Source: Alphaproteobacteria bacterium
Lineage (GTDB): Bacteria; Pseudomonadota; Alphaproteobacteria; SHVV01
NCBI GenBank assembly: GCA_965261735.1
Contig: OZ253470.1
Location: forward strand, 1,216,001 to 1,280,000
Direction: 5' to 3'
DNA length: 64,000 nucleotides
Shown: in pieces, positions 1 to 64,000 of the stretch
How the letters are laid out: each line of letters begins with the position of its first letter
Numbering within the stretch: position 1 is the stretch's first letter
Translations under genes and position numbers: made by a program
The notes under the pieces: generated by a model
Database searches by the model: none
What the model saw: only the letters and a program-made list of their open reading frames with translations
Told to the model about the DNA's origin: nothing

Positions 1-4
1 CAAG

Positions 5-325
5 TTGGATGCGCCGGTCGAGCTCGTGAACCTGCGCGCCGTCGGTACCGGCCGGGTGGTGAAGATCAAGTTCCCGAGCTTCGAGAAGCAAGGCAGCGAT
101 CCCTCCCCCGCCATGGTGGATCAACACCGGGTCTACTTCGACGGCAACTTTGTGTCGGCCAACGTTTACGATCGCAACCTGCTCGCCGCGGGCAACCGCA
201 TCTCGGGCCCAGCGGTGGTCACACAAACGGATTCGACCACCCTCATCCACCCCGCGCACAGCGGAGAGGTGGACGCGTATCTGAACATCTTGATTTATCC
301 GCAGGGCGCGAGTCCTTCGGCATGA
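5..325 (+). CDS. Hydantoinase/oxoprolinase A subunit, C-terminal part (runs off window start)
   Basis: VELVNLRAVGTG...YDRNLL..GNRISGPAVVTQTDSTTLIHP...VDAYLNILI matches the C-terminus of the HyuA paralog at 15686-17764. Confidence 0.85.
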   Translation: MDAPVELVNLRAVGTGRVVKIKFPSFEKQGSDPSPAMVDQHRVYFDGNFVSANVYDRNLLAAGNRISGPAVVTQTDSTTLIHPAHSGEVDAYLNILIYPQGASPSA

Positions 326-333
326 GGTGAACC

Positions 334-2625
334 ATGACTGACCTGAACCCGCCGCGCAGATCGGTCTCGCTGGACGACTTGCTGAAGGCCAACAAGGCGC
401 AGTTCGACAGTGTCTTCGCGGCCCAGATGAGGGACACGGGCCTGGTGAGCGTGACCCATCGGCCGGCCACGGCAGAGGATCTTGTCTCGGCTAGCCTAGG
501 GGTCCGGGCGGTCGTCGACGGCGACGATAGTACGGCACTCCTCGACGGGCGGTTTGGCGAGGGTTGGTCATCCGAGGTCGTCGAACACAAGACCGAAGGC
601 GGCTCGGTCACGGTGCTGTGCAAGCTCGTGGTGGACGGGGTTTCAAAAATGCAGTTCGGTGCGGCACGGATCAACGGCGATCAGGGTGCCGCTCTGCAAA
701 GGGCGACCGACGAGGCGCTCAAGAAGTGTGCGGCCCTGTTCGGGCCGCGAGAGGGGCTGCCGGAGGCAGAGGCCGGAGGCCCCGCCGCCCGACCGCAAGA
801 GGCGCCGGCCGCGGGAGCCCAGCCCGATGCCGCCGTGCCCAGCCTCGCCGCCCCCACTAGCCGTGCGCTGGACACGATCACCCTGGATCTCATCGAAAAC
901 GCGCTGCGCAACGCCCGGCACGAGATGGACGCCGTACTCTTCCGCTCCGCCATGTCACCCGTGATCCGCGAGCAACACGACGAGTTTCCCATGATCACCG
1001 ACCCCAAGGGGCGGATGATCGTCGGCCAGTTCGGCTCCTACGTCGCCGAGATGCTGCGCGAGCAGAACATGCAGGTTGATCCGGGCGACGTCATTCTCAA
1101 TAACGATCCCTTCAAATGCGGCGGCGCCATCAGCCATATCAACGATTGGCTCGTGCTCGTGCCGATCTTTCACGGCAACGAACTTGTCGGCTTCAGCTCC
1201 ATGTTCGGCCACATGATGGACGTCGGCGGCTGGGTGCCCGGCAGCATGCCGACCGCCGCCACGTCGATCTTCGGCGAGGGAATCCGCATCCCGCCGATCA
1301 AGATCTACGCGAAGGGCGAGATCAACAAGGCGGCGCTCGGCATCATCATGAACAACACGCGCACGCCCGAAATGAACTACAGCGACCTCATGGCTATCAT
1401 CGCCGGCTGCCGTGCCGGCGAGAAGCGGGTGATCCAGATCTGCGACCGCTTCGGTAAGGACACCTACATTCAGGCGTGTGAGGCCCTGCTTGAGCGTACC
1501 AACCGCGCGATGCGGCAGCTCATCGTTCAGAACCTGCCCAATGAGCCTCAGTCGTTCGAAGACTACGTAGATGATGACGGCTGCGGCAACGGCCCCTTCA
1601 AGATGAAACTGACCGTGTGGCGCGAGGGCGACGAGGCCTTCTTCGATTGGACGGGGACCTCAGATCAGGCGCCGGGTCCGATCAATTTCTTCCTCAACGA
1701 GGGCATGTTCAAGATGTTCATCGGGGTCTACATGATCATGGTGTTCGACCCCCAGATTCTCTTCAACGACGGATTCTACGACCTCATTCACGTGACCCTA
1801 CCCAAAGGGTCGCTCGTGCACCCGGAGTTCCCGGCAGCGCTGGGCTGCCGCACGCACGCCCTCGCCCGCCAGTTCGACGTCCTCGGCGGCGCGCTGAGTA
1901 AAAACGCGCCGGAAATGGCCACTGCCGCCGGCTATGGCTCAAGCCCTCACTTCCTGTACTCGGGCGTTGACGGCGATGGCCGCCCGTTCCAGCTCATGGA
2001 GATACTGTTTGGCGGGATTCCCGGCCGCCCGGTAGGCGACGGCATGGATGGCCACTCGTGGTGGCCGCTATTCGAGAATATTCCCACCGAATACCTCGAA
2101 ACCTACTATCCGATGATCATCGAAAACTACACCACGCTAGCCGACACCGGCGGCGCTGGGAGGCACCGCGGCGGCAACGGCGTCGAAAAGGTTTACTTGT
2201 TGTTGGAGAACGGCGAGATCTCCATCCACGATGACCGCCATCTCACCCAGCCGTGGGGGATTCTCGGAGGACAACCGGGCGCTTGCTCGGAAAAATGGCT
2301 GGAGAAAGAGGACGGGTCCAGGGAGCCGTTGCCCTCGAAGGTGGACAACGTAAGAGTGCGCGGGGGCGACAGGATCATCTTCCGCACCGCCGGCGGCGGC
2401 GGCTGGGGCGACCCATTGGAACGCGAGCCGGCAAAGGTGCGCGGCGACGTGGTGCGCGGTCTCTTGACCGTGGGCGCCGCCCAGGAACGGTACGGCGTGG
2501 TCATCGGCAGCGTCGGGCTCACCATTGACGACCGGGCGACCCAGGAGTTGCGCGAGAAGCTGAAAGGGAATCGAGGGACCCTCCCGGTGTTCGATTTTGG
2601 TGCGCAGCCATCGGGTCATGCATGA
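334..2625 (+). CDS. Hydantoinase B/oxoprolinase subunit with N-terminal Rad52/Rad22-like domain
   Basis: Core from aa ~179: LDTITLDLIENAL, MSPVIREQHD, NDPF..GGAISHIND, GHMMDVGG, GRHRGGNG, TAGGGGWGDP; ~178-aa N-terminal extension; GAGG RBS. Confidence 0.9.
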   Translation: MTDLNPPRRSVSLDDLLKANKAQFDSVFAAQMRDTGLVSVTHRPATAEDLVSASLGVRAVVDGDDSTALLDGRFGEGWSSEVVEHKTEGGSVTVLCKLVVDGVSKMQFGAARINGDQGAALQRATDEALKKCAALFGPREGLPEAEAGGPAARPQEAPAAGAQPDAAVPSLAAPTSRALDTITLDLIENALRNARHEMDAVLFRSAMSPVIREQHDEFPMITDPKGRMIVGQFGSYVAEMLREQNMQVDPGDVILNNDPFKCGGAISHINDWLVLVPIFHGNELVGFSSMFGHMMDVGGWVPGSMPTAATSIFGEGIRIPPIKIYAKGEINKAALGIIMNNTRTPEMNYSDLMAIIAGCRAGEKRVIQICDRFGKDTYIQACEALLERTNRAMRQLIVQNLPNEPQSFEDYVDDDGCGNGPFKMKLTVWREGDEAFFDWTGTSDQAPGPINFFLNEGMFKMFIGVYMIMVFDPQILFNDGFYDLIHVTLPKGSLVHPEFPAALGCRTHALARQFDVLGGALSKNAPEMATAAGYGSSPHFLYSGVDGDGRPFQLMEILFGGIPGRPVGDGMDGHSWWPLFENIPTEYLETYYPMIIENYTTLADTGGAGRHRGGNGVEKVYLLLENGEISIHDDRHLTQPWGILGGQPGACSEKWLEKEDGSREPLPSKVDNVRVRGGDRIIFRTAGGGGWGDPLEREPAKVRGDVVRGLLTVGAAQERYGVVIGSVGLTIDDRATQELREKLKGNRGTLPVFDFGAQPSGHA

Positions 2626-2720
2626 GGCCGGCGCAAGGAACCATGCGTTAGACGGATAGGCGGCTACCTATTCCATCCCTGGAGGCAACGCCGACCCATC
2701 GCAACAGCGGGGGCTATACG

Positions 2721-5537
2721 ATGCTCGACATAGCGATCCCAATCCTCATCTTCGCGATCATTGTCATCGCCATCCTGTATGTCGTCTCAATCTGGATTTA
2801 CAAGCGTTCGCCCACCAACATGGCATTCATCCGCACCGGTTTCCTGGGCACCAAGGTATGCCTGGGCCGGGGCGCTCTGGTGTTTCCGGTTTTCCACGAG
2901 GTCACTTGGGTTTCCCTGGAGACGATCAAACTCATCGTAAGCCGCGCCCGTGAGCAGGGCGTTCTCACAGCCGACAAGATCCGCATCGACGTCGGCGCCG
3001 AGCTCTACGCCCATGTCGGCCACACGCCCGAGGCCATTCTCACGGCGAGCCGGAGTTTGGGCGAGAAGACATTCGACGCCGAGAAGGTACGCAACCTGCT
3101 CGAGGCCAAGGTCGTCAGCGCGCTCAGGAGCTACGCGGCGACCAAGACCCTTAGCGAGCTGCACGAAAACCGGGACGCCTTTGCCCGCGAAATCAAAGCT
3201 AGTGTGACGGAGAGCTTTGAGGCCAATGGCCTCACGCTTGAGGAAGTGACGATCGTCACCATGGAGCAAACGCCAAAGGAGTACTTCAAGACCGACAACG
3301 TGTTCGACGCCGAGGGGCTCAAGATCATCACGGAAATCACTTCCGATGCCCGTAGAGAGGTCCACGACACCGAGAAGCGCACGACCGTGTCCATCCGCCA
3401 GAAGGACCTGGACACGCAACTCGAGCTCCTCGAAATCGAACGGCAGGAGGCCGTCGCCCGGGCGGGCCAGGACAAGGCAGTATCCAACGAGCAGGCGCTT
3501 CAGCTCGGCCAAAAGCAGATCTACGTTCTCGACCAGCGCAAAGCCGTCGAGGAAAAGGAGATCGAGAACGAGAAAGCGCTGGAGCGCATGCGGACCGATC
3601 GCGATCTGATCATCACCGAAGAGGCGAAGAAGCGCGAGGCTTCCGAGATCCAAAAAGAGTTGGCACTAGAGCAGGAGCGCAAGGACCGGGAGATTGCGAT
3701 TATCGCCAAGGCGAGGGAAGAAGAGCTGGCCAACATCGCACGCAATCTAGCTCTCGAGCAGGCTGAGAAAGATCGCCAAATCGCCTTGATCGCCAAGGCG
3801 AAGCAGGAGGAATTGGCCGATATCGAGCGAGCGCTGGCACGCGATCGGGCCGCGAAAAACAGCGAAATCGAGCTCATCGCCACGGATCAGGAACGCCAGC
3901 AGACTGAGATTCAGCGTGCCACGGCGGTTATGGCCGAGGAGGAGGCGGCACGCGATCGGCGCCATCAGGCTGGTGAGGAGGCCGCCATATCCATGCGCAG
4001 GCGTAGCCTCCAGACCCGCCTCAGCACGCTTGACCTGGACAAGGACGAGGCGTTCGCCGAAGCCCGCCAGGAGCAAGAGGTGTCCAACGAAAAGGCGCGC
4101 GTACTCAGCGAACAACAGCGCTTCATCCTCGAGCAGCGTTGGCAAGTCGAAGAAGAAGAGATCAACAAGGCGCGGGCGGTCGAGGCCGCCGAAATCCACA
4201 AGGAAGCCGGAATTATCGAAACCATGAAAACACGCGAGGCCGCCGAGGTGCGCCGTGCCCTGGCCCGCGAGCAGGAGGAAAGGGACCGTGAGATCGCGCT
4301 GGTCGCCAAGTCGCAGGAGCTCGAACAGGCGGAAATCCGCCGCAAGTTGGCGGGCGAACAGGAAGATCGCGACCGCCAGCTCGCCCTTGTCGCCAAGGAG
4401 GAAGAGCTGCGACGTGCCGAGGTGAGGCAGGCCCTGGCGGTCGAGCTCGAGGAACGAGCCCGCGAGATCACGCTCATTGGCAAGGAACAGGAGCGCGAAA
4501 TAGCGGATATCGGTCGCTTTCTGGCGCGCGAAAAGGAGGAACGCGACCGCGAGATCGCGTTGGCCGAAAAAACTCGGCAGCTGGAGGAAGCGGAGATCAA
4601 GCGCCTGGAGGCCTCCGCAAAGAGGGAGCGGGCCCAGCACAACGTGGAATCGGTGAGCCTCCTCGCCGACGCCGAGCGCACCAAGAACATCGAACGCGTC
4701 GAAGCCGAAAGGTTGGCTGAAAGCCGTCGGATCGACGAGGAAAATAAGGCCCAGATCAACCGCATGCACATGCTGGCTCAAGCCGAGACGCGGAAGCTGT
4801 CGGCTGAGCAGGAATCCGATGCGACGCTCATCAGAGCTCGCGCTACGAGCGAGGCCCAGAAGATTACCGCCGAGGGGATCGAGAAGGAGGCGGGGGCCAC
4901 AGGCCGGGCCGAAATGGAGATCGAAGCGCTGCGTGCCGCCAACGCCCGGCGCATGCTCGAGGCCGAGGCTTCAGGCCTTGAAGCCAAGGCGGTCGCGCTG
5001 AAGAAGTACAACGAGTCCGGGGCCTTCCTGGAATTGGCAAAGATGCGTATCGAGGCCGAGCGCGACATCCACATCGATCAGGCCAAGGCCATGGGGAGCG
5101 CCCTGCAGGGTGCGCAAATCCGCATGTATGGCGGCGAGAATGGCACCGTCGATACCATTCGCAGCATGTTTACCTCTGGGTTCGCGCTCGGCGAGGTTCT
5201 GGAGGGGGTGGCGCAGTCCTTACCCGAGGGCTTGCGCGGGCGATTCAAGGACAACGGCCTCAGGGGTCTTTTCGGCAAGCCGTACGGGACCAGCGATTTC
5301 AAGCATTCCATCGAGGACTTGAGCAAGCTGGTCCAGAAGAGCTTGCGTACGCGCAAAGACAAGGAGATCCCCTTCGCGGAAGCCGTGACCATTTTGCAGG
5401 AAAAGGCCGGCGGGGATGACGGCCAGGCGAAAGCGGTCGGCCTTCTCAAGGAGATGAACGAACAGGGGCAATTCGACGACCTTTCCTTTGACAAGGTGTG
5501 GGCGCTTATAAGAGCCGCGGCAAAGTCGGCGGACTGA
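2721..5537 (+). CDS. SPFH/flotillin-like (YqiK-type) membrane protein with greatly extended helical stalk
   Basis: N-terminal TM helix, AFIRTGFLG, VFPVFHEV, LTADKIRIDV..ELY, NGLTLEEVTI, NVFDAEGL..IT, long E/R/A-rich helical region, flotillin-type C-terminus. Confidence 0.88.
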   Translation: MLDIAIPILIFAIIVIAILYVVSIWIYKRSPTNMAFIRTGFLGTKVCLGRGALVFPVFHEVTWVSLETIKLIVSRAREQGVLTADKIRIDVGAELYAHVGHTPEAILTASRSLGEKTFDAEKVRNLLEAKVVSALRSYAATKTLSELHENRDAFAREIKASVTESFEANGLTLEEVTIVTMEQTPKEYFKTDNVFDAEGLKIITEITSDARREVHDTEKRTTVSIRQKDLDTQLELLEIERQEAVARAGQDKAVSNEQALQLGQKQIYVLDQRKAVEEKEIENEKALERMRTDRDLIITEEAKKREASEIQKELALEQERKDREIAIIAKAREEELANIARNLALEQAEKDRQIALIAKAKQEELADIERALARDRAAKNSEIELIATDQERQQTEIQRATAVMAEEEAARDRRHQAGEEAAISMRRRSLQTRLSTLDLDKDEAFAEARQEQEVSNEKARVLSEQQRFILEQRWQVEEEEINKARAVEAAEIHKEAGIIETMKTREAAEVRRALAREQEERDREIALVAKSQELEQAEIRRKLAGEQEDRDRQLALVAKEEELRRAEVRQALAVELEERAREITLIGKEQEREIADIGRFLAREKEERDREIALAEKTRQLEEAEIKRLEASAKRERAQHNVESVSLLADAERTKNIERVEAERLAESRRIDEENKAQINRMHMLAQAETRKLSAEQESDATLIRARATSEAQKITAEGIEKEAGATGRAEMEIEALRAANARRMLEAEASGLEAKAVALKKYNESGAFLELAKMRIEAERDIHIDQAKAMGSALQGAQIRMYGGENGTVDTIRSMFTSGFALGEVLEGVAQSLPEGLRGRFKDNGLRGLFGKPYGTSDFKHSIEDLSKLVQKSLRTRKDKEIPFAEAVTILQEKAGGDDGQAKAVGLLKEMNEQGQFDDLSFDKVWALIRAAAKSAD
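3345..4631 (+). repeat. Intragenic ~200-aa tandem duplication containing 29-aa repeats in the flotillin stalk
   Basis: DARREVH..QDKAVSNEQA.. (3345) aligns with AARDRRH..QEQEVSNEKA.. (3945), offset 600 nt; repeats LALEQERKDREIAIIAKAREEELANIARN / LAREQEERDREIALVAKSQELEQAEIRRK. Confidence 0.8.
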
Positions 5538-5557
5538 GCCGGCGCTCGGGACAGGGC

Positions 5558-6640
5558 ATGACGCAGCACGACGTCGTTCTGAAAGGCGTGGACAAGACCT
5601 TCGTGGGCGACGTTCGTGCCGTGATCGACTTCAATGCCGAGATCGAGCACGGCGAGTTCGTAGCCATGCTCGGGCCGAGCGGCTGCGGCAAGACCACCAT
5701 GCTGCGCCTGATCGGCGGGCTCGAAGAGGTGACCGCGGGACGCATCTACATCTCCGAGCAAGACGTGACGGACCTGCCGCCGTCGCAGCGCGACACCGCG
5801 ATGATGTTTCAGAGCTTCGCGCTCTTCCCGCACCGCACGGTGCTGCAGAATGTTGAGTTCAGTCTCAAGACCAAGGGGCTGCCGAAAGACGAGCGCGCGC
5901 GCCACGTGTGGGAGATGCTCGAATTGGTGAGCCTCGCCGAGCTCGCCAACCGCTATCCCCGTGATCTGAGCGGAGGGCAACAGCAGCGCGTCGCCCTGGG
6001 CAGGGCTTTGATCGCCAGACCGACCGTACTTCTACTCGATGAGCCGCTCGGCTCTCTCGACTACAGCCTGCGCCAAGCCATGATGGTCGAGCTCAAGAAG
6101 ATTCAGCGCGAGCTGGGAATCACCTTCATCATGGTCACCCACTCCCAGCAGGAAGCGTTGTCCATGGCGGACAAGGTGATCGTAATGAGCGATGCCGTGA
6201 TTCAGCAGATCGGCACGTCGCGGGAAATCTACGAGCACCCGCGAACCAAGTTCGTGGCCGAATTCGTCGGCAACAACAACTTGTTCCAGGGGACCGTCCG
6301 ATCGCGCAGCGGTTCCATCGTGTTCGTGGAAACCAATGGCCACTTGTTCTACGTGAGAATCCCCGAGCACATGCGCCAGGTGCCGATCGGCAAGGAAGCG
6401 TACTTCTCGGTGCGAGCCGACCGCATGCACACGGGCGAACAACCGGCCATGGCCAATCGGATCGAAGGCGAGTACGTCACCACCGAATTCATGGGCTCGC
6501 TGGAGACCGACGTTTTCGAGATCGCGCCCAGGATTTTCGTCCACGTCGAGCAGCACCGTAGCGCGTCGGATCGCGACTACAACATGGGGGACCGCGAAAC
6601 CATCTGCTGGGCGGCCGATGCGGGGGTGCTGCTCGACTAG
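5558..6640 (+). CDS. ABC transporter ATP-binding protein, PotA-like
   Basis: GPSGCGKTT, LSGGQQQRVALGRAL, LLLDEP, VTHSQQEA, C-terminal TOBE-like region; ATG at 5558. Confidence 0.92.
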   Translation: MTQHDVVLKGVDKTFVGDVRAVIDFNAEIEHGEFVAMLGPSGCGKTTMLRLIGGLEEVTAGRIYISEQDVTDLPPSQRDTAMMFQSFALFPHRTVLQNVEFSLKTKGLPKDERARHVWEMLELVSLAELANRYPRDLSGGQQQRVALGRALIARPTVLLLDEPLGSLDYSLRQAMMVELKKIQRELGITFIMVTHSQQEALSMADKVIVMSDAVIQQIGTSREIYEHPRTKFVAEFVGNNNLFQGTVRSRSGSIVFVETNGHLFYVRIPEHMRQVPIGKEAYFSVRADRMHTGEQPAMANRIEGEYVTTEFMGSLETDVFEIAPRIFVHVEQHRSASDRDYNMGDRETICWAADAGVLLD

Positions 6641-6652
6641 GAACCTCGATCG

Positions 6653-7480
6653 CTATCGCGAGCGGCGATAGAGGATGGTGTAGATCGCGACGAACAGAGC
6701 GATCATGGACAACGAAAAAAGCGTCGAGGCGGTGCCGAGCGCAAACAGCGTCGGCCGGATGCGCTGGGCCGTGGCGGCGTTGATGTCGAGCGGCAGTGTG
6801 TTGTACTGGCCCGAGAGCAGAGTCGTGCGCGCGAACTCGTCGTAGGAAAGCGTAAAGCCAAAGAGAGCAGCCGCCACGATGCCAGGCATAATCAGCGGCA
6901 GCGTCACCTCCCTGAACACGGTCCATTCGCTGGCGCCCATGTCGCGGGCCGCCTCCTCGACACTCTCATCGAAGCGGTTGAAAACCGCCATCATGACCAG
7001 GAACCCGAACGGCAGCGTCCACACCACGTGGACGCCCAAACCCGAGGACCACCACGCCGGTGCAATCGCCACCTGCTTCAGCAGGGTCGCGAGCCCGAGA
7101 CTGAGCAGGATCCCCGGCACCATGAGGCCCGCCAAGATCGTGTAGAACAAGAGGCCCGAGCCTGGGAACGGTTTGCGAAATGCCATCGCCAACATGGTGG
7201 AGAACAGGGCGGTGACGACCATCACGATCAGCGCCAGAATCAACGAGCGCAGCAACGCCCCCTGCATGTCGCCGACCACCGAGGGCTCAATCAGCTTGTT
7301 CCACCAGTACAGGCTGACGCCGCGCATGGGAAAGCTCACGCCCCCTCGGCGCCCCTGGAACGAAAGGATGAACATGGCGATCATCGGCCCATAGATGAAG
7401 AGGAGGAACAGGATGTAGTAGGCGCTGAAACCGGTCTTGATCCAGGCCTTCTTTCTCCTTTCCGGGGTCGAGCGAGCCAC
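6653..7480 (-). CDS. ABC transporter permease, PotC-like
   Basis: Multiple TM helices; EEAARDMGAS EAA motif; FTLSYDEF. Confidence 0.9.
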   Translation of the reverse strand: MARSTPERRKKAWIKTGFSAYYILFLLFIYGPMIAMFILSFQGRRGGVSFPMRGVSLYWWNKLIEPSVVGDMQGALLRSLILALIVMVVTALFSTMLAMAFRKPFPGSGLLFYTILAGLMVPGILLSLGLATLLKQVAIAPAWWSSGLGVHVVWTLPFGFLVMMAVFNRFDESVEEAARDMGASEWTVFREVTLPLIMPGIVAAALFGFTLSYDEFARTTLLSGQYNTLPLDINAATAQRIRPTLFALGTASTLFSLSMIALFVAIYTILYRRSR

Positions 7481-7481
7481 C

Positions 7482-8471
7482 TCAAAGCTCCTTGCGAATG
7501 TCGACCAGCCTCAGGATGATGACCACGCCGATCATCATGGCGAGCATCAGCATGAGGGCGTTTACCGCGGCGAAGGGATAGTTCGCTATACCGTAATAGT
7601 TCAGGATCACCGTCCCCGCTGTGCTGGTTTTTCCGCCGTACACCACAACCGCGGTCGCGAACTCCCCCATGATCAGCACGAAGATGAAGATCATTCCGAT
7701 GGCCACCCCCGGGAGTGAGAGCGGGCCGATGATCTCGCGGAAAATCTGGAACGGTTTGGCGCCCATATCGCGCGCCGCCTCGAGGATCGTCTTTTCGATT
7801 TTCGCCAGCGAGAAAAAGATGGGTCCGACGCACAGCACAACGTAGAGCTGCACCAACGCCATCGTGTAACTGAACTGCGAATACAGCAGGAACTCGACGG
7901 GCTTGTCGATGATGCCCATGTCGAGCAAGGCCCTGTTGAGCAGGCCGCGCCGCCCCAGCATGGGCAGCCAGGCCACGGCGCGGATCAGGTAGCTGGTCCA
8001 GAACGGCACCATGCAAAACAGAAACAGCGTGATCTGCCACTTGAAGCTCTTCACCTGCATGGCGAGGAAATAGGCGATCGGGTATCCAAACAGCAGACAG
8101 AAGAGCATCACGACAATGGTGAATTTGAAAGTCGTCCAGAGAGTCCGGACAAAGATGCCTGGGGTCAGAAACCCAACGGAGGAGGGATCGAGGAATCCCT
8201 CGACGGTGAAGTAGTCCGCGTAGTGGCGGAGGGTCAGATCGGGCTCCATGCCGTGGCCCGTGGACTTCCAAAAGCTGAAAACAACGATGCTGGCCAAGGG
8301 CACAACCAGGAACAGCAGCAGCCAGACGACGGCGGGCGTAATCAGCCAGCCCACGGGGAACCCAGCCTGTCGCCAGGTTTTCGCGGCCCGGGCCTCTGTT
8401 TCCGGCGCCGTCGGCTGGCTGCCGATCAGCCCTGAGTGGTGCGCATGCTCGGCTTGCTGCATACCAGTCAA
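7482..8471 (-). CDS. ABC transporter permease, PotB-like
   Basis: GYPIAY, PFWTSYLIR, LEAARDMGA, PLSLPG. Confidence 0.9.
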   Translation of the reverse strand: MTGMQQAEHAHHSGLIGSQPTAPETEARAAKTWRQAGFPVGWLITPAVVWLLLFLVVPLASIVVFSFWKSTGHGMEPDLTLRHYADYFTVEGFLDPSSVGFLTPGIFVRTLWTTFKFTIVVMLFCLLFGYPIAYFLAMQVKSFKWQITLFLFCMVPFWTSYLIRAVAWLPMLGRRGLLNRALLDMGIIDKPVEFLLYSQFSYTMALVQLYVVLCVGPIFFSLAKIEKTILEAARDMGAKPFQIFREIIGPLSLPGVAIGMIFIFVLIMGEFATAVVVYGGKTSTAGTVILNYYGIANYPFAAVNALMLMLAMMIGVVIILRLVDIRKEL

Positions 8472-8494
8472 GATTCAAAAGGCACGGAAGGACT

Positions 8495-8529
8495 AGGACC
8501 GGGCAAACCGGTGGGATTTGCCCGGTCCT
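8495..8529 (-). promoter_or_regulatory. Intergenic stem-loop downstream of the binding-protein gene (mRNA stabiliser or attenuator)
   Basis: Perfect 13-bp stem AGGACCGGGCAAA / TTTGCCCGGTCCT with a 9-nt loop. Confidence 0.55.
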
Positions 8530-8640
8530 TGGGGAGACGGCAGATCCCTGGGGACGCCACCGGTTCTCTAGGCGGGCGCGGCCGAAGCCGCCCGCACCCG
8601 CCACGACTACCGGGCCATCGGTCCGGCAACAAACATCGGA

Positions 8641-9945
8641 TCAGGCCGCCAGAAACTCCGTCCAGCGCTTTACCAGATAATCGTTCTCGTCCATCAACGA
8701 GTTCCACACGGCGATATTGCTGAAGCGGTCCTGGTAGGAGCCGCCATCGCGGATTTCTCCCTTGGGCACAATGACGGTCCCGAACGGATCGGACAGTTCT
8801 TTGGCGGCGGGTTTCCCGTCGTACCAGTAATCCCACTCCTCGGGTTCCAAGTTCTTCCTCACTGGATCCAGCACCGACATGTAGTACGCCTGACGGGCCA
8901 CAAAGGCGCCCGGCCAGCCGCTCAGCCACCAGTTGATGTATTCGTATGCCGCGTCGAGCTTCGCACCCGTGGCCTTGGCGGAAATGGCCAAGCCGCCATG
9001 CCAGCCGCGCATGCCTTCTTTCGGCGAGGCGTAGATGCATTTTACGCCCTCCGCCTTGATGGCCGTCACCGCCGGAGACCACATGCTTTCAAGAGCCACC
9101 TCGCCGCTCACCATCAGGTTGACCGATTGGCCGAAGCTCTCCCAGAATGCCCGGAAGTGACCCTCCTTTTTCTTCTTGATCAGGAAATCGGCCATGAAAT
9201 CGATCTCCTCCTTGGTCATGTTGCCCTTGTCGCCAAATGTGCGCAGGCCCAGCGCCTCGATCCCCATGGCCGCGTCCATGACACCGATCTGGGGTACGTT
9301 CAAGAGCGCTACGCGACCCTTGAAATCCGGGCTGAACAACTCGGCCCAGGATTCGATTTTCCGCCCGGTCTCATCGGGGTTGTAGCCAATCGAATCCGCG
9401 TTGTGCCAGGCCGGGACCATGGATACGTAACGCGACGGTCCCTGCACCCGATTACCGTCCTCGTCGAGCCAAAGGTGGCGGAACGGGGCGTCGCCCTGCC
9501 CGAGGTTCGAGCTGGGGGTCAGCTTACCGGTCTTTGACAGGTTGGTGACGTTGTCCCACTCCTTGATCCGCCGTGTGTCAATGGGCTGCCACACCTTGGC
9601 TGGAATCATAAAGTCCATATCGTTGTAGTAGCCCTCGGCCACATCATACTGGTCGTTCTGGTTCAGCAATTTGGCCACAAAGGGGCCGTAAACCAGCGCC
9701 TGGCCGCGAACGGCGAAGCCAAGATCCTTCGAGGCTTGGCTCTGGATCTCATTGATGATGCTGACGGCGAGGCCAACGGTGCGTACCGTTTCAGCCCCTT
9801 GGGCGATATGCGGGAAACCGCTGACGAGCGCCCCTGCCGCAACCGCGGTGGCAGTGGTGCCGATAAACTCGCGACGACTTACGCCCTTTTTGGGGGCGCG
9901 CTTCTTTCGATGAGTCTGGCCTGATTTCGCTTTATGCTCGGCCAT
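8641..9945 (-). CDS. PotD/PotF-family substrate-binding protein with Tat signal
   Basis: SRREFIG twin-arginine motif, AQG-A cleavage site, NADSIGYNP, SWAELF, PKEGMRGW; RBS GGAGGAG upstream of ATG 9945. Confidence 0.88.
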   Translation of the reverse strand: MAEHKAKSGQTHRKKRAPKKGVSRREFIGTTATAVAAGALVSGFPHIAQGAETVRTVGLAVSIINEIQSQASKDLGFAVRGQALVYGPFVAKLLNQNDQYDVAEGYYNDMDFMIPAKVWQPIDTRRIKEWDNVTNLSKTGKLTPSSNLGQGDAPFRHLWLDEDGNRVQGPSRYVSMVPAWHNADSIGYNPDETGRKIESWAELFSPDFKGRVALLNVPQIGVMDAAMGIEALGLRTFGDKGNMTKEEIDFMADFLIKKKKEGHFRAFWESFGQSVNLMVSGEVALESMWSPAVTAIKAEGVKCIYASPKEGMRGWHGGLAISAKATGAKLDAAYEYINWWLSGWPGAFVARQAYYMSVLDPVRKNLEPEEWDYWYDGKPAAKELSDPFGTVIVPKGEIRDGGSYQDRFSNIAVWNSLMDENDYLVKRWTEFLAA

Positions 9946-10160
9946 CGATTCTCTCCTCCCGTTGACAACGTGGGTTCCTGTAGAGACGCCCGTTGAAGCT
10001 TGAATAAATCCTAGGGAAGCCGCCTCCAAGAGTCCATCCAAACATCATCGCCGGCGCCAGCAGCGCAGCCGTCAAAGCCTTTGCCTCGCCGCGATAGCCG
10101 CGCGCATACTGGCCGCCGGTCGAGCGCTAGATCGAGGCCGAGACTGCCCGGGAGGATGTC

Positions 10161-11627
10161 GTGACCGTATTGATCAAGAACGGCCGTATTGTGACCGCCG
10201 TCGATGACTACCACGCCGATATTTTTGTCAACGGCTCCACGGTTACCGTGATCGGGAAGAACCTGAACATCGAAGCGGATCGGGTGATCGACGCCTCGGG
10301 GAAGCTCGTCATTCCCGGCGGGGTCGACCCGCACACCCATCTCGACCTACCGTTCGGCGGAACCACGACCTCCGACGACTTCGAGACCGGGACGCGCGCC
10401 GCGGCCTTTGGCGGAACCACGTGCCTCGTGGATTTCGCCGTGCAGTTGAAGGGTACCTCGACGCTGGAGGCGCTCGAGAAATGGCACGAGAAGGCCGCCG
10501 GCAAGACCGCCATCGATTATGGCTTTCACATGATCATCACCGACATGCCGACCCATCGTACGCCAGAAATGAGGCGTCTCGCGGACGAGGGAATCACTAG
10601 CTACAAGCTGTTCATGGCCTATCCCGGTGCCATGCTGTCCGACGACGGCACCATCTTCCGCACGATGCGCAAGGCCGGTGAGGACGGAACCCTCGTGTGC
10701 ATGCACGCCGAGAATGGAATCGTCATCGACGAGCTCGTCAAGATCGCTCTCGCCGAAGGCCACATCGAACCCAAATATCACGCCTTGACCCGGCCGACCC
10801 GTCTCGAGGCCGAGGGAACGCACCGGGCGCTCGCCATCGCCGAGGTCGCGCGCTCGCCCGTCTACATCGTGCACATGAGTTGCCACGATTCGCTCCATGA
10901 GCTTCGCCAAGCCCAGGCCCGCGGGGTCATGGCCCACGGCGAGACCTGCCCGCAATACCTCCTGCTCGACGTCGGCGCCTATGACGAGCCGGGATTCGAC
11001 GGTGCCAAGTACGTGCTGACCCCGCCGCTGCGAGAAAAGTGGAACCAGGACGAACTATGGCGGGGTCTGCGCGGCAACGCCCTCAACGTCATTTCGACCG
11101 ACCATTGTCCGTTCTGCCTACGCGAGCAGAAGGAGCTCGGGCGCGACGATTTCAGCAAGATCCCGAATGGCGGCCCGGGCATCGAAAACCGGATGAGCCT
11201 CATCTATCACCATGGCGTCGGAGCCGGCCGCATCGGCCTCAATCGCTTCGTCGAGCTCACCTCGACCGCCCCGGCCAAGATCTTCGGCCTCTTCCCGAAG
11301 AAGGGAACACTGGCCGTCGGCAGCGACGCCGATATCGTGATCTTCGATCCCGACCGCGAGGAGACGATCAGCTATTACAATGCGGCCACCCACCACATGA
11401 ACATCGATTACAGCGCCTACGAGGGCTTTAAGGTCAAGGGCTACACGGAGACCGTGCTGAGCCGCGGCAAGGTCATCATCGACAAAGGCGAGTATTTGGG
11501 TCGACCGGGAGACGGCATGTTCGTCAAGCGAGGGCCCTACGGCGGCATGTACGCCGCCGCACCGGGTATGGGTGCGCCGCCGGCCGACTCGCGGTGGGAC
11601 ACCAGCGGGCCATCGCGCGCCGCCTGA
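10161..11627 (+). CDS. hydA: Dihydropyrimidinase / D-hydantoinase
   Basis: PGGVDPHTH, SYKLFMAY (carbamylated Lys), MHAENG, IVHMS, STDHCPF, GSDADIVIFDP. Confidence 0.93.
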   Translation: MTVLIKNGRIVTAVDDYHADIFVNGSTVTVIGKNLNIEADRVIDASGKLVIPGGVDPHTHLDLPFGGTTTSDDFETGTRAAAFGGTTCLVDFAVQLKGTSTLEALEKWHEKAAGKTAIDYGFHMIITDMPTHRTPEMRRLADEGITSYKLFMAYPGAMLSDDGTIFRTMRKAGEDGTLVCMHAENGIVIDELVKIALAEGHIEPKYHALTRPTRLEAEGTHRALAIAEVARSPVYIVHMSCHDSLHELRQAQARGVMAHGETCPQYLLLDVGAYDEPGFDGAKYVLTPPLREKWNQDELWRGLRGNALNVISTDHCPFCLREQKELGRDDFSKIPNGGPGIENRMSLIYHHGVGAGRIGLNRFVELTSTAPAKIFGLFPKKGTLAVGSDADIVIFDPDREETISYYNAATHHMNIDYSAYEGFKVKGYTETVLSRGKVIIDKGEYLGRPGDGMFVKRGPYGGMYAAAPGMGAPPADSRWDTSGPSRAA

Positions 11628-11636
11628 GCGGCGGGC

Positions 11637-12104
11637 TCAGGGTTGCTGCGTGGCGGGACGGATGATCTTAAGCAGCCAAAAAATGATGCAAAACACGCCG
11701 GTCAGGATCACCAGCGCGGCGACGGCGCCAAGGCGCTCGCCGAACCCCGCATCGAGGGCGTACTCCTGCCGCAGAAGATGGACGCAGAGGATTTGAACCG
11801 CCTGCAGTGTCGCGCCGCCACTCAGTAGGATCGCGACGAAGGTGGAGCCCCGTAGCGAACTCAGCACCATGGATTCGATGCTGCGCTGCTGCACGATGTG
11901 GACGCGGTAGGCGTGCCAGTGATAGGTACAAAACCCGATGATGCCGATGATCAACGCGACCCAGAAGATCGCATTCTCGAACCTTATTCCATAGACGACC
12001 AGCTTGAACAAGTCCTCAAAGGGCTCGTAAAAATAGAGAAACATCAAGACAACAATGAAAAGCAGGAAGCCCACGAGCGTCCAAAACCATTGCCACCCAG
12101 TCAT
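11637..12104 (-). CDS. Uncharacterised membrane protein (~4 TM)
   Basis: Four hydrophobic segments; co-oriented with the hydantoinase operon. Confidence 0.7.
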   Translation of the reverse strand: MTGWQWFWTLVGFLLFIVVLMFLYFYEPFEDLFKLVVYGIRFENAIFWVALIIGIIGFCTYHWHAYRVHIVQQRSIESMVLSSLRGSTFVAILLSGGATLQAVQILCVHLLRQEYALDAGFGERLGAVAALVILTGVFCIIFWLLKIIRPATQQP

Positions 12105-12253
12105 TGGCCCACCAGCTCGTGGTTCTTCAGGGTAGGGTACGGGTCAAAGGGCAATAAAAGCTCCCACAGCCTTATATCCGATTGCTCTCGCCGAGGGCAA
12201 GCCCCGCCTCGACGACTCTCAGGCTCTATTCGCGCGCGCCCGGCGGGGTCCAC

Positions 12254-13315
12254 TCACGCGGCCGTTTCCGCAGCCGCGACAATAAGAAGGACACCGTAGA
12301 GAACCAGAAATACGGCGTCCTTAACCGCCGGAACGAGCTGTTTTTCCGCCCGATTGACGGCGATTAGGGCGATGGCCTCAAGAACAAAAAAGACTCCCGA
12401 CAAGAAGAAGAACGGCCATATGCTGCGCCACCAGGACAGCTCTTCCGCTTGGGGCACCTCTTGTACCCATCTCGATATCAGCAATAAGAGGGGCAACACC
12501 ATCAAGTAGCCGTACGCCACAAGGAAGCGAAACCGCGTGAGCTTCCGGTCCAGTATCCAGAACGTAAAGAAGAAAAGAACGACGTGGAGAAAATCCCAAA
12601 AGAGCGACGCATATTGATCGCTCTCGGTGACCTGCAACAGGTTGAGGAACCCAAGTAGAAGCAGAAAGACGATGCCGTCGCAGAATAGCCATTCGCGCAC
12701 CGTCTCGCCGGCGCTCTTCATGCTCCAGGCGCGGGTCGCCTTGTCGAACAGCAGCACCACGCCGACCGCCACGCTGGCCGGATAGATTAGATGGAGCATC
12801 AGCGCGTACTGCTGCGCCCTCGGGACGTAGATCCAGTTGAGCAGCAGGAAGGCGAGCCCCAGGGCCAGTAGTCCCAAGAGGCGCGCTCCGGCAGGAGTCT
12901 CGAATTCCGACGGCGTGGCCGGGGTTTCGCCGTCTGCCGCCGCTACCGCTCGCGGCTGCCGAGGCAGGCGGGCGAAAAGAAAGACAACGAAGGCCGCGAG
13001 CCCGACCGCGCCGACGACCGACATTGCAACGATGAAGACGACCGATCGCCGGCCCGTCCGCCAATCCGTTGCCGCCAGCTGCTCTTGCACGCCCGGAAGG
13101 AACTGCCAGAGCGCCAGCAGGACGACGACCAGGAGCAGGATCGCCGCCAATAGGAGCTCGTACCATTGTGGCGTGTATCCGCCGACCGGTCTGCCGGCCT
13201 CCGGCTGCTGTGATCGGCCTAGGTAACGAGTAACGAGGAAAACGAGGAAGGCCGCGACGGCAACCGCCGCGATGGCGATCATGACCTCGAGGAAGGCAAC
13301 CGATCTGCTATCCAC
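12254..13315 (-). CDS. Uncharacterised polytopic membrane protein (~10 TM)
   Basis: Many hydrophobic helices; internal repeat RSVAFLEVMIAIAAVAVAAFLVFL / RSVVFIVAMSVVGAVGLAAFVVFL. Confidence 0.72.
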   Translation of the reverse strand: MDSRSVAFLEVMIAIAAVAVAAFLVFLVTRYLGRSQQPEAGRPVGGYTPQWYELLLAAILLLVVVLLALWQFLPGVQEQLAATDWRTGRRSVVFIVAMSVVGAVGLAAFVVFLFARLPRQPRAVAAADGETPATPSEFETPAGARLLGLLALGLAFLLLNWIYVPRAQQYALMLHLIYPASVAVGVVLLFDKATRAWSMKSAGETVREWLFCDGIVFLLLLGFLNLLQVTESDQYASLFWDFLHVVLFFFTFWILDRKLTRFRFLVAYGYLMVLPLLLLISRWVQEVPQAEELSWWRSIWPFFFLSGVFFVLEAIALIAVNRAEKQLVPAVKDAVFLVLYGVLLIVAAAETAA

Positions 13316-13432
13316 CTTGTACCCGGGGGCTCATGTGAACGCGGCCCTGCGATCCCACGATTGCGGCGGCGCGGCGCAGCCGCACGGTCCGCCGAAAACA
13401 GCCGGCGACACGTGCCAGCGCCCGCATGCGCG

Positions 13433-15673
13433 CTAGCGAGACCGCAATCGCTGGGTCTCCTCCGAATTCAGGGTGTCAGCGACCGGATCGATGGCGACTC
13501 CGTAAACATCTCGGGCGATCTCTATTGTTATGTAGTCGTCCAGATAATCGCCCAGCACCATCGCCGGATCACGCGCTTTAGGATCGCCGTAGCCACCGCC
13601 GGAGGGCGCCGTGATTTGGATCAGATCGCCAGCTTCCATCTTATATCCGGTGACCTTGGAGGGCCAGTTCTGCTCTTCTGCCGTGCCCGGGTTCTTAACG
13701 AGCTTGCCCGTGTGGCCTTCCGTCCCACCGAAGACGCCGTGCGGCTTTTCCAGGTGGCGGTCCGCCTCACACGAGATGTAACCCGGTGCGAGGAACCGGT
13801 TCTCGCGCACGATGCCGATGCCGCCGCGCCACTGGCCGGCGGCCGGAGGATCGGGCCGCAACTCGTAGCGCTCGTTGCGGATCGGATAGTGCATGTCGAG
13901 CTCTTCGACCGGATTGTTGCGCGTGTTGGCCATAAGGTTGTCGACGCTGTCCATGCCGTCCTTGCCGTGTCGGCCGCCGTAACTCCCCTCGTCGACCTCC
14001 AGATAAACCCAGTATTGCTGTTTCTCGGGAATGAACCCGCTGTAGGAGATGAAATAGAGCGACGCGGAATTGCCCCCGGTCGCCCTTTCCGGGATGACCG
14101 GCGACAGCGCGTGAATGACGCAGTCCAGCACCCTCTGAATCTGGGCGAAGCGTGAAAAGCAGGCGCGCGGAAAGTTTGGATTGAAGATCGTGCCCTTGGG
14201 GGCAATGACGTTGACCGGGCGGAAGATGCCCTCGTTTTGCGGGATGAACTCCTCGAAGGTCACTTCGTCCAGCATTAGGGTACGAACGATGTAGTTGCAA
14301 GCGACCACGAGACTGCCCTCGAAGGGCACGTTGAAGCCGGTCTCCACCTCGGCCGCCGACCCGGTGAGGTCGATGGTGATGTCGCTGCCCTTGACACGCA
14401 CGGTGACGTTGACCTTCAGCGGCGTATCGCGGTTTTTCCCGTCGTCATCCAGCCAGCCCTCGGAGTGGTACTCACCGTCGGGAACCTTTTCGATCTCGGC
14501 GCGCAGCATTCTTTCCGAGTAGTCCATCCAATAGTTTGCCGTGCCCATGACGGTGTCCGCGCCGTATTTCCCGACGAGCCGCAGAAAACGCTCGCGTCCG
14601 ATTTCCACCGCCGCGATCATCGCCTCGATATCCGAGGTATCCATGTCGGGGGTGCGCACGTTGTCCTTGAGGAGTTGCCAGACCTCCTCGTTACGGGTTC
14701 CGCGGTCGTACAACTTGATGGCGTTGAAGAGCTTGGACTCGGCGTAGACGTCGACCACGTCGACATTGATGCCGGGGGCGGCGCCGCCCATGTCGAGCAG
14801 GTGCGCGGTGCAGGCGGAGAACCCCAATAGCCCGCCGTCATGAACGATGGGCACGATCACGGCCACGTCGGGCGTATGCGAGGCGCCGTAATAGGGGTGG
14901 TTGTGGATGATGACGTCGCCCTCGTGGATGTTGCCGGCCAACCGTTTCAGGATGCCTCTGATGTACCAGGGAAGAGAACCGATGTGCATCGGCGTGCTCT
15001 CGCTCTCGCAGAGCTCATTCCCTTCCATGTCGAAAATGCCGCAACCCAGGTCCTCCGACTCGCGAATGATGCTCGAGTAGGACATTCGGTAAAGGACGTG
15101 GGCCATCTCCTTGGCGATGGCGTTGAAGGCGCCGCCCACCACGCGAAGCGTGACTGGGTCGAGGTCCTGATATGAAAAGTCGGTAATCTTCGATGGCGCC
15201 GGACGGCCAGTCAGCGCCACCGCGGTCGAAACTGGCTCGGAGTCGGCCTGTCGCAACGCTGGCAGCTGGGGCGCGGGCGCCGGCCGCAGAGCCTCCGCCG
15301 CCGGTTCCGTTGCCTCGGGCGGGGAGGCTACCGGAGCGTCCGTTGTGGCCGGTAGCCCCGGTCGCGGCCGGACCGTGTCCGGCGGCGCGGCGCCCCGCCC
15401 GGTATCGACGAGCGTCATTGCGCACTGGAGGAGGCTGTCGTCGGAGGCGACCTCGAGCTGCTCGCCCAGCGACAGACCACCGCGCCCGTTGGCCGTTCCC
15501 GATTTTCGCACCTGGGCGCCGTCCGCCCGCAGCTCGCCTTCCACTTCCACGCCGTCGCCACGCAGGTGGTGGTTGATAATGTCGAAACTCCAACCGTCGC
15601 CGTAGGCGTCGCGGAGTGCCTTGACGACGGCGGGGACGGTTGTTGGTCCCGTCGTACTTGGCGCGTCATTCAT
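13433..15673 (-). CDS. hyuB: Hydantoinase B / N-methylhydantoinase B subunit with N-terminal Rad52/Rad22-like domain
   Basis: Core from aa ~171: LDPVTLRVV, YSSIIRESED, NHPYYGASHTPD, AHLLDMGG, GQWRGGIG, PSGGGYGDP; ~170-aa N-terminal extension. Confidence 0.9.
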   Translation of the reverse strand: MNDAPSTTGPTTVPAVVKALRDAYGDGWSFDIINHHLRGDGVEVEGELRADGAQVRKSGTANGRGGLSLGEQLEVASDDSLLQCAMTLVDTGRGAAPPDTVRPRPGLPATTDAPVASPPEATEPAAEALRPAPAPQLPALRQADSEPVSTAVALTGRPAPSKITDFSYQDLDPVTLRVVGGAFNAIAKEMAHVLYRMSYSSIIRESEDLGCGIFDMEGNELCESESTPMHIGSLPWYIRGILKRLAGNIHEGDVIIHNHPYYGASHTPDVAVIVPIVHDGGLLGFSACTAHLLDMGGAAPGINVDVVDVYAESKLFNAIKLYDRGTRNEEVWQLLKDNVRTPDMDTSDIEAMIAAVEIGRERFLRLVGKYGADTVMGTANYWMDYSERMLRAEIEKVPDGEYHSEGWLDDDGKNRDTPLKVNVTVRVKGSDITIDLTGSAAEVETGFNVPFEGSLVVACNYIVRTLMLDEVTFEEFIPQNEGIFRPVNVIAPKGTIFNPNFPRACFSRFAQIQRVLDCVIHALSPVIPERATGGNSASLYFISYSGFIPEKQQYWVYLEVDEGSYGGRHGKDGMDSVDNLMANTRNNPVEELDMHYPIRNERYELRPDPPAAGQWRGGIGIVRENRFLAPGYISCEADRHLEKPHGVFGGTEGHTGKLVKNPGTAEEQNWPSKVTGYKMEAGDLIQITAPSGGGYGDPKARDPAMVLGDYLDDYITIEIARDVYGVAIDPVADTLNSEETQRLRSR

Positions 15674-15685
15674 CGCCGGGCCCCG

Positions 15686-17764
15686 TTAGTGCAGTTTGAT
15701 GAGAAGGTTGCCGTGAGAGTCTACCTCCGCAAGCAGCTCCGGCAAAATGAGGGTCGTGGTGTCCGCTTGCTCGACGATGGCGGGCCCCTGGATCACATTG
15801 CCCCTCTTCAGACGCCGCCGGTCGTAGATAGGTGTGGAGACACTCGCGGGGCGCCCGCCGTCATCAAAAACGACGCTGCGACGCGCCGTCAACGCATCGG
15901 CGTCCGGTTCGCGCGAGCCCGCCGGTAGCTCCGCGGTACGAAGCTCCGGGATCTTGCCGAGGCCGATCACCCGGATGTTCACCAGCTCGACGTCCTTGTC
16001 CTCGAAATGCCGGCCATATTCACGTTCATGCGTGCGGTGGAACTCCGCAATCAACTGTTCGATAAAACCAGCGTCCACGTTACCGGCGGGGGCGTCGACC
16101 CGCAGCTCGTATCCCTGCCCGTGATAGCGGCACTCCGCGACCCTCAGGAACATCCGGTCCTGTCGTCCGGTGTTGTCGCTGTCCAGCTGCCTCGCGGCCA
16201 GCTGCTCGAGCTGCGCGTAGTCCTCGGCGATTGGGCCGAGGTCCGGTTTGCTCAGGAGCTGCAGCTGGGTGCGGCTGAAATCGTAGGACAGATCGGTGGC
16301 CAGCAGGCCGAGGGCGGACGTAAGGCCCGGACTAGGTGGCACGATCACCAAGGGAATCGCTAGTTCCAACGCCACCTCGCAGGCCTGTAGGGGCCCGGCC
16401 CCGCCAAACGCCACCAGGGCGAACTCGCGCGGGTCGTACCCCTTGCGCACGCTGTTCATCTCGATCGACTGGATCATGCCGTGGTTGAGGATCTTGATCG
16501 CCCCGAGCGCCGCCTCCTCCACCGACATGGCGAGTTGGGCGCACAGGTGTTTCTCGATACCCTGGCGCGACAGGTCGAACCGGAGCCCCATCTTGCCGCC
16601 GAGGAAGTTGTCCGGATTGAGCCTCCCCAGTACGGCGTTACAATCGGTCGACGTGGGTAGCTCACCCCCTCTGTCATAACAGCAGGGACCGGGTAGCGCC
16701 CCGGCGCTTCTCGGCCCGACTCGAAACACGCCGCCCTTGTCGACATAGGCGATCGAGCCGCCTCCGGCGCCGATGGTGTCGATATCCACCATGGGGACCA
16801 TGGCCTGGTAGTCACCAATCTTCGTGTCGAGCAGATGCTTCATGCTCATCCGGCCGTCGGGCGCCACGCCGATGTCGGCCGAGGTCCCCCCCACGTCCAG
16901 GGTGATCGCATTCTTGTACCCGGCCAGACCGCTGGCCCAGATGCCTCCGATCAACCCGGCGACGGGTCCCGACATCAGCAGCGTCACGGGCCGGCGAGTC
17001 GCGCCCTGAGCAGTGGCAACCCCCCCGTTGGCCTGCATCAGATGCAGGTCCGAACGGAACTGCTCCTGCTTCATGGCGCGGTTCAAATTGTCCACGTAGG
17101 TCGCGGTCTTCGGCCCGACGTAGGCATTGAGACAGGTCGTGGTGAAGCGCTCATATTCCCTGTACTGGGGTATCACCTCGTGACTGAGCGACAGAAACAC
17201 CTCGGGCCATTCCTCGCGGATGATCTCTCCGGCCCGCTTTTCGTGGGCCGGATTGAGGAAGGAGAACATGAAGCAGACCGCGACCGCCTCGACGCCCGCG
17301 CGCTTGAGCTTACGGATGGCCTCGCGCACGCCCTCCTCGTCAAGGGGAACGAGCACCTCGCCATCCGGAGCGATGATGCGCTCCTTGACGGTCAGGCGAT
17401 AACGTCGCCTGACCAACGGATATTTCTGCCAGGGCAGATCCTGCTGGATGCTGAAGTTGTAAGGGCGCTTGTGGCGGGCGATGTGGAGGATGTCCCGGTA
17501 ACCCTCGGTGGTGATGAGCCCCGCCTTCGCTCCGTCGTGTTGCAGGATGATGTTGGTCGCGATGGTGGTGCCGTGGAAGAACTGCTCCACGTCGGAGGGA
17601 GCGACGCCGGCGCTCTCGCAGATCTCTAGTGCCCCGCCAATGGTACCGATCGAGGGGTCATCCGGGGTGGTGGGAACCTTGTTGAGGTCTATCGTCCCCT
17701 TCTCGTCGTTGACGAGTACGAGGTCGGTGAACGTTCCCCCGACATCCACGCCCATCCGAATCAA
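15686..17764 (-). CDS. hyuA: Hydantoinase A / N-methylhydantoinase A subunit (ATP-dependent)
   Basis: GVDVGGTFTD, HGTTIATN, SGPVAG, DVGGTSAD, IGAGGGSI, FGGAGPL. Confidence 0.93.
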   Translation of the reverse strand: MIRMGVDVGGTFTDLVLVNDEKGTIDLNKVPTTPDDPSIGTIGGALEICESAGVAPSDVEQFFHGTTIATNIILQHDGAKAGLITTEGYRDILHIARHKRPYNFSIQQDLPWQKYPLVRRRYRLTVKERIIAPDGEVLVPLDEEGVREAIRKLKRAGVEAVAVCFMFSFLNPAHEKRAGEIIREEWPEVFLSLSHEVIPQYREYERFTTTCLNAYVGPKTATYVDNLNRAMKQEQFRSDLHLMQANGGVATAQGATRRPVTLLMSGPVAGLIGGIWASGLAGYKNAITLDVGGTSADIGVAPDGRMSMKHLLDTKIGDYQAMVPMVDIDTIGAGGGSIAYVDKGGVFRVGPRSAGALPGPCCYDRGGELPTSTDCNAVLGRLNPDNFLGGKMGLRFDLSRQGIEKHLCAQLAMSVEEAALGAIKILNHGMIQSIEMNSVRKGYDPREFALVAFGGAGPLQACEVALELAIPLVIVPPSPGLTSALGLLATDLSYDFSRTQLQLLSKPDLGPIAEDYAQLEQLAARQLDSDNTGRQDRMFLRVAECRYHGQGYELRVDAPAGNVDAGFIEQLIAEFHRTHEREYGRHFEDKDVELVNIRVIGLGKIPELRTAELPAGSREPDADALTARRSVVFDDGGRPASVSTPIYDRRRLKRGNVIQGPAIVEQADTTTLILPELLAEVDSHGNLLIKLH

Positions 17765-17818
17765 GTCAAGCCCCCGTTCGCCTGTAACGGTGCATGCGCA
17801 GTCGGCGCCGTCGCGGAT

Positions 17819-18505
17819 TCAAGCACCGGTTTCCACCTTGGCCTGACCGAGGTAGTCGAGCACCCGCTCGAGGGGCTCCACGTCGCCGAACTTCGCGTCA
17901 ATGTCGAAGAGGTTCCAGTCGACGACGCCGGCCACCCGGTCGCCCACCGCCTCGCGGACGACAATCGGCCGGAACCCCTCGGCGATCGCATCTTCGGTCG
18001 TGTGGCGGACGCACGCGCTGACGGTCGTACCGGTGATGATGACCGTATCCACCCCGGCCGCCCTCAGGAAGCCGGCGAGATAGGTGCCGTGAAAGGCGCT
18101 GGCCCGCTTCTTGACGATAACATGCTCGCCGGCCTGCGGCGCGATGCGCTCGTCGATGGCAACGCCCTCGGTGCCGAGCTTCAAGACGGCCAGCGGAATC
18201 TTGAGATGCCACAGGCCCATGTCGGTATTCGGCCCTTCGGTGACGGCATAGGCGGTGGTCGTGTAGACGATGGGAATGCGCTTGGCGCGCGCCGCCGCCA
18301 GCAGCTTCTGGACGCTCGGAATGATCACGTCCATGCCGTCGCAACTGAACGCGTTGCCGGGGCGCGTCCAGGCGTTCGCGAGATCGATATTGATGAGCGC
18401 GGGCCATTCGCCAAAGCCAATTCGGCGCTGGAATCCCCGCTTCTTGTAGAGGTCGGAATCGGCGGAGAAGACCCGGCTCAGGGCCTTGCTAAGCTCTTCG
18501 TCCAT
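17819..18505 (-). CDS. N-carbamoylsarcosine amidohydrolase (isochorismatase family)
   Basis: RGFQRRIGFG, IDLANAWTRPG, DMGLW, KKRASAF, ACVRHT.EDAI, GDRVAGVVDWNLFDIDAKFGDVE closely resemble the Arthrobacter CSHase as recalled; Asp-Lys-Cys triad present. Confidence 0.85.
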   Translation of the reverse strand: MDEELSKALSRVFSADSDLYKKRGFQRRIGFGEWPALINIDLANAWTRPGNAFSCDGMDVIIPSVQKLLAAARAKRIPIVYTTTAYAVTEGPNTDMGLWHLKIPLAVLKLGTEGVAIDERIAPQAGEHVIVKKRASAFHGTYLAGFLRAAGVDTVIITGTTVSACVRHTTEDAIAEGFRPIVVREAVGDRVAGVVDWNLFDIDAKFGDVEPLERVLDYLGQAKVETGA

Positions 18506-18615
18506 AGTGAAACGAAGCTACCACCGACCAATCGGGGTGTCGATTTGGATTTGCGAGCCGTGGTACGGGGAGTTGTCGGGGCGGCCCGGTGGCCGCAACC
18601 GCGTTCGGCCTTGCC

Positions 18616-19029
18616 CTATTCCGGCGGGGTGACCCCCGTCTGTTCGGTGATGATCTTGTAGTGCTCGATCCGCCGATGGACGGCGAAATTGAACATGGCG
18701 TCCTGTGCGCGCACGCAGAGGTCCAGATCGCAGCGGGCGGCGATCAGCTCGTCCCCTTTGGTGGCGGCCTGAGCGACGATCTCGCCCGACGGCGCGGCGA
18801 TGATGGAGCCACCGATCAGGTCGCAGCCCTTCCTCGATGCCCGCCTTGGCCACGCCCACCACCCAGGCACCGTTCTGATAGGTGCCCGCCTGCATGCACA
18901 GATGATTGTGGAAGGCCGTGAGGTCGCTATAGATCGGCTCCCACGGCATGTTCGCTGGCGTGTTGTAGCCGAGAAGCACGACTTCCGCCCCCTTGAGCGC
19001 CAGCACCCGATATGTCTCCGGCCAGCGCC
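18616..19029 (-). pseudogene. N-carbamoyl-D-amino acid amidohydrolase (nitrilase family), 3' fragment with frameshift
   Basis: RRWPETYRVLALKGAEVVLLGYNTP..QAGTYQNG..VAKAGIEEG, then shifted frame CDLIGGSIIAAPSGEI..FNFAVHRRIEHY; 5' half replaced by IS sequence. Confidence 0.82.
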
Positions 19030-19525
19030 GTCCACCGATCCTGTCTTGGTTGGGCCGCACCATGCCCGAGCGGAGCTTGTGGAGAATTTGAAAGGCCGTC
19101 TCGTAGCGCGAAAGACCAAGTTGCCGCTGAAACTGCACGGCGGACATGCCGGGCGTCTGACTGGCGACCAGATAAGCGGCCCAGAACCAGACGTTCAGCG
19201 GAGTGTGGCTACGCTCCATCACTGTTCCCACCGTCAGCCCGGTGTTCTGGCGGCACTTGCGGCAGCGCAGGACGCCAGGGCGGTTTTCAAAGTGGAACGG
19301 CTCTCCCGCCGTGCCGCAGTGCGGGCAGGCAAAGCCGTCTCCCCAGCGGGCTTTCTCCAGGTAGGCGGCGCAGGCCGCATCATCGGGGAAAAGTCGCTGG
19401 AACTCGGGTAGCGAATGCGGGAATGGGAGATCGGCGCGGTCGAGAACATCCATGGCGCGCTCCCCTATATCCGGGTTGCGCCCATTCTAGCCCTAGTGGG
19501 TGTGGGTGTAAACCGGATAGGTAAG
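19030..19525 (-). mobile_element. IS1595-family element, partial (left end plus transposase N-terminus)
   Basis: Essentially identical to 25498-25993 of the full copy, including terminal IR GGGTGTAAACCGGATAGGTAAG. Confidence 0.92.
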
Positions 19526-19841
19526 GATTGTATTATTTGGAATAAGTGGATTCGTTTCACTTGGGTTCATGATCGGCACTATTGACTTTCATAAACCAAT
19601 TTTTCTGTCGGTATATTGGGAGCACCTTCGGATATCTGGTCCTGGCTATTGTGTTGTGGCTCCTCGCAATCAGGCTTTTTCTGACCGAATTCAAATATTA
19701 TGATTAGGAGCTGTTCCCGAACCAGGCGCTCAACGACCACTGGAGGAATGGAATTTGGGGGTCGATACTTGTAGGTCGCTAAATCTGCAGCTTCGGTAGC
19801 GTAATGGCCGTAAGTGGACCCTCGGTCTATGAGTGCACCCC

Positions 19842-20687
19842 CTAGTCGCGCAGCAGCTCGTTGACCGAGGTCTTGGCGCGCGTCCCGGCATCGACCTGCT
19901 TGACGATGACCGCGCAGTAAAGGTTCGGGCCGGGGCTGCCGTCGGCGAGCGGCTTGCCCGGGAGGCTGCCCGGTACGACGACCGAGTAGGCCGGCACCAG
20001 GCCGTAGTGGATCTCGCCGCTGGTGCGGTCGACGATCTTGGTCGAGGCGCCGATATAGACGCCCATCGAGAGCACCGCGCCGGTTTCCACGATCACCCCC
20101 TCGGCGACCTCGGAGCGCGCGCCGATGAAGCAGTCGTCCTCGACGATGACCGGCCCCGCCTGCAGCGGCTCGAGCACGCCGCCGATGCCGGCGCCGCCTG
20201 AGATGTGGCAGTTCTTGCCGATCTGGGCGCAGCTTCCCACGGTCGCCCAGGTATCGATCATGGTTCCGGCATCGACGTAGGCGCCGAGGTTGACGAAGCT
20301 CGGCATGAGCACGACGCCGGGCGCGATGTAGGCGGAATGGCGCACCACGCAGCTCGGCACGGCGCGAAAGCCCGCGGCGCGGAAGCGCGCCTCGTCCCAG
20401 TTGGCGAACTTCGACGCCACCTTGTCGAACCACGGCGTGTTGGCGCCGGGGCCGCCGGGAATCGTGGCCATGTCGTTGAGACGAAACGACAGCATGACGG
20501 CCTTCTTGAGCCACTGATGGACCCGCCACACCCCGCTCACCCTCTCGGCCACGCGCGCGGTTCCCGAATCGAGGGCCTCGAGCGCCTCGGCCACCGCGTC
20601 GCGGACCTCTCCCGTCGTCTTCGCGGTGACCTGGTCGCGCCTGTCCCAGGCGGCTTCGATCACGGGCGCAAGTTGCTCGGCCGGCAT
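19842..20687 (-). CDS. dapD: 2,3,4,5-tetrahydropyridine-2,6-dicarboxylate N-succinyltransferase
   Basis: [54 protein letters not shown]. Confidence 0.96.
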
Positions 20688-20750
20688 CGCTGGCCCCTCC
20701 GCTTCTCCTGTCACGAAACTCGCGCGACCATAATCCGGGGCGCCGCGCTG

Positions 20751-21464
20751 TCAACCGCGCTCGGCCGCCGCTTCCTCGCCCGTCAGGGCCTCGAGCCAGG
20801 CCGCCAGGTCGTCGGCAACGTAGTGCACGTGCGCGCCGTCGGAGCCTTCCTTGGCGCTGTCGCGGTCGTTCGCGACCCAGACCGTCGTCATTCCAAGCGC
20901 GGCCGCGGGCTCCAGGTTGCGGGCGATGTCCTCGACCATGGCGGCGGCGCGAGGATCGACGTCGTGGCGCTCAATTAGCCTCCGATAAGTCTCGGGGTAA
21001 GGTTTTGCCAGGTAGTCTGCGGCTTCGATGTCGAAAACGGCTTCGAAGTGGGAGCGCACGCCGAGGCGCGCCAAGATGCGTTCGGCGTGCGCCGTCGAGG
21101 CGCTGGTAAAGACGAGCTTGCGGCCCGGGAGCTTGTCGAGGGCGCTGTGCAAACGCTCGTCGACCGGCATGTGACCAAGGTCGATGTCATGAACATAGTC
21201 GAGGAAGGTCGTCGGATCGGTGTCATGATGCAGCATCATGCCGCGCAGGGTGTTGCCGTAGCGCCCGAAATAGTCGCGCCGCACGGCGCGGGCGGCGGCG
21301 GGTTCGACACCGGTGGCGGCGGCGGCGAACGCGCTGATGCGGGCGTCGATCTGCGCAAAAAGGTCCCAATGGGCGGGGTAGAGCGTGTTGTCGAGGTCGA
21401 ACAGCCAGACCTCGACATGGGCGAGCGCCTGGCCCGAAGGCGCCGCGCGACTGGCCGTGGGCAT
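20751..21464 (-). CDS. Pyrimidine 5'-nucleotidase (HAD superfamily)
   Basis: WLFDLDNTLYP, FLDYVHDI, KPYPETY, MVEDIARNL.PA..LGMTTVWV; start codon uncertain (21464 or 21533). Confidence 0.88.
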   Translation of the reverse strand: MPTASRAAPSGQALAHVEVWLFDLDNTLYPAHWDLFAQIDARISAFAAAATGVEPAAARAVRRDYFGRYGNTLRGMMLHHDTDPTTFLDYVHDIDLGHMPVDERLHSALDKLPGRKLVFTSASTAHAERILARLGVRSHFEAVFDIEAADYLAKPYPETYRRLIERHDVDPRAAAMVEDIARNLEPAAALGMTTVWVANDRDSAKEGSDGAHVHYVADDLAAWLEALTGEEAAAERG

Positions 21465-21563
21465 GGCGCGAGTTTGCGGCCCCAGCGGAGCCGGGGCAAG
21501 CCGGAAATCGGGATCGCGCCCGCCTTGCGTCACCGATACCGCGCATTAGATGTTAGAATGAGT

Positions 21564-21826
21564 CTTGCCTATCCGGTTAACACCCATGACCGCTACATGT
21601 AGGGTGCCGCCACTCTCCCGAGTAAAGCTCGGCATAGGTTGGAGCAGAGGTGTCGCCCGCGATGCCGAGCAATGAGCGGAAGGCGTTGAACGGGTAGAAC
21701 CGCCTGTTGAAGCGGAAGGTGAACTCGTTGAGGTAGGCTTGTAGGTGCTGGTGGCTAACGCCGTGGTGGATACCGATCAGCCACGTCTTCAGGTTGGCGA
21801 AAACCAGATGGATGATCGACAGGTAT
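21564..21826 (-). mobile_element. IS1595-family element, partial (right end)
   Basis: CTTGCCTATCCGGTTAAC terminal IR and transposase C-terminus matching 24889-25151 with a few substitutions. Confidence 0.92.
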
Positions 21827-21909
21827 GAGTATCGGCCGCTCCCCGGCGCCCCGAGCGAGGCCGATTGGCCGATCGGGGTCGAACCACGTGAGCGCGACCC
21901 GCACACATC

Positions 21910-22597
21910 ATGGTTGACCAAGCCACCATCGTTACCAGCCTGCGGACAGACCGCGATCGCTTCGTGGCGTTCTCGTTCGCCGCCGCCGACGCGCTGGTCG
22001 AGCTCGACGCCGACCGCAAGGTCAGCTACGCCGTAGGCGCCATTCACTGGCTCTCCGGCAAGTCGGCCGAAACCATCATCGGCGTGAGCTTTCTCGACGT
22101 GGTCGCCAAGGCCGACCGGCGCATGATCCAAGCCGCCTTCACGACCGCCGAGACTCAGCATCGGTTCGGCCCCATCAACATTCGGCTGACCGGCTCCGGC
22201 GGACGCGAGCAGCGTGTGGCCCTGTTCGGATCCTACCTCCCGGACCGTGCCAACCGCCTCTTCCTGGCGCTCAGCTCCCATCGCGTCGCGCCGGTGACGG
22301 CGGTTCGCGAGAACGTGAGCCGCGACGAGGCGACGGGGTTGCTCGACAAGCAGTCGTTCTCCGACCTGACGCTGGAGACGATGCAGTCGGGCGATCCGGA
22401 TAACCCCTATAAGATGACGCTCCTCAACGTCGAGGGTCTCGACGAGCTGCAGGAGCGGCTCGATGGCGCCGCGGCGCACGAATTCGTGTCCGATATCAGC
22501 GCCCACCTCCAGGTCCACTCGGTCAACGGCGAGGCCGCCGGGCGGCTCGAAGACAACCAGTTCGGCCTCGTCCACGAGGGGTTCCTCGACGTCTCCG
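21910..22597 (+). pseudogene. N-terminal PAS/degenerate-GGDEF part of a c-di-GMP signalling protein, truncated
   Basis: RDRFVAFSFAAADALVELD, RDEATGLLDKQSF, AAGRLEDNQFGLVH; sense ends abruptly at ~22597. Confidence 0.65.
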
Positions 22598-23772
22598 TGC
22601 GAGGTGCCGCTCGAGGACGTCGAGGTGTGGATGACGCGGGCCGACGGCGGGCCGGCGTGCCTGGTGATCTCGTCGGTCCCCGTGGTCGATGCGTCGGGAG
22701 TCCGCGTCGCCGCGCGCGGCGTATGCCGCGATGTCACCGAAGCGCGCGAACGCGACGCGGCGCTGGAACAGGCGCGCGATCGTGAGCGCCTGCAGGGCCG
22801 CATCATCGATACGATGCGCAATGAGATTGATCCCGACCGCATGCTCCTCGTAGCCGCGGAATCGGTGGCGCTGGCGCTGGCGGCCCGTCACAGTTGGATC
22901 TTCGAGACCGCACCTGATGTCGCTCCGCACGCGGCCGCCACCTTCACCGGGGCGAGCGAGCCTCCCCCTCCCCACGCGGCCGCCATCGAAGCGGCACTGA
23001 CGGACTTGTTCGGTACCGGTGAGCCCGAGCCCGCAGCCGTCGCCGTCGCCGGACACCGGCTGCTCGCCATACCGTCCAACTACCACGGCGCGGTCAATGG
23101 TGCGATTTGCGTCGCACGCCTCGCCAATGAGGCCCCGTTCGGCGACGACGAGCGGGCGCTCCTGGCCGGGATCGCCGGCCACATCGGAATTGCGATCGAG
23201 CAGTGCGCCAACCACCGGCGTCTGGAGACGCTGTCGCGCACCGACGACTTGACGGGCCTGTTGAACCGGCGCGCTTTCGCCGAGGAAGTGGGGGACGCTT
23301 CAGCCACCTCCAGCGCATGGGACGATGTGGCGCCCTGCTGTATGTCGACCTCGATAATTTCAAGCAGGTCAACGACGTGCACGGACACCAGCGTGGCGAC
23401 GAGGCGCTTGTCGCGCTCGCCGAGATATTGTCTGGGGGCAGCCGCGTCGGCGATATCCCGGCGCGCCTCGGCGGCGACGAGTTCGCCCTATGGCTCGAGG
23501 AAACCGATGCCGCGGCGGCCGAGGCCAAGGCCAGGACGCTGCTCGAACAGGCACGCAGCCTGCGCGCCTATTCGGGCAGCCCCGATACGCCGCTCGGCAT
23601 CTCCATAGGCATCGCCCTTAGCGATCCGGCGCTCGACGAATCGATCGACGAATTGCTGGCGCGCGCCGACGAGGCCATGTACGCGGTCAAGAAGGGTGGC
23701 AAGGGGAGCTTCGCCCTCGATGCGGCGAGCCTCGTGCGGGCACCGGTGGCAATGGAGCGGGACAAGTGCTGA
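22598..23772 (+). pseudogene. PAS-GAF-GGDEF diguanylate cyclase, 5'-truncated and frameshifted
   Basis: RGVCRDVTE (PAC), GAF-like region, SRTDDLTGLLNRRAF, -1 in G-run ~23290, YVDLDNFKQVND.HGH..GD, RLGGDEFA, ADEAMY. Confidence 0.8.
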
Positions 23773-24888
23773 ACCGACTGTTCAAGGGCAAGAGCAAGGC
23801 AAGGAAGACGCGCAAGTCGCCGCCTCTCTCCGATGACGAGGTCAAGCGGCTGGCGCGCGCCGAGGATCCGGGCGTTCGCTCGGAGATCGCGGGGCGCGAA
23901 GACGTCAGGCCCGAGGTCCTGTACTACCTAGCCGAGGACGAGGCGCCCGGCGTGCGCCGCCGAATTGCCGCCAACCCGGAAACCCCACGGCAAGCGGACG
24001 TCATTCTCGCGCGCGACGTCGATGACGAGGTACGCTGTGATCTCGCCCTCAAGATCGGGCGCCTCATCCCCGGCTTGTCCAGCGAAGAGTCCTCGCGCCT
24101 TCAGGATCTGACGTTCGAGGTCCTCAACATTCTCGCCAGCGATCAGCTGCCGCGGGTGCGTCAGATCATTGCCGAGGAGATCAAGCACGCCGGCAACGTG
24201 CCCCACGACATCGTCAACGAACTCGCCCGCGACGTCGAGCACATCGTCGCGGCGCCAATCCTCGAATATTCGATCCTGCTGACGGACCAGGACCTGATGG
24301 AGATCATCGCCGCCGGCCCGAACGAGGGAGCGCTGCCGGCCATAGCGCGGCGCGCCAGCGTCAGCGGCCGCGTGTCGGACGCGCTCGCATCGAGCGAAGA
24401 CGTCCCGGCGATCGCCTCGCTGCTCGCCAATCCCAACGCGCAGATCCGTGAGGAGACCTTGGACTCGATCCTCGATCGCGCGCCCGCGGTGCCGCCTTGG
24501 CATGAGCCCCTGACCGTGCGGCCCAACCTATCGCAGCGCGCGCTCCGCCGTATCGCCGGCTTCGTCACCTCCTCGCTGCTCAGCATCCTCGCCGAGCGCA
24601 ACGATCTCGACCCGGAGACCACCCGCGAGGTCGCGGAGGCGGTCAAGGAGCGGCTCAAGGAGCCGCTTCCGGGGGATGAGGGCGAGAGCATCGAGGAGCG
24701 CGCCAGGCGCATGTTCACGGCGGGACAGATCGACGACGAGGCGCTGACCAATGCGGCGGAACAGGGCCAGCGCGAGTTTGCCGTGCACGCGCTGGCCCTC
24801 AAGGCGGCGATGGCGGTTCCGCTGGTGCGCAAAATACTCGATTCCAAGGCCGGCAAGGCGGTGACGGCGCTGACCTGGAAGGCCGATC
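23766..24888 (+). pseudogene. DUF2336 domain protein interrupted by IS1595
   Basis: VAAPILEYS.LL.DQDL, IARRASVS..VSDAL, LLANPNAQI; C-terminus cut by the IS end at 24889. Confidence 0.8.
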
Positions 24889-25993
24889 CTTGCCTATCCG
24901 GTTAACGCCCATGACCGCTACATGTAGGGTGCCACCACTCTCCCGAGTAAAGCTCGGCATAGGTTGGAGCAGAGGTGTCGCCCGCGATGCCGAGCAATGA
25001 GCGGAAGGCGTTGAACGGGTAGAACCGCCTGTTGAAGCGGAAGGTGAACTCGTTGAGGTAGGCTTGTAGGTGCTGGTGGCTAACGCCGTGGTGGATACCG
25101 ATCAGCCACGTCTTCAGGTTGGCGAAAACCAGATGGATGATCGGCAGGTATTGCTCGGCAACCTCTGGATCACCACACTCGGCAACAGCGAAGTGCTCAT
25201 AGCCGCGCTTCCCGAGGCCAGCATAGCCGCTCCAATCGTCAGTAACGATCAGCGATCGCGGCGCGACGGTGCTCTCGACGAACCCACAGAGCGACTCGGC
25301 GCTACGGTCGAGCACGACGGCGAGCCGAACGCGTCCGGCATAGCGTCCGTCTTTCCGGTTGTCGAGCTTGGTGCCCGGCTTTCGATGACGCACCTCGATG
25401 GCACAGGAGACGGGAACCTTGTGGTGAACACCACGGCCTTCCCCACGCGTTCGCCCGCCAACCCAGGTTTCGTCCACCTCAACATGGTTCTTGGGCTGTC
25501 CACCGATCCTGTCTTGGTTGGGCCGCACCATGCCCGAGCGGAGCTTGTGGAGAATTTGAAAGGCCGTCTCGTAGCGCGAAAGACCAAGTTGCCGCTGAAA
25601 CTGCACGGCGGACATGCCGGGCGTCTGACTGGCGACCAGATAAGCGGCCCAGAACCAGACGTTCAGCGGAGTGTGGCTACGCTCCATCACTGTTCCCACC
25701 GTCAGCCCGGTGTTCTGGCGGCACTTGCGGCAGCGCAGGACGCCAGGGCGGTTTTCAAAGTGGAACGGCTCTCCCGCCGTGCCGCAGTGCGGGCAGGCAA
25801 AGCCGTCTCCCCAGCGGGCTTTCTCCAGGTAGGCGGCGCAGGCCGCATCATCGGGGAAAAGTCGCTGGAACTCGGGTAGCGAATGCGGGAATGGGAGATC
25901 GGCGCGGTCGAGAACATCCATGGCGCGCTCCCCTATATCCGGGTTGCGCCCATTCTAGCCCTAGTGGGTGTGGGTGTAAACCGGATAGGCAAG
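24889..25993 (-). mobile_element. Complete IS1595-family insertion sequence (~1.1 kb)
   Basis: Terminal IRs CTTGCCTATCCGGTTAACGCCC / GGGTGTAAACCGGATAGGCAAG flanking one transposase; no target duplication evident. Confidence 0.93.
24902..25921 (-). CDS. IS1595-family transposase
   Basis: Zn ribbon CPHCG..CRKC, VEVDETWVGG, IVTDDW.GY, HLQAYLNEFTFRFNRR. Confidence 0.95.
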   Translation of the reverse strand: MDVLDRADLPFPHSLPEFQRLFPDDAACAAYLEKARWGDGFACPHCGTAGEPFHFENRPGVLRCRKCRQNTGLTVGTVMERSHTPLNVWFWAAYLVASQTPGMSAVQFQRQLGLSRYETAFQILHKLRSGMVRPNQDRIGGQPKNHVEVDETWVGGRTRGEGRGVHHKVPVSCAIEVRHRKPGTKLDNRKDGRYAGRVRLAVVLDRSAESLCGFVESTVAPRSLIVTDDWSGYAGLGKRGYEHFAVAECGDPEVAEQYLPIIHLVFANLKTWLIGIHHGVSHQHLQAYLNEFTFRFNRRFYPFNAFRSLLGIAGDTSAPTYAELYSGEWWHPTCSGHGR

Positions 25994-26083
25994 GAATAAT
26001 CGATGTTTGCCATCGCTCCAGGCCGGCAGGTGTCGAGCAAGTTTGGAGGCTCGGATACGCTAGCCGATCCGTGAGATCGCGCG

Positions 26084-26833
26084 CTACGTATCCTTTCTCC
26101 GGATCACGGTTTCAACCGATCTCGGGCGCAGGAGCCGGGCGATATAGGCTGGCACGACCTCGCTCGCGGGGCCGTAGAGGGTCTCAGCGAACAGCGAATG
26201 TCCCTCCGAGGGTTCGAGGTTGAGCTCGACCGTGTGGGCGCTGCCCGCGGCGCGCGCTTGGGCTACGAAGCCCGCGGCCGGATAGACGCTGCCCGAGGTG
26301 CCGATCGAGAGGAAGAGGTCGCAGGCCTCGAGCGCCGCGTCGATTCGCTCCATCGCCATCGGCATCTCGCCGAACCATACGACGTGCGGCCGCATCGAGC
26401 CGTGCCCCTCGCAAGCCGGGCAGGCCGTCTCGAGCCCGAGGTCCTCGGTCCACGGAAGGACGTGCCGGCAGGCGGTGCATCGCGCCTTCAGCAGCTCGCC
26501 GTGCATGTGAACGACGTTGCGCCCGCCGGCCCGCTCGTGGAGGTCATCCACGTTTTGCGTTACCACCATCACATCGCCGGCATGATCGCGCTCGAGGCGC
26601 GCCAGGGCCGCGTGCGCGGCGTTGGGCTCGGCGCCGGTCACGTTGCGCCGGCGCGCGTTGTAGAAGTTGTGCACCAGCGCGGGGTCGCGCGCGAATCCCT
26701 CGGGCGTCGCCACCTGCTCGAGGTCGTAGCGGGTCCACAATCCGTCCGTGTCGCGGAAGGTGCCGAGCCCGGATTCGGCGGAGATGCCGGCCCCGGTGAG
26801 GATGACGATGCGCGTGGGTTCGGCTAGGGTCAT
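26084..26833 (-). CDS. cobB: NAD-dependent protein deacylase (sirtuin)
   Basis: LTGAGISAESG, TQNVDDLHERAG, HMHGEL, RPHVVWFGE, GTSGSVYPAAG. Confidence 0.95.
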   Translation of the reverse strand: MTLAEPTRIVILTGAGISAESGLGTFRDTDGLWTRYDLEQVATPEGFARDPALVHNFYNARRRNVTGAEPNAAHAALARLERDHAGDVMVVTQNVDDLHERAGGRNVVHMHGELLKARCTACRHVLPWTEDLGLETACPACEGHGSMRPHVVWFGEMPMAMERIDAALEACDLFLSIGTSGSVYPAAGFVAQARAAGSAHTVELNLEPSEGHSLFAETLYGPASEVVPAYIARLLRPRSVETVIRRKDT

Positions 26834-26863
26834 GCGCCGCGTAGGATCGAAGAGGGCGGGCGC

Positions 26864-27337
26864 GTGGTCAAAGTTCTGTTCGTCTGCCTCGGCAACATAT
26901 GTCGCTCGCCGAGCGCCGAGGGGGTGTTCCGGGCGCTTGTCGCCGAGCATGGCCTCGGCGATCGAATCGCGGTCGATTCGGCCGGCACCGGGGACTACCA
27001 CATCGGCGAGGCGCCCGATTCGCGGGCCCAGGCCGAGGCCCGCCGGCGCGGGTTCGACATCAGCGCTCTCAAGGCACGCCAGGTGCGCCTCAGCGACTTT
27101 CACGACTTCGACTACATGATCGCTATGGACCGGCGAAATCACGCCGAGCTCGAGGCGCTGCGGCCGGGCGGCGCCAGGGCGCATCTTCGGATGCTCCTCG
27201 ACTTCGCGCCGGAGCTTGCCCGGGACGAGGTGCCCGACCCCTATCTCGGTGGGCCCGAGGGCTTCGCCGAGGTCCTGGAAATGATCGAGGCCGGGGCCCG
27301 CGGCCTGCTCTCAGAGGTGCGCGTGCGGTGCCTCTGA
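26864..27337 (+). CDS. Low-molecular-weight protein tyrosine phosphatase
   Basis: VCLGNICRSP, DSAGT, VPDPY. Confidence 0.95.
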   Translation: MVKVLFVCLGNICRSPSAEGVFRALVAEHGLGDRIAVDSAGTGDYHIGEAPDSRAQAEARRRGFDISALKARQVRLSDFHDFDYMIAMDRRNHAELEALRPGGARAHLRMLLDFAPELARDEVPDPYLGGPEGFAEVLEMIEAGARGLLSEVRVRCL

Positions 27338-27373
27338 GCTAACGGCGCCCAAGCGGTCGCGCTATCGCGCCGG

Positions 27374-27906
27374 CTATTGCAGCGGGTAGGTGGCCTCGGC
27401 GCTGTGGATGGCGCCGGCGCGCGCGAGATGGCTCGAATAGAGCGTGAACGCATCGACGGCAACAGGCGCGCTGCGATACAGGTTGTGATCGGCAACGAAG
27501 CGGCCGACGCGCCCGTGGTGCGCGCCCTTGAGCCGGGCGAGCGTGACGTGGGGCTGGAACTTGCGGCGCTCCGCGGCGAGCCCGGCCCGGGTCAGCGCGC
27601 GCTCGACCTTGTCGTGCAGGCTCAGCAGCTCGGGACAGGGATCGAGGCCGGCCCATAGCGTGTGGGTCCGGCGGCCGTTGGCGAAGTGGCCGACGCCGGC
27701 GAGCGCACACGTAAGGCCGCGGCATCGACCGCGCCGAGTGCGTCGCTGATCTCGGCGAGGTGGGTGCGCTCGACCTCGCCGATGAAGCGCAGCGTCAGGT
27801 GGATCTGCTCGGCCTCGACCCATTTCGCGCCTGACACGCCGGCGCACAGGAGCTGGAGACCGCGTTTGACCTCCTCGGGCAGGTCGACGGCGACGAACAG
27901 GCGCAT
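27374..27906 (-). pseudogene. thpR: RNA 2',3'-cyclic phosphodiesterase (2H family), frameshifted near 27713
   Basis: MRLFVAVDLP, HLTLRFIGE in one frame; LWAG, FQPHVTLAR in another. Confidence 0.88.
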
Positions 27907-28964
27907 CACGATCGCGCGCGCGCGACCTCGAGCGGTGGGTTGGGCTGGGCCCGGTGGATCGCCTCGGCCTCGCGCAGCACCTCTTCCGACAACGTGATCT
28001 CGGCGCTGGCGATCGCGCCCTCGAGCTGCGCCATGGAGGTGGCGCCGATGATGGCGGCGGTCACGAAGGGTCGGCCGGCGACATAGACGAGAGCCATTTG
28101 CGCGGGTTCGAGACCATGTTCGCGCGCCAGTGCGACATAGGCTTCCGTCGCCGCCGCCGCCTGCGGCGAGGCGTAGCTGGCGTAGCGCTCGAAGACGGCG
28201 AGCCGGCTGCCGGCGGGCTTCGCGCCGCCCGCATACTTGCCGCTGAGCAGCCCCATCGCCATCGGCGAGTAGGCGAGCAGGCCGACACCCTCGCGCATGC
28301 CGATCTCGGCGAGACCCGCCTCGAAGGAACGGTTGAGCAGGCTGTAGGCGTTCTGGATGCTGACGAGGCGCGGCCGGCCCGCGGCTTGGGCCTCGGCGAG
28401 GAAGCGCATCACGCCCCACGGGGTCTCGTTCGACACCCCGAGGTGGCGCACCTTGCCGGCCTTGACGAGATCGCCCAACGCCGCCAGCGTTTCCTCGATC
28501 GCGATGTCGTCGGCATCGGCCACGTGCCGGTAGCCGAGGTCGCCGGCGAAGCCGATGCGCCGTTCCGTCGAATGGAGCTGGTAGAGGTCGACGTAATCGG
28601 TGCGCAGCCTCTTGAGGCTCGCATCGATGGCGGCCTCGATGTTGCTGCGGTCGAGCCGGGTCTCGCCGCCGCGCAGCCAAGCGAGGTTGCTGCGCCCGAC
28701 GGCCTTGGTGGCGAGGACCACCTTGTCGCGCACCCCGCGCGCGGCCAGCCAGGTGCCGATGTAGGACTCGGTGAGGCCCTGGGTTTCCGCCCGCGGCGGG
28801 ATCGGGTAGGCCTCCGCCGTGTCGATGAAGTTGACGCCGTGATCGAACGCGTAGTCGAGCTGTGCGTGGGCCTCGGATTCACTGTTCTGCTCGCCCCACG
28901 TCATGGTGCCGAGGCAGAGGGCGCTGACGGAGACGTTCGTGCGCCCGAGGGGACGGTTTTCCAT
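27906..28964 (-). CDS. Aldo/keto reductase (Tas-like)
   Basis: LGTMTWGEQN, IDTAEAYP, GVSNETPWG, SIQNAYSLLNR. Confidence 0.92.
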   Translation of the reverse strand: MENRPLGRTNVSVSALCLGTMTWGEQNSESEAHAQLDYAFDHGVNFIDTAEAYPIPPRAETQGLTESYIGTWLAARGVRDKVVLATKAVGRSNLAWLRGGETRLDRSNIEAAIDASLKRLRTDYVDLYQLHSTERRIGFAGDLGYRHVADADDIAIEETLAALGDLVKAGKVRHLGVSNETPWGVMRFLAEAQAAGRPRLVSIQNAYSLLNRSFEAGLAEIGMREGVGLLAYSPMAMGLLSGKYAGGAKPAGSRLAVFERYASYASPQAAAATEAYVALAREHGLEPAQMALVYVAGRPFVTAAIIGATSMAQLEGAIASAEITLSEEVLREAEAIHRAQPNPPLEVARARS

Positions 28965-29071
28965 GGCGCTACTTCCGTGGCGGCTCGCCGGCGCCCGCGC
29001 AGGGGCGCCCGAGACCTAGCACAAAGGGCGAGCCTTGCTAAGGGAGATATCGGGGCCGGCGCCCCGGCGTG

Positions 29072-29783
29072 TCAATCGTCGGCGATCAGGCGTTTGACCA
29101 CGGGTCCGATGCGCTCGACGATGACGGTGACGCCGGCGGCGTTGGGGTGGATGCCGTCCGCCTGATTGAGTGCGGGGTTGGTCGCCACTCCGTCGAGGAA
29201 GAAAGGATAAAGCGTGGCGGCGTGCTCGTGCGCGAGAACCGGGAACAGCGAATCGAAGGCGTGCACGTACGCATTGTCGAGGTTGCGCGGCGCCAGCATG
29301 CCGGCGAGCAGTATCTTGATTCCGCGTGCCTTGAGCTGGCCCAGGATGGCGTCGAGATTGTCGCGCGTGACCGCGGGGTCGATGCCGCGCAGGGCGTCGT
29401 TGCCGCCGAACTGAACGATCACGAGGTCGGGTTCCTCGGCCAGCGTCCAGTTGAGGCGCGTCCGCGCGCCGGCCGTGGTTTCGCCGGACAGGCCGGCGTT
29501 GACGACCCGGGCCGGGACGCCTGCCGCCTCGAGCCACGCCTCGAGCCGGCGGGGAAAGGAATCCCGCCAGTGCAACCCGTAGCCCGAGGTCAGGCTGTCT
29601 CCGAAGGCGATGACGAGCGGCTCGGCCGCGGCCACGGCCGGGGTCATCGTTGCGATCAGCAGCGCCACGCCCAACCCCGTGAAAGATCGCCAAAAAGGGT
29701 AATATGGAAGAGACGCGCCCGTCTCGCGCGCACGCCGCCATCTGCCACCCAGCAGCCCCATCCCGCCTCGGCGCCAAAGTTTC

Positions 29784-29785
<2 letters not shown>
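29072..29785 (-). CDS. tesA: Arylesterase / acyl-CoA thioesterase I (SGNH/GDSL)
   Basis: FGDSLTSGYG, NAGLSGETT, GGNDALRG, QADGIHPN; start codon uncertain. Confidence 0.85.
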
Positions 29786-30524
<739 letters not shown>

Positions 30525-33158
30525 GGGCGCGGCCCGCGGCGCGACGCTGGCCGCCGGCCAGCAGCTAGGCCTCGCCGTCCGCCTGGCGCGGCGCGAGCTG
30601 CGCGGCGGCCTCAAGGGATTTCGCATTTTCCTCGTCAGCCTGGCGCTCGGCGTTGCCGCGATCGCCGGGATCGGCTCGCTGGCGGCGGCCATGCGCGCCG
30701 GGCTCGTCGAGAACGCCCAGGCGCTGCTCGGCGGCGATGTCGAGGTCGGCCTGCTCGGTCGCGGGCTCGACGCCGAGGAGGTCGCCTACCTCGGTGCCCA
30801 CAGCCTCGCGGTCAGCCGCGTCCGCGAAATGCGCGCCCTCGCCCGTGCCCCTGCGGGCGAACGGCGCACGCTCGTCGAACTCAAGGGCATCGCCGCGAAC
30901 TATCCGCTGTACGGCGCCGTCGCTCTCAAACCGACGATGGCGCTCGCGGCCGCTCTTGGGCCGCGCGAGGGGCGCCTTGGGGCCGTCGCCGAGCCCTTCC
31001 TGCTCGAACGCCTCGGCCTGCGCCTCGGCGATGCGGTGCGCGTCGGTAAAGAGTTGTTCGAGATTCGCGCGGTGCTCGAGCGCGAGCCCGACCGCCTGGC
31101 GAGCGCCTTCAGCCTCGGGCCACGCCTGATGGTATCGGAGGCGGGGTTCGATGCCACCGGCCTGGTGCGCGTCGGCAGCCTGATCCGGCACAAGTACCGG
31201 GCCGCGCTGGCCCCGGGCGAGAACATCGCGAGCTGGCGCACGGACCTGATGCGCGCCTTTCCCGAGAATGCGTGGCGCCTCCGCGACCGCCGCGATTCGC
31301 AGCCCTCGGTGCGCCGCTTCGTCGATCGTTTCGCGGTTTTCCTCGAGCTCATCGGCATTACAGCGCTGCTCGTCGGCGGCATCGGCGTCGGCAACGCGGT
31401 GCGCAACTACCTCGCCGGCAAGACCGAGACCATCGCCATCCTCAAGGGCCTCGGCGCGCCCGGTGCCGTTATCTTCCGCATCTATTTCGCCGAGATCGGC
31501 GTGCTGTGTCTCACCGGGGTGGTCGCCGGCCTGGCGCTCGGCGCGCTCGTCCCGCCGCTGGCCACGGCACTGCTGGCGGACGCGTTGCCGGTGCCGACAT
31601 CGGGCGGCCTCTATCCGGGGCCGCTGCTGCTCGCGGCCGCGTTCGGCGTCCTCGTCGCCTTCGTGTTCGCGATCTGGCCGCTCGCGCGGGCGCGCGAGGT
31701 GCCGGCGGCGAGCTTGTTCCGCGATATCGTCGCGCCGACCCGGCGCCTGCCGCGCGCCCGCTACCTCGTCGCCGCCGGTGGTGGTGCGCTGGCGCTCGCG
31801 CTGCTCGCCGTGTTCGCCGGCGGCCAGGCCTACATCGCCGCCTGGTTCGTGCTCGGCGCGGTTGGAGCGCTGCTCGCTTTTCGCCTCGCCGCAGCGGGGC
31901 TCGTGGCCGCGGTCCGCGCCCTCGGCCGACCGCGCCGCGCCGGTCTGCGCCTCGCGCTGTCCAACATTTGCCGGCCCGGCGCGCCTACCGCCGGCATCGT
32001 CGTCTCGCTCGGCGTCGGCCTGTCGTTGCTCGTCGCCGTGGTGCTCATCGACGCCAATCTCGAGCGCCAGGTGGCCGAGCGTATTCCCGACGTGGCGCCC
32101 GCCTTTTTCTTTATCGACATCCAGCCCGACCAAGCCGAGGCGTTCGACGCGGTGGTGAGCGGGGTCGTCGGCGCCGGCGCCGTCGAGCGCGTGCCGATGC
32201 TGCGCGGCCGGATCGCGGCCATCAATGGCGTCGCCATCGATACGGCGGCGGAGGTGCATGATGCCCATTGGGCGACACACCGTGAGATCGGCCTCAGCTA
32301 CGCCGCCGCCACGCCGCCCCGCACCCGCCTCCTGGCCGGAACCTGGTGGCCCGAGGACTATGCGGGGCCGCCGCTCATCTCGCTCGACGCCGAGGTGGCC
32401 CAAGGGCTAGGCCTCGGGCTCGGCGACCGCCTGACCCTCAACGTGCTAGGCCGAGAGATCACCGGGAGTATCGCCAATTTGCGCCACATCGACTGGATGG
32501 ACATCGGCATCAATTTCGTCGTCGTGTTCTCGCCCGGCGTGCTCGAGGGGGCGCCGCAGAGCCATCTCGCAACCGCGCGCGCGGCGCCGGCGGACGAGGC
32601 CGCGCTGTTCCGGGCCGTCACCGACCGCTTCGACAACGTCTCGCCCATTCGCGTGCGCGATGTCGTCGATGCCGTGGCCCGCGCCCTCGGGCAGATCGCC
32701 ACGGCCGCGCGTGCGGCGGCCGGCGTCACGCTCGCCGCCGGCCTGCTTGTGCTCGCCGGGGCGGTCGCTTCCGGGCATCGCCGCAGGGTGTACGACGCGG
32801 TCATCCTCAAGGTGCTCGGCGCCACCCGGGGCACCGTTCTCAAGGCCTACCTGCTGGAGTTCGCTCTCGTCGGCCTGGTCGCCGGCCTCATCGCCGCTGC
32901 GGTCGGCACCCTCGCCGCATGGGTGGTGGTTACGCGCGTGATGCACGCCGAGTGGCATCTCGTGGGCTGGGGCATCGCGGCCACCGTGGCGGGCGGCGTG
33001 GTGATGACCGCGGGCCTCGGATTCATCGGCACCTGGCGCGCGCTCGCGAGTCCCGCGGCACCCGTGCTACGCACCCCGTGAGCGGCTGTTCCGCTTGATT
33101 TCCGGGCGCGCCGCGCCAATATTAGGGCCACCAGGGAGGCTCGAGAGGGATTCATTCG

Positions 33159-33872
33159 ATGGCTGCTGACTACAGAACGCAGATCGGCGCGGCTGCCGCG
33201 GATCGGGCCGTGCTCGACGAGGGCCTGCGCGCCTACATGCTGCGGGTCTACAACTTCATGGCGTCCGGGGTGGCGCTCACGGGCATCGTCGCCTACGCGG
33301 TCGCCCACACGCCGGTGCTCTTCAACCTGATCTTCGGCACGCCGCTGTTCTGGGTCGTGCTACTGGCGCCGCTCGGCATGGTGTTCTACCTCAGCGCGCG
33401 CATCAACCGCATGAGCGCGGCCGGAGCGCAGACCGCGTTCTGGGTGTTCGCCGGCCTGATGGGGCTCTCGCTCTCCTCCATCTCCATCCAGTACACGGGC
33501 CTCAGCATCGCGCGCGTGTTCTTCATCACGGCGGCCACCTTCGGTGCCATGAGCCTTTACGGCTATACCACCAAGCGCGACCTCACCGCCTGGGGCTCGT
33601 TCCTGTTCATGGGCCTGATCGGCATCATGATCGCCGTAGTGATCAATATCTTCCTGCAATCGGCGGCGCTCTACTTCATCGTCTCGGTGATTGGCGTGAT
33701 CGTTTTCGTCGGCCTCACCGCCTACGACACGCAGAAGATCAAGGAGTCGTACTGGGAGGGCGATTCGCAGGAGATCGCCGGCAAGAAGGCGATCATGGGC
33801 GCGCTTCGCCTCTACCTCGACTTCATCAACCTGTTCGTCATGCTGCTCCACCTGTTCGGCCAGCAGCGCTGA
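33159..33872 (+). CDS. Bax inhibitor-1/YccA family membrane protein
   Basis: DEGLRAYMLRVYNFM, AYDTQKIK, GALRLYLDFINLF. Confidence 0.95.
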   Translation: MAADYRTQIGAAAADRAVLDEGLRAYMLRVYNFMASGVALTGIVAYAVAHTPVLFNLIFGTPLFWVVLLAPLGMVFYLSARINRMSAAGAQTAFWVFAGLMGLSLSSISIQYTGLSIARVFFITAATFGAMSLYGYTTKRDLTAWGSFLFMGLIGIMIAVVINIFLQSAALYFIVSVIGVIVFVGLTAYDTQKIKESYWEGDSQEIAGKKAIMGALRLYLDFINLFVMLLHLFGQQR

Positions 33873-33893
33873 ACGAACGGGGTTTGTAACGGC

Positions 33894-33926
33894 AACGCCC
33901 GGCGCTTGCGCCGGGCGTTTTCTTTT
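33894..33926 (+). terminator. Rho-independent terminator
   Basis: AACGCCCGGCGC-TT-GCGCCGGGCGTT followed by TTCTTTT, between convergent genes. Confidence 0.85.
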
Positions 33927-33941
33927 GGCGCGGGGCGCCGG

Positions 33942-34325
33942 TCAGTCGTTCTTGACGAGCATGAGCCCGGCGCGGTCGAGCATCTTCAACAGGCGCCCGA
34001 GCGCCCGCCCGCGGCCGAGCACGCGGCCCCGGCCGGTGACGAGGTAATGGCCCTCGTCCGCTCCGCCTCGCGGCAGCTTGACGACGCGATAGGCGGGGAC
34101 GTCGTGGGTGTGCCGAAAGACCGTGAAGACGGCGCCGTGGGGGCTCGGTTCGATGGCGTAGTCGCGCCATTCGCCAGCCATGACCTTGCGGCTATAGAGC
34201 GCCAGGATCTGGTTCAGCTCCTTGCGGTCGAAGAAGACGGGTACGGGATTGGGGAAGGGGTGCTTAGATCGAGTCGCGAATCCGGCCGCTTGGCGAAGGG
34301 CCGCGAATTCAACGACCTGGCTCAT
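33942..34325 (-). CDS. DUF2794 family protein
   Basis: VFFDRKELNQILALYSRKV.AGEWRDYAI. Confidence 0.85.
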   Translation of the reverse strand: MSQVVEFAALRQAAGFATRSKHPFPNPVPVFFDRKELNQILALYSRKVMAGEWRDYAIEPSPHGAVFTVFRHTHDVPAYRVVKLPRGGADEGHYLVTGRGRVLGRGRALGRLLKMLDRAGLMLVKND

Positions 34326-34499
34326 GTGCGGGTTCGCTCCGCGCAGGCCAGCGGACCAATCCGGTATGATCGTGCGGCGGTAGCCGGGGCCGGTCCTAGA
34401 GGCTGCGCCCGCTCGTAGCTGCCTTCGATCAGTTCTCCTCCCAAAGCCATCCTAGTCCGGCGGCCGAGGGTCGGCAAACGAAACCTGTTGGCCGGGGCC

Positions 34500-35470
<971 letters not shown>

Positions 35471-35474
<4 letters not shown>

Positions 35475-36442
35475 CTGCCCACCGTGGATGCCTCCTCGAG
35501 GCGGATGCAGGCGGCGCTGTGGCCGGGGCCGAGTGCCACCGGGGGCGGCACGCGCGCGTCGCACGCGGTGATCGTTAGCGGGCAGCGCCCGGCAAAGGGG
35601 CACCCCGGGGGCAGGGCATCGAGCTCCGGCACACGCCCGGCGATGGTCTCGAGCCGACGGGCGCCCTCGCCGAGACGCGGAACGGCCGCGAACAATCCCC
35701 GCGTGTAGGGGTGGGCCGGGCGGCCGAACACGGCGTCCGTCGGCCCCTCCTCCAGGAAGGTCCCGCCATACATCACGTGGACGCGCCGCGTCGTTTCGGC
35801 GACGACGGCGAGGTCGTGCGATATCAGGATCAGCGCCATGTCGGATTCGTCGGCAATCACCTTGATGAGGTCGAGGATCTGTGCCTGCACCGTGACGTCC
35901 AGAGCCGTCGTCGGCTCGTCGGCGATGAGCACGTCGGGGCTGCCGGCGAGCGCTATGGCGATCATCACGCGCTGGCGCTGGCCGCCCGACAGCTCGTGGG
36001 GATAGGCGCCGAGCCGGCGTTCCGCGTCGGCCATGCCGACGCGCTCGAGCAGGCGGTGCGCCTCGGCTCTGGCGGCGTGGCGCGTACCGCCGTGGGTGCG
36101 GAGCGCCTCGCCGATCTGCCGCCCCACCGGGTGCAGCGGGTTGAGCGAGGCCATCGGCTCCTGAAACACCATGGCGATGCGCCTGCCGCGAAGTCGGCAC
36201 CACGCGGCCTCGTCGAGCGCCAGCAGGTCCTCGCCGTCGAGCGCGATGCGGCCCGCGGCCATCGCGCCCTCGGGCAGCAGCCCCATCAACGCCAGCGCCG
36301 TCATGGTCTTGCCGCAGCCCGATTCGCCGACGATGCCGAGAGTCTCGCCGCGATCGAGCGCGAAGCTCACGCCGCGGACGGCGCGTGCCCCGCGCGGCGC
36401 CGGCAGGGTCACCGTCAGGTCCTCGACCGCGAGCAGCACCAT
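35471..36442 (-). CDS. Peptide/nickel ABC ATP-binding protein (DppD-like)
   Basis: GESGCGKT, YPHELSGGQRQR, DEPTTALDVTVQAQ. Confidence 0.92.
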
Positions 36443-37269
36443 CAGCGCGCCCGCGACAGCTTGGGGTCGAGCAGGTCGCGCAGGCCATCGCCGAGCAGGT
36501 TGAGGCCGAGAACGACGGTCACGATGGCGAGGCCGGGGAACAGGGCGAGCCCGGGCGCCAGGTACATGAAGGTTTGCGCCTCGTTGAGCATGCGGCCCCA
36601 ACTCGGGTCGGGCGGCTGGGTGCCGATGCCGAGATAGCTCAGCGCCGCCTCCGCGAGGATGGCGATCGCGAACTGGATCGTGGCCTGAACGATGAGGGCG
36701 CTGCCCAGGTTGGGCAGGATGTGCTCGATCGTGATACGCACCTGTCCCTTGCCGGCGACGCGCGCCGCGAGGACATAGTCGCGCGCCCACAGGGCGTTGG
36801 CCGACGCGCGTGTCACGCGCGCGAAGACGGGGATGTTGAGAATCCCGATGGCGATGATCGAGTTGACCGGGCCGGGGCCGAGGACGGCGGTGATCAGGAT
36901 CGCCGACAGCACCGCCGGGAACGCGAAGGTGAGGTCGCTCAGGCGCATGACGCCTTCCTCGATCCAGCCGCGCCGGGCCGAGGCGAGCGCCCCGAGCGCG
37001 ACCCCGATGAGCAGGCCGATGCCGACCGCGACGATGCCGACGGCAATCGAGTTGCGCGCGCCCACCATGAGCATCGAGGCGACGTCGCGGCCGAAATGAT
37101 CGGTCCCGAGCCAGTGAGATGCGCTCGCACCCTGCAGGCGTTCGGCGACGACGATGGCGGTCGCCGAGTGCGGCGTCCAGGCGAAGGAGAGCAGCGCCGC
37201 CGCGATCACCAGCCCGGTCAGCGCGGCGCCGGCCGCGAGGCTCCGGTGGTGGAGGGCGCGGACCATCAT
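36442..37269 (-). CDS. Peptide/nickel ABC permease (DppC-like)
   Basis: HWLGTDHFGRD, HILPN, EAALSYLGIG, NLLGDGLRD. Confidence 0.92.
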   Translation of the reverse strand: MMVRALHHRSLAAGAALTGLVIAAALLSFAWTPHSATAIVVAERLQGASASHWLGTDHFGRDVASMLMVGARNSIAVGIVAVGIGLLIGVALGALASARRGWIEEGVMRLSDLTFAFPAVLSAILITAVLGPGPVNSIIAIGILNIPVFARVTRASANALWARDYVLAARVAGKGQVRITIEHILPNLGSALIVQATIQFAIAILAEAALSYLGIGTQPPDPSWGRMLNEAQTFMYLAPGLALFPGLAIVTVVLGLNLLGDGLRDLLDPKLSRAR

Positions 37270-38213
37270 GCGGCGAGCTTCACGCGCGGGTCGATAGCCG
37301 CGTAGAGCACGTCGACGACGAAGTTGACGAGGATCACCATCGCGGCGAGCAGCACGACGACGTCGCGCACGACGACCAGATCGCGCTGGGTGATGGCCTG
37401 AAATACGAGGCGACCGAGCCCCGGCAGGTGGAAGACGTTTTCGACGACGATGGTGCCAGCGAGAAGATTGGCGAACTCGAGCCCCATGATGGTGACGATC
37501 GGGATCAGGGCGTTGCGCAACACGTGGCGCGTCAGGGTGGCCCTGGGCGTGAGCCCCTTGGCGCGCGCGGTGCGCACGTAGTCCTCGCGCATCACCTCGA
37601 GAACCGAGGAGCGGCACACGCGTGCGAGAATCGCGGCCTGCACCAGGGCGAGCGCCGCGGCCGGCATCAACAACGAGCGCAGCGCCGGCCAGGCACCCGC
37701 GTCCCAGCCCGCGAAGCCGCCCGCCGGCAGCCAGCCGAGGGTGACCGAAAACAACAGGATCAACAGGATAGCGAACCAGAAGCTGGGAACGGCGATCCCG
37801 AGCTGGGTTGCCGCCATGACGTAGAAATCGCCCGCGCGGTTGTGGTGCAGGGCCGCGTAGAGGCCCGCGGCTAGCGCGAGCACGGCGGCCAATACCATGC
37901 TGATGAGGGCGAGCGGCACCGTGACGCCGAGGCGCGGCCCGATGAGCTCGCCGACCGGTACCGAGTAGGTGTAGCTGTCCCCGAACTCGCCGCGCGCGAG
38001 CTCCGCGAGCCAGGCGCCGTAGCGCTCGAGCGCCGGCCGTTCGAGCCCGAGCCTGTCGCGCAGGGCGGCAACGGCCTCGGCATCGGCGTTGACGCCGAGG
38101 ATGGTGCGCGCCGGGTCCCCCGGCAGCACCTCGAGCACGATGAAAACGACGAGCGAGGCCGCGAGCAGCGTGAGGGCCGCCCCCAGGGCCCGCTTGGCGA
38201 GGAATGCGGTCAT
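37266..38213 (-). CDS. Peptide/nickel ABC permease (DppB-like)
   Basis: LPGDPA, EDYVRTARAKG, HVLRNAL, VENVF.LPGLG. Confidence 0.92.
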   Translation of the reverse strand: MTAFLAKRALGAALTLLAASLVVFIVLEVLPGDPARTILGVNADAEAVAALRDRLGLERPALERYGAWLAELARGEFGDSYTYSVPVGELIGPRLGVTVPLALISMVLAAVLALAAGLYAALHHNRAGDFYVMAATQLGIAVPSFWFAILLILLFSVTLGWLPAGGFAGWDAGAWPALRSLLMPAAALALVQAAILARVCRSSVLEVMREDYVRTARAKGLTPRATLTRHVLRNALIPIVTIMGLEFANLLAGTIVVENVFHLPGLGRLVFQAITQRDLVVVRDVVVLLAAMVILVNFVVDVLYAAIDPRVKLAA

Positions 38214-38259
38214 GCCGAGGGGCGTGCCGCCGGCGCGCGCTGGGCGCTGCGGGGGCCGC

Positions 38260-38925
38260 TCAGCCCCGCCTCTGGGCCAGCGTCAGGCCGTCGCCGATCG
38301 GCACCATCGAGACCGTAACCCGCGAGTCGCCGTGGATCTTGCGGTTGAGGGCGCGGATGGCCTCGGTATCGGCGTCCCGCTTTGCCTGATCGATCACGCT
38401 GCCGTGCCACAGCACGTTGTCGATGCCGATCAGGCCGCCCGGACATACCAGCTTGAGCGCGCGCTCGTAGTAGCCGTCATAGTTCGCCTTATCGGCGTCG
38501 ATGAAGGCGAAATCGTATGAGTCTGCGCGGCCCTCGGCGAGCAGCGCATCCAGCGTGGTGAGTGCCGGCGCGAGGCGCAAGTCGATCTTTCCGGCGACCC
38601 CGGCCTCGTCCCAGTAGCGCCGCGCCACCTCGGTCCATGCCTCGTTCACGTCGCATGCCGTTATCGTGCCGTCTTCCGGTAGCGCAAGAGCCACGGCAAG
38701 CGAGCTGTAACCCGTGTAGACGCCGACCTCGAGCGTACGCCTGGCGCCGATCAGCCCCATGAGAAGGCCCATCAGCGCACCCTGTTCGGGGCAAATCTGC
38801 ATCTGGGAAAAGGCGATCGACTGCGTCTCCTCGCGCAGGCGCGCGAGCACCGGCGCCTCGCGCACGGCGACACTACGCAGGTACTCGGCGAGCCGGGGGC
38901 TGAGCTGGATCGTGGACGACGACAT
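38260..38925 (-). CDS. Class I SAM-dependent O-methyltransferase (CCoAOMT-like)
   Basis: MQICPEQG, LEVGVYTGYS, FIDADKANY, DNVLWHG. Confidence 0.92.
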   Translation of the reverse strand: MSSSTIQLSPRLAEYLRSVAVREAPVLARLREETQSIAFSQMQICPEQGALMGLLMGLIGARRTLEVGVYTGYSSLAVALALPEDGTITACDVNEAWTEVARRYWDEAGVAGKIDLRLAPALTTLDALLAEGRADSYDFAFIDADKANYDGYYERALKLVCPGGLIGIDNVLWHGSVIDQAKRDADTEAIRALNRKIHGDSRVTVSMVPIGDGLTLAQRRG

Positions 38926-39109
38926 GGCCTGGCGACTCCTTTGGTAACAATTCGGTGACCGGGAATAGACGACATCGCCCCGCCGGGCGCAATCCCGAGG
39001 AAAGGCACCGGATGCGGGCGAGTCGGCGCCACCAGTGATAGGCGCGCCGGGGTTGCCAACCGGCGTTTGCCCTAAAACTGCCGCAATGATTCCCTATATA
39101 ATGAACATT

Positions 39110-39191
39110 GGGCCCAAAAGGACCCGGTCGCCTGCGAGTTGGGAATCCCCCCCCCCACCCAATTTCACCGGCGGCCGGGTCCGGCCTTTTT
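39110..39191 (+). ncRNA. Candidate small RNA: long hairpin with a C10 loop and U-tail
   Basis: TATAAT at 39097-39102; stem GGACCCGGTCGCC/GGCGGCCGGGTCC, inner stem GAGTTGGG/CCCAATTT, loop AAT-C10-A, then TTTTT. Confidence 0.4.
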
Positions 39192-39285
39192 CAGCCCCCA
39201 CTTTCCCCAACCCACCGATAGAGCGCCTGGCCGACCCGTGGCCTGAGCGCTATCCTGGCCTGCTTTCCCGATCCTTGGAGGGGCC

Positions 39286-39978
39286 ATGACGCTCACCCTG
39301 TACGAGCTGGTGGGCCGGGACGATCGCCGCGTCAGCCCCTATTGCTGGCGCTCGCGCCTGGCCCTCGCGCATAAGGGGCTGGCGCCCGAGATCATACCGG
39401 TCAAGTTCACCGACAAAAACACGATCGCCTTCAGCGGGCAGGACAAGGTGCCGGTGCTCCGCGACGGCGCCGAAATTGTCACGGATTCGTGGGCCATTGC
39501 GCGCCATCTCGAGGACGCCTACCCGGAAGCGCCGTCTCTCTTCGGCGGCAACATCGGCCGCGGCGAGGCGCGATTCATCAACCTTTGGGCCGACCAGGTG
39601 GAGAATCCGAGCATCGGCTCCCTCATCATCGGCGATGTCTTCGATCACGTCGACGACGCCGACCGCGACTACTTCCGGACCACGCGCGAGGCGCGCTATG
39701 GCCGGCCGCTCAGCGAGGTGCAGGCCGATCGGGAGGCGCGAGTCGATTCGTTTCGCAAGGGGCTCGCGCCGCTCCGCGCCGTGCTCGCCGAGCAACCCTT
39801 CATCGCCGGCGACGCGCCCGCTTACGCCGACTACGCGGTGTTCGGCGGCTTCCAGTGGGCGCGCTGCACCAGCTCTTTCGCGTTGCTCGCCGGAGACGAT
39901 CCGATCCGCCAATGGCGCGAGCGCGTGCTCGCCCTGTTCGACGGCCTCGCAGCCGGCGCCCTGGGTTACGATAACTGA
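39286..39978 (+). CDS. Glutathione S-transferase, beta-etherase (LigE)-like subfamily
   Basis: LYEL..SPYCWRSRLALAHKGL, KVPVLRDG, DSWAIA.HLE, YADY.VFG.FQWAR. Confidence 0.82.
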   Translation: MTLTLYELVGRDDRRVSPYCWRSRLALAHKGLAPEIIPVKFTDKNTIAFSGQDKVPVLRDGAEIVTDSWAIARHLEDAYPEAPSLFGGNIGRGEARFINLWADQVENPSIGSLIIGDVFDHVDDADRDYFRTTREARYGRPLSEVQADREARVDSFRKGLAPLRAVLAEQPFIAGDAPAYADYAVFGGFQWARCTSSFALLAGDDPIRQWRERVLALFDGLAAGALGYDN

Positions 39979-40156
39979 GAGTGGCTCGGGCGGACGCTTG
40001 GGCCGCGCGCCAAGCGTCAACGGTGCCTTCTCTGCGACAATGCGCCGTTCCGCGACTCAACCTCGCGAAAGCGGGGTGGCCGAACTATCCGCGTTTGGTG
40101 TAGCGCGGCGCCGCCGCTTGCTTGCGCCGCCCGCTGCCCGCTAGGATCGGCCGGCC

Positions 40157-43100
40157 ATGCAGTGCCCGAGTTGCAGGAGCGAGAACCGCGAGGGGCGCCG
40201 CTTTTTGCGCCAAGTGCGGAGTGCCTCTCGCCCTCGCCTGCCCCGCTTGCGGCTTCGTCAACGACCCCGGGGACGAGTATTGTGGCGGTTGCGGGGCGCA
40301 CCTCGCCGATGCACCCGCCACGGAACCGGCCGACACGGCCAGGCTCGACGGGCCCTCCGGCGAGGACGCCGAGCGGCGCCAGGTCACCATCCTATTCGCC
40401 GATCTGTCCGGCTTCACCAAGCTCACGAGCGCGCGCGACCCCGAGGAGACCCACCGCCTGATGGGCCGCTTCTTCGAGTCGGTCGACGGTATCGTCGAAT
40501 CCTTTGGTGGCACCGTCGACAAGCACATCGGTGATTCGGTGATGGCCCTGTTTGGGGCCCCCGTGGCCCACGGCAACGACCCGGAGCGCGCCGTGCGCGC
40601 GGCAGCCGACATCCACGCGGCGATGGACTCGATGAGCCGAGACCTGGAACTGGCGTTGGAGGTGCATATCGGCATTGCGAGCGGCCAGGTAGTGGCGAGC
40701 GGCCTCGGTAGCGGCCGGCACCGCGAGTACACGGTGCTCGGTGACTCCGTCAATCTCGCGGCGCGGCTGGTCGAGATGGCCGGGCCCGGTGAGACGCTGA
40801 TCGCCGATGCCGTGTACCGGGCACTGGCCCCTTTGGTCGAGGCCGAGTCGGTAGGCGCGGCCGAGATCAAGGGCCTCGACGCGCCGGTCAAGGTGCGGCG
40901 CCCCAAGCTCGTGCGCAGCGACCGCTCGGCGGCGACGCCGTTCGTCGGCCGCCGCGCCGAGCTGCGCCAGCTGCGCGGCCTGCTCGATGCCTGTCGCGAG
41001 GACGGGAGCGGGCACACCATCTACGTGCGTGGCGAGATCGGCATGGGTAAGTCGCGCCTCGTCGAAGAGCTCGCCGCCGCCGCGGCGGCCGACGGTTTCT
41101 CCCGCCACACGGGCCTGGTGCTGGATTTCGGCGTCGGCCGCGGGCGCGACGCCGTGCGCGGCCTCGTCCGAAGCCTGCTCGGGATTGCACCCGGTACGGC
41201 CAAGAAGACGCGCGCCGCCGCTGGGGTACGGGCCGTTGCCGATGGTCTAATCGATGCGGATCATCAGGTGTTCCTCAACGACCTCCTCGACGTGCCGCAA
41301 GCGCCGGCGATGCGGGCGATCTATGACGCCATGGACAACGACACGCGCATCCGTCGCAAGCAGGAATGCGTCGGCCTCCTGCTAGAGCGCGCGAGCCGGC
41401 AAGCTCCCCTACTCATCATCGTCGAGGACCTGCACTGGGCCGATCCGCCGACGCTCGGCTTTCTCGCGGTGATGGCCGAGACCGCGGCTCGGGCGCCGAT
41501 GCTCCTGGTCATGACCTCGCGGATCGAGGGCGATCCGCTGGATGCGGCGTGGCGCCAGAGCACCCGACAGACCGCTATCACGACGATCGACCTCGGGCCG
41601 CTGCGCGACGACGAGGCGCTGGCGCTCGCAGGGGGCTTCGTCGAGGCGACCAACCGCTTCGCTCAGCGCTGTGTCGAGCGCGCCGAGGGCAACCCGATGT
41701 TCCTCGAACAACTGCTGCGCAGCTTGGAGGACGGCGACGAAGACGACGTGCCGGGATCGGTGCAGAGCATCGTACTCGCGCGTGTCGATCGCCTTTCGGC
41801 CGACGACAAGCACGCGCTGTAGTCGGCGGCCGTCCTGGGGCAGCGATTCGTGCTCGCCGACCTGCGCGTGCTCCTCGACGATCCCGACTACGCGTGCGAT
41901 GGCCTTATGGCCCACCATCTGCTGCGCCCCGCCGGGGGCGACTTCCTGTTCTCGCATGCCCTTATTTGGGAGAGCGTGTACGCCTCGCTACTCAGGGCGC
42001 GTCGCCAGGAATTGCATCGCACCGCCGCAACCTGGTTCGCCGACCGCGAGCCGGCGCTGCGGGCCGAGCACCTTGAACGGGCCGGCGATTCGGGCGCGGC
42101 GGCCGCCTACTTCGACGCCGCCGCAGCGCAGGCCGAGGCGCTCCAGCTCGACCGGGCGCTCGAGCTCGTCGAGCGCGGCGTGCAACTCGCGCTTGAGCCG
42201 GCTGACACCTATCGTCTCCTCATGCTGCGCGGCGAATGCCTGCGCGAGATCGGCCGCCCCACCGAATCGATCGACGTCTACCGCCAGGCGCTGGAGGTGG
42301 CGTCGGGTGACGTCGAGAAGTGTCGAGCGTGGATCGGCCTCGCCGCCGACATGCGGGTGACCGACGATTACGACGAAGCGCTGCGCGTCCTCGCGCACGC
42401 CGAGGCAGCGTCGGCGGACCACGGCCTCGACCGGGAACGCTCCGAGGTTCACTACTATCGCGGCAATCTCTTTTTCCCGCTCGGCAACATCGATGGCTGC
42501 CTGGAACAGCACCGGCTGGCGCTCGAATTCGCGACCAAGGCCGCGAGCCCCGAGTGCGAGGCGCGGGCCCTGTCCGGCCTTGGCGATGCCTACTACTCGC
42601 GCGGTCGTATGGTCACCGCGCTCGACTACTTCCGCCGCTGCATCGCCATCTGCCGCGAACACGGCTTCGGGCGGATCGAAGTCGGCAACCAGTACATGGT
42701 GGCCTGGAACCGCGTTTACCTGAACGAGGTCGGCGGCGCCCTCGACGATGCGCTGGCCGCCGTGGACTCCGCCGTTCGGGTCGGCCATCGGCGGGCCGAG
42801 ATGGTGGCGCGGCTCACGGCGGCGCGCGTTCTCGTCGAGAAAGATGAGGTCGAGGCGGCGAGGCCCTATTGCGACCGCGGGCTGGAGCTCGCCGACGCCC
42901 TTGGCGCCAACCGTTTCAAGCCGTTCCTCCTGATCTACGCGAGCCGCATCCGCTTTGCCGCAGGCGGCGTGAGCCGCGAGACCGTGCGGCTCGTCGAGGA
43001 CGCGGTCGCCAAGGCCCGCGATACCGGCATCGGCTTCCTCGGCCCTTGGGTGCTGAGCACGCTGGCCCTCGTGACCGGGGATCGGGCGCAGGAGCGTGCG

Positions 43101-43427
43101 GCGCTGGCCGAGGGCGAGGAGATCCTCGCCGCCGGGTGCGTCGGCCACAACTATTTCGGGTTCTATCGCGACGCGATCGACATCGCGCTGCGCAACGGTG
43201 CCTGGGACGAGGCCGAGCGCTACGTTGCGGCCCTGACGCGCTACACCAGGGCCGAACCTGTGCCTTGGGCCGACTTCTTCGCGGCGCGCGGTGGCGCCCT
43301 CGCGGCGCACGGCCGGGATGCGCGCGACGCGGCGGCCATCGCCAAGCTCGCTGAGCTCAGGGGCGTCGCCGAGGACGTCGGGCTCTTCGCCGCCGTACCT
43401 GCGCTCGATCGCGCCCTTACCGGGTGA
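40157..43427 (+). pseudogene. Double Zn-ribbon - adenylate/guanylate cyclase - AAA ATPase - TPR protein, with a +1 frameshift (~40202) and an in-frame TAG (41820-41822)
   Basis: MQCPSC..CAKCG..CPACG..CGGCG; ERRQVTILFADLSGFT; GDSVMALFG; GDSVNLAARL; GEIGMGKSRL; EDLHWAD; GNPMFLEQ; HAL*SAAVLG continues in frame into the TPR region. Confidence 0.85.
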
Positions 43428-43430
43428 GCG

Positions 43431-44504
43431 CTACTTCCTTTTCTTGCCCCGACTCGCCCGCGGGCGCTTGAGCGAGGCGTCGGTCTTTCGGGTCGAGGAC
43501 AGGCCGGGCCGGTCGGAGCGGTACCAGGTGAAGGTCGAGTGATGGAAAAGCTCCTCGGGCTTCCAGCGCCGCTTCGACAGGCCCTGCTCGCGCGACCAGC
43601 GAATCTGCGCCTCGATCGTCGTCAGGTTGGGTTCGAGCCCGTAGGGCCAATAGTCCTCGCCCATATCGCGGATCGTGTTCTCGGCCTCGGCCGTGACCCA
43701 CGGCAGCGTCGTGGTCAGCGCCGTGATCTCGGTCAGGTGCGGCTCGATCGCCCGCTTCGATTCCTCGAACGCCTTCATGACCGCGCGCGGCAACCACGGG
43801 TATTTCTCGACCAGCGAGCGGCGCATGCCGACGAGATGCATGATGTGGAAGATGCCCGTTTTCTTGTAGTAGGCGAGCTCGGCGGCGCGGTAGTCGGGAA
43901 AGAGGCGGCCCACGCGGCGCGCCTTCTGGCGCCAGCACAATGGCGTCTGTGCGGTGAAGATGGCGTCGAGCTCACCCTTGGCCAGCATCTGCGACAGCGT
44001 GGCGCCTTGTGGAATGGGCTCGATGCTCACGCCCTTGGGTGCGTCCAGCGGCACGTAATCGAGGAACTCCGGAACGTCGAGCCCGCCGATCCGCCAGTCG
44101 ACGTCCTCGGGCTTGAGCCCGTATTCGTCGCTCAGCATGCCGCGGATGCAGAGGCCACGGGTCAGGTGGTAATTGGGCGCGCCGATGCGCTTGCCCTTGA
44201 GGTCGCGCGGTTTGTTGATGCCGCGGTCGGTGCGGATGAAGATGCCCGAGTGGGCGAACACGCGCGACAGCGGAATCGGCAGCGCGATGTAGGGGAAGTC
44301 GACGTTGGTCCGGGCCAGCATGTAGGTGCTGAACGACATCTCGGAGACGTCGAATTCCTGGTAGGTGAACAGGCGGAAGAAGGTCTCCTCGGGCCTTAGG
44401 GTGAGGTAGGTGACGTCGCACCCTTCGACCTCGACCGTACCATCCTTGATGGCGCGGATCCGGTCATAGTCCCAGCTCGCAATCGTGATCGGTAGTTTCG
44501 CCAT
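43431..44504 (-). CDS. 4,5-dihydroxyphthalate decarboxylase-like protein (binding-protein fold)
   Basis: WDYDRIRAI.DG.V, EFDVSEMSFSTY, YYKKTGIFHIMH, DYWPYG; no signal peptide. Confidence 0.75.
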   Translation of the reverse strand: MAKLPITIASWDYDRIRAIKDGTVEVEGCDVTYLTLRPEETFFRLFTYQEFDVSEMSFSTYMLARTNVDFPYIALPIPLSRVFAHSGIFIRTDRGINKPRDLKGKRIGAPNYHLTRGLCIRGMLSDEYGLKPEDVDWRIGGLDVPEFLDYVPLDAPKGVSIEPIPQGATLSQMLAKGELDAIFTAQTPLCWRQKARRVGRLFPDYRAAELAYYKKTGIFHIMHLVGMRRSLVEKYPWLPRAVMKAFEESKRAIEPHLTEITALTTTLPWVTAEAENTIRDMGEDYWPYGLEPNLTTIEAQIRWSREQGLSKRRWKPEELFHHSTFTWYRSDRPGLSSTRKTDASLKRPRASRGKKRK

Positions 44505-44574
44505 GTCTCCCCCTCGTTGCATGACTACGGCAGATGTCGTGTATCAGGGCGCGCCAACGAAACCGTCAGCGGGC

Positions 44575-46317
44575 CTACTTCGCCATCTGCATCCTCACCC
44601 GCAGATGCAGCACCGCGTACATCGTGATCGCCAGCGCCACCGCCGCGTACTGCACTTCTGGCCTGGGATAAATCAGGGCCACGCCCAACGCCGCGAAACC
44701 CAATCGCAGCCAGGACGGAAGTTTGACTTGCGCCATCCAGCCATGGGCAGCTAGGCACGAGACCACGACCAGAACGATACCGATGAACGTAGCTGAAACC
44801 ACCTCCATCGTGCTGCCGATACCGAGAACCCCCGGGTTGAAGACGAAGAAGAACGGCAGAATGAATCCGGCGATTCCCTGCTTTACCGCGTGTACGGCGA
44901 TCACCATGGGATTGGCCTCGGCTATCGTCGCCGCCGAGAAGCAAGCTGTGGCCATCGGTGGCGCAATCGCCGACATGCACGCGAAATAAAGCATGAAAAG
45001 GTGGGCTTGTAAGACCGGGAGCCCGAGGTCGGAGACGAGCACCGGCGCGATCAGCGCGACCCCCATGATGTAGACGCCCGGGGTCGGCATCCCCATGCCC
45101 ATCAGGATGAGGACGATCGCCGAGGTAGCGAGAATCAGGACCACGTTGTCGCCGGCCACGTAATACATCATCAACGTGAACTTGCCGGCGAGTCCCGATA
45201 GCTCGATGCAGCCAATGATCGCTCCGGCGCCGAGCACCGCCCCGGTGAGGATCGCGATGCGGTAGACGGTGTCGGTACAAGATTCGATGAACAGGCGCGG
45301 TCCTATGCGTCCTCGGGGATCGGGATTGAGCCAGCTCGCGATCACCACGAACACGGTCGAGCCGGCGGCCACGTATGTCGGGCTGTAGCCGTTCACGAGA
45401 AAATAGACCAGGGCACAGATCGGCAGGAAATGGACCCAGCCGCGCTTGAACGCGATCTTGAGACCAACGATATCCGCCTCGGCGATACGCCCCTCGTTGA
45501 AGCGTTGTGCTTCGTAATGGATCAGCAAGAACACGCCAAGGTAATAGAGGATCGCGATGATCACTCCGGCAATGATGATCTCAGCGTAAGGAATGCCGGT
45601 GAACTCCACCATCATGAAGGCGACGGCCCCCATGACCGGCGGCAGCAACGCGCCGCCCGCCGACGCCGAAGACTCGATCGCCGCCGCACGGACGGCCGAG
45701 ACGCCCACCCGCTTCATCAGCGGGATGGTGATCGGCCCGGTCGTGACGACGTCGGCAGTTGGACTGCCTGAAATCGACCCGTAGAGCCCACTCGAGACGA
45801 CGCAGGCCTTGGCCGGACCGCCGACCGAGCGGCCCGCGGCCACCGCCGCGAGGTCGAAGAACAACTGGCCGCCGCCGGCCCTCTGGTAGAAAGCGCCGAA
45901 TAGGACGAACAGGAACGCATACGTCGCGGCTACCTGGATCGGCGCGCCGAAGATGCCGACGTGGGTCAGCGTCTGCAGGGTGAGAAAATATGGAAGGCTG
46001 ATGGCGCCGTGGTGCAGTTCGCCCCCGAGCAGGTGGCCGAAGGCCACATAGGCGATCAGGATAACGACGACGCTGGTGAGACCCCAGCCGATGGTGCGGC
46101 GGCAGGCTTCGACGCTCAATGCGACCAGCACCACGCCGACCGCCTGCTCCCGTGTTGAAATCGACGTTATGCCCTCGACGAAGTTGTAGTAGTAGTAGTC
46201 GTCGTTGAGGACGTAGTAGGCCCCAACTCCAAGGGAAACGGCGGCCAGGATGTAGTCGACGATGTTAAGACGCGCGAACGGGCTGCGCCGCGACCGAGCC
46301 GCCGTCTCGCCGGTCAT
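44575..46317 (-). CDS. TAXI-type TRAP transporter fused permease
   Basis: GGPAKACVVSSGLYGSISGS, TGPITIPLMK, PPVMGAVAF, GMGMPT. Confidence 0.88.
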   Translation of the reverse strand: MTGETAARSRRSPFARLNIVDYILAAVSLGVGAYYVLNDDYYYYNFVEGITSISTREQAVGVVLVALSVEACRRTIGWGLTSVVVILIAYVAFGHLLGGELHHGAISLPYFLTLQTLTHVGIFGAPIQVAATYAFLFVLFGAFYQRAGGGQLFFDLAAVAAGRSVGGPAKACVVSSGLYGSISGSPTADVVTTGPITIPLMKRVGVSAVRAAAIESSASAGGALLPPVMGAVAFMMVEFTGIPYAEIIIAGVIIAILYYLGVFLLIHYEAQRFNEGRIAEADIVGLKIAFKRGWVHFLPICALVYFLVNGYSPTYVAAGSTVFVVIASWLNPDPRGRIGPRLFIESCTDTVYRIAILTGAVLGAGAIIGCIELSGLAGKFTLMMYYVAGDNVVLILATSAIVLILMGMGMPTPGVYIMGVALIAPVLVSDLGLPVLQAHLFMLYFACMSAIAPPMATACFSAATIAEANPMVIAVHAVKQGIAGFILPFFFVFNPGVLGIGSTMEVVSATFIGIVLVVVSCLAAHGWMAQVKLPSWLRLGFAALGVALIYPRPEVQYAAVALAITMYAVLHLRVRMQMAK

Positions 46318-46413
46318 CCCTAGATTCGCATTTTACCCGTACGGCTGAGTGCAGACGCACCCGCCGCGGGGTCGTTTGTACCCGCGGACGATGCGCCTGC
46401 TCGATGGCCGTCG

Positions 46414-46846
46414 CTAGTTAATCCAGCCGCGCTCGAGATAGTACTTCTTGGCGCCCGGGTGATAGTCCATCGCCTTCGGCTTGGCGATCATGGCGTCCTT
46501 CGAATAGCTCTTGAACGCCGAGTGGATCGCTTGCACCCGGTCGATGTTCTCGGCCACCGCCTTGACCATCTTATAGACAGCCTCGTCCGAGACATGGGCG
46601 CCTGCGGCCACGGTCGCCCACGACCTCAGCGTGGTCACGTCGCTTGGCAGGAAGTTGTAATACGAGCCCGGAATCGTCGACATTTGAAAGTCGCGCTTGA
46701 CGGCAATCTTTTCCAACACGTCGCGGTCCGGTTGCAGCCAAACCAGATCGCGGGTCTTGGAGATGTCGACGATCCGCGCATCGGGCTGAATGCCGAACTC
46801 GATCATGAGGTCGGTCTTGCCATCGCGCAGGTCCTGGAGGCTCGAG
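46414..46846 (-). pseudogene. TAXI-family TRAP substrate-binding protein, C-terminal fragment
   Basis: LRDGKTD, IPGSYY, VSDEAVYKMVKAV, YHPGAKKYYLERG; no 5' part. Confidence 0.78.
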
Positions 46847-47430
46847 TCAAGGTGTACAGCCCGACTCCCGCCAACCGGCAGCGCTACGCCGAGGAGATGG
46901 CGGCCGAGTTGGGCATCGACGTTGTTCCGGTCGACAGCGCGCGCGACGCGGTGAGGGGCGTCGACATCCTCTCGCCGTGTACGGATTCGATGGTGCCGGT
47001 GTTCGAAGCCGACTGGCTCGAGCCCGGCATGCACGAGACGAGCCTCGAGGCCGCCGCGCGCTGCGACATCCGCATCCGCCAGGGGATCGACTCGATGCCG
47101 CTGGCGCCCGAGCACGAGTCGCCGCGCATGCGAAGCACGTCGGGTTTGAGTTGGACAGCATTCGTCGGCGGGAGCGAGGAGGAGATGAAACGCCTGCCCG
47201 ACAAGAGTCCGTACCGCCTGCCGGTCGAGCGGTACGCGCACTTTGCCGACCTCGCCAAGGGCACGGTGCCAGGACGCACCAGTCGCGATCAGATCACTTT
47301 CTACTACAACAACGGCAACCAGGGGATTCAGTTCGCTGCAGTCGGCGGCCTGATCTACCGCAACGTCCTCGCGAAGGGCGGCGGACGCGAACTGCCGACG
47401 GAGTGGTTCCTCGAGCACATTCGAGCGTAA
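46847..47430 (+). pseudogene. Ornithine cyclodeaminase/mu-crystallin family protein, C-terminal fragment
   Basis: VKVYSPTPANR, AVRGVDI..CTDSMVPV..ADWLEPGMH, GRTSRDQIT, GIQFAAVG; no start. Confidence 0.78.
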
Positions 47431-47529
47431 TGATGGGACGCGTGGCGAGGGAGAGTTGCCGACGACTCAAATAGACGGGCGCGAGGGGAAAGCCCTCGGC
47501 CTGCGCGTTTTGCCTGGGGTGGGCCGCTT

Positions 47530-48528
47530 TCACCAGTCGTGGGTCGATTCGACGAACAGTTCCTCGACGTCCCAGCGCCGGCCCGACAAGCCCTGCTCGA
47601 ACGACCAGCGGATCTCGGCCTCCAGCGTCGGTCGGTTGGGCGCAATCCCGTAGGGCCAAAAGTCCTCGCCCATGAGGCGAACTGTGTCCTCGTATTCCGC
47701 CACCAGCCAGGGCAGCGTCACCGTCAGCGCGTCGAGTTCGGCCAGGCTCGGTAGGCACGCGGCCTTCGATTCCTCGAACGCCTTCATGAGGTTGCGGGCG
47801 AGCCACGGGTGGGCCTCGATCAGGCTTTCGCGGACGCCGATGACGTGCATTACCGGGAAGATGCCGGTCTTCCTGTAGTAGGCCTGTTCGAGCGGGCGGA
47901 AGTCGGGGAACAGGCGGTCAATGTGGGGCGCCCGCTGAAGGAAGGTGAGCGGATCGCGCGCGCCGATCACCGCGTCGAGTTCGCCGCTCTCCAACATGCC
48001 GTTGAGCGACTTGTCCGCGTCGATGGTTTCGACGTCGACGCCTTGCGGGGGCTCGGCTCCGACGTAGTTGCGCCGTTGGGGCTGGTTGTAGCCGCCGAGG
48101 CGCCAGCGTATGTCGGCCGGGCGGACGCCGTACTCGTCGCTCAGCATGCCGCGCACGCACAGCAGGCGGGTGAAGTGGTAGCTCGGCGCCCCGATGGCCC
48201 GGCCCTTGAGGTCCTCGGGTCCGGAGATTCCGCGGTCGGTGCGAATCCAGATCGAGCAGTGCGGAAAGACCCGCGACAGCAGCACCGGAATCGCGCGGTA
48301 CGGCCATGGCCCCTTGGAGCGCGCCAGCATGTAGGTGCTGAGCGACATCTCGGAGACGTCGAACTCCTGGTGATTGAAGAGACGCGGGAAGGTCTCCGAG
48401 GGCGGCAGCGTGAGGTAGGTGACGGCGCACCCCTCGACCCCGACCCGGCCCGACCTGAGCGCGCGTACGCGATCATAGTCGTCGCTGGCTATGCTGATCG
48501 CGATCGGGGCCATCGCGTCGCTCTCCAT
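47530..48528 (-). CDS. 4,5-dihydroxyphthalate decarboxylase-like protein, paralog 2
   Basis: DDYDRVRAL, EFDVSEMSLSTY, YYRKTGIFPVMH, DFWPYG; collinear with 43431-44504. Confidence 0.75.
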   Translation of the reverse strand: MESDAMAPIAISIASDDYDRVRALRSGRVGVEGCAVTYLTLPPSETFPRLFNHQEFDVSEMSLSTYMLARSKGPWPYRAIPVLLSRVFPHCSIWIRTDRGISGPEDLKGRAIGAPSYHFTRLLCVRGMLSDEYGVRPADIRWRLGGYNQPQRRNYVGAEPPQGVDVETIDADKSLNGMLESGELDAVIGARDPLTFLQRAPHIDRLFPDFRPLEQAYYRKTGIFPVMHVIGVRESLIEAHPWLARNLMKAFEESKAACLPSLAELDALTVTLPWLVAEYEDTVRLMGEDFWPYGIAPNRPTLEAEIRWSFEQGLSGRRWDVEELFVESTHDW

Positions 48529-48574
48529 CCGCGTCCTTGTGCGCCGTACGGCGCGGCCGCGATGCCCCTAGCGG

Positions 48575-49426
48575 CTATGGAGCTGTCCCGGTTGACGTCG
48601 TGCTCGTCGTCGTGGTCGTGGTTGACGTCGAAATTATATCGTCGTCGCTCACGATGGAGGTGATGGCCAGCGCTGCCAGGGCCGCAGCCGCGAGACCGGC
48701 GGCGATCACGCCTGTGGTGAGCCCGCCGGTGGCGGCGCTGGATGCGGCACCGCCCGCCGGCGCGCCGGGCGCCCGGGCGATGGTCTGGTTCATCTGATTG
48801 ACGGCGTTCTGGGCACCCGGCGGAGTGGGGCCCGGAGGCGAAGGCGGCGGCGTCACCCCGGCCGATGCCGGGCTGACCGACGAGGAAAGACCGGACTGAA
48901 CCGAGACGCTGACGCCGGCCACGTTCGTTATGGCGACCGCGCCCTCGACCACGCTCACGGTGGTCAGGCCGTTGGCCGCGACCACGACAGTGAAGATCGT
49001 ACCGCGAATGCCGATGGTAGCCGTCGGGGTGCGCACCTCGTAGGACTGCTGCGCCATCTTGCCGCTGACGAAGCGCATGGCGCCCACCGACATGGAGATG
49101 ACGAGGCGGCCGGCCGTGGCGCTCGGGTCGTAGACGAAGGTGTCCAGCGTCACCTGCGAGTCCGGGCCAACCGTGAGCTGCGTCTCGTCCCTGAACAGCA
49201 GCTCGGTCGCGCTGTCCCCGCTGGTGGCAATGATCTCGTTCTGGAACACGTTGTCCTGAAGGACGATCGTCCTTACGTTGTCCGAGAGCGTGCCGCTGAC
49301 GGCGTTGACCACCTTGGCCGCGGAACCGACGTTCTCCTGCGCGTAGGCCACGGCCGGCGCGAACGCCAGGGCGGCCGACACCGACCAGCACACCGCAGCG
49401 CGCAGCGCGCGCATCGACATCTTCAT
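48575..49426 (-). CDS. Exported FecR-domain protein with Pro/Ala linker and Thr-rich tail
   Basis: Signal peptide ending AYA-Q, LLFRDETQLTVGPDS.V.LD.FVYDP, TPTATIGIRGT. Confidence 0.8.
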   Translation of the reverse strand: MKMSMRALRAAVCWSVSAALAFAPAVAYAQENVGSAAKVVNAVSGTLSDNVRTIVLQDNVFQNEIIATSGDSATELLFRDETQLTVGPDSQVTLDTFVYDPSATAGRLVISMSVGAMRFVSGKMAQQSYEVRTPTATIGIRGTIFTVVVAANGLTTVSVVEGAVAITNVAGVSVSVQSGLSSSVSPASAGVTPPPSPPGPTPPGAQNAVNQMNQTIARAPGAPAGGAASSAATGGLTTGVIAAGLAAAALAALAITSIVSDDDIISTSTTTTTTSTTSTGTAP

Positions 49427-49548
49427 GCGAATTTCCCCCCGGGATGATCGCAAACGCGACAGTCGGCGGCAGAATCGCCGCGAAACGGGCGCGATGCAAC
49501 CATAAACGCCGCGGCCCGACACGACTGACGCGCGACCGGCTCAGCGTT

Positions 49549-50667
49549 TCAGCCGGCGAACTCCTCCCGAATCGCGGTGCTGTGCTGGCCGATCGAGGGG
49601 ACTGGGCGGCACGCCAGCGGCTCGCCTTCGAAGTGCAGGCCCGGAGCGACGAGATCGACCGCGCCGCCTTCGGTGTCGACCGGCAACCGCGTGAGCTGCG
49701 GGTGGCGGGCCACGTCGTCGACCGAGTTGAGCGCGCCGTAGGCGATCTGGCCGGCGGTCAGGCGCTCGGCCAGGACGGCGCGAGTGTGCTTGGCGAACAC
49801 CTCGCCGATCTCGGCATCGAGCGGGGCGCGGTGAGCGACCCGGTCGATGTTGCTGGCGAAAGCCGGATCGCGCGCGAGCCCCGGCTTTTCGAGAACCGCC
49901 TGGCAAAAGCGCGCCCACTCGCGCTCGTTCTGTACGGCGATGACGATCGGGCCGTCCTCGGCCTGGTAGGCCCCATAGGGCGCGATCATGGGGTGGCTGA
50001 AGCCGATGCGGCCCGGCGGCTGGCCGGCTTCGGCGGCCAAAATCGGCGGCGTCATCCAATCGGCGAGGCCATCGAACAGCGAGACCTTGACGGCGCTCGC
50101 CTTGCCGGTGCGCTCGCGCGCATAGAGCGCCTGCAGGAGGCCGGCGAGCGCGTGCGCCCCGGCGCCGAGATCGCAGATCGAGACGCCGACGCGACCGGGC
50201 GCCTCCGGCCCGCCGGTGATCGCGGCGAGCCCCGATTCTGCCTGCACCAGCAGATCGTACGCCTTCATGTCGCGGTACGGACCTTCGTCGCCGTAGCCGC
50301 TGATGTCGCAGGTGATGAGGCGCGGATAGCGCTCGCGCAGGGCGGCGGTGGCGAAGCCCGCGCGCCCGGCCGCCCCCGGCGCGAGGTTCTGCGCGAAGAT
50401 GTCGGCGCGGGCGAGGATACGGTGCATGAGGGCCGCGTCGTCGGGCTTCTTGATGTCGAGGACGAGCGATTCCTTGCCGCGGTTGAGCCACACGAAGAAG
50501 CTGCACTGCCCGGCGGCGAAGGTGTCGTAGTAGCGCGCGAAGTCGCCCTCGGCGCGCTCGATCTTGATGACCCTGGCGCCGGCGTCGGCGAGGCGGGAGG
50601 TCGTGTAGGGGAGCGCCACCGCCTGCTCGAGGGCCAGCACCAGGACGCCGTCGAGCATGCCCGCCAC
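49549..50667 (-). CDS. CaiB/BaiF family III CoA-transferase
   Basis: LEQAVALP, LADAGARVIKIE, LNRGKES, YDLLVQAESG. Confidence 0.92.
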   Translation of the reverse strand: MAGMLDGVLVLALEQAVALPYTTSRLADAGARVIKIERAEGDFARYYDTFAAGQCSFFVWLNRGKESLVLDIKKPDDAALMHRILARADIFAQNLAPGAAGRAGFATAALRERYPRLITCDISGYGDEGPYRDMKAYDLLVQAESGLAAITGGPEAPGRVGVSICDLGAGAHALAGLLQALYARERTGKASAVKVSLFDGLADWMTPPILAAEAGQPPGRIGFSHPMIAPYGAYQAEDGPIVIAVQNEREWARFCQAVLEKPGLARDPAFASNIDRVAHRAPLDAEIGEVFAKHTRAVLAERLTAGQIAYGALNSVDDVARHPQLTRLPVDTEGGAVDLVAPGLHFEGEPLACRPVPSIGQHSTAIREEFAG

Positions 50668-50676
50668 GGCGTGGCC

Positions 50677-51870
50677 TCAGTAGGAACGCGGCAGGCCGAG
50701 CACGTGCTCGGCGATATAGGACAGGATGAGGTTGGTCGAGATCGGCGCCACTTGGTAGAGGCGCGTTTCGCGGAACTTGCGCTCGATGTCGTACTCCTCG
50801 GCGAAGCCATAACCGCCATGCGTTTGCAGGCACGTGTCCGCGGCCTGCCAGGCGGCGTCGGCGGCGAGCAGCTTGGCGATATTGGCCTCCTTGCCGCAGG
50901 GCTCGCCCGCATCGAACAGCTCGATCCCGCGCAGCACCATGAGCGCCGCGGCCTCGGAATTGGCGAAGGCACGGGCGATCGGGTACTGGATGCCCTGGTT
51001 CTGGCCGATGGGGCGGCCGAAGACCACGCGCTCACGCGCATAATTCGTGGCCTTCTCGATGAACCATCGGGCATCGCCGATGCATTCCGCGCTGATCAGC
51101 AGGCGTTCGGCGTTCATGCCGTCGAGGATGTAGGAGAAGCCCTTGCCGGCCTCGCCCACGAGGCTCGACGCCGGGATGGATAGGTCGTCGAAGAAAACCT
51201 CGGTCGTCGCATGGTTGATCATGGCGCGGATGGGCCGGATGGTGAGGCCATGACCGAGGCCGTCGCGCATGTCGACGAGGAACACCGACAGCCCCTCGGT
51301 GCGCTTCGAAACCTCCTCGCGCGGCGTGGTGCGCGCCAGCAGCAGCAGCAGGTCGGAGTGCTCGGCGCGCGAGGTCCACACCTTCTGGCCGTTGACGATG
51401 AAGCGCTCGCCGTCCCGCACCGCCATCGTGCGCAGGCTCAGCGTGTCGGTGCCGCTGCCGGGCTCGGTGACGCCGAACGCCTGCAGGCGCAGCGCGCCGG
51501 CTGCGATCTGCGGCAGGTAGTGCTCCTTCTGCTCGGTGCTGCCGTGGCGCAGCAGCGTGCCCATCGTGTACATCTGGGCGTGGCACGCGCCGCCGTTGCA
51601 GCCGCTCGCGTGAATCTCCTCGAGGATGGCGGCGGCCGCGCCGAGCCCGAGGCCGGAGCCGCCATATTCCTCCGGGATCAGCGCCGCGAGATAGCCGGCG
51701 CTCGTGAGCGCGTCGACGAAGGCCTTCGGGTAGCTGCGCTCGCGGTCGCATTCGCGCCAGTACTCGCCGGGAAACTCGCCGCACAGCCGGCGCACGGCCT
51801 CGCGGATGTCCGCGTACTCATCGCCTTCCGCGCGGGTGTGCGCCGGCTCTTTCGCTCGCGCGCTGGTCAT
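50677..51870 (-). CDS. Acyl-CoA dehydrogenase
   Basis: IPEEYGGSG, VTEPGSGTD, NGQKVWTS, GMNAER, HGGYGFAEEY. Confidence 0.93.
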   Translation of the reverse strand: MTSARAKEPAHTRAEGDEYADIREAVRRLCGEFPGEYWRECDRERSYPKAFVDALTSAGYLAALIPEEYGGSGLGLGAAAAILEEIHASGCNGGACHAQMYTMGTLLRHGSTEQKEHYLPQIAAGALRLQAFGVTEPGSGTDTLSLRTMAVRDGERFIVNGQKVWTSRAEHSDLLLLLARTTPREEVSKRTEGLSVFLVDMRDGLGHGLTIRPIRAMINHATTEVFFDDLSIPASSLVGEAGKGFSYILDGMNAERLLISAECIGDARWFIEKATNYARERVVFGRPIGQNQGIQYPIARAFANSEAAALMVLRGIELFDAGEPCGKEANIAKLLAADAAWQAADTCLQTHGGYGFAEEYDIERKFRETRLYQVAPISTNLILSYIAEHVLGLPRSY

Positions 51871-51934
51871 GTCCTCACTCTATCGCGCGATCGCGCGCGA
51901 GGTAAGCGCGCAAAAGCCGCTTGGGCGGGGCCGG

Positions 51935-53365
51935 CTAGCGTCGGCCGGTCAGGCTCATGTGCAGGGGCTGGCCGAGGGCGAGGTGGGCGGCTTCCGGGTA
52001 TTGCTCGCTCAGGGTCGGGTGGGCGTGGATGGTGAGCGCCAGGTCCTCGAGCGAGGCGCCGAGCTCGATCGCGAGAACGCCCTCGGCGATGAGCTCGGAC
52101 GCATGGGGCCCGACGATGTGGACGCCGACGATGGTATCGCCCGCGCGGTCGGCGACGATCTGCAGGAAACCGTGGCGCGCGCCGAGGGTGGCCGCGCGGC
52201 CCGAGGCGCCGAGCTGGAAGTTCGCGACCTCGACGTCGAGGCCCTGGGCCGCGGCCTCGGCCGCGCCGAGCCCGGCGGTGGCGATTTCCGGGTCCGAGAA
52301 GATGACGGCCGGGATCGCGGCCGGCTGAAACGCGGCGCGCGCGCCGTTGAGCGCCGCCACCGCGACCGCGGCTTCCGCCGTGGCCTTGTGGGCGAGCGCG
52401 GGGCCCGAGGTGATGTCGCCGATGGCGGCGATGTGGGGGGCGAGCCGGCGGTCCGGTGCGACCTTGAGCAGGCCGCTCGCGTCCGCCGAGATGCCCGCGT
52501 TCTCGAGCCCGAGGTCGTCCGCGTTGGGGCGCCGGCCGACGGCGACGACGACTTTATCCGCGGCCAACTTACGGGCGCCTGCCGCGAGCTCGACCGTGAG
52601 CTTGCCCTTCTCCAGCCCGCGCACGCGCGCGCTCACCAGAACCTCGACGCCGAGCTCGGCGAGCCGGCGCTCGACGGGGCGCACGAGCCGGCGGTCGAGC
52701 CCCGGGAGGATGCCGGACTCGGCCTCGGCCATGGTGACCCGGCTGCCGAGCTTGGCCAGCGCGATGCCGATTTCGAGGCCGATATAGCCGGCGCCGACGA
52801 TGGCGAGCGTCTTGGGCAGCGAGGCGAGCGCCAGCGCGTCCGTCGAGTCGAGCACCCGGGTGCCGTCGAAGGGCAGGTCGGCGAGCGCCGCCGGCCGCGA
52901 TCCGGTAGCGAAGACGATGTCCTTGAAGCGGATGAACTTGGCCTCGCCCTCGGGCGCGTTGATGACCGCCTCGTCGGGCCGGGTCAGGCGCACCTCGCCG
53001 TGGACGATGCGCACGCCCGCCTGCTTGAGGAGGCCACGCACGCCGTCCGTGAGCCCGCCCACGACGCCCGCCTTCCATTTCTGAAAGCGCTTCATGTCGA
53101 TGACGCCGCCGGCCTCGGGCCGTGCCCGGAGGCCGAAGGTGTCCGCTTCGCCCATGCGCGCGGCGAGGTCGGCGACCTCGATCAGCGCCTTGCTCGGGAT
53201 GCAGCCGACGCGCAGGCATACGCCGCCGACGCCGTCCGCGCCGTCGCGATCGATGAGCGTGACGCGGCGACCGGCTTGCGCCGCGCGGAGCGCCGCGGCA
53301 TAGCCGCCGGGACCCGCGCCGACGACGACGAAATCCGCGGCCTCGGCGATCTGGCCCACAACCAT
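51935..53365 (-). CDS. lpdA: Dihydrolipoamide dehydrogenase (E3)
   Basis: GAGPGGY, GGVCLRVGCIPSKAL, GAGYIGLE, HAHPTLSE. Confidence 0.93.
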   Translation of the reverse strand: MVVGQIAEAADFVVVGAGPGGYAAALRAAQAGRRVTLIDRDGADGVGGVCLRVGCIPSKALIEVADLAARMGEADTFGLRARPEAGGVIDMKRFQKWKAGVVGGLTDGVRGLLKQAGVRIVHGEVRLTRPDEAVINAPEGEAKFIRFKDIVFATGSRPAALADLPFDGTRVLDSTDALALASLPKTLAIVGAGYIGLEIGIALAKLGSRVTMAEAESGILPGLDRRLVRPVERRLAELGVEVLVSARVRGLEKGKLTVELAAGARKLAADKVVVAVGRRPNADDLGLENAGISADASGLLKVAPDRRLAPHIAAIGDITSGPALAHKATAEAAVAVAALNGARAAFQPAAIPAVIFSDPEIATAGLGAAEAAAQGLDVEVANFQLGASGRAATLGARHGFLQIVADRAGDTIVGVHIVGPHASELIAEGVLAIELGASLEDLALTIHAHPTLSEQYPEAAHLALGQPLHMSLTGRR

Positions 53366-53378
53366 CAGATCGCGCCCA

Positions 53379-54638
53379 TCACAGGCTGCCCAGGAGGCGC
53401 AGCGGCTGGCTCAGATATCCGGCGAGGCTCGAGATGAAGGCGCCGATTTCCGCGCCGTCGTTGACGCGGTGGTCGAACGAGGCGACGACCGGCAGGATCC
53501 GGCGCACCGCGGGCGCGCCGTCGACCGGTACGACCGCCTCGTGGATGCGCCCGAACCCGGCAATCGCGACCTCGGGCGGGCGGATGATCGGCGTGCCCCG
53601 GACCCCGCCGTAGGAGCCGAAGTTCGAGATCGTGAAGGTGCCCTGGCCGAGGTCGGCGAGGCTCACCTTGCGCTCGCGCGTCGCTTCGGCGAGCCGCTCG
53701 ATCTCCGCCGCCAGCTCGAAGACGGATTTGGTATCGGCATCGTGGATCACGGGGACGATGAGGCCGTCCGGCGTCGCCGTCGCGACGCCGATGTTGTAGC
53801 GATGGCGGTGGATGATCTCCTCGCGCGCCAGGTCGATGGTGGCGTTGAAGCTGGGGTGGCGCTTCAGCGTCGCGACCACCGCCTTGACGAACAGCGGCAG
53901 GTACGTGATGCGCGGGCCGCCGTCGGCCACCTCGTCCTGCAGGCTCTGTCGTGCCTTGACGAGCTCGCTCGCATCGACGTCGCGGAAATCGAACACGTGC
54001 GGGATGTTCTGCCACGCCTCGGTCATGCTCTTGGCGACCTGCCGGCGCAGGCCGCGCAGCGCCACCACCCTGTCCTCGCCCTCGGGCCGCGCCGGGGCCG
54101 CGGGCGCCTGCACGGGTGCCGCCAGCGCCGGCTTGGCCGCGGGTGCCTGGGCGGCGCCCTCGACGTCGGCGCGCGTGATCTGGCCACGTGGGCCCGATCC
54201 GGCTACCGCGGCGAGGTCGACGCCGAGCTCGACCGCGAGCTTGCGCGTCGCCGGCGCCGCCAGCACGCGCTTGGGCGCGGCATCGGAAGGCGTTGTGGTC
54301 GCCGGCTCGGCGGGGGCCACGGGCGCTGCAACCCTGGGTGTGGGCGCCGGCGACGGTGTTGCCGATGCCTCCATGGGTGCGACCGCCTTGATCTCGCCCT
54401 CCGTCTCGATCACCGCGAGCAGGTTGCCGACCGGCACGATGTCGCCTGGGTTACCGCCGAACTCGCTGACGACGCCGCTGACCGGTGCGGGGATCTCGAC
54501 CACGGCCTTGTCCGTCTCGACCTCGACGAGCACCGCGTCGGCCGTCACCGGCGCGCCGAGCTCGGCATGCCAGCGCACGATCTCGCCTTCGCTCAGGCCC
54601 TCGCCGATGTCTGGCAAGTTGAAGCGATAGGCGCCCAT
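53379..54638 (-). CDS. pdhC: Dihydrolipoamide acyltransferase (E2), single lipoyl domain
   Basis: LPDIGEGL, VETDKA, AAPATRKLA, GSGPRGQI, FDHRVNDGA. Confidence 0.88.
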   Translation of the reverse strand: MGAYRFNLPDIGEGLSEGEIVRWHAELGAPVTADAVLVEVETDKAVVEIPAPVSGVVSEFGGNPGDIVPVGNLLAVIETEGEIKAVAPMEASATPSPAPTPRVAAPVAPAEPATTTPSDAAPKRVLAAPATRKLAVELGVDLAAVAGSGPRGQITRADVEGAAQAPAAKPALAAPVQAPAAPARPEGEDRVVALRGLRRQVAKSMTEAWQNIPHVFDFRDVDASELVKARQSLQDEVADGGPRITYLPLFVKAVVATLKRHPSFNATIDLAREEIIHRHRYNIGVATATPDGLIVPVIHDADTKSVFELAAEIERLAEATRERKVSLADLGQGTFTISNFGSYGGVRGTPIIRPPEVAIAGFGRIHEAVVPVDGAPAVRRILPVVASFDHRVNDGAEIGAFISSLAGYLSQPLRLLGSL

Positions 54639-55615
54639 CAGGCGGCCGCGGTTTCTTGCGCAGCCTGGACGACCTGATCGGCGTTGGGGATGTAGAAGTC
54701 TTCGAGGCCGGCGAGCGGGTAGGGCGCATCGGGCGCGGTCACGCGCCGCACCGGCGCCTCGAGCGAATAGAACGCCTGCTCCTGGAGGATGGCGATGACC
54801 TCGGCGCCGAAGCCCGAGGTCGCCGGCGACTCGTGCACGACGACGCAACGCCCGGTCTTCTCGACCGCTTGCACGAGGCCGTCGACATCGAGCGGCACCA
54901 GCGTGCGCAGGTCGATGACGTGGGCGCTGATCCCCTGCTCGGCCAGCGTCTCGGCCGCCTTTTCCGCCACCGGAACCGATCCGCTCCAGGCCACGATCGT
55001 CAAGTCCGTGCCCTCGCGCACCACGCGCAGCTGGCCGAACGGCACGGTGTAGTCCTCCTCCGGCACCTCGCCCGTGATCAGCCGATAGCCGCGCAGCGGC
55101 TCGAGGAAGAGGACCGGGTCGGGGTCGCGGATCGCCTCCAGCAGCAGCCCCTTGGCATCGTAAGGGTTGGCTGGCAGCACGATCTTGAGGCCCGGCGCCT
55201 GGGCGAACTGGGCCTCCATCGAATCGCTGTGCAACTCGGGCGTGCGCACGCCGCCGCCGAAGGGCGCGCGGATGACGATCTGCGCCGGCTGGGTGCCGCG
55301 CGAGCGGAAGCGGGCACGTGCGATCTGCTGCGAGATCTGATGGAACGCCTGCTGCGTAAAGCCGAGGAACTGGATTTCGGCCACCGGCACCATGCCGGCG
55401 AAGGCTAGACCCAGGGCCGACCCCGCAATCACGCTCTCCGACAGCGGCGTGTCGACCACCCGGTGGGAGCCGAAGAACTGCTGCAGGCCGTCGGTGACGC
55501 GAAAGACGCCACCGAGGTGGCCCACGTCCTCGCCGAGCAGGATGACCCGCTCATCGCGCATCATCTCGAGCTTGAGCGCGCTGCGGATCGACTCGACCAT
55601 GTTCATGGTGGCCAT
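54638..55615 (-). CDS. pdhB: 2-oxoacid (pyruvate) dehydrogenase E1 beta
   Basis: GEDVG..GGVFRVT, DTPLSES, PELHSDS, IDLRTL.PLD. Confidence 0.88.
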   Translation of the reverse strand: MATMNMVESIRSALKLEMMRDERVILLGEDVGHLGGVFRVTDGLQQFFGSHRVVDTPLSESVIAGSALGLAFAGMVPVAEIQFLGFTQQAFHQISQQIARARFRSRGTQPAQIVIRAPFGGGVRTPELHSDSMEAQFAQAPGLKIVLPANPYDAKGLLLEAIRDPDPVLFLEPLRGYRLITGEVPEEDYTVPFGQLRVVREGTDLTIVAWSGSVPVAEKAAETLAEQGISAHVIDLRTLVPLDVDGLVQAVEKTGRCVVVHESPATSGFGAEVIAILQEQAFYSLEAPVRRVTAPDAPYPLAGLEDFYIPNADQVVQAAQETAAA

Positions 55616-55626
55616 GACGCCCTCCC

Positions 55627-56709
55627 TCACTCGCCGAGGTGGGCGCGCCGCTGGCGCTCCAGCGTCGGCGTGATCTCGGCGTAGACGTGCTCGTAGAGGT
55701 CGCTGGCGCCGGCCGGCGGAAACGCCGCCGCGCGCTCGAACGCGGCGTCGACCTCGGCCGCCAGCTCCTCATCCCACTGGGCCGCGATCTTGTTGCTCCA
55801 CTTGCCCTTGGCAGCAAGGTGTTTCTGCACCCGGTCGATGGGATCGCGCTTTTTCCAACGTTCGAGCACCGCGGGCTCGACATAGCGCGTCGGATCGTCG
55901 GCGGTCGTGTGCGCCCACATGCGGTAGGTGCGGGCCTCGATGAGGGTCGGCCCCTCGCCGGCCCGCGCGCGCGCCACCGCCTGCGCCGCCACGGCGTGCA
56001 TGGCGAACAGGTCGTTGCCGTCGACGGCGTAGCCGGGAAAGCCGTAGCCCGGCGCGCGCGATGCGAGGTCGGCGGTGGCGCTCTGGATTTCGCGCGGCGT
56101 CGAGATCGCCCAGCCGTTGTTCTGCAACAGAAAGATGACCGGCGCCTTGACCACGCCGGCGAGGTTGCAGGCCTCGTGAAAGTCGCCTTCGGAGGACGCG
56201 CCGTCACCGAAATAGACGATGACCACGCCGTCCTTGCCGCGCAGCTTGAGGCCCCACGCAAGACCGACCGCGTGCGGGATTTGCGCGGCCAGCGAGATTT
56301 GGTGGACGACCAGATTGATACCCTCGGGAATGGCGGCGCCCTGGGGATGGCCCATGCGGTAGAGCGCGACGCGCTCGAGCGGATAGTCCTGATGGAGCAG
56401 CGCCGGCAGCTCGCGGTACTGAGGCACCACCCAGTCGCGCGCCGGGTCGAGCGCCAGCGCCGCGCCGAGGATCGAGGCCTCCTGGCCGACCATGGGCGCG
56501 AAGGTGCCGAGCCGCCCCTGGCGCTGCAGGCTGAAGCATTTGCCGTCGAAGGCGCGCGCCAGCATCATCAGCCGCAGCGCGGCGAGGATCTCCTTGTCGC
56601 GCAGGCCCACCTTGGCACCGTTCCTCAGCTTGCCCTTCTCGTCGAGCAGGCTGATGGGCGCCACCGGCTTGTCGCTGGGCGTGAACTGCGGCGTTACTTT
56701 CACCGTCAT
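55627..56709 (-). CDS. pdhA: 2-oxoacid (pyruvate) dehydrogenase E1 alpha
   Basis: LQRQGRLGT, GQEA, FGDGASSEGDFHE, QNNGWAIS, HTTADDPTRY. Confidence 0.88.
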   Translation of the reverse strand: MTVKVTPQFTPSDKPVAPISLLDEKGKLRNGAKVGLRDKEILAALRLMMLARAFDGKCFSLQRQGRLGTFAPMVGQEASILGAALALDPARDWVVPQYRELPALLHQDYPLERVALYRMGHPQGAAIPEGINLVVHQISLAAQIPHAVGLAWGLKLRGKDGVVIVYFGDGASSEGDFHEACNLAGVVKAPVIFLLQNNGWAISTPREIQSATADLASRAPGYGFPGYAVDGNDLFAMHAVAAQAVARARAGEGPTLIEARTYRMWAHTTADDPTRYVEPAVLERWKKRDPIDRVQKHLAAKGKWSNKIAAQWDEELAAEVDAAFERAAAFPPAGASDLYEHVYAEITPTLERQRRAHLGE

Positions 56710-56824
56710 CGATGTCACCTTGCGTGGCCGGGCTTGCGGCGACCCTACCCGCCTATAGATGGAGATACGGCGAGAGTCTAGCCAGTGGCGCGCCATCCCA
56801 CAACCGCGCGCCGGCTAACGCCTT

Positions 56825-57031
56825 CTATTCAAGGGCGATATCGCCCTCGATGACGTGACGAAGCCCGAGGGCGTCGATCGAGAGCTCGGCCCGCGCCTGG
56901 AGCCGCGCATCCGCAGGAATCGTTCCCGCCGCGAGCGCCGCCTGGGTCGCGCGCTCGATCTCGCGCTGCGCGCCGATGCCGAGCTGCTTCAGAAACTTGC
57001 GGATTTCCATGTTAAAGACTTCCTCGTTCAT
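56825..57031 (-). CDS. Small conserved hypothetical protein (DUF6494-like)
   Basis: MNEEVFNMEIRKFLKQLGIGAQREIE..HVIEGDIALE; GGGAAGGG RBS. Confidence 0.7.
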   Translation of the reverse strand: MNEEVFNMEIRKFLKQLGIGAQREIERATQAALAAGTIPADARLQARAELSIDALGLRHVIEGDIALE

Positions 57032-57070
57032 CCCTTCCCTCCATTGCGCCTGCCGGCCGAGGACCGTGCG

Positions 57071-58303
57071 TTGAACTACCTGACCTTTGCGCTCGCCAAC
57101 TGGCGCTTCCTCGGCTTCGGTTTCTTCATCACCGGTTTCGCGGGCATCGGCCAGACCTTTTTCATCGCCCTGTTCAGCGCCGAGATCAGATCTGAATTCG
57201 GCTTGTCGCACGGGACGTTCGGCCTCGTCTACGCCCTCGCTACCGCGGCCAGCGCGCTGGCCCTAATGTGGACCGGACGCAAGATCGATAACATCGACTT
57301 GCGGCTCTACAGCGCGCTGGCGTGCGGCGCACTGGTTCTCGCCTGTTTCATGATCGGACTCGCGCACTCCGTGGCCTTGCTGGTCGCGGCGGTGTTCCTG
57401 CTGCGCCACGCGGGCCAGGGCCTGATGACCCACATCGCCAATACCAGCATGGCGCGCTACTTCGAGCTCGGGCGCGGCAAGGCGCTGAGCATCGCCTCGC
57501 TCGGCCTGCCGGCCGCGGTCGCCCTGTTCCCGATCGTCGCCGTGGCGCTCGTCCACTCGGTGGGCTGGCGCGCGGGCTGGCTGGTGATCGGCGCCGGGCT
57601 CGCTGTAGGGCTGGTGCCGCTGGTGCTGTGGCTGCTGCGCGGCCAGGCCGAGCGCCACCGAGCTCTTGTGGCCCGCGTGGCGCTTGCGGTCGGGGACTCG
57701 AGCGAGGCCCAGTGGTCGCGCCGGGAGGTTCTCGGTGACCTGCGCTTCTACCTCCTCGTGCCGGTCGTGCTCGCCTATCCCTTCACCCTGGCCGGATTCT
57801 TTTTTCACCAGGTCCACCTCGCCGAAAGCAAGGGCTGGAGCCTCACCTGGCTGGCCACGATCTATGTCGGCTTTGCTGTCGCCACGGTGCTCGCATCGCT
57901 CGTCACCGGACCGCTGGTCGACCGCTGGGGCGCGCGCCGCCTGATGCCCTATCACGTCCTGCCGGTGGCGCTCGGGCTGCTGGTGCTGGCGGCCTTCGAT
58001 CACCCTTATGCGGGCGCGCTGTATATGATCCTCGCCGGCACCAGCTCGGCCGCCGGGCGATGCGTGATCGGCGCCGTGTGGCCCGAGATCTACGGCGTCG
58101 CCCACCTCGGCGCCATCCGCGCGCTGGTCACCGCCTTGATGGTGGTCGCCAGCGCGCTTTCACCGCTTATCATGGGCCTGCTGATCGATCGCGGCGTATC
58201 GATCGAGGCGATTTCCGTGGGCATGGCGGCTTATATCGGAGCTGCGGCCGTGCTCGCGCTGGTACCGGCAATGAGCGGCCCGTCCTCTCTGGCGCGCGCC
58301 TAG
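57071..58303 (+). CDS. MFS transporter
   Basis: GQTFFIALF, TGRKID, GPLVDRWGARR, ~12 TM; probable TTG start. Confidence 0.88.
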   Translation: MNYLTFALANWRFLGFGFFITGFAGIGQTFFIALFSAEIRSEFGLSHGTFGLVYALATAASALALMWTGRKIDNIDLRLYSALACGALVLACFMIGLAHSVALLVAAVFLLRHAGQGLMTHIANTSMARYFELGRGKALSIASLGLPAAVALFPIVAVALVHSVGWRAGWLVIGAGLAVGLVPLVLWLLRGQAERHRALVARVALAVGDSSEAQWSRREVLGDLRFYLLVPVVLAYPFTLAGFFFHQVHLAESKGWSLTWLATIYVGFAVATVLASLVTGPLVDRWGARRLMPYHVLPVALGLLVLAAFDHPYAGALYMILAGTSSAAGRCVIGAVWPEIYGVAHLGAIRALVTALMVVASALSPLIMGLLIDRGVSIEAISVGMAAYIGAAAVLALVPAMSGPSSLARA

Positions 58304-58307
58304 GGCA

Positions 58308-58931
58308 ATGGAGAACCCTCTTCGGCCCGATCACTTTCGCCGCATGGACGAATCGGGCGATGCCCGCTTCTACGTCGAGCCGCGCCTGGTCACCCACATC
58401 GACCCGCCGGCCTGCGCCGCGCTCGCCCGGCACTACGCCGCGCTCCTGCCACCAGGTGGCGACATCCTCGATCTGATGTCGAGCTGTGTTTCGCACCTGC
58501 CCGAGGACGCCCCCTACCGCAGCGTGGTCGGGCTCGGCATGAACGCCGTCGAGCTCGCGGCCAATCCCAGGCTCACCGGGGCGCTGGTCCACAATCTCAA
58601 CCAGACGCCCGGGCTGCCCTTCGCGGCAGCGAGCTTCGATGCCTGCGTGCTCGCGGTCTCGGTGCAGTATCTCGTCTCGCCGATCGCGGTGTTCGCGGAC
58701 ATGGGCCGCGTCCTCAGACCCGGTGCGCGCCTTGCCGTCAGCTACTCCAACCGCATGTTTCCGACCAAGGCGGTGGCCCTGTGGCAAAGCCTGCGCGATG
58801 CCGAGCGGGCCAAGCTGATCGCCCTCTATCTCGAGCTCGCGGGCGCCTTCGGCGACATCGGATTCGTCGATCTGTCGCCGGCGCCGGGGCGCTCGGACCC
58901 GCTCTACGCCGTCGTTGCGACGCGGACCTGA
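58308..58931 (+). CDS. Class I SAM-dependent methyltransferase (type 11)
   Basis: FYVEPRLVTHID, ILDLMSS, GLGMNAVEL, SNRMFPTKA. Confidence 0.88.
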   Translation: MENPLRPDHFRRMDESGDARFYVEPRLVTHIDPPACAALARHYAALLPPGGDILDLMSSCVSHLPEDAPYRSVVGLGMNAVELAANPRLTGALVHNLNQTPGLPFAAASFDACVLAVSVQYLVSPIAVFADMGRVLRPGARLAVSYSNRMFPTKAVALWQSLRDAERAKLIALYLELAGAFGDIGFVDLSPAPGRSDPLYAVVATRT

Positions 58932-58960
58932 GTGCCGGCGCCCTTACGCGCATGTTGGGC

Positions 58961-58991
58961 AAGAAAAGGGCCGGCTTTGGGCCGGCCCTTT
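58961..58991. terminator. Likely bidirectional terminator
   Basis: AAAGGGCCGGC-TTTGG-GCCGGCCCTTT between convergent genes. Confidence 0.8.
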
Positions 58992-59010
58992 CCGCGAAGG
59001 TGTGTGCGGC

Positions 59011-60027
59011 CTAACTTGCGCCGCCGCCCATCACGTAGTCGTTCGAGTAGAAGTCGGTTGGCTTGGAGGCGGCGTCGATCAGCTTGGCGCCGATGATGAG
59101 GTCGATCGCGGCCTTCCAGTCGGACGGCGAGTGCCAGCCGAGCGGCTTGCCCGCAGTCGATGGCGTCGACAAGAACGCTTGGAAGCTGTCGATGGTGCCG
59201 CGGACCGAGCCCTCGGTGAGCTTGGTGTCGGGCCGCATCTTGGCGAAGATCGCCACCGTTTCGGCCTGGTTGCCGTCGTAGATCCACGCCAAGGTCTTGA
59301 AAAAGACCTGGACGAAGTCGCGCACGGCCTGTGGGTTCTTCTTGACGAAGTCCGAGTTGGCGACGAGGCCGAAGCCGGGCAGCGGGACCCCATAGTCGGC
59401 GAACAGGATGGCGTTGGAGGGCAACTTGTTGGCCAGCACGGGCAGGTAGTACGGCGCGGTCGACAGCATCGCGTCCGCTTCCCGGGCGACGTAGGTCGAG
59501 GTTTTGACCTTGGACGAGACGCCGATCACGGTCAGCTTGTCGCGGCTGGTGCCGCCCGCCTTGAGGAAGGTGTCGAAGAACGGGTCGGTGAAGCCGCCCG
59601 GCGTGAGCAGCACCTTCTTGCCCTCGAGGTCCTTGGGCGTCTTGATGCCGGAATCCTTTGGCACCAGCACGGCAACGTCGCTGCGCCGTACGATGTGGCC
59701 GACCGAGATCACGGGCAGGCCCTTGTTCTTGGCCAGCACCATGGCCGAGAGGTTGGCGTGGCCGATGTCGTACTTGCCGGCACCCACGAGGGTGATGGTC
59801 TTGCTCGAGCCGTTGCCGTCGTCGACCGAGACGTCGAGGCCCTTCTCCTTGAACCAGCCCTTTTCGACGGCGACGAAGAAGGGGGCGTGCAGGCCGTAGG
59901 CGGCCCAGTCGAGGCGCGCCCGCACCTTGGTATCGGCTGAAGCGGCGCTCATCGTGGCGACCGCCACGAGCGCCACGACAGGCAGGGCGATGCCGAGGTA
60001 CGCGTGGACGCGAGACAGGTATCTCAT
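59011..60027 (-). CDS. SsuA/THI5-like ABC substrate-binding protein
   Basis: Signal peptide, RLDW..GLHAPFFVA.EKGWF, PKDLEGK; GGGAGGAAG RBS. Confidence 0.87.
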   Translation of the reverse strand: MRYLSRVHAYLGIALPVVALVAVATMSAASADTKVRARLDWAAYGLHAPFFVAVEKGWFKEKGLDVSVDDGNGSSKTITLVGAGKYDIGHANLSAMVLAKNKGLPVISVGHIVRRSDVAVLVPKDSGIKTPKDLEGKKVLLTPGGFTDPFFDTFLKAGGTSRDKLTVIGVSSKVKTSTYVAREADAMLSTAPYYLPVLANKLPSNAILFADYGVPLPGFGLVANSDFVKKNPQAVRDFVQVFFKTLAWIYDGNQAETVAIFAKMRPDTKLTEGSVRGTIDSFQAFLSTPSTAGKPLGWHSPSDWKAAIDLIIGAKLIDAASKPTDFYSNDYVMGGGAS

Positions 60028-60187
60028 TCGGTCTTCCTCCCGAGTTGGATCTTGCCTACGGACCGGTTCTGCGACGGCGCCGTGGCGGAAACTGCGGGCC
60101 GCAGGCGGGTCGTCCGCCCCGGCTTCATTCGCGGGCGAGCCTAAGGCAAACGCCGCGCCCTGACAATGCGCCCTGATTCGAGGGGGC

Positions 60188-60724
60188 CTAAACGGCCGCA
60201 CCAATCGAGTCGGCGCTTCGCGAATCGAGCCCCAACGTCTCTTCGCACCGCGCGACCCATCTCTCGACGTTCGGTCTCGTCGAGAGATCAAATCCGCCTT
60301 CATGCGCCAGCCGCGTGTAGGCGACGACGGCGATATCGGCCACCGTGAATTGGGCTGCCGCCAGCCAGTCCTTGCCATCGATCATCTTGTCCAACTGATC
60401 GAGCGCGTTTTCGCCTCTCTCGACGCGCCAGCGCTCCCGCTCTTCGATGGATTTCTTGAGAAAGAGCATTTGGTATCTGCACACGGCGATGTACGGCTCG
60501 TGACTGTACTGTTCCCAGAAAAGAAACTCGCCGACCTTGGCGCGGTCGAAGGCGTCGACGGGAAGCAATGGAGTGCCGTCGGCAAGGAACTGAATGATGG
60601 CGTTCGATTGGGCGAGGATCCGCCCGTCCTCGAGTTCGATGACGGGAACCTGCCCGGCAGGGTTGATCGACAGAAAAACCCTTGTCCTGCTTTCATCCCT
60701 GGTGATGTCGATCGATATCCAATC
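60188..60724 (-). pseudogene. Glutathione S-transferase, 5' end removed by IS1595
   Basis: INPAGQVPVIE, LAQSNAI, LFWEQYSHEPYIA, TVADIA..AYT. Confidence 0.85.
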
Positions 60725-61185
60725 CTTGCCTATCCGGTTAACGCCCATGACCGCTACATGTAGGGTGCCACCACTCTCCCGCGTAAAGCTCGGCATAGGT
60801 TGGAGCAGAGGTGTCGCCCGCGATGCCGAGCAATGAGCGGAAGCGTTGAACGGGTAGAACCGCCTGTTGAAGCGGAAGGTGAACTCGTTGAGGTAGGCTT
60901 GTAGGTGCTGGTGGCTAACGCCGTGGTGGATACCGATCAGCCACGTCTTCAGGTTGGCGAAAACCAGATGGATGATCGGCAGGTATTGCTCGGCAACCTC
61001 TGGATCACCACACTCGGCAACAGCGAAGTGCTCATAGCCGCGCTTACCGAGGCCAGCATAGCCGCTCCAATCGTCAGTAACGATCAGCGATCGCGGCGCG
61101 ACGGTGCTCTCGACGAACCCACAGAGCGACTCGGCGCTACGGTCGAGCACGACGGCGAGCCGAACGCGTCCGGCATAGCGTCCGT
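60725..61185 (-). mobile_element. IS1595-family element, partial (right end)
   Basis: Matches 24889-25350 with a 1-bp deletion near 60843. Confidence 0.92.
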
Positions 61186-61817
61186 GGGTTGGCGAGATCG
61201 AGGCCCTCCATGAGGGCCACGTACTCCTCGACCGACTTGACCTGAAGCCTCGGGTTGTGGGCGCGCTCCTCGCCGATGGTGCTGACCGTATCGCCCTTGT
61301 AGTCGTGACCGGGATAGACGAGCGTCTCGTCGGGCAGCTTCAAGAGCTTGTTGAACAAGGAGTCGTAGGCGGCGCCGGGATCGCCGTTCTGGAAGTCGGT
61401 GCGGCCGGTGCCGCGGATGAGCAGCGTATCGCCGGTGAAGACCCGGTCGGGCATGCAAAAGCAGTAGGAATCGGCGGTGTGCCCGGGCGTGTGCATGACC
61501 TCCAGCGTCACCCCGTCGACCTCGATCGTATCGCCGTCCTCGACCCGCATCGAAACCACGTCGACCGCCGCGGCCGCGCCCATCACGGTGATGCACTTGG
61601 TGCGGTCGCGCAGGGCACCGAGGCCGGTGATGTGATCGGCATGGACGTGCGTGTCGACCGCCTTCACCAGGCGCAGCTCGAACTCGGAGATAAGCTGGAG
61701 GTAGCGCTCGAGGCGCTCGTGAACCGGGTAGATGATGAGCGCCTCGCCGCCGGGCCGTGCGGCCAGCAGGTAGGTGTAGGTCGAGGACACGTTGTCGTAG
61801 AGCTGGCGAAACAGCAT
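61186..61817 (-). pseudogene. ETHE1-like persulfide dioxygenase (MBL fold), 3'-truncated
   Basis: MLFRQL..SSTYTYLL, DTHVHADHITG, TPGHT, FTGDTLLIRGTGRTDFQ, YPGHDY; ends at DLANP fused to internal IS sequence. Confidence 0.85.
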
Positions 61818-61843
61818 GGCGCTAGGCTCCTTGGGCCATGGCC

Positions 61844-62056
61844 CTAGGGATCGCTCGCCGGCTTCTCTTTGGCCTCATCGGCCGCTTGCCCACTCGCGCT
61901 CCCCCGCTTGAGCAGCGGCAGCGAGATCGTCACACCGACGTCGGGTCGGCTCGCGGACCCCCCAGACCCCCGGAGGCCCACCCTATCGCAGCCGCCGAGG
62001 GCAAGCGCGACGCTCAACACCGCCACGGCTCCGCACCACACGCCGATCGCACCCAT
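61844..62056 (-). CDS. Putative small lipoprotein
   Basis: Hydrophobic stretch then LGGC lipobox; ATG abuts the glcG stop. Confidence 0.4.
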   Translation of the reverse strand: MGAIGVWCGAVAVLSVALALGGCDRVGLRGSGGSASRPDVGVTISLPLLKRGSASGQAADEAKEKPASDP

Positions 62057-62491
62057 TCAGCCTGTGTCCGCAAAAGTCTCGGCACCGGCCAGCGCGGCGA
62101 GGCCGGCGCGCGCGACGTCGACGTCCTGCTCGCCCGTGCCCGAACCAACGCCGATGCCGCCGACGATCTCGCCCGCGATGATGATCGGCAGGCCACCCCG
62201 GAGGTTGGTGTGCTTGGCGCCCGCGGCGAGCGCCAATTTGAGCTCGACGTCGGCGGGGCGGCGCCCCGTGGGCGCGCGGTCCGAGACGGCCGTGCGCGCC
62301 TTGGCGAGCGAAGTATCGATGGACAGGATCTTGGCCCCGTCCATCCGCGCGAGGGCGAGCGCATGGCCCGCCGCGTCGACGATCGTGATGCACTGCGGCA
62401 CGCCCAGGGCGAGGGCTCGGGCGATGGCGGCGTTGAGCGCGCGAAGGGCGCCGTCGTGGGTCAGCGCGAGCCGTGAGGCGGTGTCGGGCAT
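62057..62491 (-). CDS. GlcG/HbpS family heme-binding protein
   Basis: IVDAAGH..RMDGA, KARTA, GGLPI, GGIGVGSG..EQD..VA. Confidence 0.9.
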   Translation of the reverse strand: MPDTASRLALTHDGALRALNAAIARALALGVPQCITIVDAAGHALALARMDGAKILSIDTSLAKARTAVSDRAPTGRRPADVELKLALAAGAKHTNLRGGLPIIIAGEIVGGIGVGSGTGEQDVDVARAGLAALAGAETFADTG

Positions 62492-62694
62492 CGCGGTCCT
62501 CTCGTTCCAGAACGCCGAGCCTAGCTTAGCTCGGGGCGCGAGGCCAGGCCCCCCGGGCCCTGGCATACGCCTTGCCCCGCACCCCTCGGTATCCCCAACT
62601 CCGAGGTGCGCCGTGTACATCACCGAACAGATCTGGAAGGGCATCGTAGTCCAGTGCAACTGCGGCATGTCTTTTTTGTCAAGTCCTATCAACC

Positions 62695-64000
62695 GTGTGT
62701 GGACGCCCCCGTTGATGCAAGCAGTTTTTGGTCGGCTCGGTGCATGCGGTCAGGTGCTGTCGTGTGTCCGGCCTCTCTATGCGGCAGATGACACGCCGCG
62801 GGCCCGTATGGAGATACGCGGATTGGGTCCAAATCGGTTACGCGAGCTTGAAAGCTCTCCGTTCGGATGCTGGTTTTCCCAACCCGGTCTCGTTGACCTT
62901 TGCCCTTACCTGTCCTCCGTCGTGCCCACATCCCCGACGGCTTCCCGCACTTCGCCGTTCTCTCAGGCGGTGGCGGGAGCCCGGTAGCTCTCCTTCTTCG
63001 TCAGTAGCGCCCAGACGATGCGCGCCATCCTGTTGGCCAGCGCCACCGCGACGAGCATCCTCGGCTTGCGCGCCAGCATCCCGGCCAGCCAGGGGTCCGT
63101 CGTCACGCCGCGCCGAACCGCCCAGCGGACCACAGTCATCGCGCCTGTGATCAGCAGCCGTCTCAGATCGCGCTGGCCCATCTTCGATATCTTGCCCAGC
63201 TTCGGCTTGCCGCCGGTCGTGTGCTGGCGCGGCACGAGGCCGAGCCAAGCGGAGAAGTCGCGGCCGCGCCGGAAACTCTCCATCGGCGGTGCGAAGGCCT
63301 GGATTGCCATCGCGCTGATCGGCCCGATCCCCGGCACGCTCATCAGGCGCCTCGCCTCCTCATCCTGCCGTGCTCTCACGTGGACCTCCCTCTCCAGGCC
63401 CGCAATCTTCGCATCGAGGCCGGCGATCTGCTCAAGCAGAAGGCCGGCCAGCTCGCGGACCGCTTCCGGCAACCTCGAAGCCGGTCCCTCAAGCGCCGAG
63501 GCCAGCCGGCCGACATGAGCCGGCCCCTGCGGGGCAATGACACCGAACTCCGCCAGATGGCCGCGCAGCGCATTAATCGTCTGGGTGCGCTGGCGCACCA
63601 GAAGATCGCGCGTCCGGAACAGCATGCCCCGAGCCTGCTGTTCCTCCGTCTTCACAGCCACAAAGCGCATGGTCGGCCGCGACGACGCCTCGCAGATCGC
63701 CTCCGCATCCGACGCGTCGTTCTTTTGCCGCTTGACGTACGCTTTGACGTAGATCGGTGGGACCAGTCGCACCGCATGGCCGAGACTGCCGATCTCCCGG
63801 CCCCAATGGTGCGCGCCGCCGCACGCCTCCATCGCCACCGTGCAGCGTGGCTGCGCAGCCACAAAGTCCAACAGCTTCGCCCGGCTCAGCTTCTTGCGGA
63901 ACGCAACCAACCCATCCGCCCGCGCACCGTGCAGCTGAAAGCTGTTCTTCGCCAGATCGATCCCGATCATGTGAACCTGTTCCATGGACGCCCCCTTCCT
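62695..64000 (-). mobile_element. IS110-family element of the IS1111 type (left end beyond window)
   Basis: Transposase plus ~265-bp 3' non-coding region ending in sub-terminal GGGGGCGTCCA; same motif overlaps the start codon; boundary approximate. Confidence 0.8.
62963..63985 (-). CDS. IS110-family DEDD recombinase/transposase
   Basis: IGIDLAKNSF, MEACG, KNDASDAEAI, SVPGIG, WLGLVP, ALANRMAR. Confidence 0.95.
   Translation of the reverse strand: MEQVHMIGIDLAKNSFQLHGARADGLVAFRKKLSRAKLLDFVAAQPRCTVAMEACGGAHHWGREIGSLGHAVRLVPPIYVKAYVKRQKNDASDAEAICEASSRPTMRFVAVKTEEQQARGMLFRTRDLLVRQRTQTINALRGHLAEFGVIAPQGPAHVGRLASALEGPASRLPEAVRELAGLLLEQIAGLDAKIAGLEREVHVRARQDEEARRLMSVPGIGPISAMAIQAFAPPMESFRRGRDFSAWLGLVPRQHTTGGKPKLGKISKMGQRDLRRLLITGAMTVVRWAVRRGVTTDPWLAGMLARKPRMLVAVALANRMARIVWALLTKKESYRAPATA

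Follow-up and report, generated by a model that had tools for sequence, protein, structure and literature searches.

Layout of the hyuB1 locus

The window analysed is a 64,000-nucleotide stretch of alphaproteobacterial DNA. At its left end hyuA1 is followed by hyuB1, an open reading frame at 334..2625 on the plus strand that starts with an ATG at 334 and encodes 763 aa. The hyuA1 stop codon (323-325) lies 8 nt ahead of the hyuB1 start and is overlapped by a Shine-Dalgarno-like GAGG motif (324-327), placed 6 nt before the ATG. The features referred to below, in window coordinates, are:

2..325 (+), 3' end of hyuA1 (Hydant_A_C); the full gene is at 16262..18325 of locus L007
334..2625 (+), hyuB1, comprising module a, linker 1, Rad52-like module b, Pro/Ala linker 2 and a Hydantoinase_B core
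355..441 (+), module a (aa 8-36), conserved N-terminal helix (AF2 helix 13-34) with no Pfam family
442..516 (+), linker 1 (aa 37-61), low confidence, length 13-41 aa
517..747 (+), module b (aa 62-138), Rad52/22 core without the hairpin: helix, three strands, helix
748..867 (+), linker 2 (aa 139-178), Pro/Ala-rich, predicted disordered (pLDDT ~29-48)
868..2625 (+), Hydantoinase_B/oxoprolinase core (PF02538)
2721..5537 (+), SPFH/Band 7 (flotillin-like) protein, 938 aa (PF01145, E 3e-16)
13433..15673 (-), hyuB2, 746 aa: module b, long Pro/Ala linker, HyuB core
15404..15619 (-), module b of HyuB2 (aa ~19-90), without module a, from BLASTP and a module-b HMM
15686..17764 (-), hyuA2 (Hydant_A_N, Hydantoinase_A, Hydant_A_C)

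The enzyme core of HyuB1 is complete, with PF02538 matching aa 180-694 over profile positions 1-519 of 519 (E 1e-149). Its solved relatives include an N-methylhydantoinase (7hk5, E 5e-77) and a hydantoinase (6yra, E 3e-61), which cover only aa 167/178-742; aa 1-166 are covered by none of five solved relatives. The NCBIfam equivalogs for caprolactamase beta and ApcD scored far under their cut-offs against HyuB1.

An earlier note on this DNA had placed a Rad52/Rad22-like domain at nt 529-744. The open reading frame confirms this stretch as aa 66-137 of HyuB1, inside module b. The Pro/Ala linker to the HyuB core described in the same note was also borne out, being of low confidence, 20% identical and 29-46 aa long across 44 orthologues.

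Conservation and translation of the N-terminal extension

Among the 44 orthologues, modules a and b had mean identities of 64% and 67% and were free of gaps; the enzyme core reached 78%, and linker 2 only 20%. In the full-length model residues 33-63 and 139-176, spanning the linkers, both had pLDDT <50. A search returned 158 fused proteins at E<=1e-3, and among the matches listed all 120 contain PF02538. Metatranscriptome contigs from one study cover 201-600 and 694-878, and another spans the hyuB-SPFH junction (2516-2839), although DNA carry-over is possible for each; parts of the stretch are left uncovered, and such holes prove nothing. No plus-strand terminator was returned by a promoter/terminator scan between hyuA, hyuB, the SPFH gene and the ABC gene; the scan says little, since terminator-like sites were just as numerous as expected from shuffled sequence.

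The N-terminal extension is under selection and translated, as seen from its conservation, the fused proteins, the start coupling and the RNA contigs. That it stems from misannotation, or is a relic in decay outside the functional protein, is extremely improbable: nothing but a borderline score for the Rad52_Rad22 family (below) speaks for this, against gap-free conservation of both modules, tight coupling of the hyuB1 start to the hyuA stop, the many fused proteins and the contigs from RNA libraries.

Homology of module b to the Rad52/22 core

Residues 62-138 of HyuB1 descend from the core of the bacterial Rad52/22 single-strand-annealing proteins. The domain is a reduced form, made up of a three-stranded sheet, a crossing helix and one preceding helix, and it is placed between disordered linkers, after helix module a and before a normal HyuB core.

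PF04098 (Rad52_Rad22) matched HyuB1 at aa 59-138 on profile positions 30-128 of 153. The score was 16.8 bits for the whole protein, under the cut-off of 20.3, and 20.5 bits (E 5e-4) for the isolated 179-aa N-terminus, barely above it. With aa 1-140 as query, phmmer found 153 matches at E<=1e-3 in a library of 1.84 billion representatives. Two sets were selected by hand from the best 150 of these 153, by length and matched range. Set A1 consisted of 30 matches of ~126-322 aa that matched only aa ~50-138, and 28 of the 30 belong to PF04098 (best E 2.2e-19); set A2 consisted of 36 rows chosen as standalone forms, one of which matched PF04098 (E 0.0072). Direct phmmer E-values were 1e-6 to 1e-4 in this library of ~1.8 billion proteins. 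A further alignment, A3, was made from HyuB N-termini and standalone forms and has no bona fide Rad52 inside. Alignment of A3 to A1 with hhalign gave a probability of 99.7% and an E-value of 1.6e-26 over 80 columns, which identifies the Rad52/22-like pattern described earlier at aa 66-137 as a homologue of the bacterial core.

A model built with AF2 from A3 (pLDDT 85.2) has a helix at 65-74, strands at 78-88, 91-100 and 103-112, and a helix at 117-135. The three-stranded beta-sheet crossed by an alpha-helix, a trait of Rad52 single-strand-annealing proteins (SSAPs), is thus present, with pLDDT 95-98 there. The earlier note had proposed profile and Foldseek searches of this segment; the profile comparison with A1 and the Foldseek search both pointed to the Rad52 family. 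The top Foldseek matches were human RAD52, yeast Mgm101 and yeast Rad52. Superposition of model residues 63-139 on human RAD52 68-161 with VIA-align gave Z 10.5 and an rmsd of 2.0 Å over 77 residues, and Z was 9.8 for both yeast Mgm101 and yeast Rad52.

Convergence on a generic alpha-beta3-alpha (dsRBD-like) fold, without descent from Rad52, is very unlikely. Many dsRBD and ribosomal S5 domains reach Z ~7 to 7.8 against the model, the PF04098 score is borderline, and sequence searches of the PDB with the N-terminus and with profile A3 returned no Rad52, only chance matches at E ~0.5. Against this, no dsRBD- or S5-like fold exceeded those Z-scores and the Rad52-family structures outrank all of them; the hhalign match is to bona fide PF04098 proteins with motifs at the same positions, and the phmmer E-values were reached within a very large library.

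Loss of the hairpin and of conserved basic residues

Of the residues that are usually named for the inner groove of RAD52, two belong to the hairpin region. In module b the SSAP beta-hairpin is missing, no strand being present ahead of residue 78 in either model. The basic N-terminal segment is absent too, as the earlier note had suggested: there is no counterpart to the first ~68 columns of A1, to Pfam positions 1-29 or to RAD52 before residue 68. According to PMC11783212 the hairpin is part of the DNA-binding motif or groove and occurs in 98% of 10,280 SSAPs.

The conserved basic residues of the crossing helix, another SSAP trait, are kept less strictly in the 112 fused and 29 standalone forms compared. 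Positions 122/130/131 (HyuB1 numbering) are K in 100%, K/R in 99% and K/R in 99% of 28 bona fide bacterial Rad52s. The fused forms have Q42/R41 (%) at 122, R58/A15/K8 at 130 and K26/G18/R15 at 131, and 72% of the standalone forms have A at 130. For this comparison 7 of the 36 A2 rows (P0143, P0144, P0146, P0147, P0150, P0154, P0156) were dropped as fragments or frameshifted pieces of fused forms, two of the 30 A1 rows (P0251, P0258) were dropped as atypical by eye, and the long A1 rows P0194, P0244 and P0263 were trimmed to their C-terminal part. Fused, standalone and bona fide forms could not be told apart by net charge, which was discarded as a discriminator.

A canonical Rad52 (107 bits) is encoded elsewhere in the genome (G000:C1:902825-903247), where it adjoins a CI/LexA-like repressor.

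The domain might still bind single-stranded nucleic acid, so that it tethers or regulates the enzyme on DNA or RNA or moonlights in repair. This reading is quite unlikely. It has in its favour the annealase ancestry, a fold near that of dsRBD-like RNA binders, and the basic residues that the crossing helix keeps; with R or K at position 130 in about two thirds (~66%) of fused forms, residual nucleic-acid affinity could persist. The missing hairpin, the relaxation of otherwise invariant K/R positions, the retention of a canonical Rad52 and a gene context that is purely catabolic and membrane-related all argue against it, and the nucleic-acid tether suggested in the earlier note is accordingly disfavoured.

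Predicted self-association of module b

Four copies of aa 62-140 were submitted to complex prediction. The ipSAE was 0.60 (0.60, 0.59 and 0.60 in the individual runs) and that of the best control 0.00; partner pLDDT was at least 84, and the runs share at least 88% of contacts. When the method was calibrated, 20 of 30 solved homo-pairs and 1 of 23 single chains attained the mark; the calibration was based on two copies and the prediction on four. The predicted interface is asymmetric and head-to-tail: strand 1 (79-82) and helix 117-125 meet strand 3 (102-110) and residues 131-138. The prediction may have passed through likeness to, or memory of, the solved RAD52 and Mgm101 rings. Conservation did not mark the interface (0.54 against 0.57 for the rest, permutation p ~0.7). 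An oligomerisation module had been among the earlier suggestions; the four-copy prediction agrees with it, as a model that may lean on those solved rings.

Exaptation of the Rad52-fold domain as a self-association and tethering module, in place of DNA repair, is the favoured proposal and is given an even chance of being correct. Module b would no longer anneal DNA. It would associate with itself head-to-tail into a ring, arc or filament and act as the source of multivalency, and together with a free-standing a+b paralogue (below) it could gather HyuA/HyuB into a higher-order assembly through flexible tethers.

A different function, fairly unlikely, would be that of an intramolecular or inter-subunit accessory, i.e. 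a regulatory lid or an assembly aid for a HyuA/HyuB heterotetramer with no higher-order scaffold; such a role might be comparable to that of the small extra subunits of related carboxylases. The presence of module b on three lines of HyuB paralogues (copy 1, copy 2 and a 1117-aa b-HyuB-amidase fusion) is consistent with this, as it suggests a link to HyuB as such. The 29-46 aa linker to the core is poorly conserved and predicted to be disordered, a free-standing a+b protein exists, module b is missing from some SPFH-linked HyuBs and the homo-oligomer prediction passes its controls, all of which count against an accessory role.

Module a, the free-standing paralogue and the second HyuB

Module a, the free-standing paralogue, the part played by the b-only HyuB2 and the invariant SPFH neighbour had been overlooked in the first reading of the sequence. 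A search of the own genome found module a in three places only, and the idea of a widely used tag was dropped. The free-standing a+b paralogue (G000:C1:1209322-1209849) lies ~6.5 kb upstream of hyuB1 in the same conserved cluster. A fusion of module a to a peroxiredoxin had no relative beyond itself in a word-based search. A plain Prx5 is found near the locus in G070.

The N-terminus of HyuB2 is 34% identical to that of copy 1 (BLASTP, E 1e-11) and matches the module-b HMM at E 8.9e-9. It had no Pfam match, and a word-based search with it returned only itself and one relative. In the sister genus the b-HyuB-amidase fusion (L026) has no SPFH gene beside it.

The SPFH neighbour and the conserved cluster

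The SPFH gene scored 60.3 bits against PF01145 (cut-off 23.6). In its product a membrane segment is present at the N-terminus, and the middle part is long and rich in Glu, Ala and Arg; no NCBIfam name was obtained for it, and tandem repeat finder reported no tandem repeats in the gene. Wherever this could be assessed, the SPFH gene lies directly downstream of the tagged hyuB. SPFH orthologues (E<=1e-119) were found in 18 of 401 sampled genomes of the class, and these 18 are all among the 20 genomes matching A3. A tagged HyuB adjoins the SPFH gene in every one of them, module a being present in 18/18 and module b in 16/18; in the other two the SPFH-linked HyuB carries module a only. The order hyuA-hyuB-SPFH was seen in 15 of 16 MAG loci, the sixteenth ending within hyuB, and the cluster is kept in both of two sister-genus loci and in six loci of other families, one of them partly.

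Since module b occurs on HyuBs without an SPFH neighbour (copy 2, L026) and is missing from 2 of the 18 SPFH-linked ones, it is not required for the SPFH link, nor is it specific to it. Module a tracks the SPFH protein most strictly, which makes it the likelier candidate for a docking or targeting helix toward this giant protein.

The cluster also encodes an isochorismatase-type hydrolase, a PuuE-like deacetylase, a CobW GTPase and an ABC importer, with a dihydropyrimidinase nearby. From this content it looks like a cyclic-amide (hydantoin/pyrimidine-type) catabolic island.

Taken together, these elements might constitute a new bacterial enzyme assembly in which an SPFH scaffold, targeting helix a and a Rad52-derived hub b confine HyuAB. 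This wider proposal is tentative and considered unlikely. Module a would serve as a targeting helix common to HyuB and a small adaptor protein, and module b, a former DNA-annealing ring, would recruit or confine HyuAB at or inside an SPFH dome; the enzyme would be placed beside its ABC importer.

Novelty and significance

Rad52-superfamily domains are ring formers that handle DNA or RNA, and the physiological roles of bacterial flotillin-like proteins are mostly unclear. A hairpin-less Rad52 under purifying selection on a catabolic enzyme would indicate that the ring-forming core is reusable as a pure protein scaffold, and through the SPFH link a bacterial flotillin-like protein gains a definite candidate client that is open to experiment. 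About 150 database proteins named only 'N-methylhydantoinase B' or 'hypothetical protein' carry the two unannotated modules. Should the scaffold proposal be true, the Rad52 fold would for the first time have been put to a use other than nucleic-acid handling, and this SPFH 'cage' would be the first to hold a metabolic client.

Searches of a collection of open-access papers found no description of SPFH/flotillin proteins with hydantoinase, and a looser search for a Rad52 fold exapted as a scaffold gave nothing relevant among the matches listed. No description of Rad52 with hydantoinase or oxoprolinase was found in the same collection; Supplementary Table S1 of PMC11783212 and its screen of >100 million unannotated proteins could list the family.

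Comparison with known systems

ATP-dependent hydantoinase/oxoprolinase enzymes and acetophenone/acetone carboxylases have the same full-length core as HyuB1, and here hyuA is directly upstream. Bacterial and phage PF04098 proteins share with module b the core from the pre-Trp helix to the end of the crossing helix, including the conserved Trp, the Lys-x-Gln-Phe-Gly strand and the Ala/Leu/Cys helix positions. Module b differs from them in being without the beta-hairpin, the N-terminal segment and the C-terminal tail and in its relaxed basic helix residues; it is joined to a metabolic enzyme or encoded in one cluster with it, whereas the setting of PF04098 proteins is phage or recombination. Human RAD52, yeast Rad52 and Mgm101 are the closest structural matches, yet sequence identity is 18-21%, and module b has nothing equivalent to RAD52 ahead of residue 68 or beyond residue 161. 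These three have been solved as rings and lock-washers, and the packing predicted for module b is head-to-tail. RDM1, as described in PMC11783212, shows that a partial Rad52 motif can live within a protein having another main domain; there the motif accompanies an RRM and nucleic-acid binding is retained, whereas here the partner is a subunit of an ATP-dependent amidohydrolase.

Microcompartment and encapsulin targeting peptides resemble module a in being a short, conserved terminal amphipathic helix with a disordered linker and in being carried by at least two proteins from a single cluster. PF00936 (BMC shell) and PF04454 (family-1 encapsulin) had no matches in the own genome (98.08% complete), and classical compartment cargo was rejected for want of either shell gene.

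SPFH proteins are reported to form domed rings. HflK/C with FtsH provides the model of an SPFH cage around a client enzyme. Unlike in HflK/C-FtsH, the SPFH protein here has 938 aa, no NfeD/HflC-type partner was noticed, and the client, to which the SPFH gene is genetically coupled as a specific enzyme, would be a soluble metabolic one.

Domain layout of HyuB1

The window begins inside hyuA, whose stop codon (323-325) overlaps a GAGG motif. The hydantoinase B gene that follows was delimited with its Pfam domains as below.

334-2625, + strand: hyuB1, ORF of 763 aa starting at ATG 334
HyuB1 aa 180-694: Hydantoinase_B (Pfam, E 1e-149, whole profile covered)
HyuB1 aa 59-138: Rad52_Rad22, PF04098 (profile positions 30-128 of 153), the sole other Pfam match

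PF04098 scored 16.8 bits in whole HyuB1 and 20.5 bits with the N-terminus isolated (cut-off 20.3); an NCBIfam profile search returned no name for the N-terminus. The stretch 529-744, for which an earlier note had proposed a Rad52/22-like domain, corresponds exactly to aa 66-137. The N-terminus was divided into an N-terminal helix (module a, aa 8-36) and the Rad52-like core (module b, aa 62-138), separated by linker 1 and followed by linker 2 (aa 139-178). Among 44 orthologues, identity to the window protein was 64% in module a (gap-free), 67% in module b, 78% in the enzyme core, 48% in linker 1 (13-41 aa) and 20% in linker 2 (29-46 aa). Module a was helical in both predicted models of HyuB1. 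The full-length model, built on alignment A4 (45 rows), had a pLDDT of 71.4, with module b at 83-91 and residues 33-63 and 139-176 below 50; the latter, together with the low identity of linker 2, bears out the Pro/Ala linker that had been placed before the HyuB core. As modelled, the HyuB1 N-terminus is a string of beads, modules a and b being carried on disordered tethers.

Rad52 homology of module b

HyuB1 aa 1-140 was searched with phmmer against 1.84 billion cluster representatives, giving 153 matches at E<=1e-3 (40 at <=1e-10, 10 at <=1e-30). These were fused HyuBs or their fragments (class 1), ∼140-190-aa proteins matching nearly the whole query (class 2), ∼200-320-aa proteins matching aa ∼50-138 only at E 1e-6 to 1e-4 (class 3) and a few proteins matching aa 1-60 only (class 4). 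Alignment A1 was assembled from 30 chosen class 3 proteins, 28 of them belonging to PF04098 (best E 2.2e-19) and 6 additionally matching Mgm101p, and A2 from 36 chosen class 2 proteins, one of which matches PF04098 (E 0.0072). Alignment A3 contained the window N-terminus, fused fragments and standalone a+b forms (49 rows, no bona fide Rad52). A3 and A1 were matched by hhalign with a probability of 99.7% (E 1.6e-26, 80 columns), from the helix ahead of the conserved Trp through to where the long helix ends.

An AlphaFold2 model generated from A3 (pLDDT 85.2) contained helices at 13-34, 47-55, 65-74 and 117-135 and strands at 78-88, 91-100 and 103-112. Foldseek against the PDB, a check suggested in the earlier note, placed human RAD52 at the top (E 8e-5 to 1e-3), followed by yeast Mgm101, yeast Rad52 and, after these, dsRBD domains. 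VIA-align placed model residues 63-139 on RAD52 68-161 (Z 10.5, rmsd 2.0 Å, 77 residues); Mgm101 gave Z 9.8, yeast Rad52 Z 9.8 (rmsd 1.6 Å over 73 residues) and dsRBD and S5-type folds Z <=7.8. PDB sequence searches with the N-terminus and with profile A3 found no match. The profile, model and structure matches make the proposed Rad52 homology solid and identify module b as a reduced form: a Rad52-derived, hairpin-less domain.

Features lost from module b

Passages of a published account (PMC11783212) describe the Rad52 superfamily core as a three-stranded sheet with a crossing helix, to which a second helix, a beta-hairpin and a further helix lend stability; there, sheet and hairpin motifs both occur in 98% of 10,280 SSAPs and are linked to DNA binding. 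Of these elements, module b keeps the sheet with its crossing helix and a single helix before it. The beta-hairpin was not found in the Pfam and hhalign alignments, either predicted model or the VIA-align superpositions, and the first ∼68 columns of A1 had no partner in A3 by hhalign, in agreement with the earlier note, to which the basic N-terminal segment appeared absent.

A joint alignment was made of 112 fused, 29 standalone and 28 bona fide sequences, after 7 of 36 A2 and 2 of 30 A1 rows were dropped. Common to all three groups (window numbering) were L70, W78, E81, V94, L95, L98, K105, Q107, F108, G109, A124, A128, L129 and C132, in which the hydrophobic core is joined by several polar residues. 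Three positions diverge strongly. At position 122, bona fide sequences have K (100%) and fused ones Q (42%) or R (41%); at position 130, bona fide sequences have K/R (99%), fused ones R (58%), A (15%) or K (8%) and standalone ones A (72%); at position 131, bona fide sequences have K/R (99%) and fused ones K (26%), G (18%) or R (15%). These alignments suggest that module b has lost annealase function. It may retain residual nucleic-acid binding. Net charge did not separate the fused, standalone and bona fide groups. A canonical gene is kept elsewhere in the same genome (107.1 bits, full N-terminal segment), in a setting of prophage-like appearance.

G000:C1:902825-903247 (L005 1285-2115), + strand: canonical Rad52_Rad22, adjoining a CI/LexA-like S24 repressor ORF

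Predicted self-association

Four copies of aa 62-140 were predicted together in three runs with A3 as the alignment. The ipSAE values were 0.60, 0.59 and 0.60 (0.00 in three unrelated-partner controls), against a mark reached by 20 of 30 solved homo-pairs and 1 of 23 single chains, a calibration that is only rough for four copies with a custom alignment and in which likeness to solved complexes can yield a pass. Partner pLDDT was at least 84 and contact agreement between runs at least 88%. The predicted interface is asymmetric, formed by residues 64, 67, 71, 76-82, 85, 87, 96, 99, 117-118, 121-122 and 125 of one copy and 83, 88, 91, 93, 95, 97, 102-110, 131 and 134-138 of the next, a modelled pattern as expected for a ring or helical polymer and not for a closed dimer. 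Interface positions were no more conserved than other positions of module b; the conserved polar N/D71, E81, K105 and Q107 all lie inside the interface. Of the roles suggested in the earlier note, oligomerisation gains support from the four-copy model (0.60 versus 0.00 in controls), whereas a nucleic-acid tether is disfavoured by the absent hairpin and relaxed K/R positions.

Module combinations

The a+b+HyuB form of copy 1 was found in 158 proteins at E<=1e-3, with PF02538 present in 120 of 120 among the matches listed. HyuB with b only is represented by copy 2, whose module b is 34% identical to that of copy 1 (E 1e-11), and HyuB with a only by proteins P0176 and P0182 and by genomes G194 and G087. 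Free-standing a+b proteins are those of A2. In G070, G008 and G266, small proteins consist of module a, a linker and a short Gly-x-x-x-Gly-Ile-Pro-Phe-type C-terminal motif, with no b core; this glycine-rich motif recurs within an insertion of the standalone a+b proteins. Modules a and b each occur at 3 places in the window's genome, all inside ∼22 kb.

13433-15673 of the window, - strand: hyuB2 (b+HyuB)
G000:C1:1209322-1209849: free-standing a+b gene of the same genome
L007 10826-11314 (G000:C1:1208826-1209314), - strand: Prx5-type peroxiredoxin with N-terminal module a, ∼6.7 kb upstream of the window
L007 9855-10934, + strand: IS1595-like transposase ORF
L053 3343-3540 (-), L054 3174-3370 (-), L058 11540-11736 (+), approximate: a-only small proteins, beside an isochorismatase gene
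L026 1790-5143 (G003:C5), - strand: one 1117-aa ORF of module b, HyuB core and C-terminal amidase-like region

The 1117-aa b+HyuB+amidase fusion belongs to a sister genus and is flanked by two MmgE/PrpD-like genes; similar open frames of 1121-1159 aa occur in G001 and G002, and the form is absent from the window's genome. The module a-Prx5 ORF starts exactly where the free-standing a+b gene stops, and its C-terminus is truncated by the transposase ORF. A word-based search with it returned itself only, and the corresponding neighbourhood of G070 contains a plain Prx5; the fusion is probably a lineage-specific rearrangement. In P0132 (266 aa, metagenome) an unrelated helical C-terminal region takes the place of HyuB behind modules a and b; this protein may be an additional architecture or a chimera of assembly.

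Gene neighbourhood and the SPFH protein

The genes around hyuB1 are arranged as follows.

Upstream of the window, - strand: isochorismatase-family hydrolase, then the free-standing a+b gene
Upstream of the window, + strand: PuuE-like polysaccharide-deacetylase-family gene, 109-aa ORF (L007 13955-14284; no Pfam/NCBIfam family), CobW GTPase
L007 15389-16042, - strand: 217-aa membrane protein, Cys-x2-Cys pair near the N-terminus, no Pfam/NCBIfam family
Following it, + strand: hyuA1, hyuB1, SPFH protein, ABC ATPase
2721-5537, + strand: SPFH protein, 938 aa, no NCBIfam name
5498-10041: ABC importer
10161-11627, + strand: dihydropyrimidinase / D-hydantoinase (TIGR02033, 599.8 bits, over cut-off)

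The window further holds permeases, a solute-binding protein and hyuA2-hyuB2. With the dihydropyrimidinase lying between the two hyuAB pairs, and the importer alongside, the region looks like a pyrimidine/hydantoin-type catabolic island. The cluster is syntenic in two sister-genus genomes and recurs in other families of the class at six loci, four of them complete; one further locus lacks the 109-aa ORF and CobW, and another retains only the membrane protein, hyuA, an a-only hyuB, SPFH and standalone a+b. The membrane protein and 109-aa ORF are both kept in the cluster across families. This is a conserved catabolic cluster with a free-standing a+b paralogue.

The middle of the SPFH protein, roughly 500 aa, is Glu/Ala/Arg-rich with repeated themes of approximately 35 aa in translation; a tandem repeat search found no DNA repeat in the gene. 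Across 16 named MAG loci (Alphaproteobacteria, Xanthobacteraceae, Rhodospirillaceae), hyuA-hyuB-SPFH was present in 15, the remaining locus ending inside hyuB, and the membrane protein lay upstream in 14, the other two beginning inside hyuA. A3 matched 20 of 401 evenly sampled class genomes, and SPFH matches of orthologue grade (E<=1e-119, >=57% identity) occurred in 18, all within those 20, although the SPFH-positive genomes are related and the counts therefore overstate independence. The remaining flotillin-like matches were <=42% identical and mostly about 560-620 aa, leaving the orthologue group sharply separate. In each of the 18 genomes the SPFH gene begins about 2.3-2.4 kb beyond the tagged hyuB start; module a is found in every HyuB preceding it (18 of 18), and module b in 16. 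A3-positive genomes without the orthologue were G252 (a single weak match, E 9e-4) and G356 (810 contigs). Tagged HyuB and this distinctive giant SPFH protein show strict co-occurrence and adjacency.

Metatranscriptome contigs (two runs, one study) cover hyuB1 in part (201-600 and 694-878 among others) and also lie on the SPFH gene; one of 324 nt (2516-2839, one base omitted at 2670) bridges the hyuB-SPFH gap. As RNA libraries can contain DNA, and contigs give neither strand nor level, this is a weak hint of expression.

Interpretation

The main rival explanation gives module b a purely enzyme-internal role, in keeping with its recurrence on three HyuB paralogue lines. We favour a reading in which module b would act as a self-association hub, its DNA function lost, and module a as a docking element connected with the SPFH system; with the SPFH link, this becomes a concrete, testable hypothesis. 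Database names were solely 'N-methylhydantoinase B', 'hydantoinase B/oxoprolinase family protein' or 'hypothetical protein', and searches of an open-access library yielded no paper that linked Rad52 to hydantoinase or oxoprolinase, or that linked hydantoinase to SPFH or flotillin. The fold family, Rad52, is known, but its architectural and genomic setting is new.

Follow-up and report, generated by a model that had tools for sequence, protein, structure and literature searches.

In the flotillin-1/2 cage (PDB 9bq2), the wall is a side-by-side barrel of helices of 186 residues that have charged faces and no heptads (Fu and MacKinnon 2024, PMC11260169). The passages of that paper on cage architecture give lengths of 44 to 189 residues for the wall helices of SPFH proteins, which are thought to set the size of the cage, and present as an open point how this length sets cage size and subunit number. 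Here, we describe a long flotillin-like gene found in a window of 64,000 nucleotides (the whole stretch of DNA that was analysed) from an alphaproteobacterium. Set against the description of the wall in PMC11260169, its product also has an SPFH domain followed by long helical segments with charged faces and no heptads, and then by a presumed C-terminal cap region. It differs from flotillin-1/2 in having ~520 helical residues in three helices instead of a 186-residue wall, a transmembrane helix instead of lipidation, and in its 29-residue tandem repeats, segmental duplication and extra C-terminal bundle.

Other systems resemble the protein in more restricted ways. In the major vault protein (Foldseek 9z4w_3, E 4.4e-4), an SPFH-like shoulder is followed by a long cap helix that packs laterally against its neighbours in a cage, but the protein studied here has neither MVP repeat domains nor a membrane-free double-shell, and the resemblance is one of principle only. 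SF-assemblin and beta-giardin share the 29-residue repeat, its 8 turns and the long alpha-helical rod (PMC2119799). Their a/d positions are hydrophobic, whereas the equivalent ones are here mostly Glu, Arg or Lys, and there is no sequence relation to our protein, which combines a membrane anchor with an SPFH domain. Regarding gene context, a conserved cluster of SAR11, HIMB59 and Pseudothioglobus also pairs a bacterial flotillin gene (1,977 bp) with a dedicated membrane partner on one transcript, next to metabolic genes (PMC10308929). There, the flotillin has an ordinary length, its partner is a rhodopsin, and the sections of the paper on the cluster describe no HyuAB or ABC ATPase. Searches of the full-text literature found nothing pairing YqiK with hydantoinase, or flotillin with hendecad; in the SPFH/flotillin literature that was found, the word "hydantoinase" is absent and "oxoprolinase" occurs only in the rhodopsin-cluster paper.

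Domain layout and YqiK-type relatives

The initial annotation had classed the gene as a flotillin, and its product is indeed an SPFH protein: it scores 60.3 bits with Pfam Band_7 (cut-off 23.6), and no other Pfam family matches it at E <= 0.01. The search of the AF2 model with Foldseek retrieved the Band 7 domain of flotillin 2 (1win, E 2.9e-7) and stomatin (4fvf, E 2e-6), in a region that is modelled with low confidence, and also HflK/C, prohibitin and erlin chains and one chain of the flotillin complex (9bq2_B, E 3.9e-5). The similarity to eukaryotic flotillin by sequence alone is weak. We found no match with phmmer against the PDB sequences, a profile of 68 sequences attained flotillin 2 with a non-significant E of 0.44, and the NCBIfam FloT equivalog NF058507 gave 18.2 bits for a cut-off of 700. 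A scan of the genome found no other flotillin-type gene (Band_7 65.4 bits for this one), and the long flotillin is therefore probably a homo-oligomer.

The features of the locus are given in Table 1. By the positive-inside rule, the part of the protein that follows the membrane helix would be on the cytoplasmic side. AF2 modelled the full-length protein poorly (mean pLDDT 64, pTM 0.25), with low confidence in the SPFH part as well; it places the ~520 helical residues in three long helices (aa 252-432, 445-636 and 648-794).

Table 1. Coordinates of the features in the window and the evidence for them.
Feature	Positions	Strand	Evidence or remark
hyuB-type gene (Hydantoinase_B/oxoprolinase family), ~180-aa N-terminal extension	334..2625	+	directly upstream
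Long-form SPFH / YqiK-type flotillin-like gene	2721..5537	+	938 aa
N-terminal membrane helix, aa 2-29, then K28 R29	2724..2807	+	AF2 helix 2-29; hydrophobic sequence
SPFH / Band 7 domain, aa 45-190	2853..3290	+	Pfam PF01145; Foldseek
Stalk unit 1, aa 210-409: non-repeat part A (210-313) and array 1	3348..3947	+	
Array 1: three 29-residue repeats, from aa 314, 343, 372	3660..3920	+	HMM 42.9-43.9 bits each; 87-nt spacing
Stalk unit 2, aa 410-609: copy A' (410-513) and first three repeats of array 2	3948..4547	+	600-nt offset
Array 2: four 29-residue repeats, from aa 514, 543, 572, 601	4260..4607	+	HMM 39.4-50.2 bits; 87-nt spacing
Third long helix, aa 648-794, common to short YqiK-type relatives	4662..5102	+	AF2 helix
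Gly-rich C-terminal region, aa 795-850, conserved family-wide	5103..5270	+	many invariant columns
Clade-specific C-terminal helical bundle (predicted), aa 858-938	5292..5534	+	AF2 pLDDT 82-94
ABC transporter ATPase (ABC_tran + TOBE_2)	5558..6640	+	Pfam; directly downstream

Homologues of the protein are named "uncharacterized membrane protein YqiK" in some sources (JGI), and we place it among the YqiK-type bacterial flotillin-like proteins (COG2268). We compared it with 112 YqiK-type relatives of 500-715 aa, which align at aa 1 to ~330 and ~560-840 with 30-39% identity and E-values down to 5e-72. The first of these blocks takes in the transmembrane helix, the SPFH domain and the beginning of the helical stalk with part A, and the second takes in a later portion of the stalk and the conserved C-terminal region. 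Stalk length, which the initial annotation had singled out for comparison with YqiK-family members, is not typical of them: the stalk is ~230-260 residues longer than those of the 112 relatives, of which only 3-13 cover aa 391-510. The short stalks are also built differently, since most are 11-residue periodic: 66 of the 112 match themselves best at a period of 11 residues, 16 at 22 or 33, seven at 18 and only two at 29, and one relative has 44-residue repeats. The hydrophobic Fourier periods of these stalks were scattered (median 3.51, IQR 3.41-3.70) and were left unused.

The C-terminal part of the protein comprises two regions with different distributions. The Gly-rich region (majority-residue share 0.84) is covered by 49 of the 112 short relatives and is presumed, by analogy with flotillin, to be the roof or cap region. 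The extra C-terminal helical domain of ~80 aa that had been announced from the sequence is recovered by AF2 as a bundle at aa 858-936 (pLDDT >80). None of the 112 short relatives covers aa 871-938 and 362 proteins carry the bundle, which by these alignments is specific to the long-flotillin clade. Searches for relatives of the bundle gave nothing in the PDB with Foldseek (E <= 0.001), nothing in Pfam (E <= 1) and no match in a word-indexed search of proteins of 30-514 aa; the best hit of the VIA wide search (Z 5.2) is within the noise for helical bundles, and the best score in the ESM Atlas (0.76) is a lead only.

Internal duplication and 29-residue repeats

The stalk was enlarged by an old segmental duplication of ~200 residues that included part A and an array of 29-residue repeats. 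The duplication had been proposed in the initial annotation from an offset of 600 nt, and the comparison of aa 210-407 with aa 410-607 aligns the two units without gaps, with 82 of 198 residues identical. The best ungapped diagonals of the protein against itself have offsets of 29 (score 433, aa 265-637) and 200 (score 378). As a control for chance, we scored the best ungapped self-diagonal in 200 residue shuffles of aa 200-800. At offsets of 100-300, these had a mean of 59 (sd 8.6) and a maximum of 87, far from the observed 378, and at offsets of 5 to 99 the maximum was 133. Repeat copies are also visible in the DNA at 3642, 4242, 4329, 4416 and 4503, i.e., with spacings of 600, 87, 87 and 87 nt. 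They are 62-73% identical, which is too diverged for Tandem Repeats Finder, and the latter reported nothing on 2000..6500.

The three repeats from 3660 and the four from 4260 that had been read from the sequence were both found at precisely these places, and their proposed consensus, LA.EQE.RDREIAL.AK..E.E.AEI.R, agrees with a profile that we made of 400 distinct repeats from 121 proteins of the family. Two further degenerate 29-mers can be recognised by eye ahead of each array (aa 256 and 285, aa 456 and 485).

The periodicity of the stalk is more complex than initially described. The proposed value of 3.625 residues per turn is 29/8, because eight is the sole whole number of turns that is compatible with an alpha-helix. 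It holds for the stalk as a whole, whose hydrophobic period peaks at 3.635 (a peak reached by none of 200 shuffles), but not for the arrays taken separately, where the strongest harmonics are 29/13 and 29/10 instead of 29/8. These two lead because the conserved hydrophobic residues occupy two opposite faces of the helix, which also has an Ala stripe. The claim that the stalk is not a heptad coiled coil was borne out, with a coherence of the hydrophobic stripe of 0.09 at a pitch of 3.5 residues versus 0.61 at 3.625. Charged residues make up 37-47% of the stalk and Ala 15-21%.

Gain and loss of whole repeats across the family

The family has ~200 homologues of 789-1023 aa. Both stalk units are kept in all the full-length members examined, and a full-length clade member with one stalk unit was found nowhere among 202 proteins. 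Three candidates for this state (P0124, P0127 and P0129) were rejected because their C-termini are aberrant, which makes them look like products of frameshifts or of truncated records.

The initial annotation had suggested looking for variation in repeat number across homologues; such variation exists and is quantised in whole 29-residue repeats. The distance between landmarks is a whole number of 29-mers in 182 of the 197 full-length proteins, while 15 do not fit whole repeats. Leaving aside two rows whose negative counts are artefacts, the fitting proteins have 3 to 10 repeats over both arrays; forms of 851, 938 and 1023 aa, for instance, carry 4, 7 and 10. Among full-length members, the large self-offset is 200, 171 or 142, tracking the number of repeats in array 1. 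The segments around the arrays are of constant length: the spacer between arrays is fixed at 113 aa across the family, and the end of array 2 lies 170 aa from the IRMYG motif in 180 of 193 proteins, with array-2 counts that range from 1 to 7.

The tree of the 182 proteins (FastTree) requires at least 36 changes of repeat number, and gain and loss of whole 29-residue repeats is ongoing in both arrays. In the forms of 994 and 1023 aa, the extra repeats hardly differ from one another and were therefore amplified recently. We saw no variant with an 87-nt indel in the contigs of two DNA runs (X4 and X8), although contigs drop rare variants. Unequal recombination also yields changes of whole repeats, and quantisation alone is thus no proof of a structural constraint.

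Gene neighbourhood and candidate architecture of the stalk

The product of the upstream hyuB-type gene matches Hydantoinase_B at aa 180-694 (E 1e-149) and has 240 bits with the NCBIfam model of caprolactamase beta, under its 1000-bit cut-off. Downstream, the ABC ATPase likely starts at the ATG located 21 nt past the flotillin stop (M21 of the translation). We analysed the synteny of 46 loci of Alpha- and Gammaproteobacteria, which belong to a single clade (at least 54% identity) and include three Ectothiorhodospiraceae or other gammaproteobacterial records. The flotillin gene is immediately preceded by a HyuB homologue in 45 of them and immediately followed by an ABC ATPase homologue in 43; the other flanking genes vary, and those encoding the permease and the binding protein are kept in only 10-11 loci. 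The gaps between the three genes are short, no terminator-like site was found on the plus strand within 2500..6800, and both gene junctions are spanned by contigs that come from a single study with two metatranscriptome libraries, although these contigs could derive from contaminating DNA. The window contains a second hyuA-hyuB pair (13433..17764, minus strand), which lacks a flotillin gene.

The fixed order hyuA-hyuB-flotillin-ABC ATPase suggests that the scaffold is tied to, and may serve, the uptake and hydrolysis pathway of HyuAB and the ABC transporter. Alternatively, the order may have been inherited, and the flotillin may be a general scaffold of membrane microdomains that has no specific link with HyuAB or the ABC importer, as bacterial flotillins are usually seen. 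This is quite possible, though we find it the less convincing account. The absence of a flotillin next to the second hyuA-hyuB pair and the origin of all 46 loci in one clade fit with it, but the conservation of hyuB and of the ABC ATPase across Alpha- and Gammaproteobacteria, when the other flanks vary, does not, and neither do the short gaps free of terminator-like sites. The long form is also patchy (4 of 60 relatives), as expected of an accessory module travelling with its cluster. Furthermore, a client-specific flotillin operon has a precedent in the rhodopsin-flotillin genes of SAR11, as these are presented in the account of that cluster (PMC10308929).

We think it probable that this membrane-anchored SPFH protein of the YqiK/flotillin type, with its duplicated modular stalk, forms a closed cage with collinear helices and is linked to this pathway. 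As in the SPFH assemblies solved so far, flotillin included, a large number of subunits would close into a cage attached to the membrane on its cytoplasmic side. Homology and the absence of a heptad core point to a wall of laterally packed helices, which would be a single layer of parallel and highly charged ones. The three long helices would run on in one direction, the Gly-rich region would close the roof, and the extra C-terminal bundle would be at or under it. The 29 residues would make eight helical turns (11+11+7), so that one repeat more or less would change the helix by ~4.35 nm, and the conserved residues of the putative seam (L1, I12, I/V15 and I26 on one face, L14 on the opposite one) would keep their azimuth when repeats are added or removed. 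A constant azimuth of the seam would account both for the tolerance of whole repeats only and for the fixed length of the other segments. The size counts against this model, since a collinear stalk of ~520 helical residues would span ~78 nm, an unprecedented length that is almost three times that of the longest SPFH wall known. The prediction of a complex of four copies of aa 440-640 (scores 0.02 and 0.00 for a mark of 0.42) speaks neither for nor against binding.

The size problem would vanish if the stalk were folded back in an up-down-up zigzag with turns at aa 433-444 and 637-647, giving a thicker or stiffer wall and a cage of ordinary height. The AF2 model interrupts the stalk at exactly these two places, which could be turns, and an odd number of helices would still put the cap region at the end away from the membrane anchor. 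The model has low confidence, however, and the two interruptions contain no Gly or Pro. Moreover, the arms of a hairpin should co-vary in length, but array 2 spans from 1 to 7 repeats (a difference of up to ~26 nm) with helices 1 and 3 fixed and not compensating for it, which argues for collinear helices rather than length-matched ones. The wall helices of solved SPFH cages also run one way, in the structures covered by the comparison in PMC11260169. We thus regard folding back as quite unlikely. It also seems unlikely, if a little less so, that there is no cage wall and that the 29-mers make a segmented coiled coil with two or three strands, like those of SF-assemblin and beta-giardin, or else a spacer consisting of one charged alpha-helix, in a long rod or filament holding the C-terminal domain far from the membrane. 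For SF-assemblin, the 29-residue repeat has been interpreted as four heptads and one skip residue (PMC2119799), and the high charge of our stalk (37-47%) might suit a single helix, with opposite-charge pairs at i/i+3 and i/i+4 above those of shuffles (z of 1.3, 2.4 and 2.9 in the three helices). Yet in the best register of four heptads plus skip just 3 of the 8 a/d positions are hydrophobic in at least 50% of cases (mean 0.42), and we rejected membership of the SF-assemblin type of segmented coiled coil on this basis. The share of large hydrophobic residues (~21-22%) is high for a single alpha-helix domain, the position of the conserved hydrophobic residues on two opposite faces, together with the Ala stripe, fits contacts with two neighbours, and every solved SPFH protein retrieved by Foldseek forms rings or cages.

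The cage model with collinear helices can be carried further, in a more speculative form to which we give little credence: the 3 to 10 modules would set the height digitally, and each nanocompartment would enclose the cytoplasmic face of the ABC importer together with the ATP-dependent HyuAB, docked by the C-terminal bundle or by the Rad52-like N-domain of HyuB. If true, this would be a bacterial flotillin whose cargo is defined and contains enzymes, with a wall ~3 times as long as that of any solved SPFH cage. The natural variants of this clade, with their 3 to 10 modules of 29 residues and otherwise constant segment lengths, constitute a ready-made ruler series for cryo-EM. Finally, the function of bacterial flotillins is poorly defined, and the hyuA-hyuB-flotillin-ABC ATPase operon, present across many genomes, provides a concrete and testable client.

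Protein layout and repeat units

The long-form flotillin, a 938-aa SPFH/YqiK-type protein, has an N-terminal hydrophobic helix (aa 2-29) with Lys-Arg right after it and a sole Pfam domain, Band_7/SPFH (aa 45-190, 60.3 bits, cut-off 23.6). The AlphaFold2 model of the full protein, with 68 homologues as input, is poor overall (pLDDT 64, pTM 0.25), but the secondary structure is nonetheless clear: three very long helices (aa 252-432, 445-636 and 648-794), then a conserved Gly-rich stretch (aa 795-850) and a small, confidently predicted helical bundle (aa 858-936). The extra ~80-aa C-terminal helical domain proposed in the initial annotation is thus borne out. With this model, Foldseek retrieved Band 7 of flotillin-2 (E 2.9e-7), the 9bq2 flotillin complex (E 3.9e-5), stomatin SPFH domains, HflK/C, prohibitin, erlin and major vault protein.

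The stalk contains two ~200-aa units (aa 210-409 and 410-609), each with a non-repeat part followed by an array of 29-residue repeats. The gene contains one DNA repeat family, with copies spaced by 600, 87, 87 and 87 nt; Tandem Repeats Finder reported no repeats in the flotillin gene region because these copies are only 62-73% identical. In the protein, the top two ungapped self-diagonals lie at offsets of 29 (score 433) and 200 (score 378), the maximum over 200 composition-preserving shuffles of aa 200-800 being 133 at offsets 5-99 and 87 at offsets 100-300. The offset-200 diagonal places aa 210-407 onto 410-607, with 82 of 198 residues identical. Clear 29-mers begin at aa 314, 343 and 372 (array 1, from nt 3660) and at aa 514, 543, 572 and 601 (array 2, from nt 4260), and two degenerate 29-mers precede each array. 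The duplicated, repeat-built stalk read from the sequence, with units 600 nt apart and three then four repeats, is therefore confirmed in every element.

The C-terminal region predicted alone (aa 795-938, 33 sequences) reached a pLDDT of 76 (87-94 for most of aa 865-934) and a pTM of 0.67. The bundle had no Foldseek match at E <= 0.001, nothing above Z 5.2 by VIA-align, no Pfam match and, in a word-indexed search, no stand-alone relatives of 30-514 aa. No other part of the protein is as poorly conserved as the bundle (majority-residue share of 0.57 vs 0.74-0.85 elsewhere). A putative role as cap or docking site is possible.

Repeat number across the family

An exhaustive HMMER search gave 1873 matches among 1.84 billion cluster representatives. 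The long form is a single 50% cluster, and the relatives next in line, of 500-715 aa, share 30-39% identity with it. The parts of the window protein that these short relatives (112 YqiK-type proteins) match are aa 1 to about 330 and about 560-840; aa 391-510 are covered by only 3-13 of them and aa 871-938 by none. The long clade therefore has ~230-260 extra stalk residues and its own C-terminal domain, i.e., its stalk length is not the one typical of YqiK-type proteins. The strongest self-offset in the short relatives is 11 residues in 66 of the 112, 22 or 33 in 16, 18 in 7 and 29 in 2. Thus, the family stalk is hendecad-based, with the 29-mer (11+11+7) as the long clade's variant. In another alphaproteobacterium (genome G045, L051:3816-5885, + strand), a 690-aa SPFH protein has clear tandem 44-residue (4 x 11) stalk repeats, with self-offsets of 44, 33, 88 and 11. 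The SPFH/YqiK family seems to have evolved modular stalks repeatedly, with different unit lengths.

A word-indexed search found at least 1027 relatives among 8000 candidates scored, the best 120 falling into length classes of 851, about 910, about 938, 965, 994 and 1023 aa; the C-terminal 144 residues as query retrieved 362 proteins. We located the length differences with an HMM built from the seven repeats of the window protein. The architectures (repeats in array 1 + array 2) were 2+2 (851 aa), 3+3, 3+4 (the window protein), 3+5, 3+6 and 3+7, and 46 species-level genomic loci encode 2+2, 3+3, 2+4 (909 aa), 3+4 and 1+2. Among 202 family proteins, every full-length one keeps two units, and the large self-offset drops from 200 by 29 for each absent array-1 repeat (to 171 or 142), except in two short subgroups (124 or 149). 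Array 1 begins at aa 313-315 in most proteins, the inter-array spacer is constant (113 aa), and array 2 ends 170 aa before the C-terminal landmark motif IRMYG in 180 of 193 proteins, across array-2 counts of 1 to 7.

Landmark distances, used in place of HMM counts, fit whole numbers of 29-mers in 182 of 197 proteins, two of these rows having artefactual negative counts. Repeat number, which the initial annotation had proposed to compare across homologues, ranges from 3 to 10 (3 repeats in 3 proteins, 4 in 23, 5 in 2, 6 in 30, 7 in 54, 8 in 8, 9 in 51 and 10 in 9). The 15 exceptions have other indels: they comprise odd lengths of 861-873 and 906 aa and an 832-aa subgroup (P0308-P0310, P0313, P0323) that is ~46% identical to the window protein and has the two-unit plan with its units offset by 124 residues. 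A tree of the 182 proteins implies 36 or more changes in repeat count (11 in array 1 and 33 in array 2), an order of magnitude only, since it is a quick FastTree with close relatives and both artefact rows among its tips. Extra repeats are near-identical to one another in the 994- and 1023-aa forms and are therefore recent tandem amplifications. Array 2 of P0036 (994 aa) and P0039 (1023 aa) has 3-4 successive 29-mers identical or 1-3 residues apart, in contrast to the diverged repeats of the window protein, which points to very recent amplification in this subgroup. The duplicated repeat stalk is a trait of a conserved clade, and stalk length is digital.

Gene neighbourhood and genome context

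Features of the window around the long-form flotillin gene
Feature	Position	Strand	Remarks
Hydantoinase_B-family gene (hyuB type)	334..2625	+	upstream of flotillin gene
HyuB N-terminal extension	334..873	+	roughly 180 aa
Long-form flotillin ORF	2721..5537	+	938 aa; contains the whole finding
ABC ATPase with TOBE_2 domain	ATG at 5558	+	downstream; 21 nt past flotillin stop if that ATG is used
ABC permease genes	6653..7480, 7482..8471	-	convergent to ATPase gene
Solute-binding protein gene	8641..10041	-	convergent to ATPase gene
Amidohydrolase gene	10161..11627		next after binding-protein gene
Second hyuA-hyuB pair	13433..17764	-	HyuB 746 aa, HyuA 692 aa
Extension of second HyuB	15158..15673	-	related to that of the first
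Isochorismatase-family gene	17819..18505		near second hyuA-hyuB pair
IS1595-type zinc-ribbon transposase ORF	18518..19453		near second hyuA-hyuB pair

A HyuB homologue ends just 5' of the flotillin gene in 45 of the 46 loci and the ATPase lies directly 3' in 43, the exceptions being truncated contigs or broken assemblies. Alphaproteobacterial MAGs (Rhodospirillaceae, Xanthobacteraceae and Rhodobiaceae among them) contribute most of the loci, and three are Ectothiorhodospiraceae or other gammaproteobacterial records; one locus (L007) has a full HyuA ahead of HyuB. Other neighbours vary, permease and binding-protein genes being kept in only 10-11 of the 46. In the window, these genes match the ATPase of the flotillin operon and lie on the opposite strand, ATPase, permease and binding-protein genes together spanning 5558..10041.

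No plus-strand terminator-like site was found across the hyuB-flotillin-ATPase genes, and two metatranscriptome libraries of one study contain exactly matching contigs that span 2516-2839 and 5082-5585. These bridging contigs hint weakly at co-transcription of the three genes. A precedent for a partner-linked flotillin gene is the SAR11 rhodopsin-flotillin cluster, in which the flotillin and its dedicated partner are co-transcribed (PMC10308929).

Near-identical DNA of window 2400..5800 (at least half of sampled words) occurs in 18 public runs, and any part of it in 20 runs from 10 studies; public sequencing data have therefore captured this organism, or one very closely related, repeatedly. 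Besides the long-form gene, the 5.03 Mb one-contig genome encodes three SPFH proteins, one stomatin-like and two forming an HflK/C-like pair; the long-form gene is therefore its only one of flotillin type. The distribution of the long form is patchy: it occurs in 4 of 60 sampled relatives (G001, G004, G008, G056), including 2 of 7 within the same family.

Analysed alone, the N-terminal extension of the HyuB adjoining flotillin just exceeds the cut-off of Pfam Rad52_Rad22 (20.4 vs 20.3 bits, E 5e-4), and the extension of the second HyuB is 34% identical to it over 117 aa (E 1e-11). Rad52-like domains typically form rings, and such a domain would be unexpected on a hydantoinase subunit. There is no flotillin gene beside the second hyuA-hyuB pair.

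Helix geometry and stalk shape

Across 400 distinct repeats, the profile is L1 A2 x E4 x E/A6 E7 R8 D9 R10 E11 I12 A13 L14 I/V15 A16 K17, two variable positions, then E20 x E22 x A24 E25 I26 x R28 x. An alpha-helical pitch is possible with eight whole turns only (29/8 = 3.625). At this pitch, a stripe at 310 to 12 degrees unites L1, I12, I/V15 and I26; on the opposite side, at 186-211 degrees, lie L14 and positions 3 and 21, which are partly hydrophobic; and A2, A13, A24 and E/A6 make an alanine stripe (99-137 degrees). The proposed non-heptad periodicity of 3.625 residues per turn is close to that of the whole stalk, whose hydrophobic period peaks at 3.635 residues (power reached by 0 of 200 shuffles). 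Within the arrays it does not show as the leading harmonic: 29/13 (alias of a 1.81-residue period) and 29/10 are the strongest, because the hydrophobic residues are two-sided on the helix. The 29-mer lacks a heptad core: stripe coherence of the repeat is 0.61 at the 3.625 pitch and 0.09 at heptad pitch, and when it is read as four heptads with a skip residue, only 3 of 8 a/d positions are hydrophobic even in the best register.

The stalk helices are 37-47% charged. The solved flotillin wall is described (PMC11260169) as having 44 helices side by side, 186 residues each, without heptads and held by charged residues on both helix faces, and SPFH wall helices of 44-189 residues are a proposed determinant of cage size. 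The sequence features of the window protein's stalk would suit a wall of this type, with every helix touching two neighbours, better than a classical coiled coil.

An alpha-helix rises 1.5 Å per residue. If collinear, the ~520 helical residues of the stalk would extend ~78 nm, each repeat adding 4.35 nm. This would far exceed every solved SPFH cage, which leaves some weight on two other shapes. A rod or filament in place of such a cage is unlikely. That the helices fold back antiparallel is quite improbable: the AlphaFold2 helix breaks (aa 433-444 and 637-647) could be turns, or else kinks, but array 2 differs between proteins by as many as six repeats (about 26 nm of helix) while no other segment changes length to compensate, and length-matched antiparallel arms are therefore hard to reconcile with the family. 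These comparative segment lengths favour a collinear stalk.

Full-text searches found nothing in print on YqiK together with hydantoinase or flotillin together with hendecad, no account of the long-form clade for SPFH/flotillin combined with hydantoinase/oxoprolinase, and no YqiK structure, by title or abstract, among the matches listed for YqiK, flotillin and structure. The clade is thus unreported in the literature searched, as a variation on the known flotillin type. We infer its assembly, its height and a link to HyuAB, and all tests run are consistent with a flotillin-type wall whose module is a non-heptad helix of eight turns.
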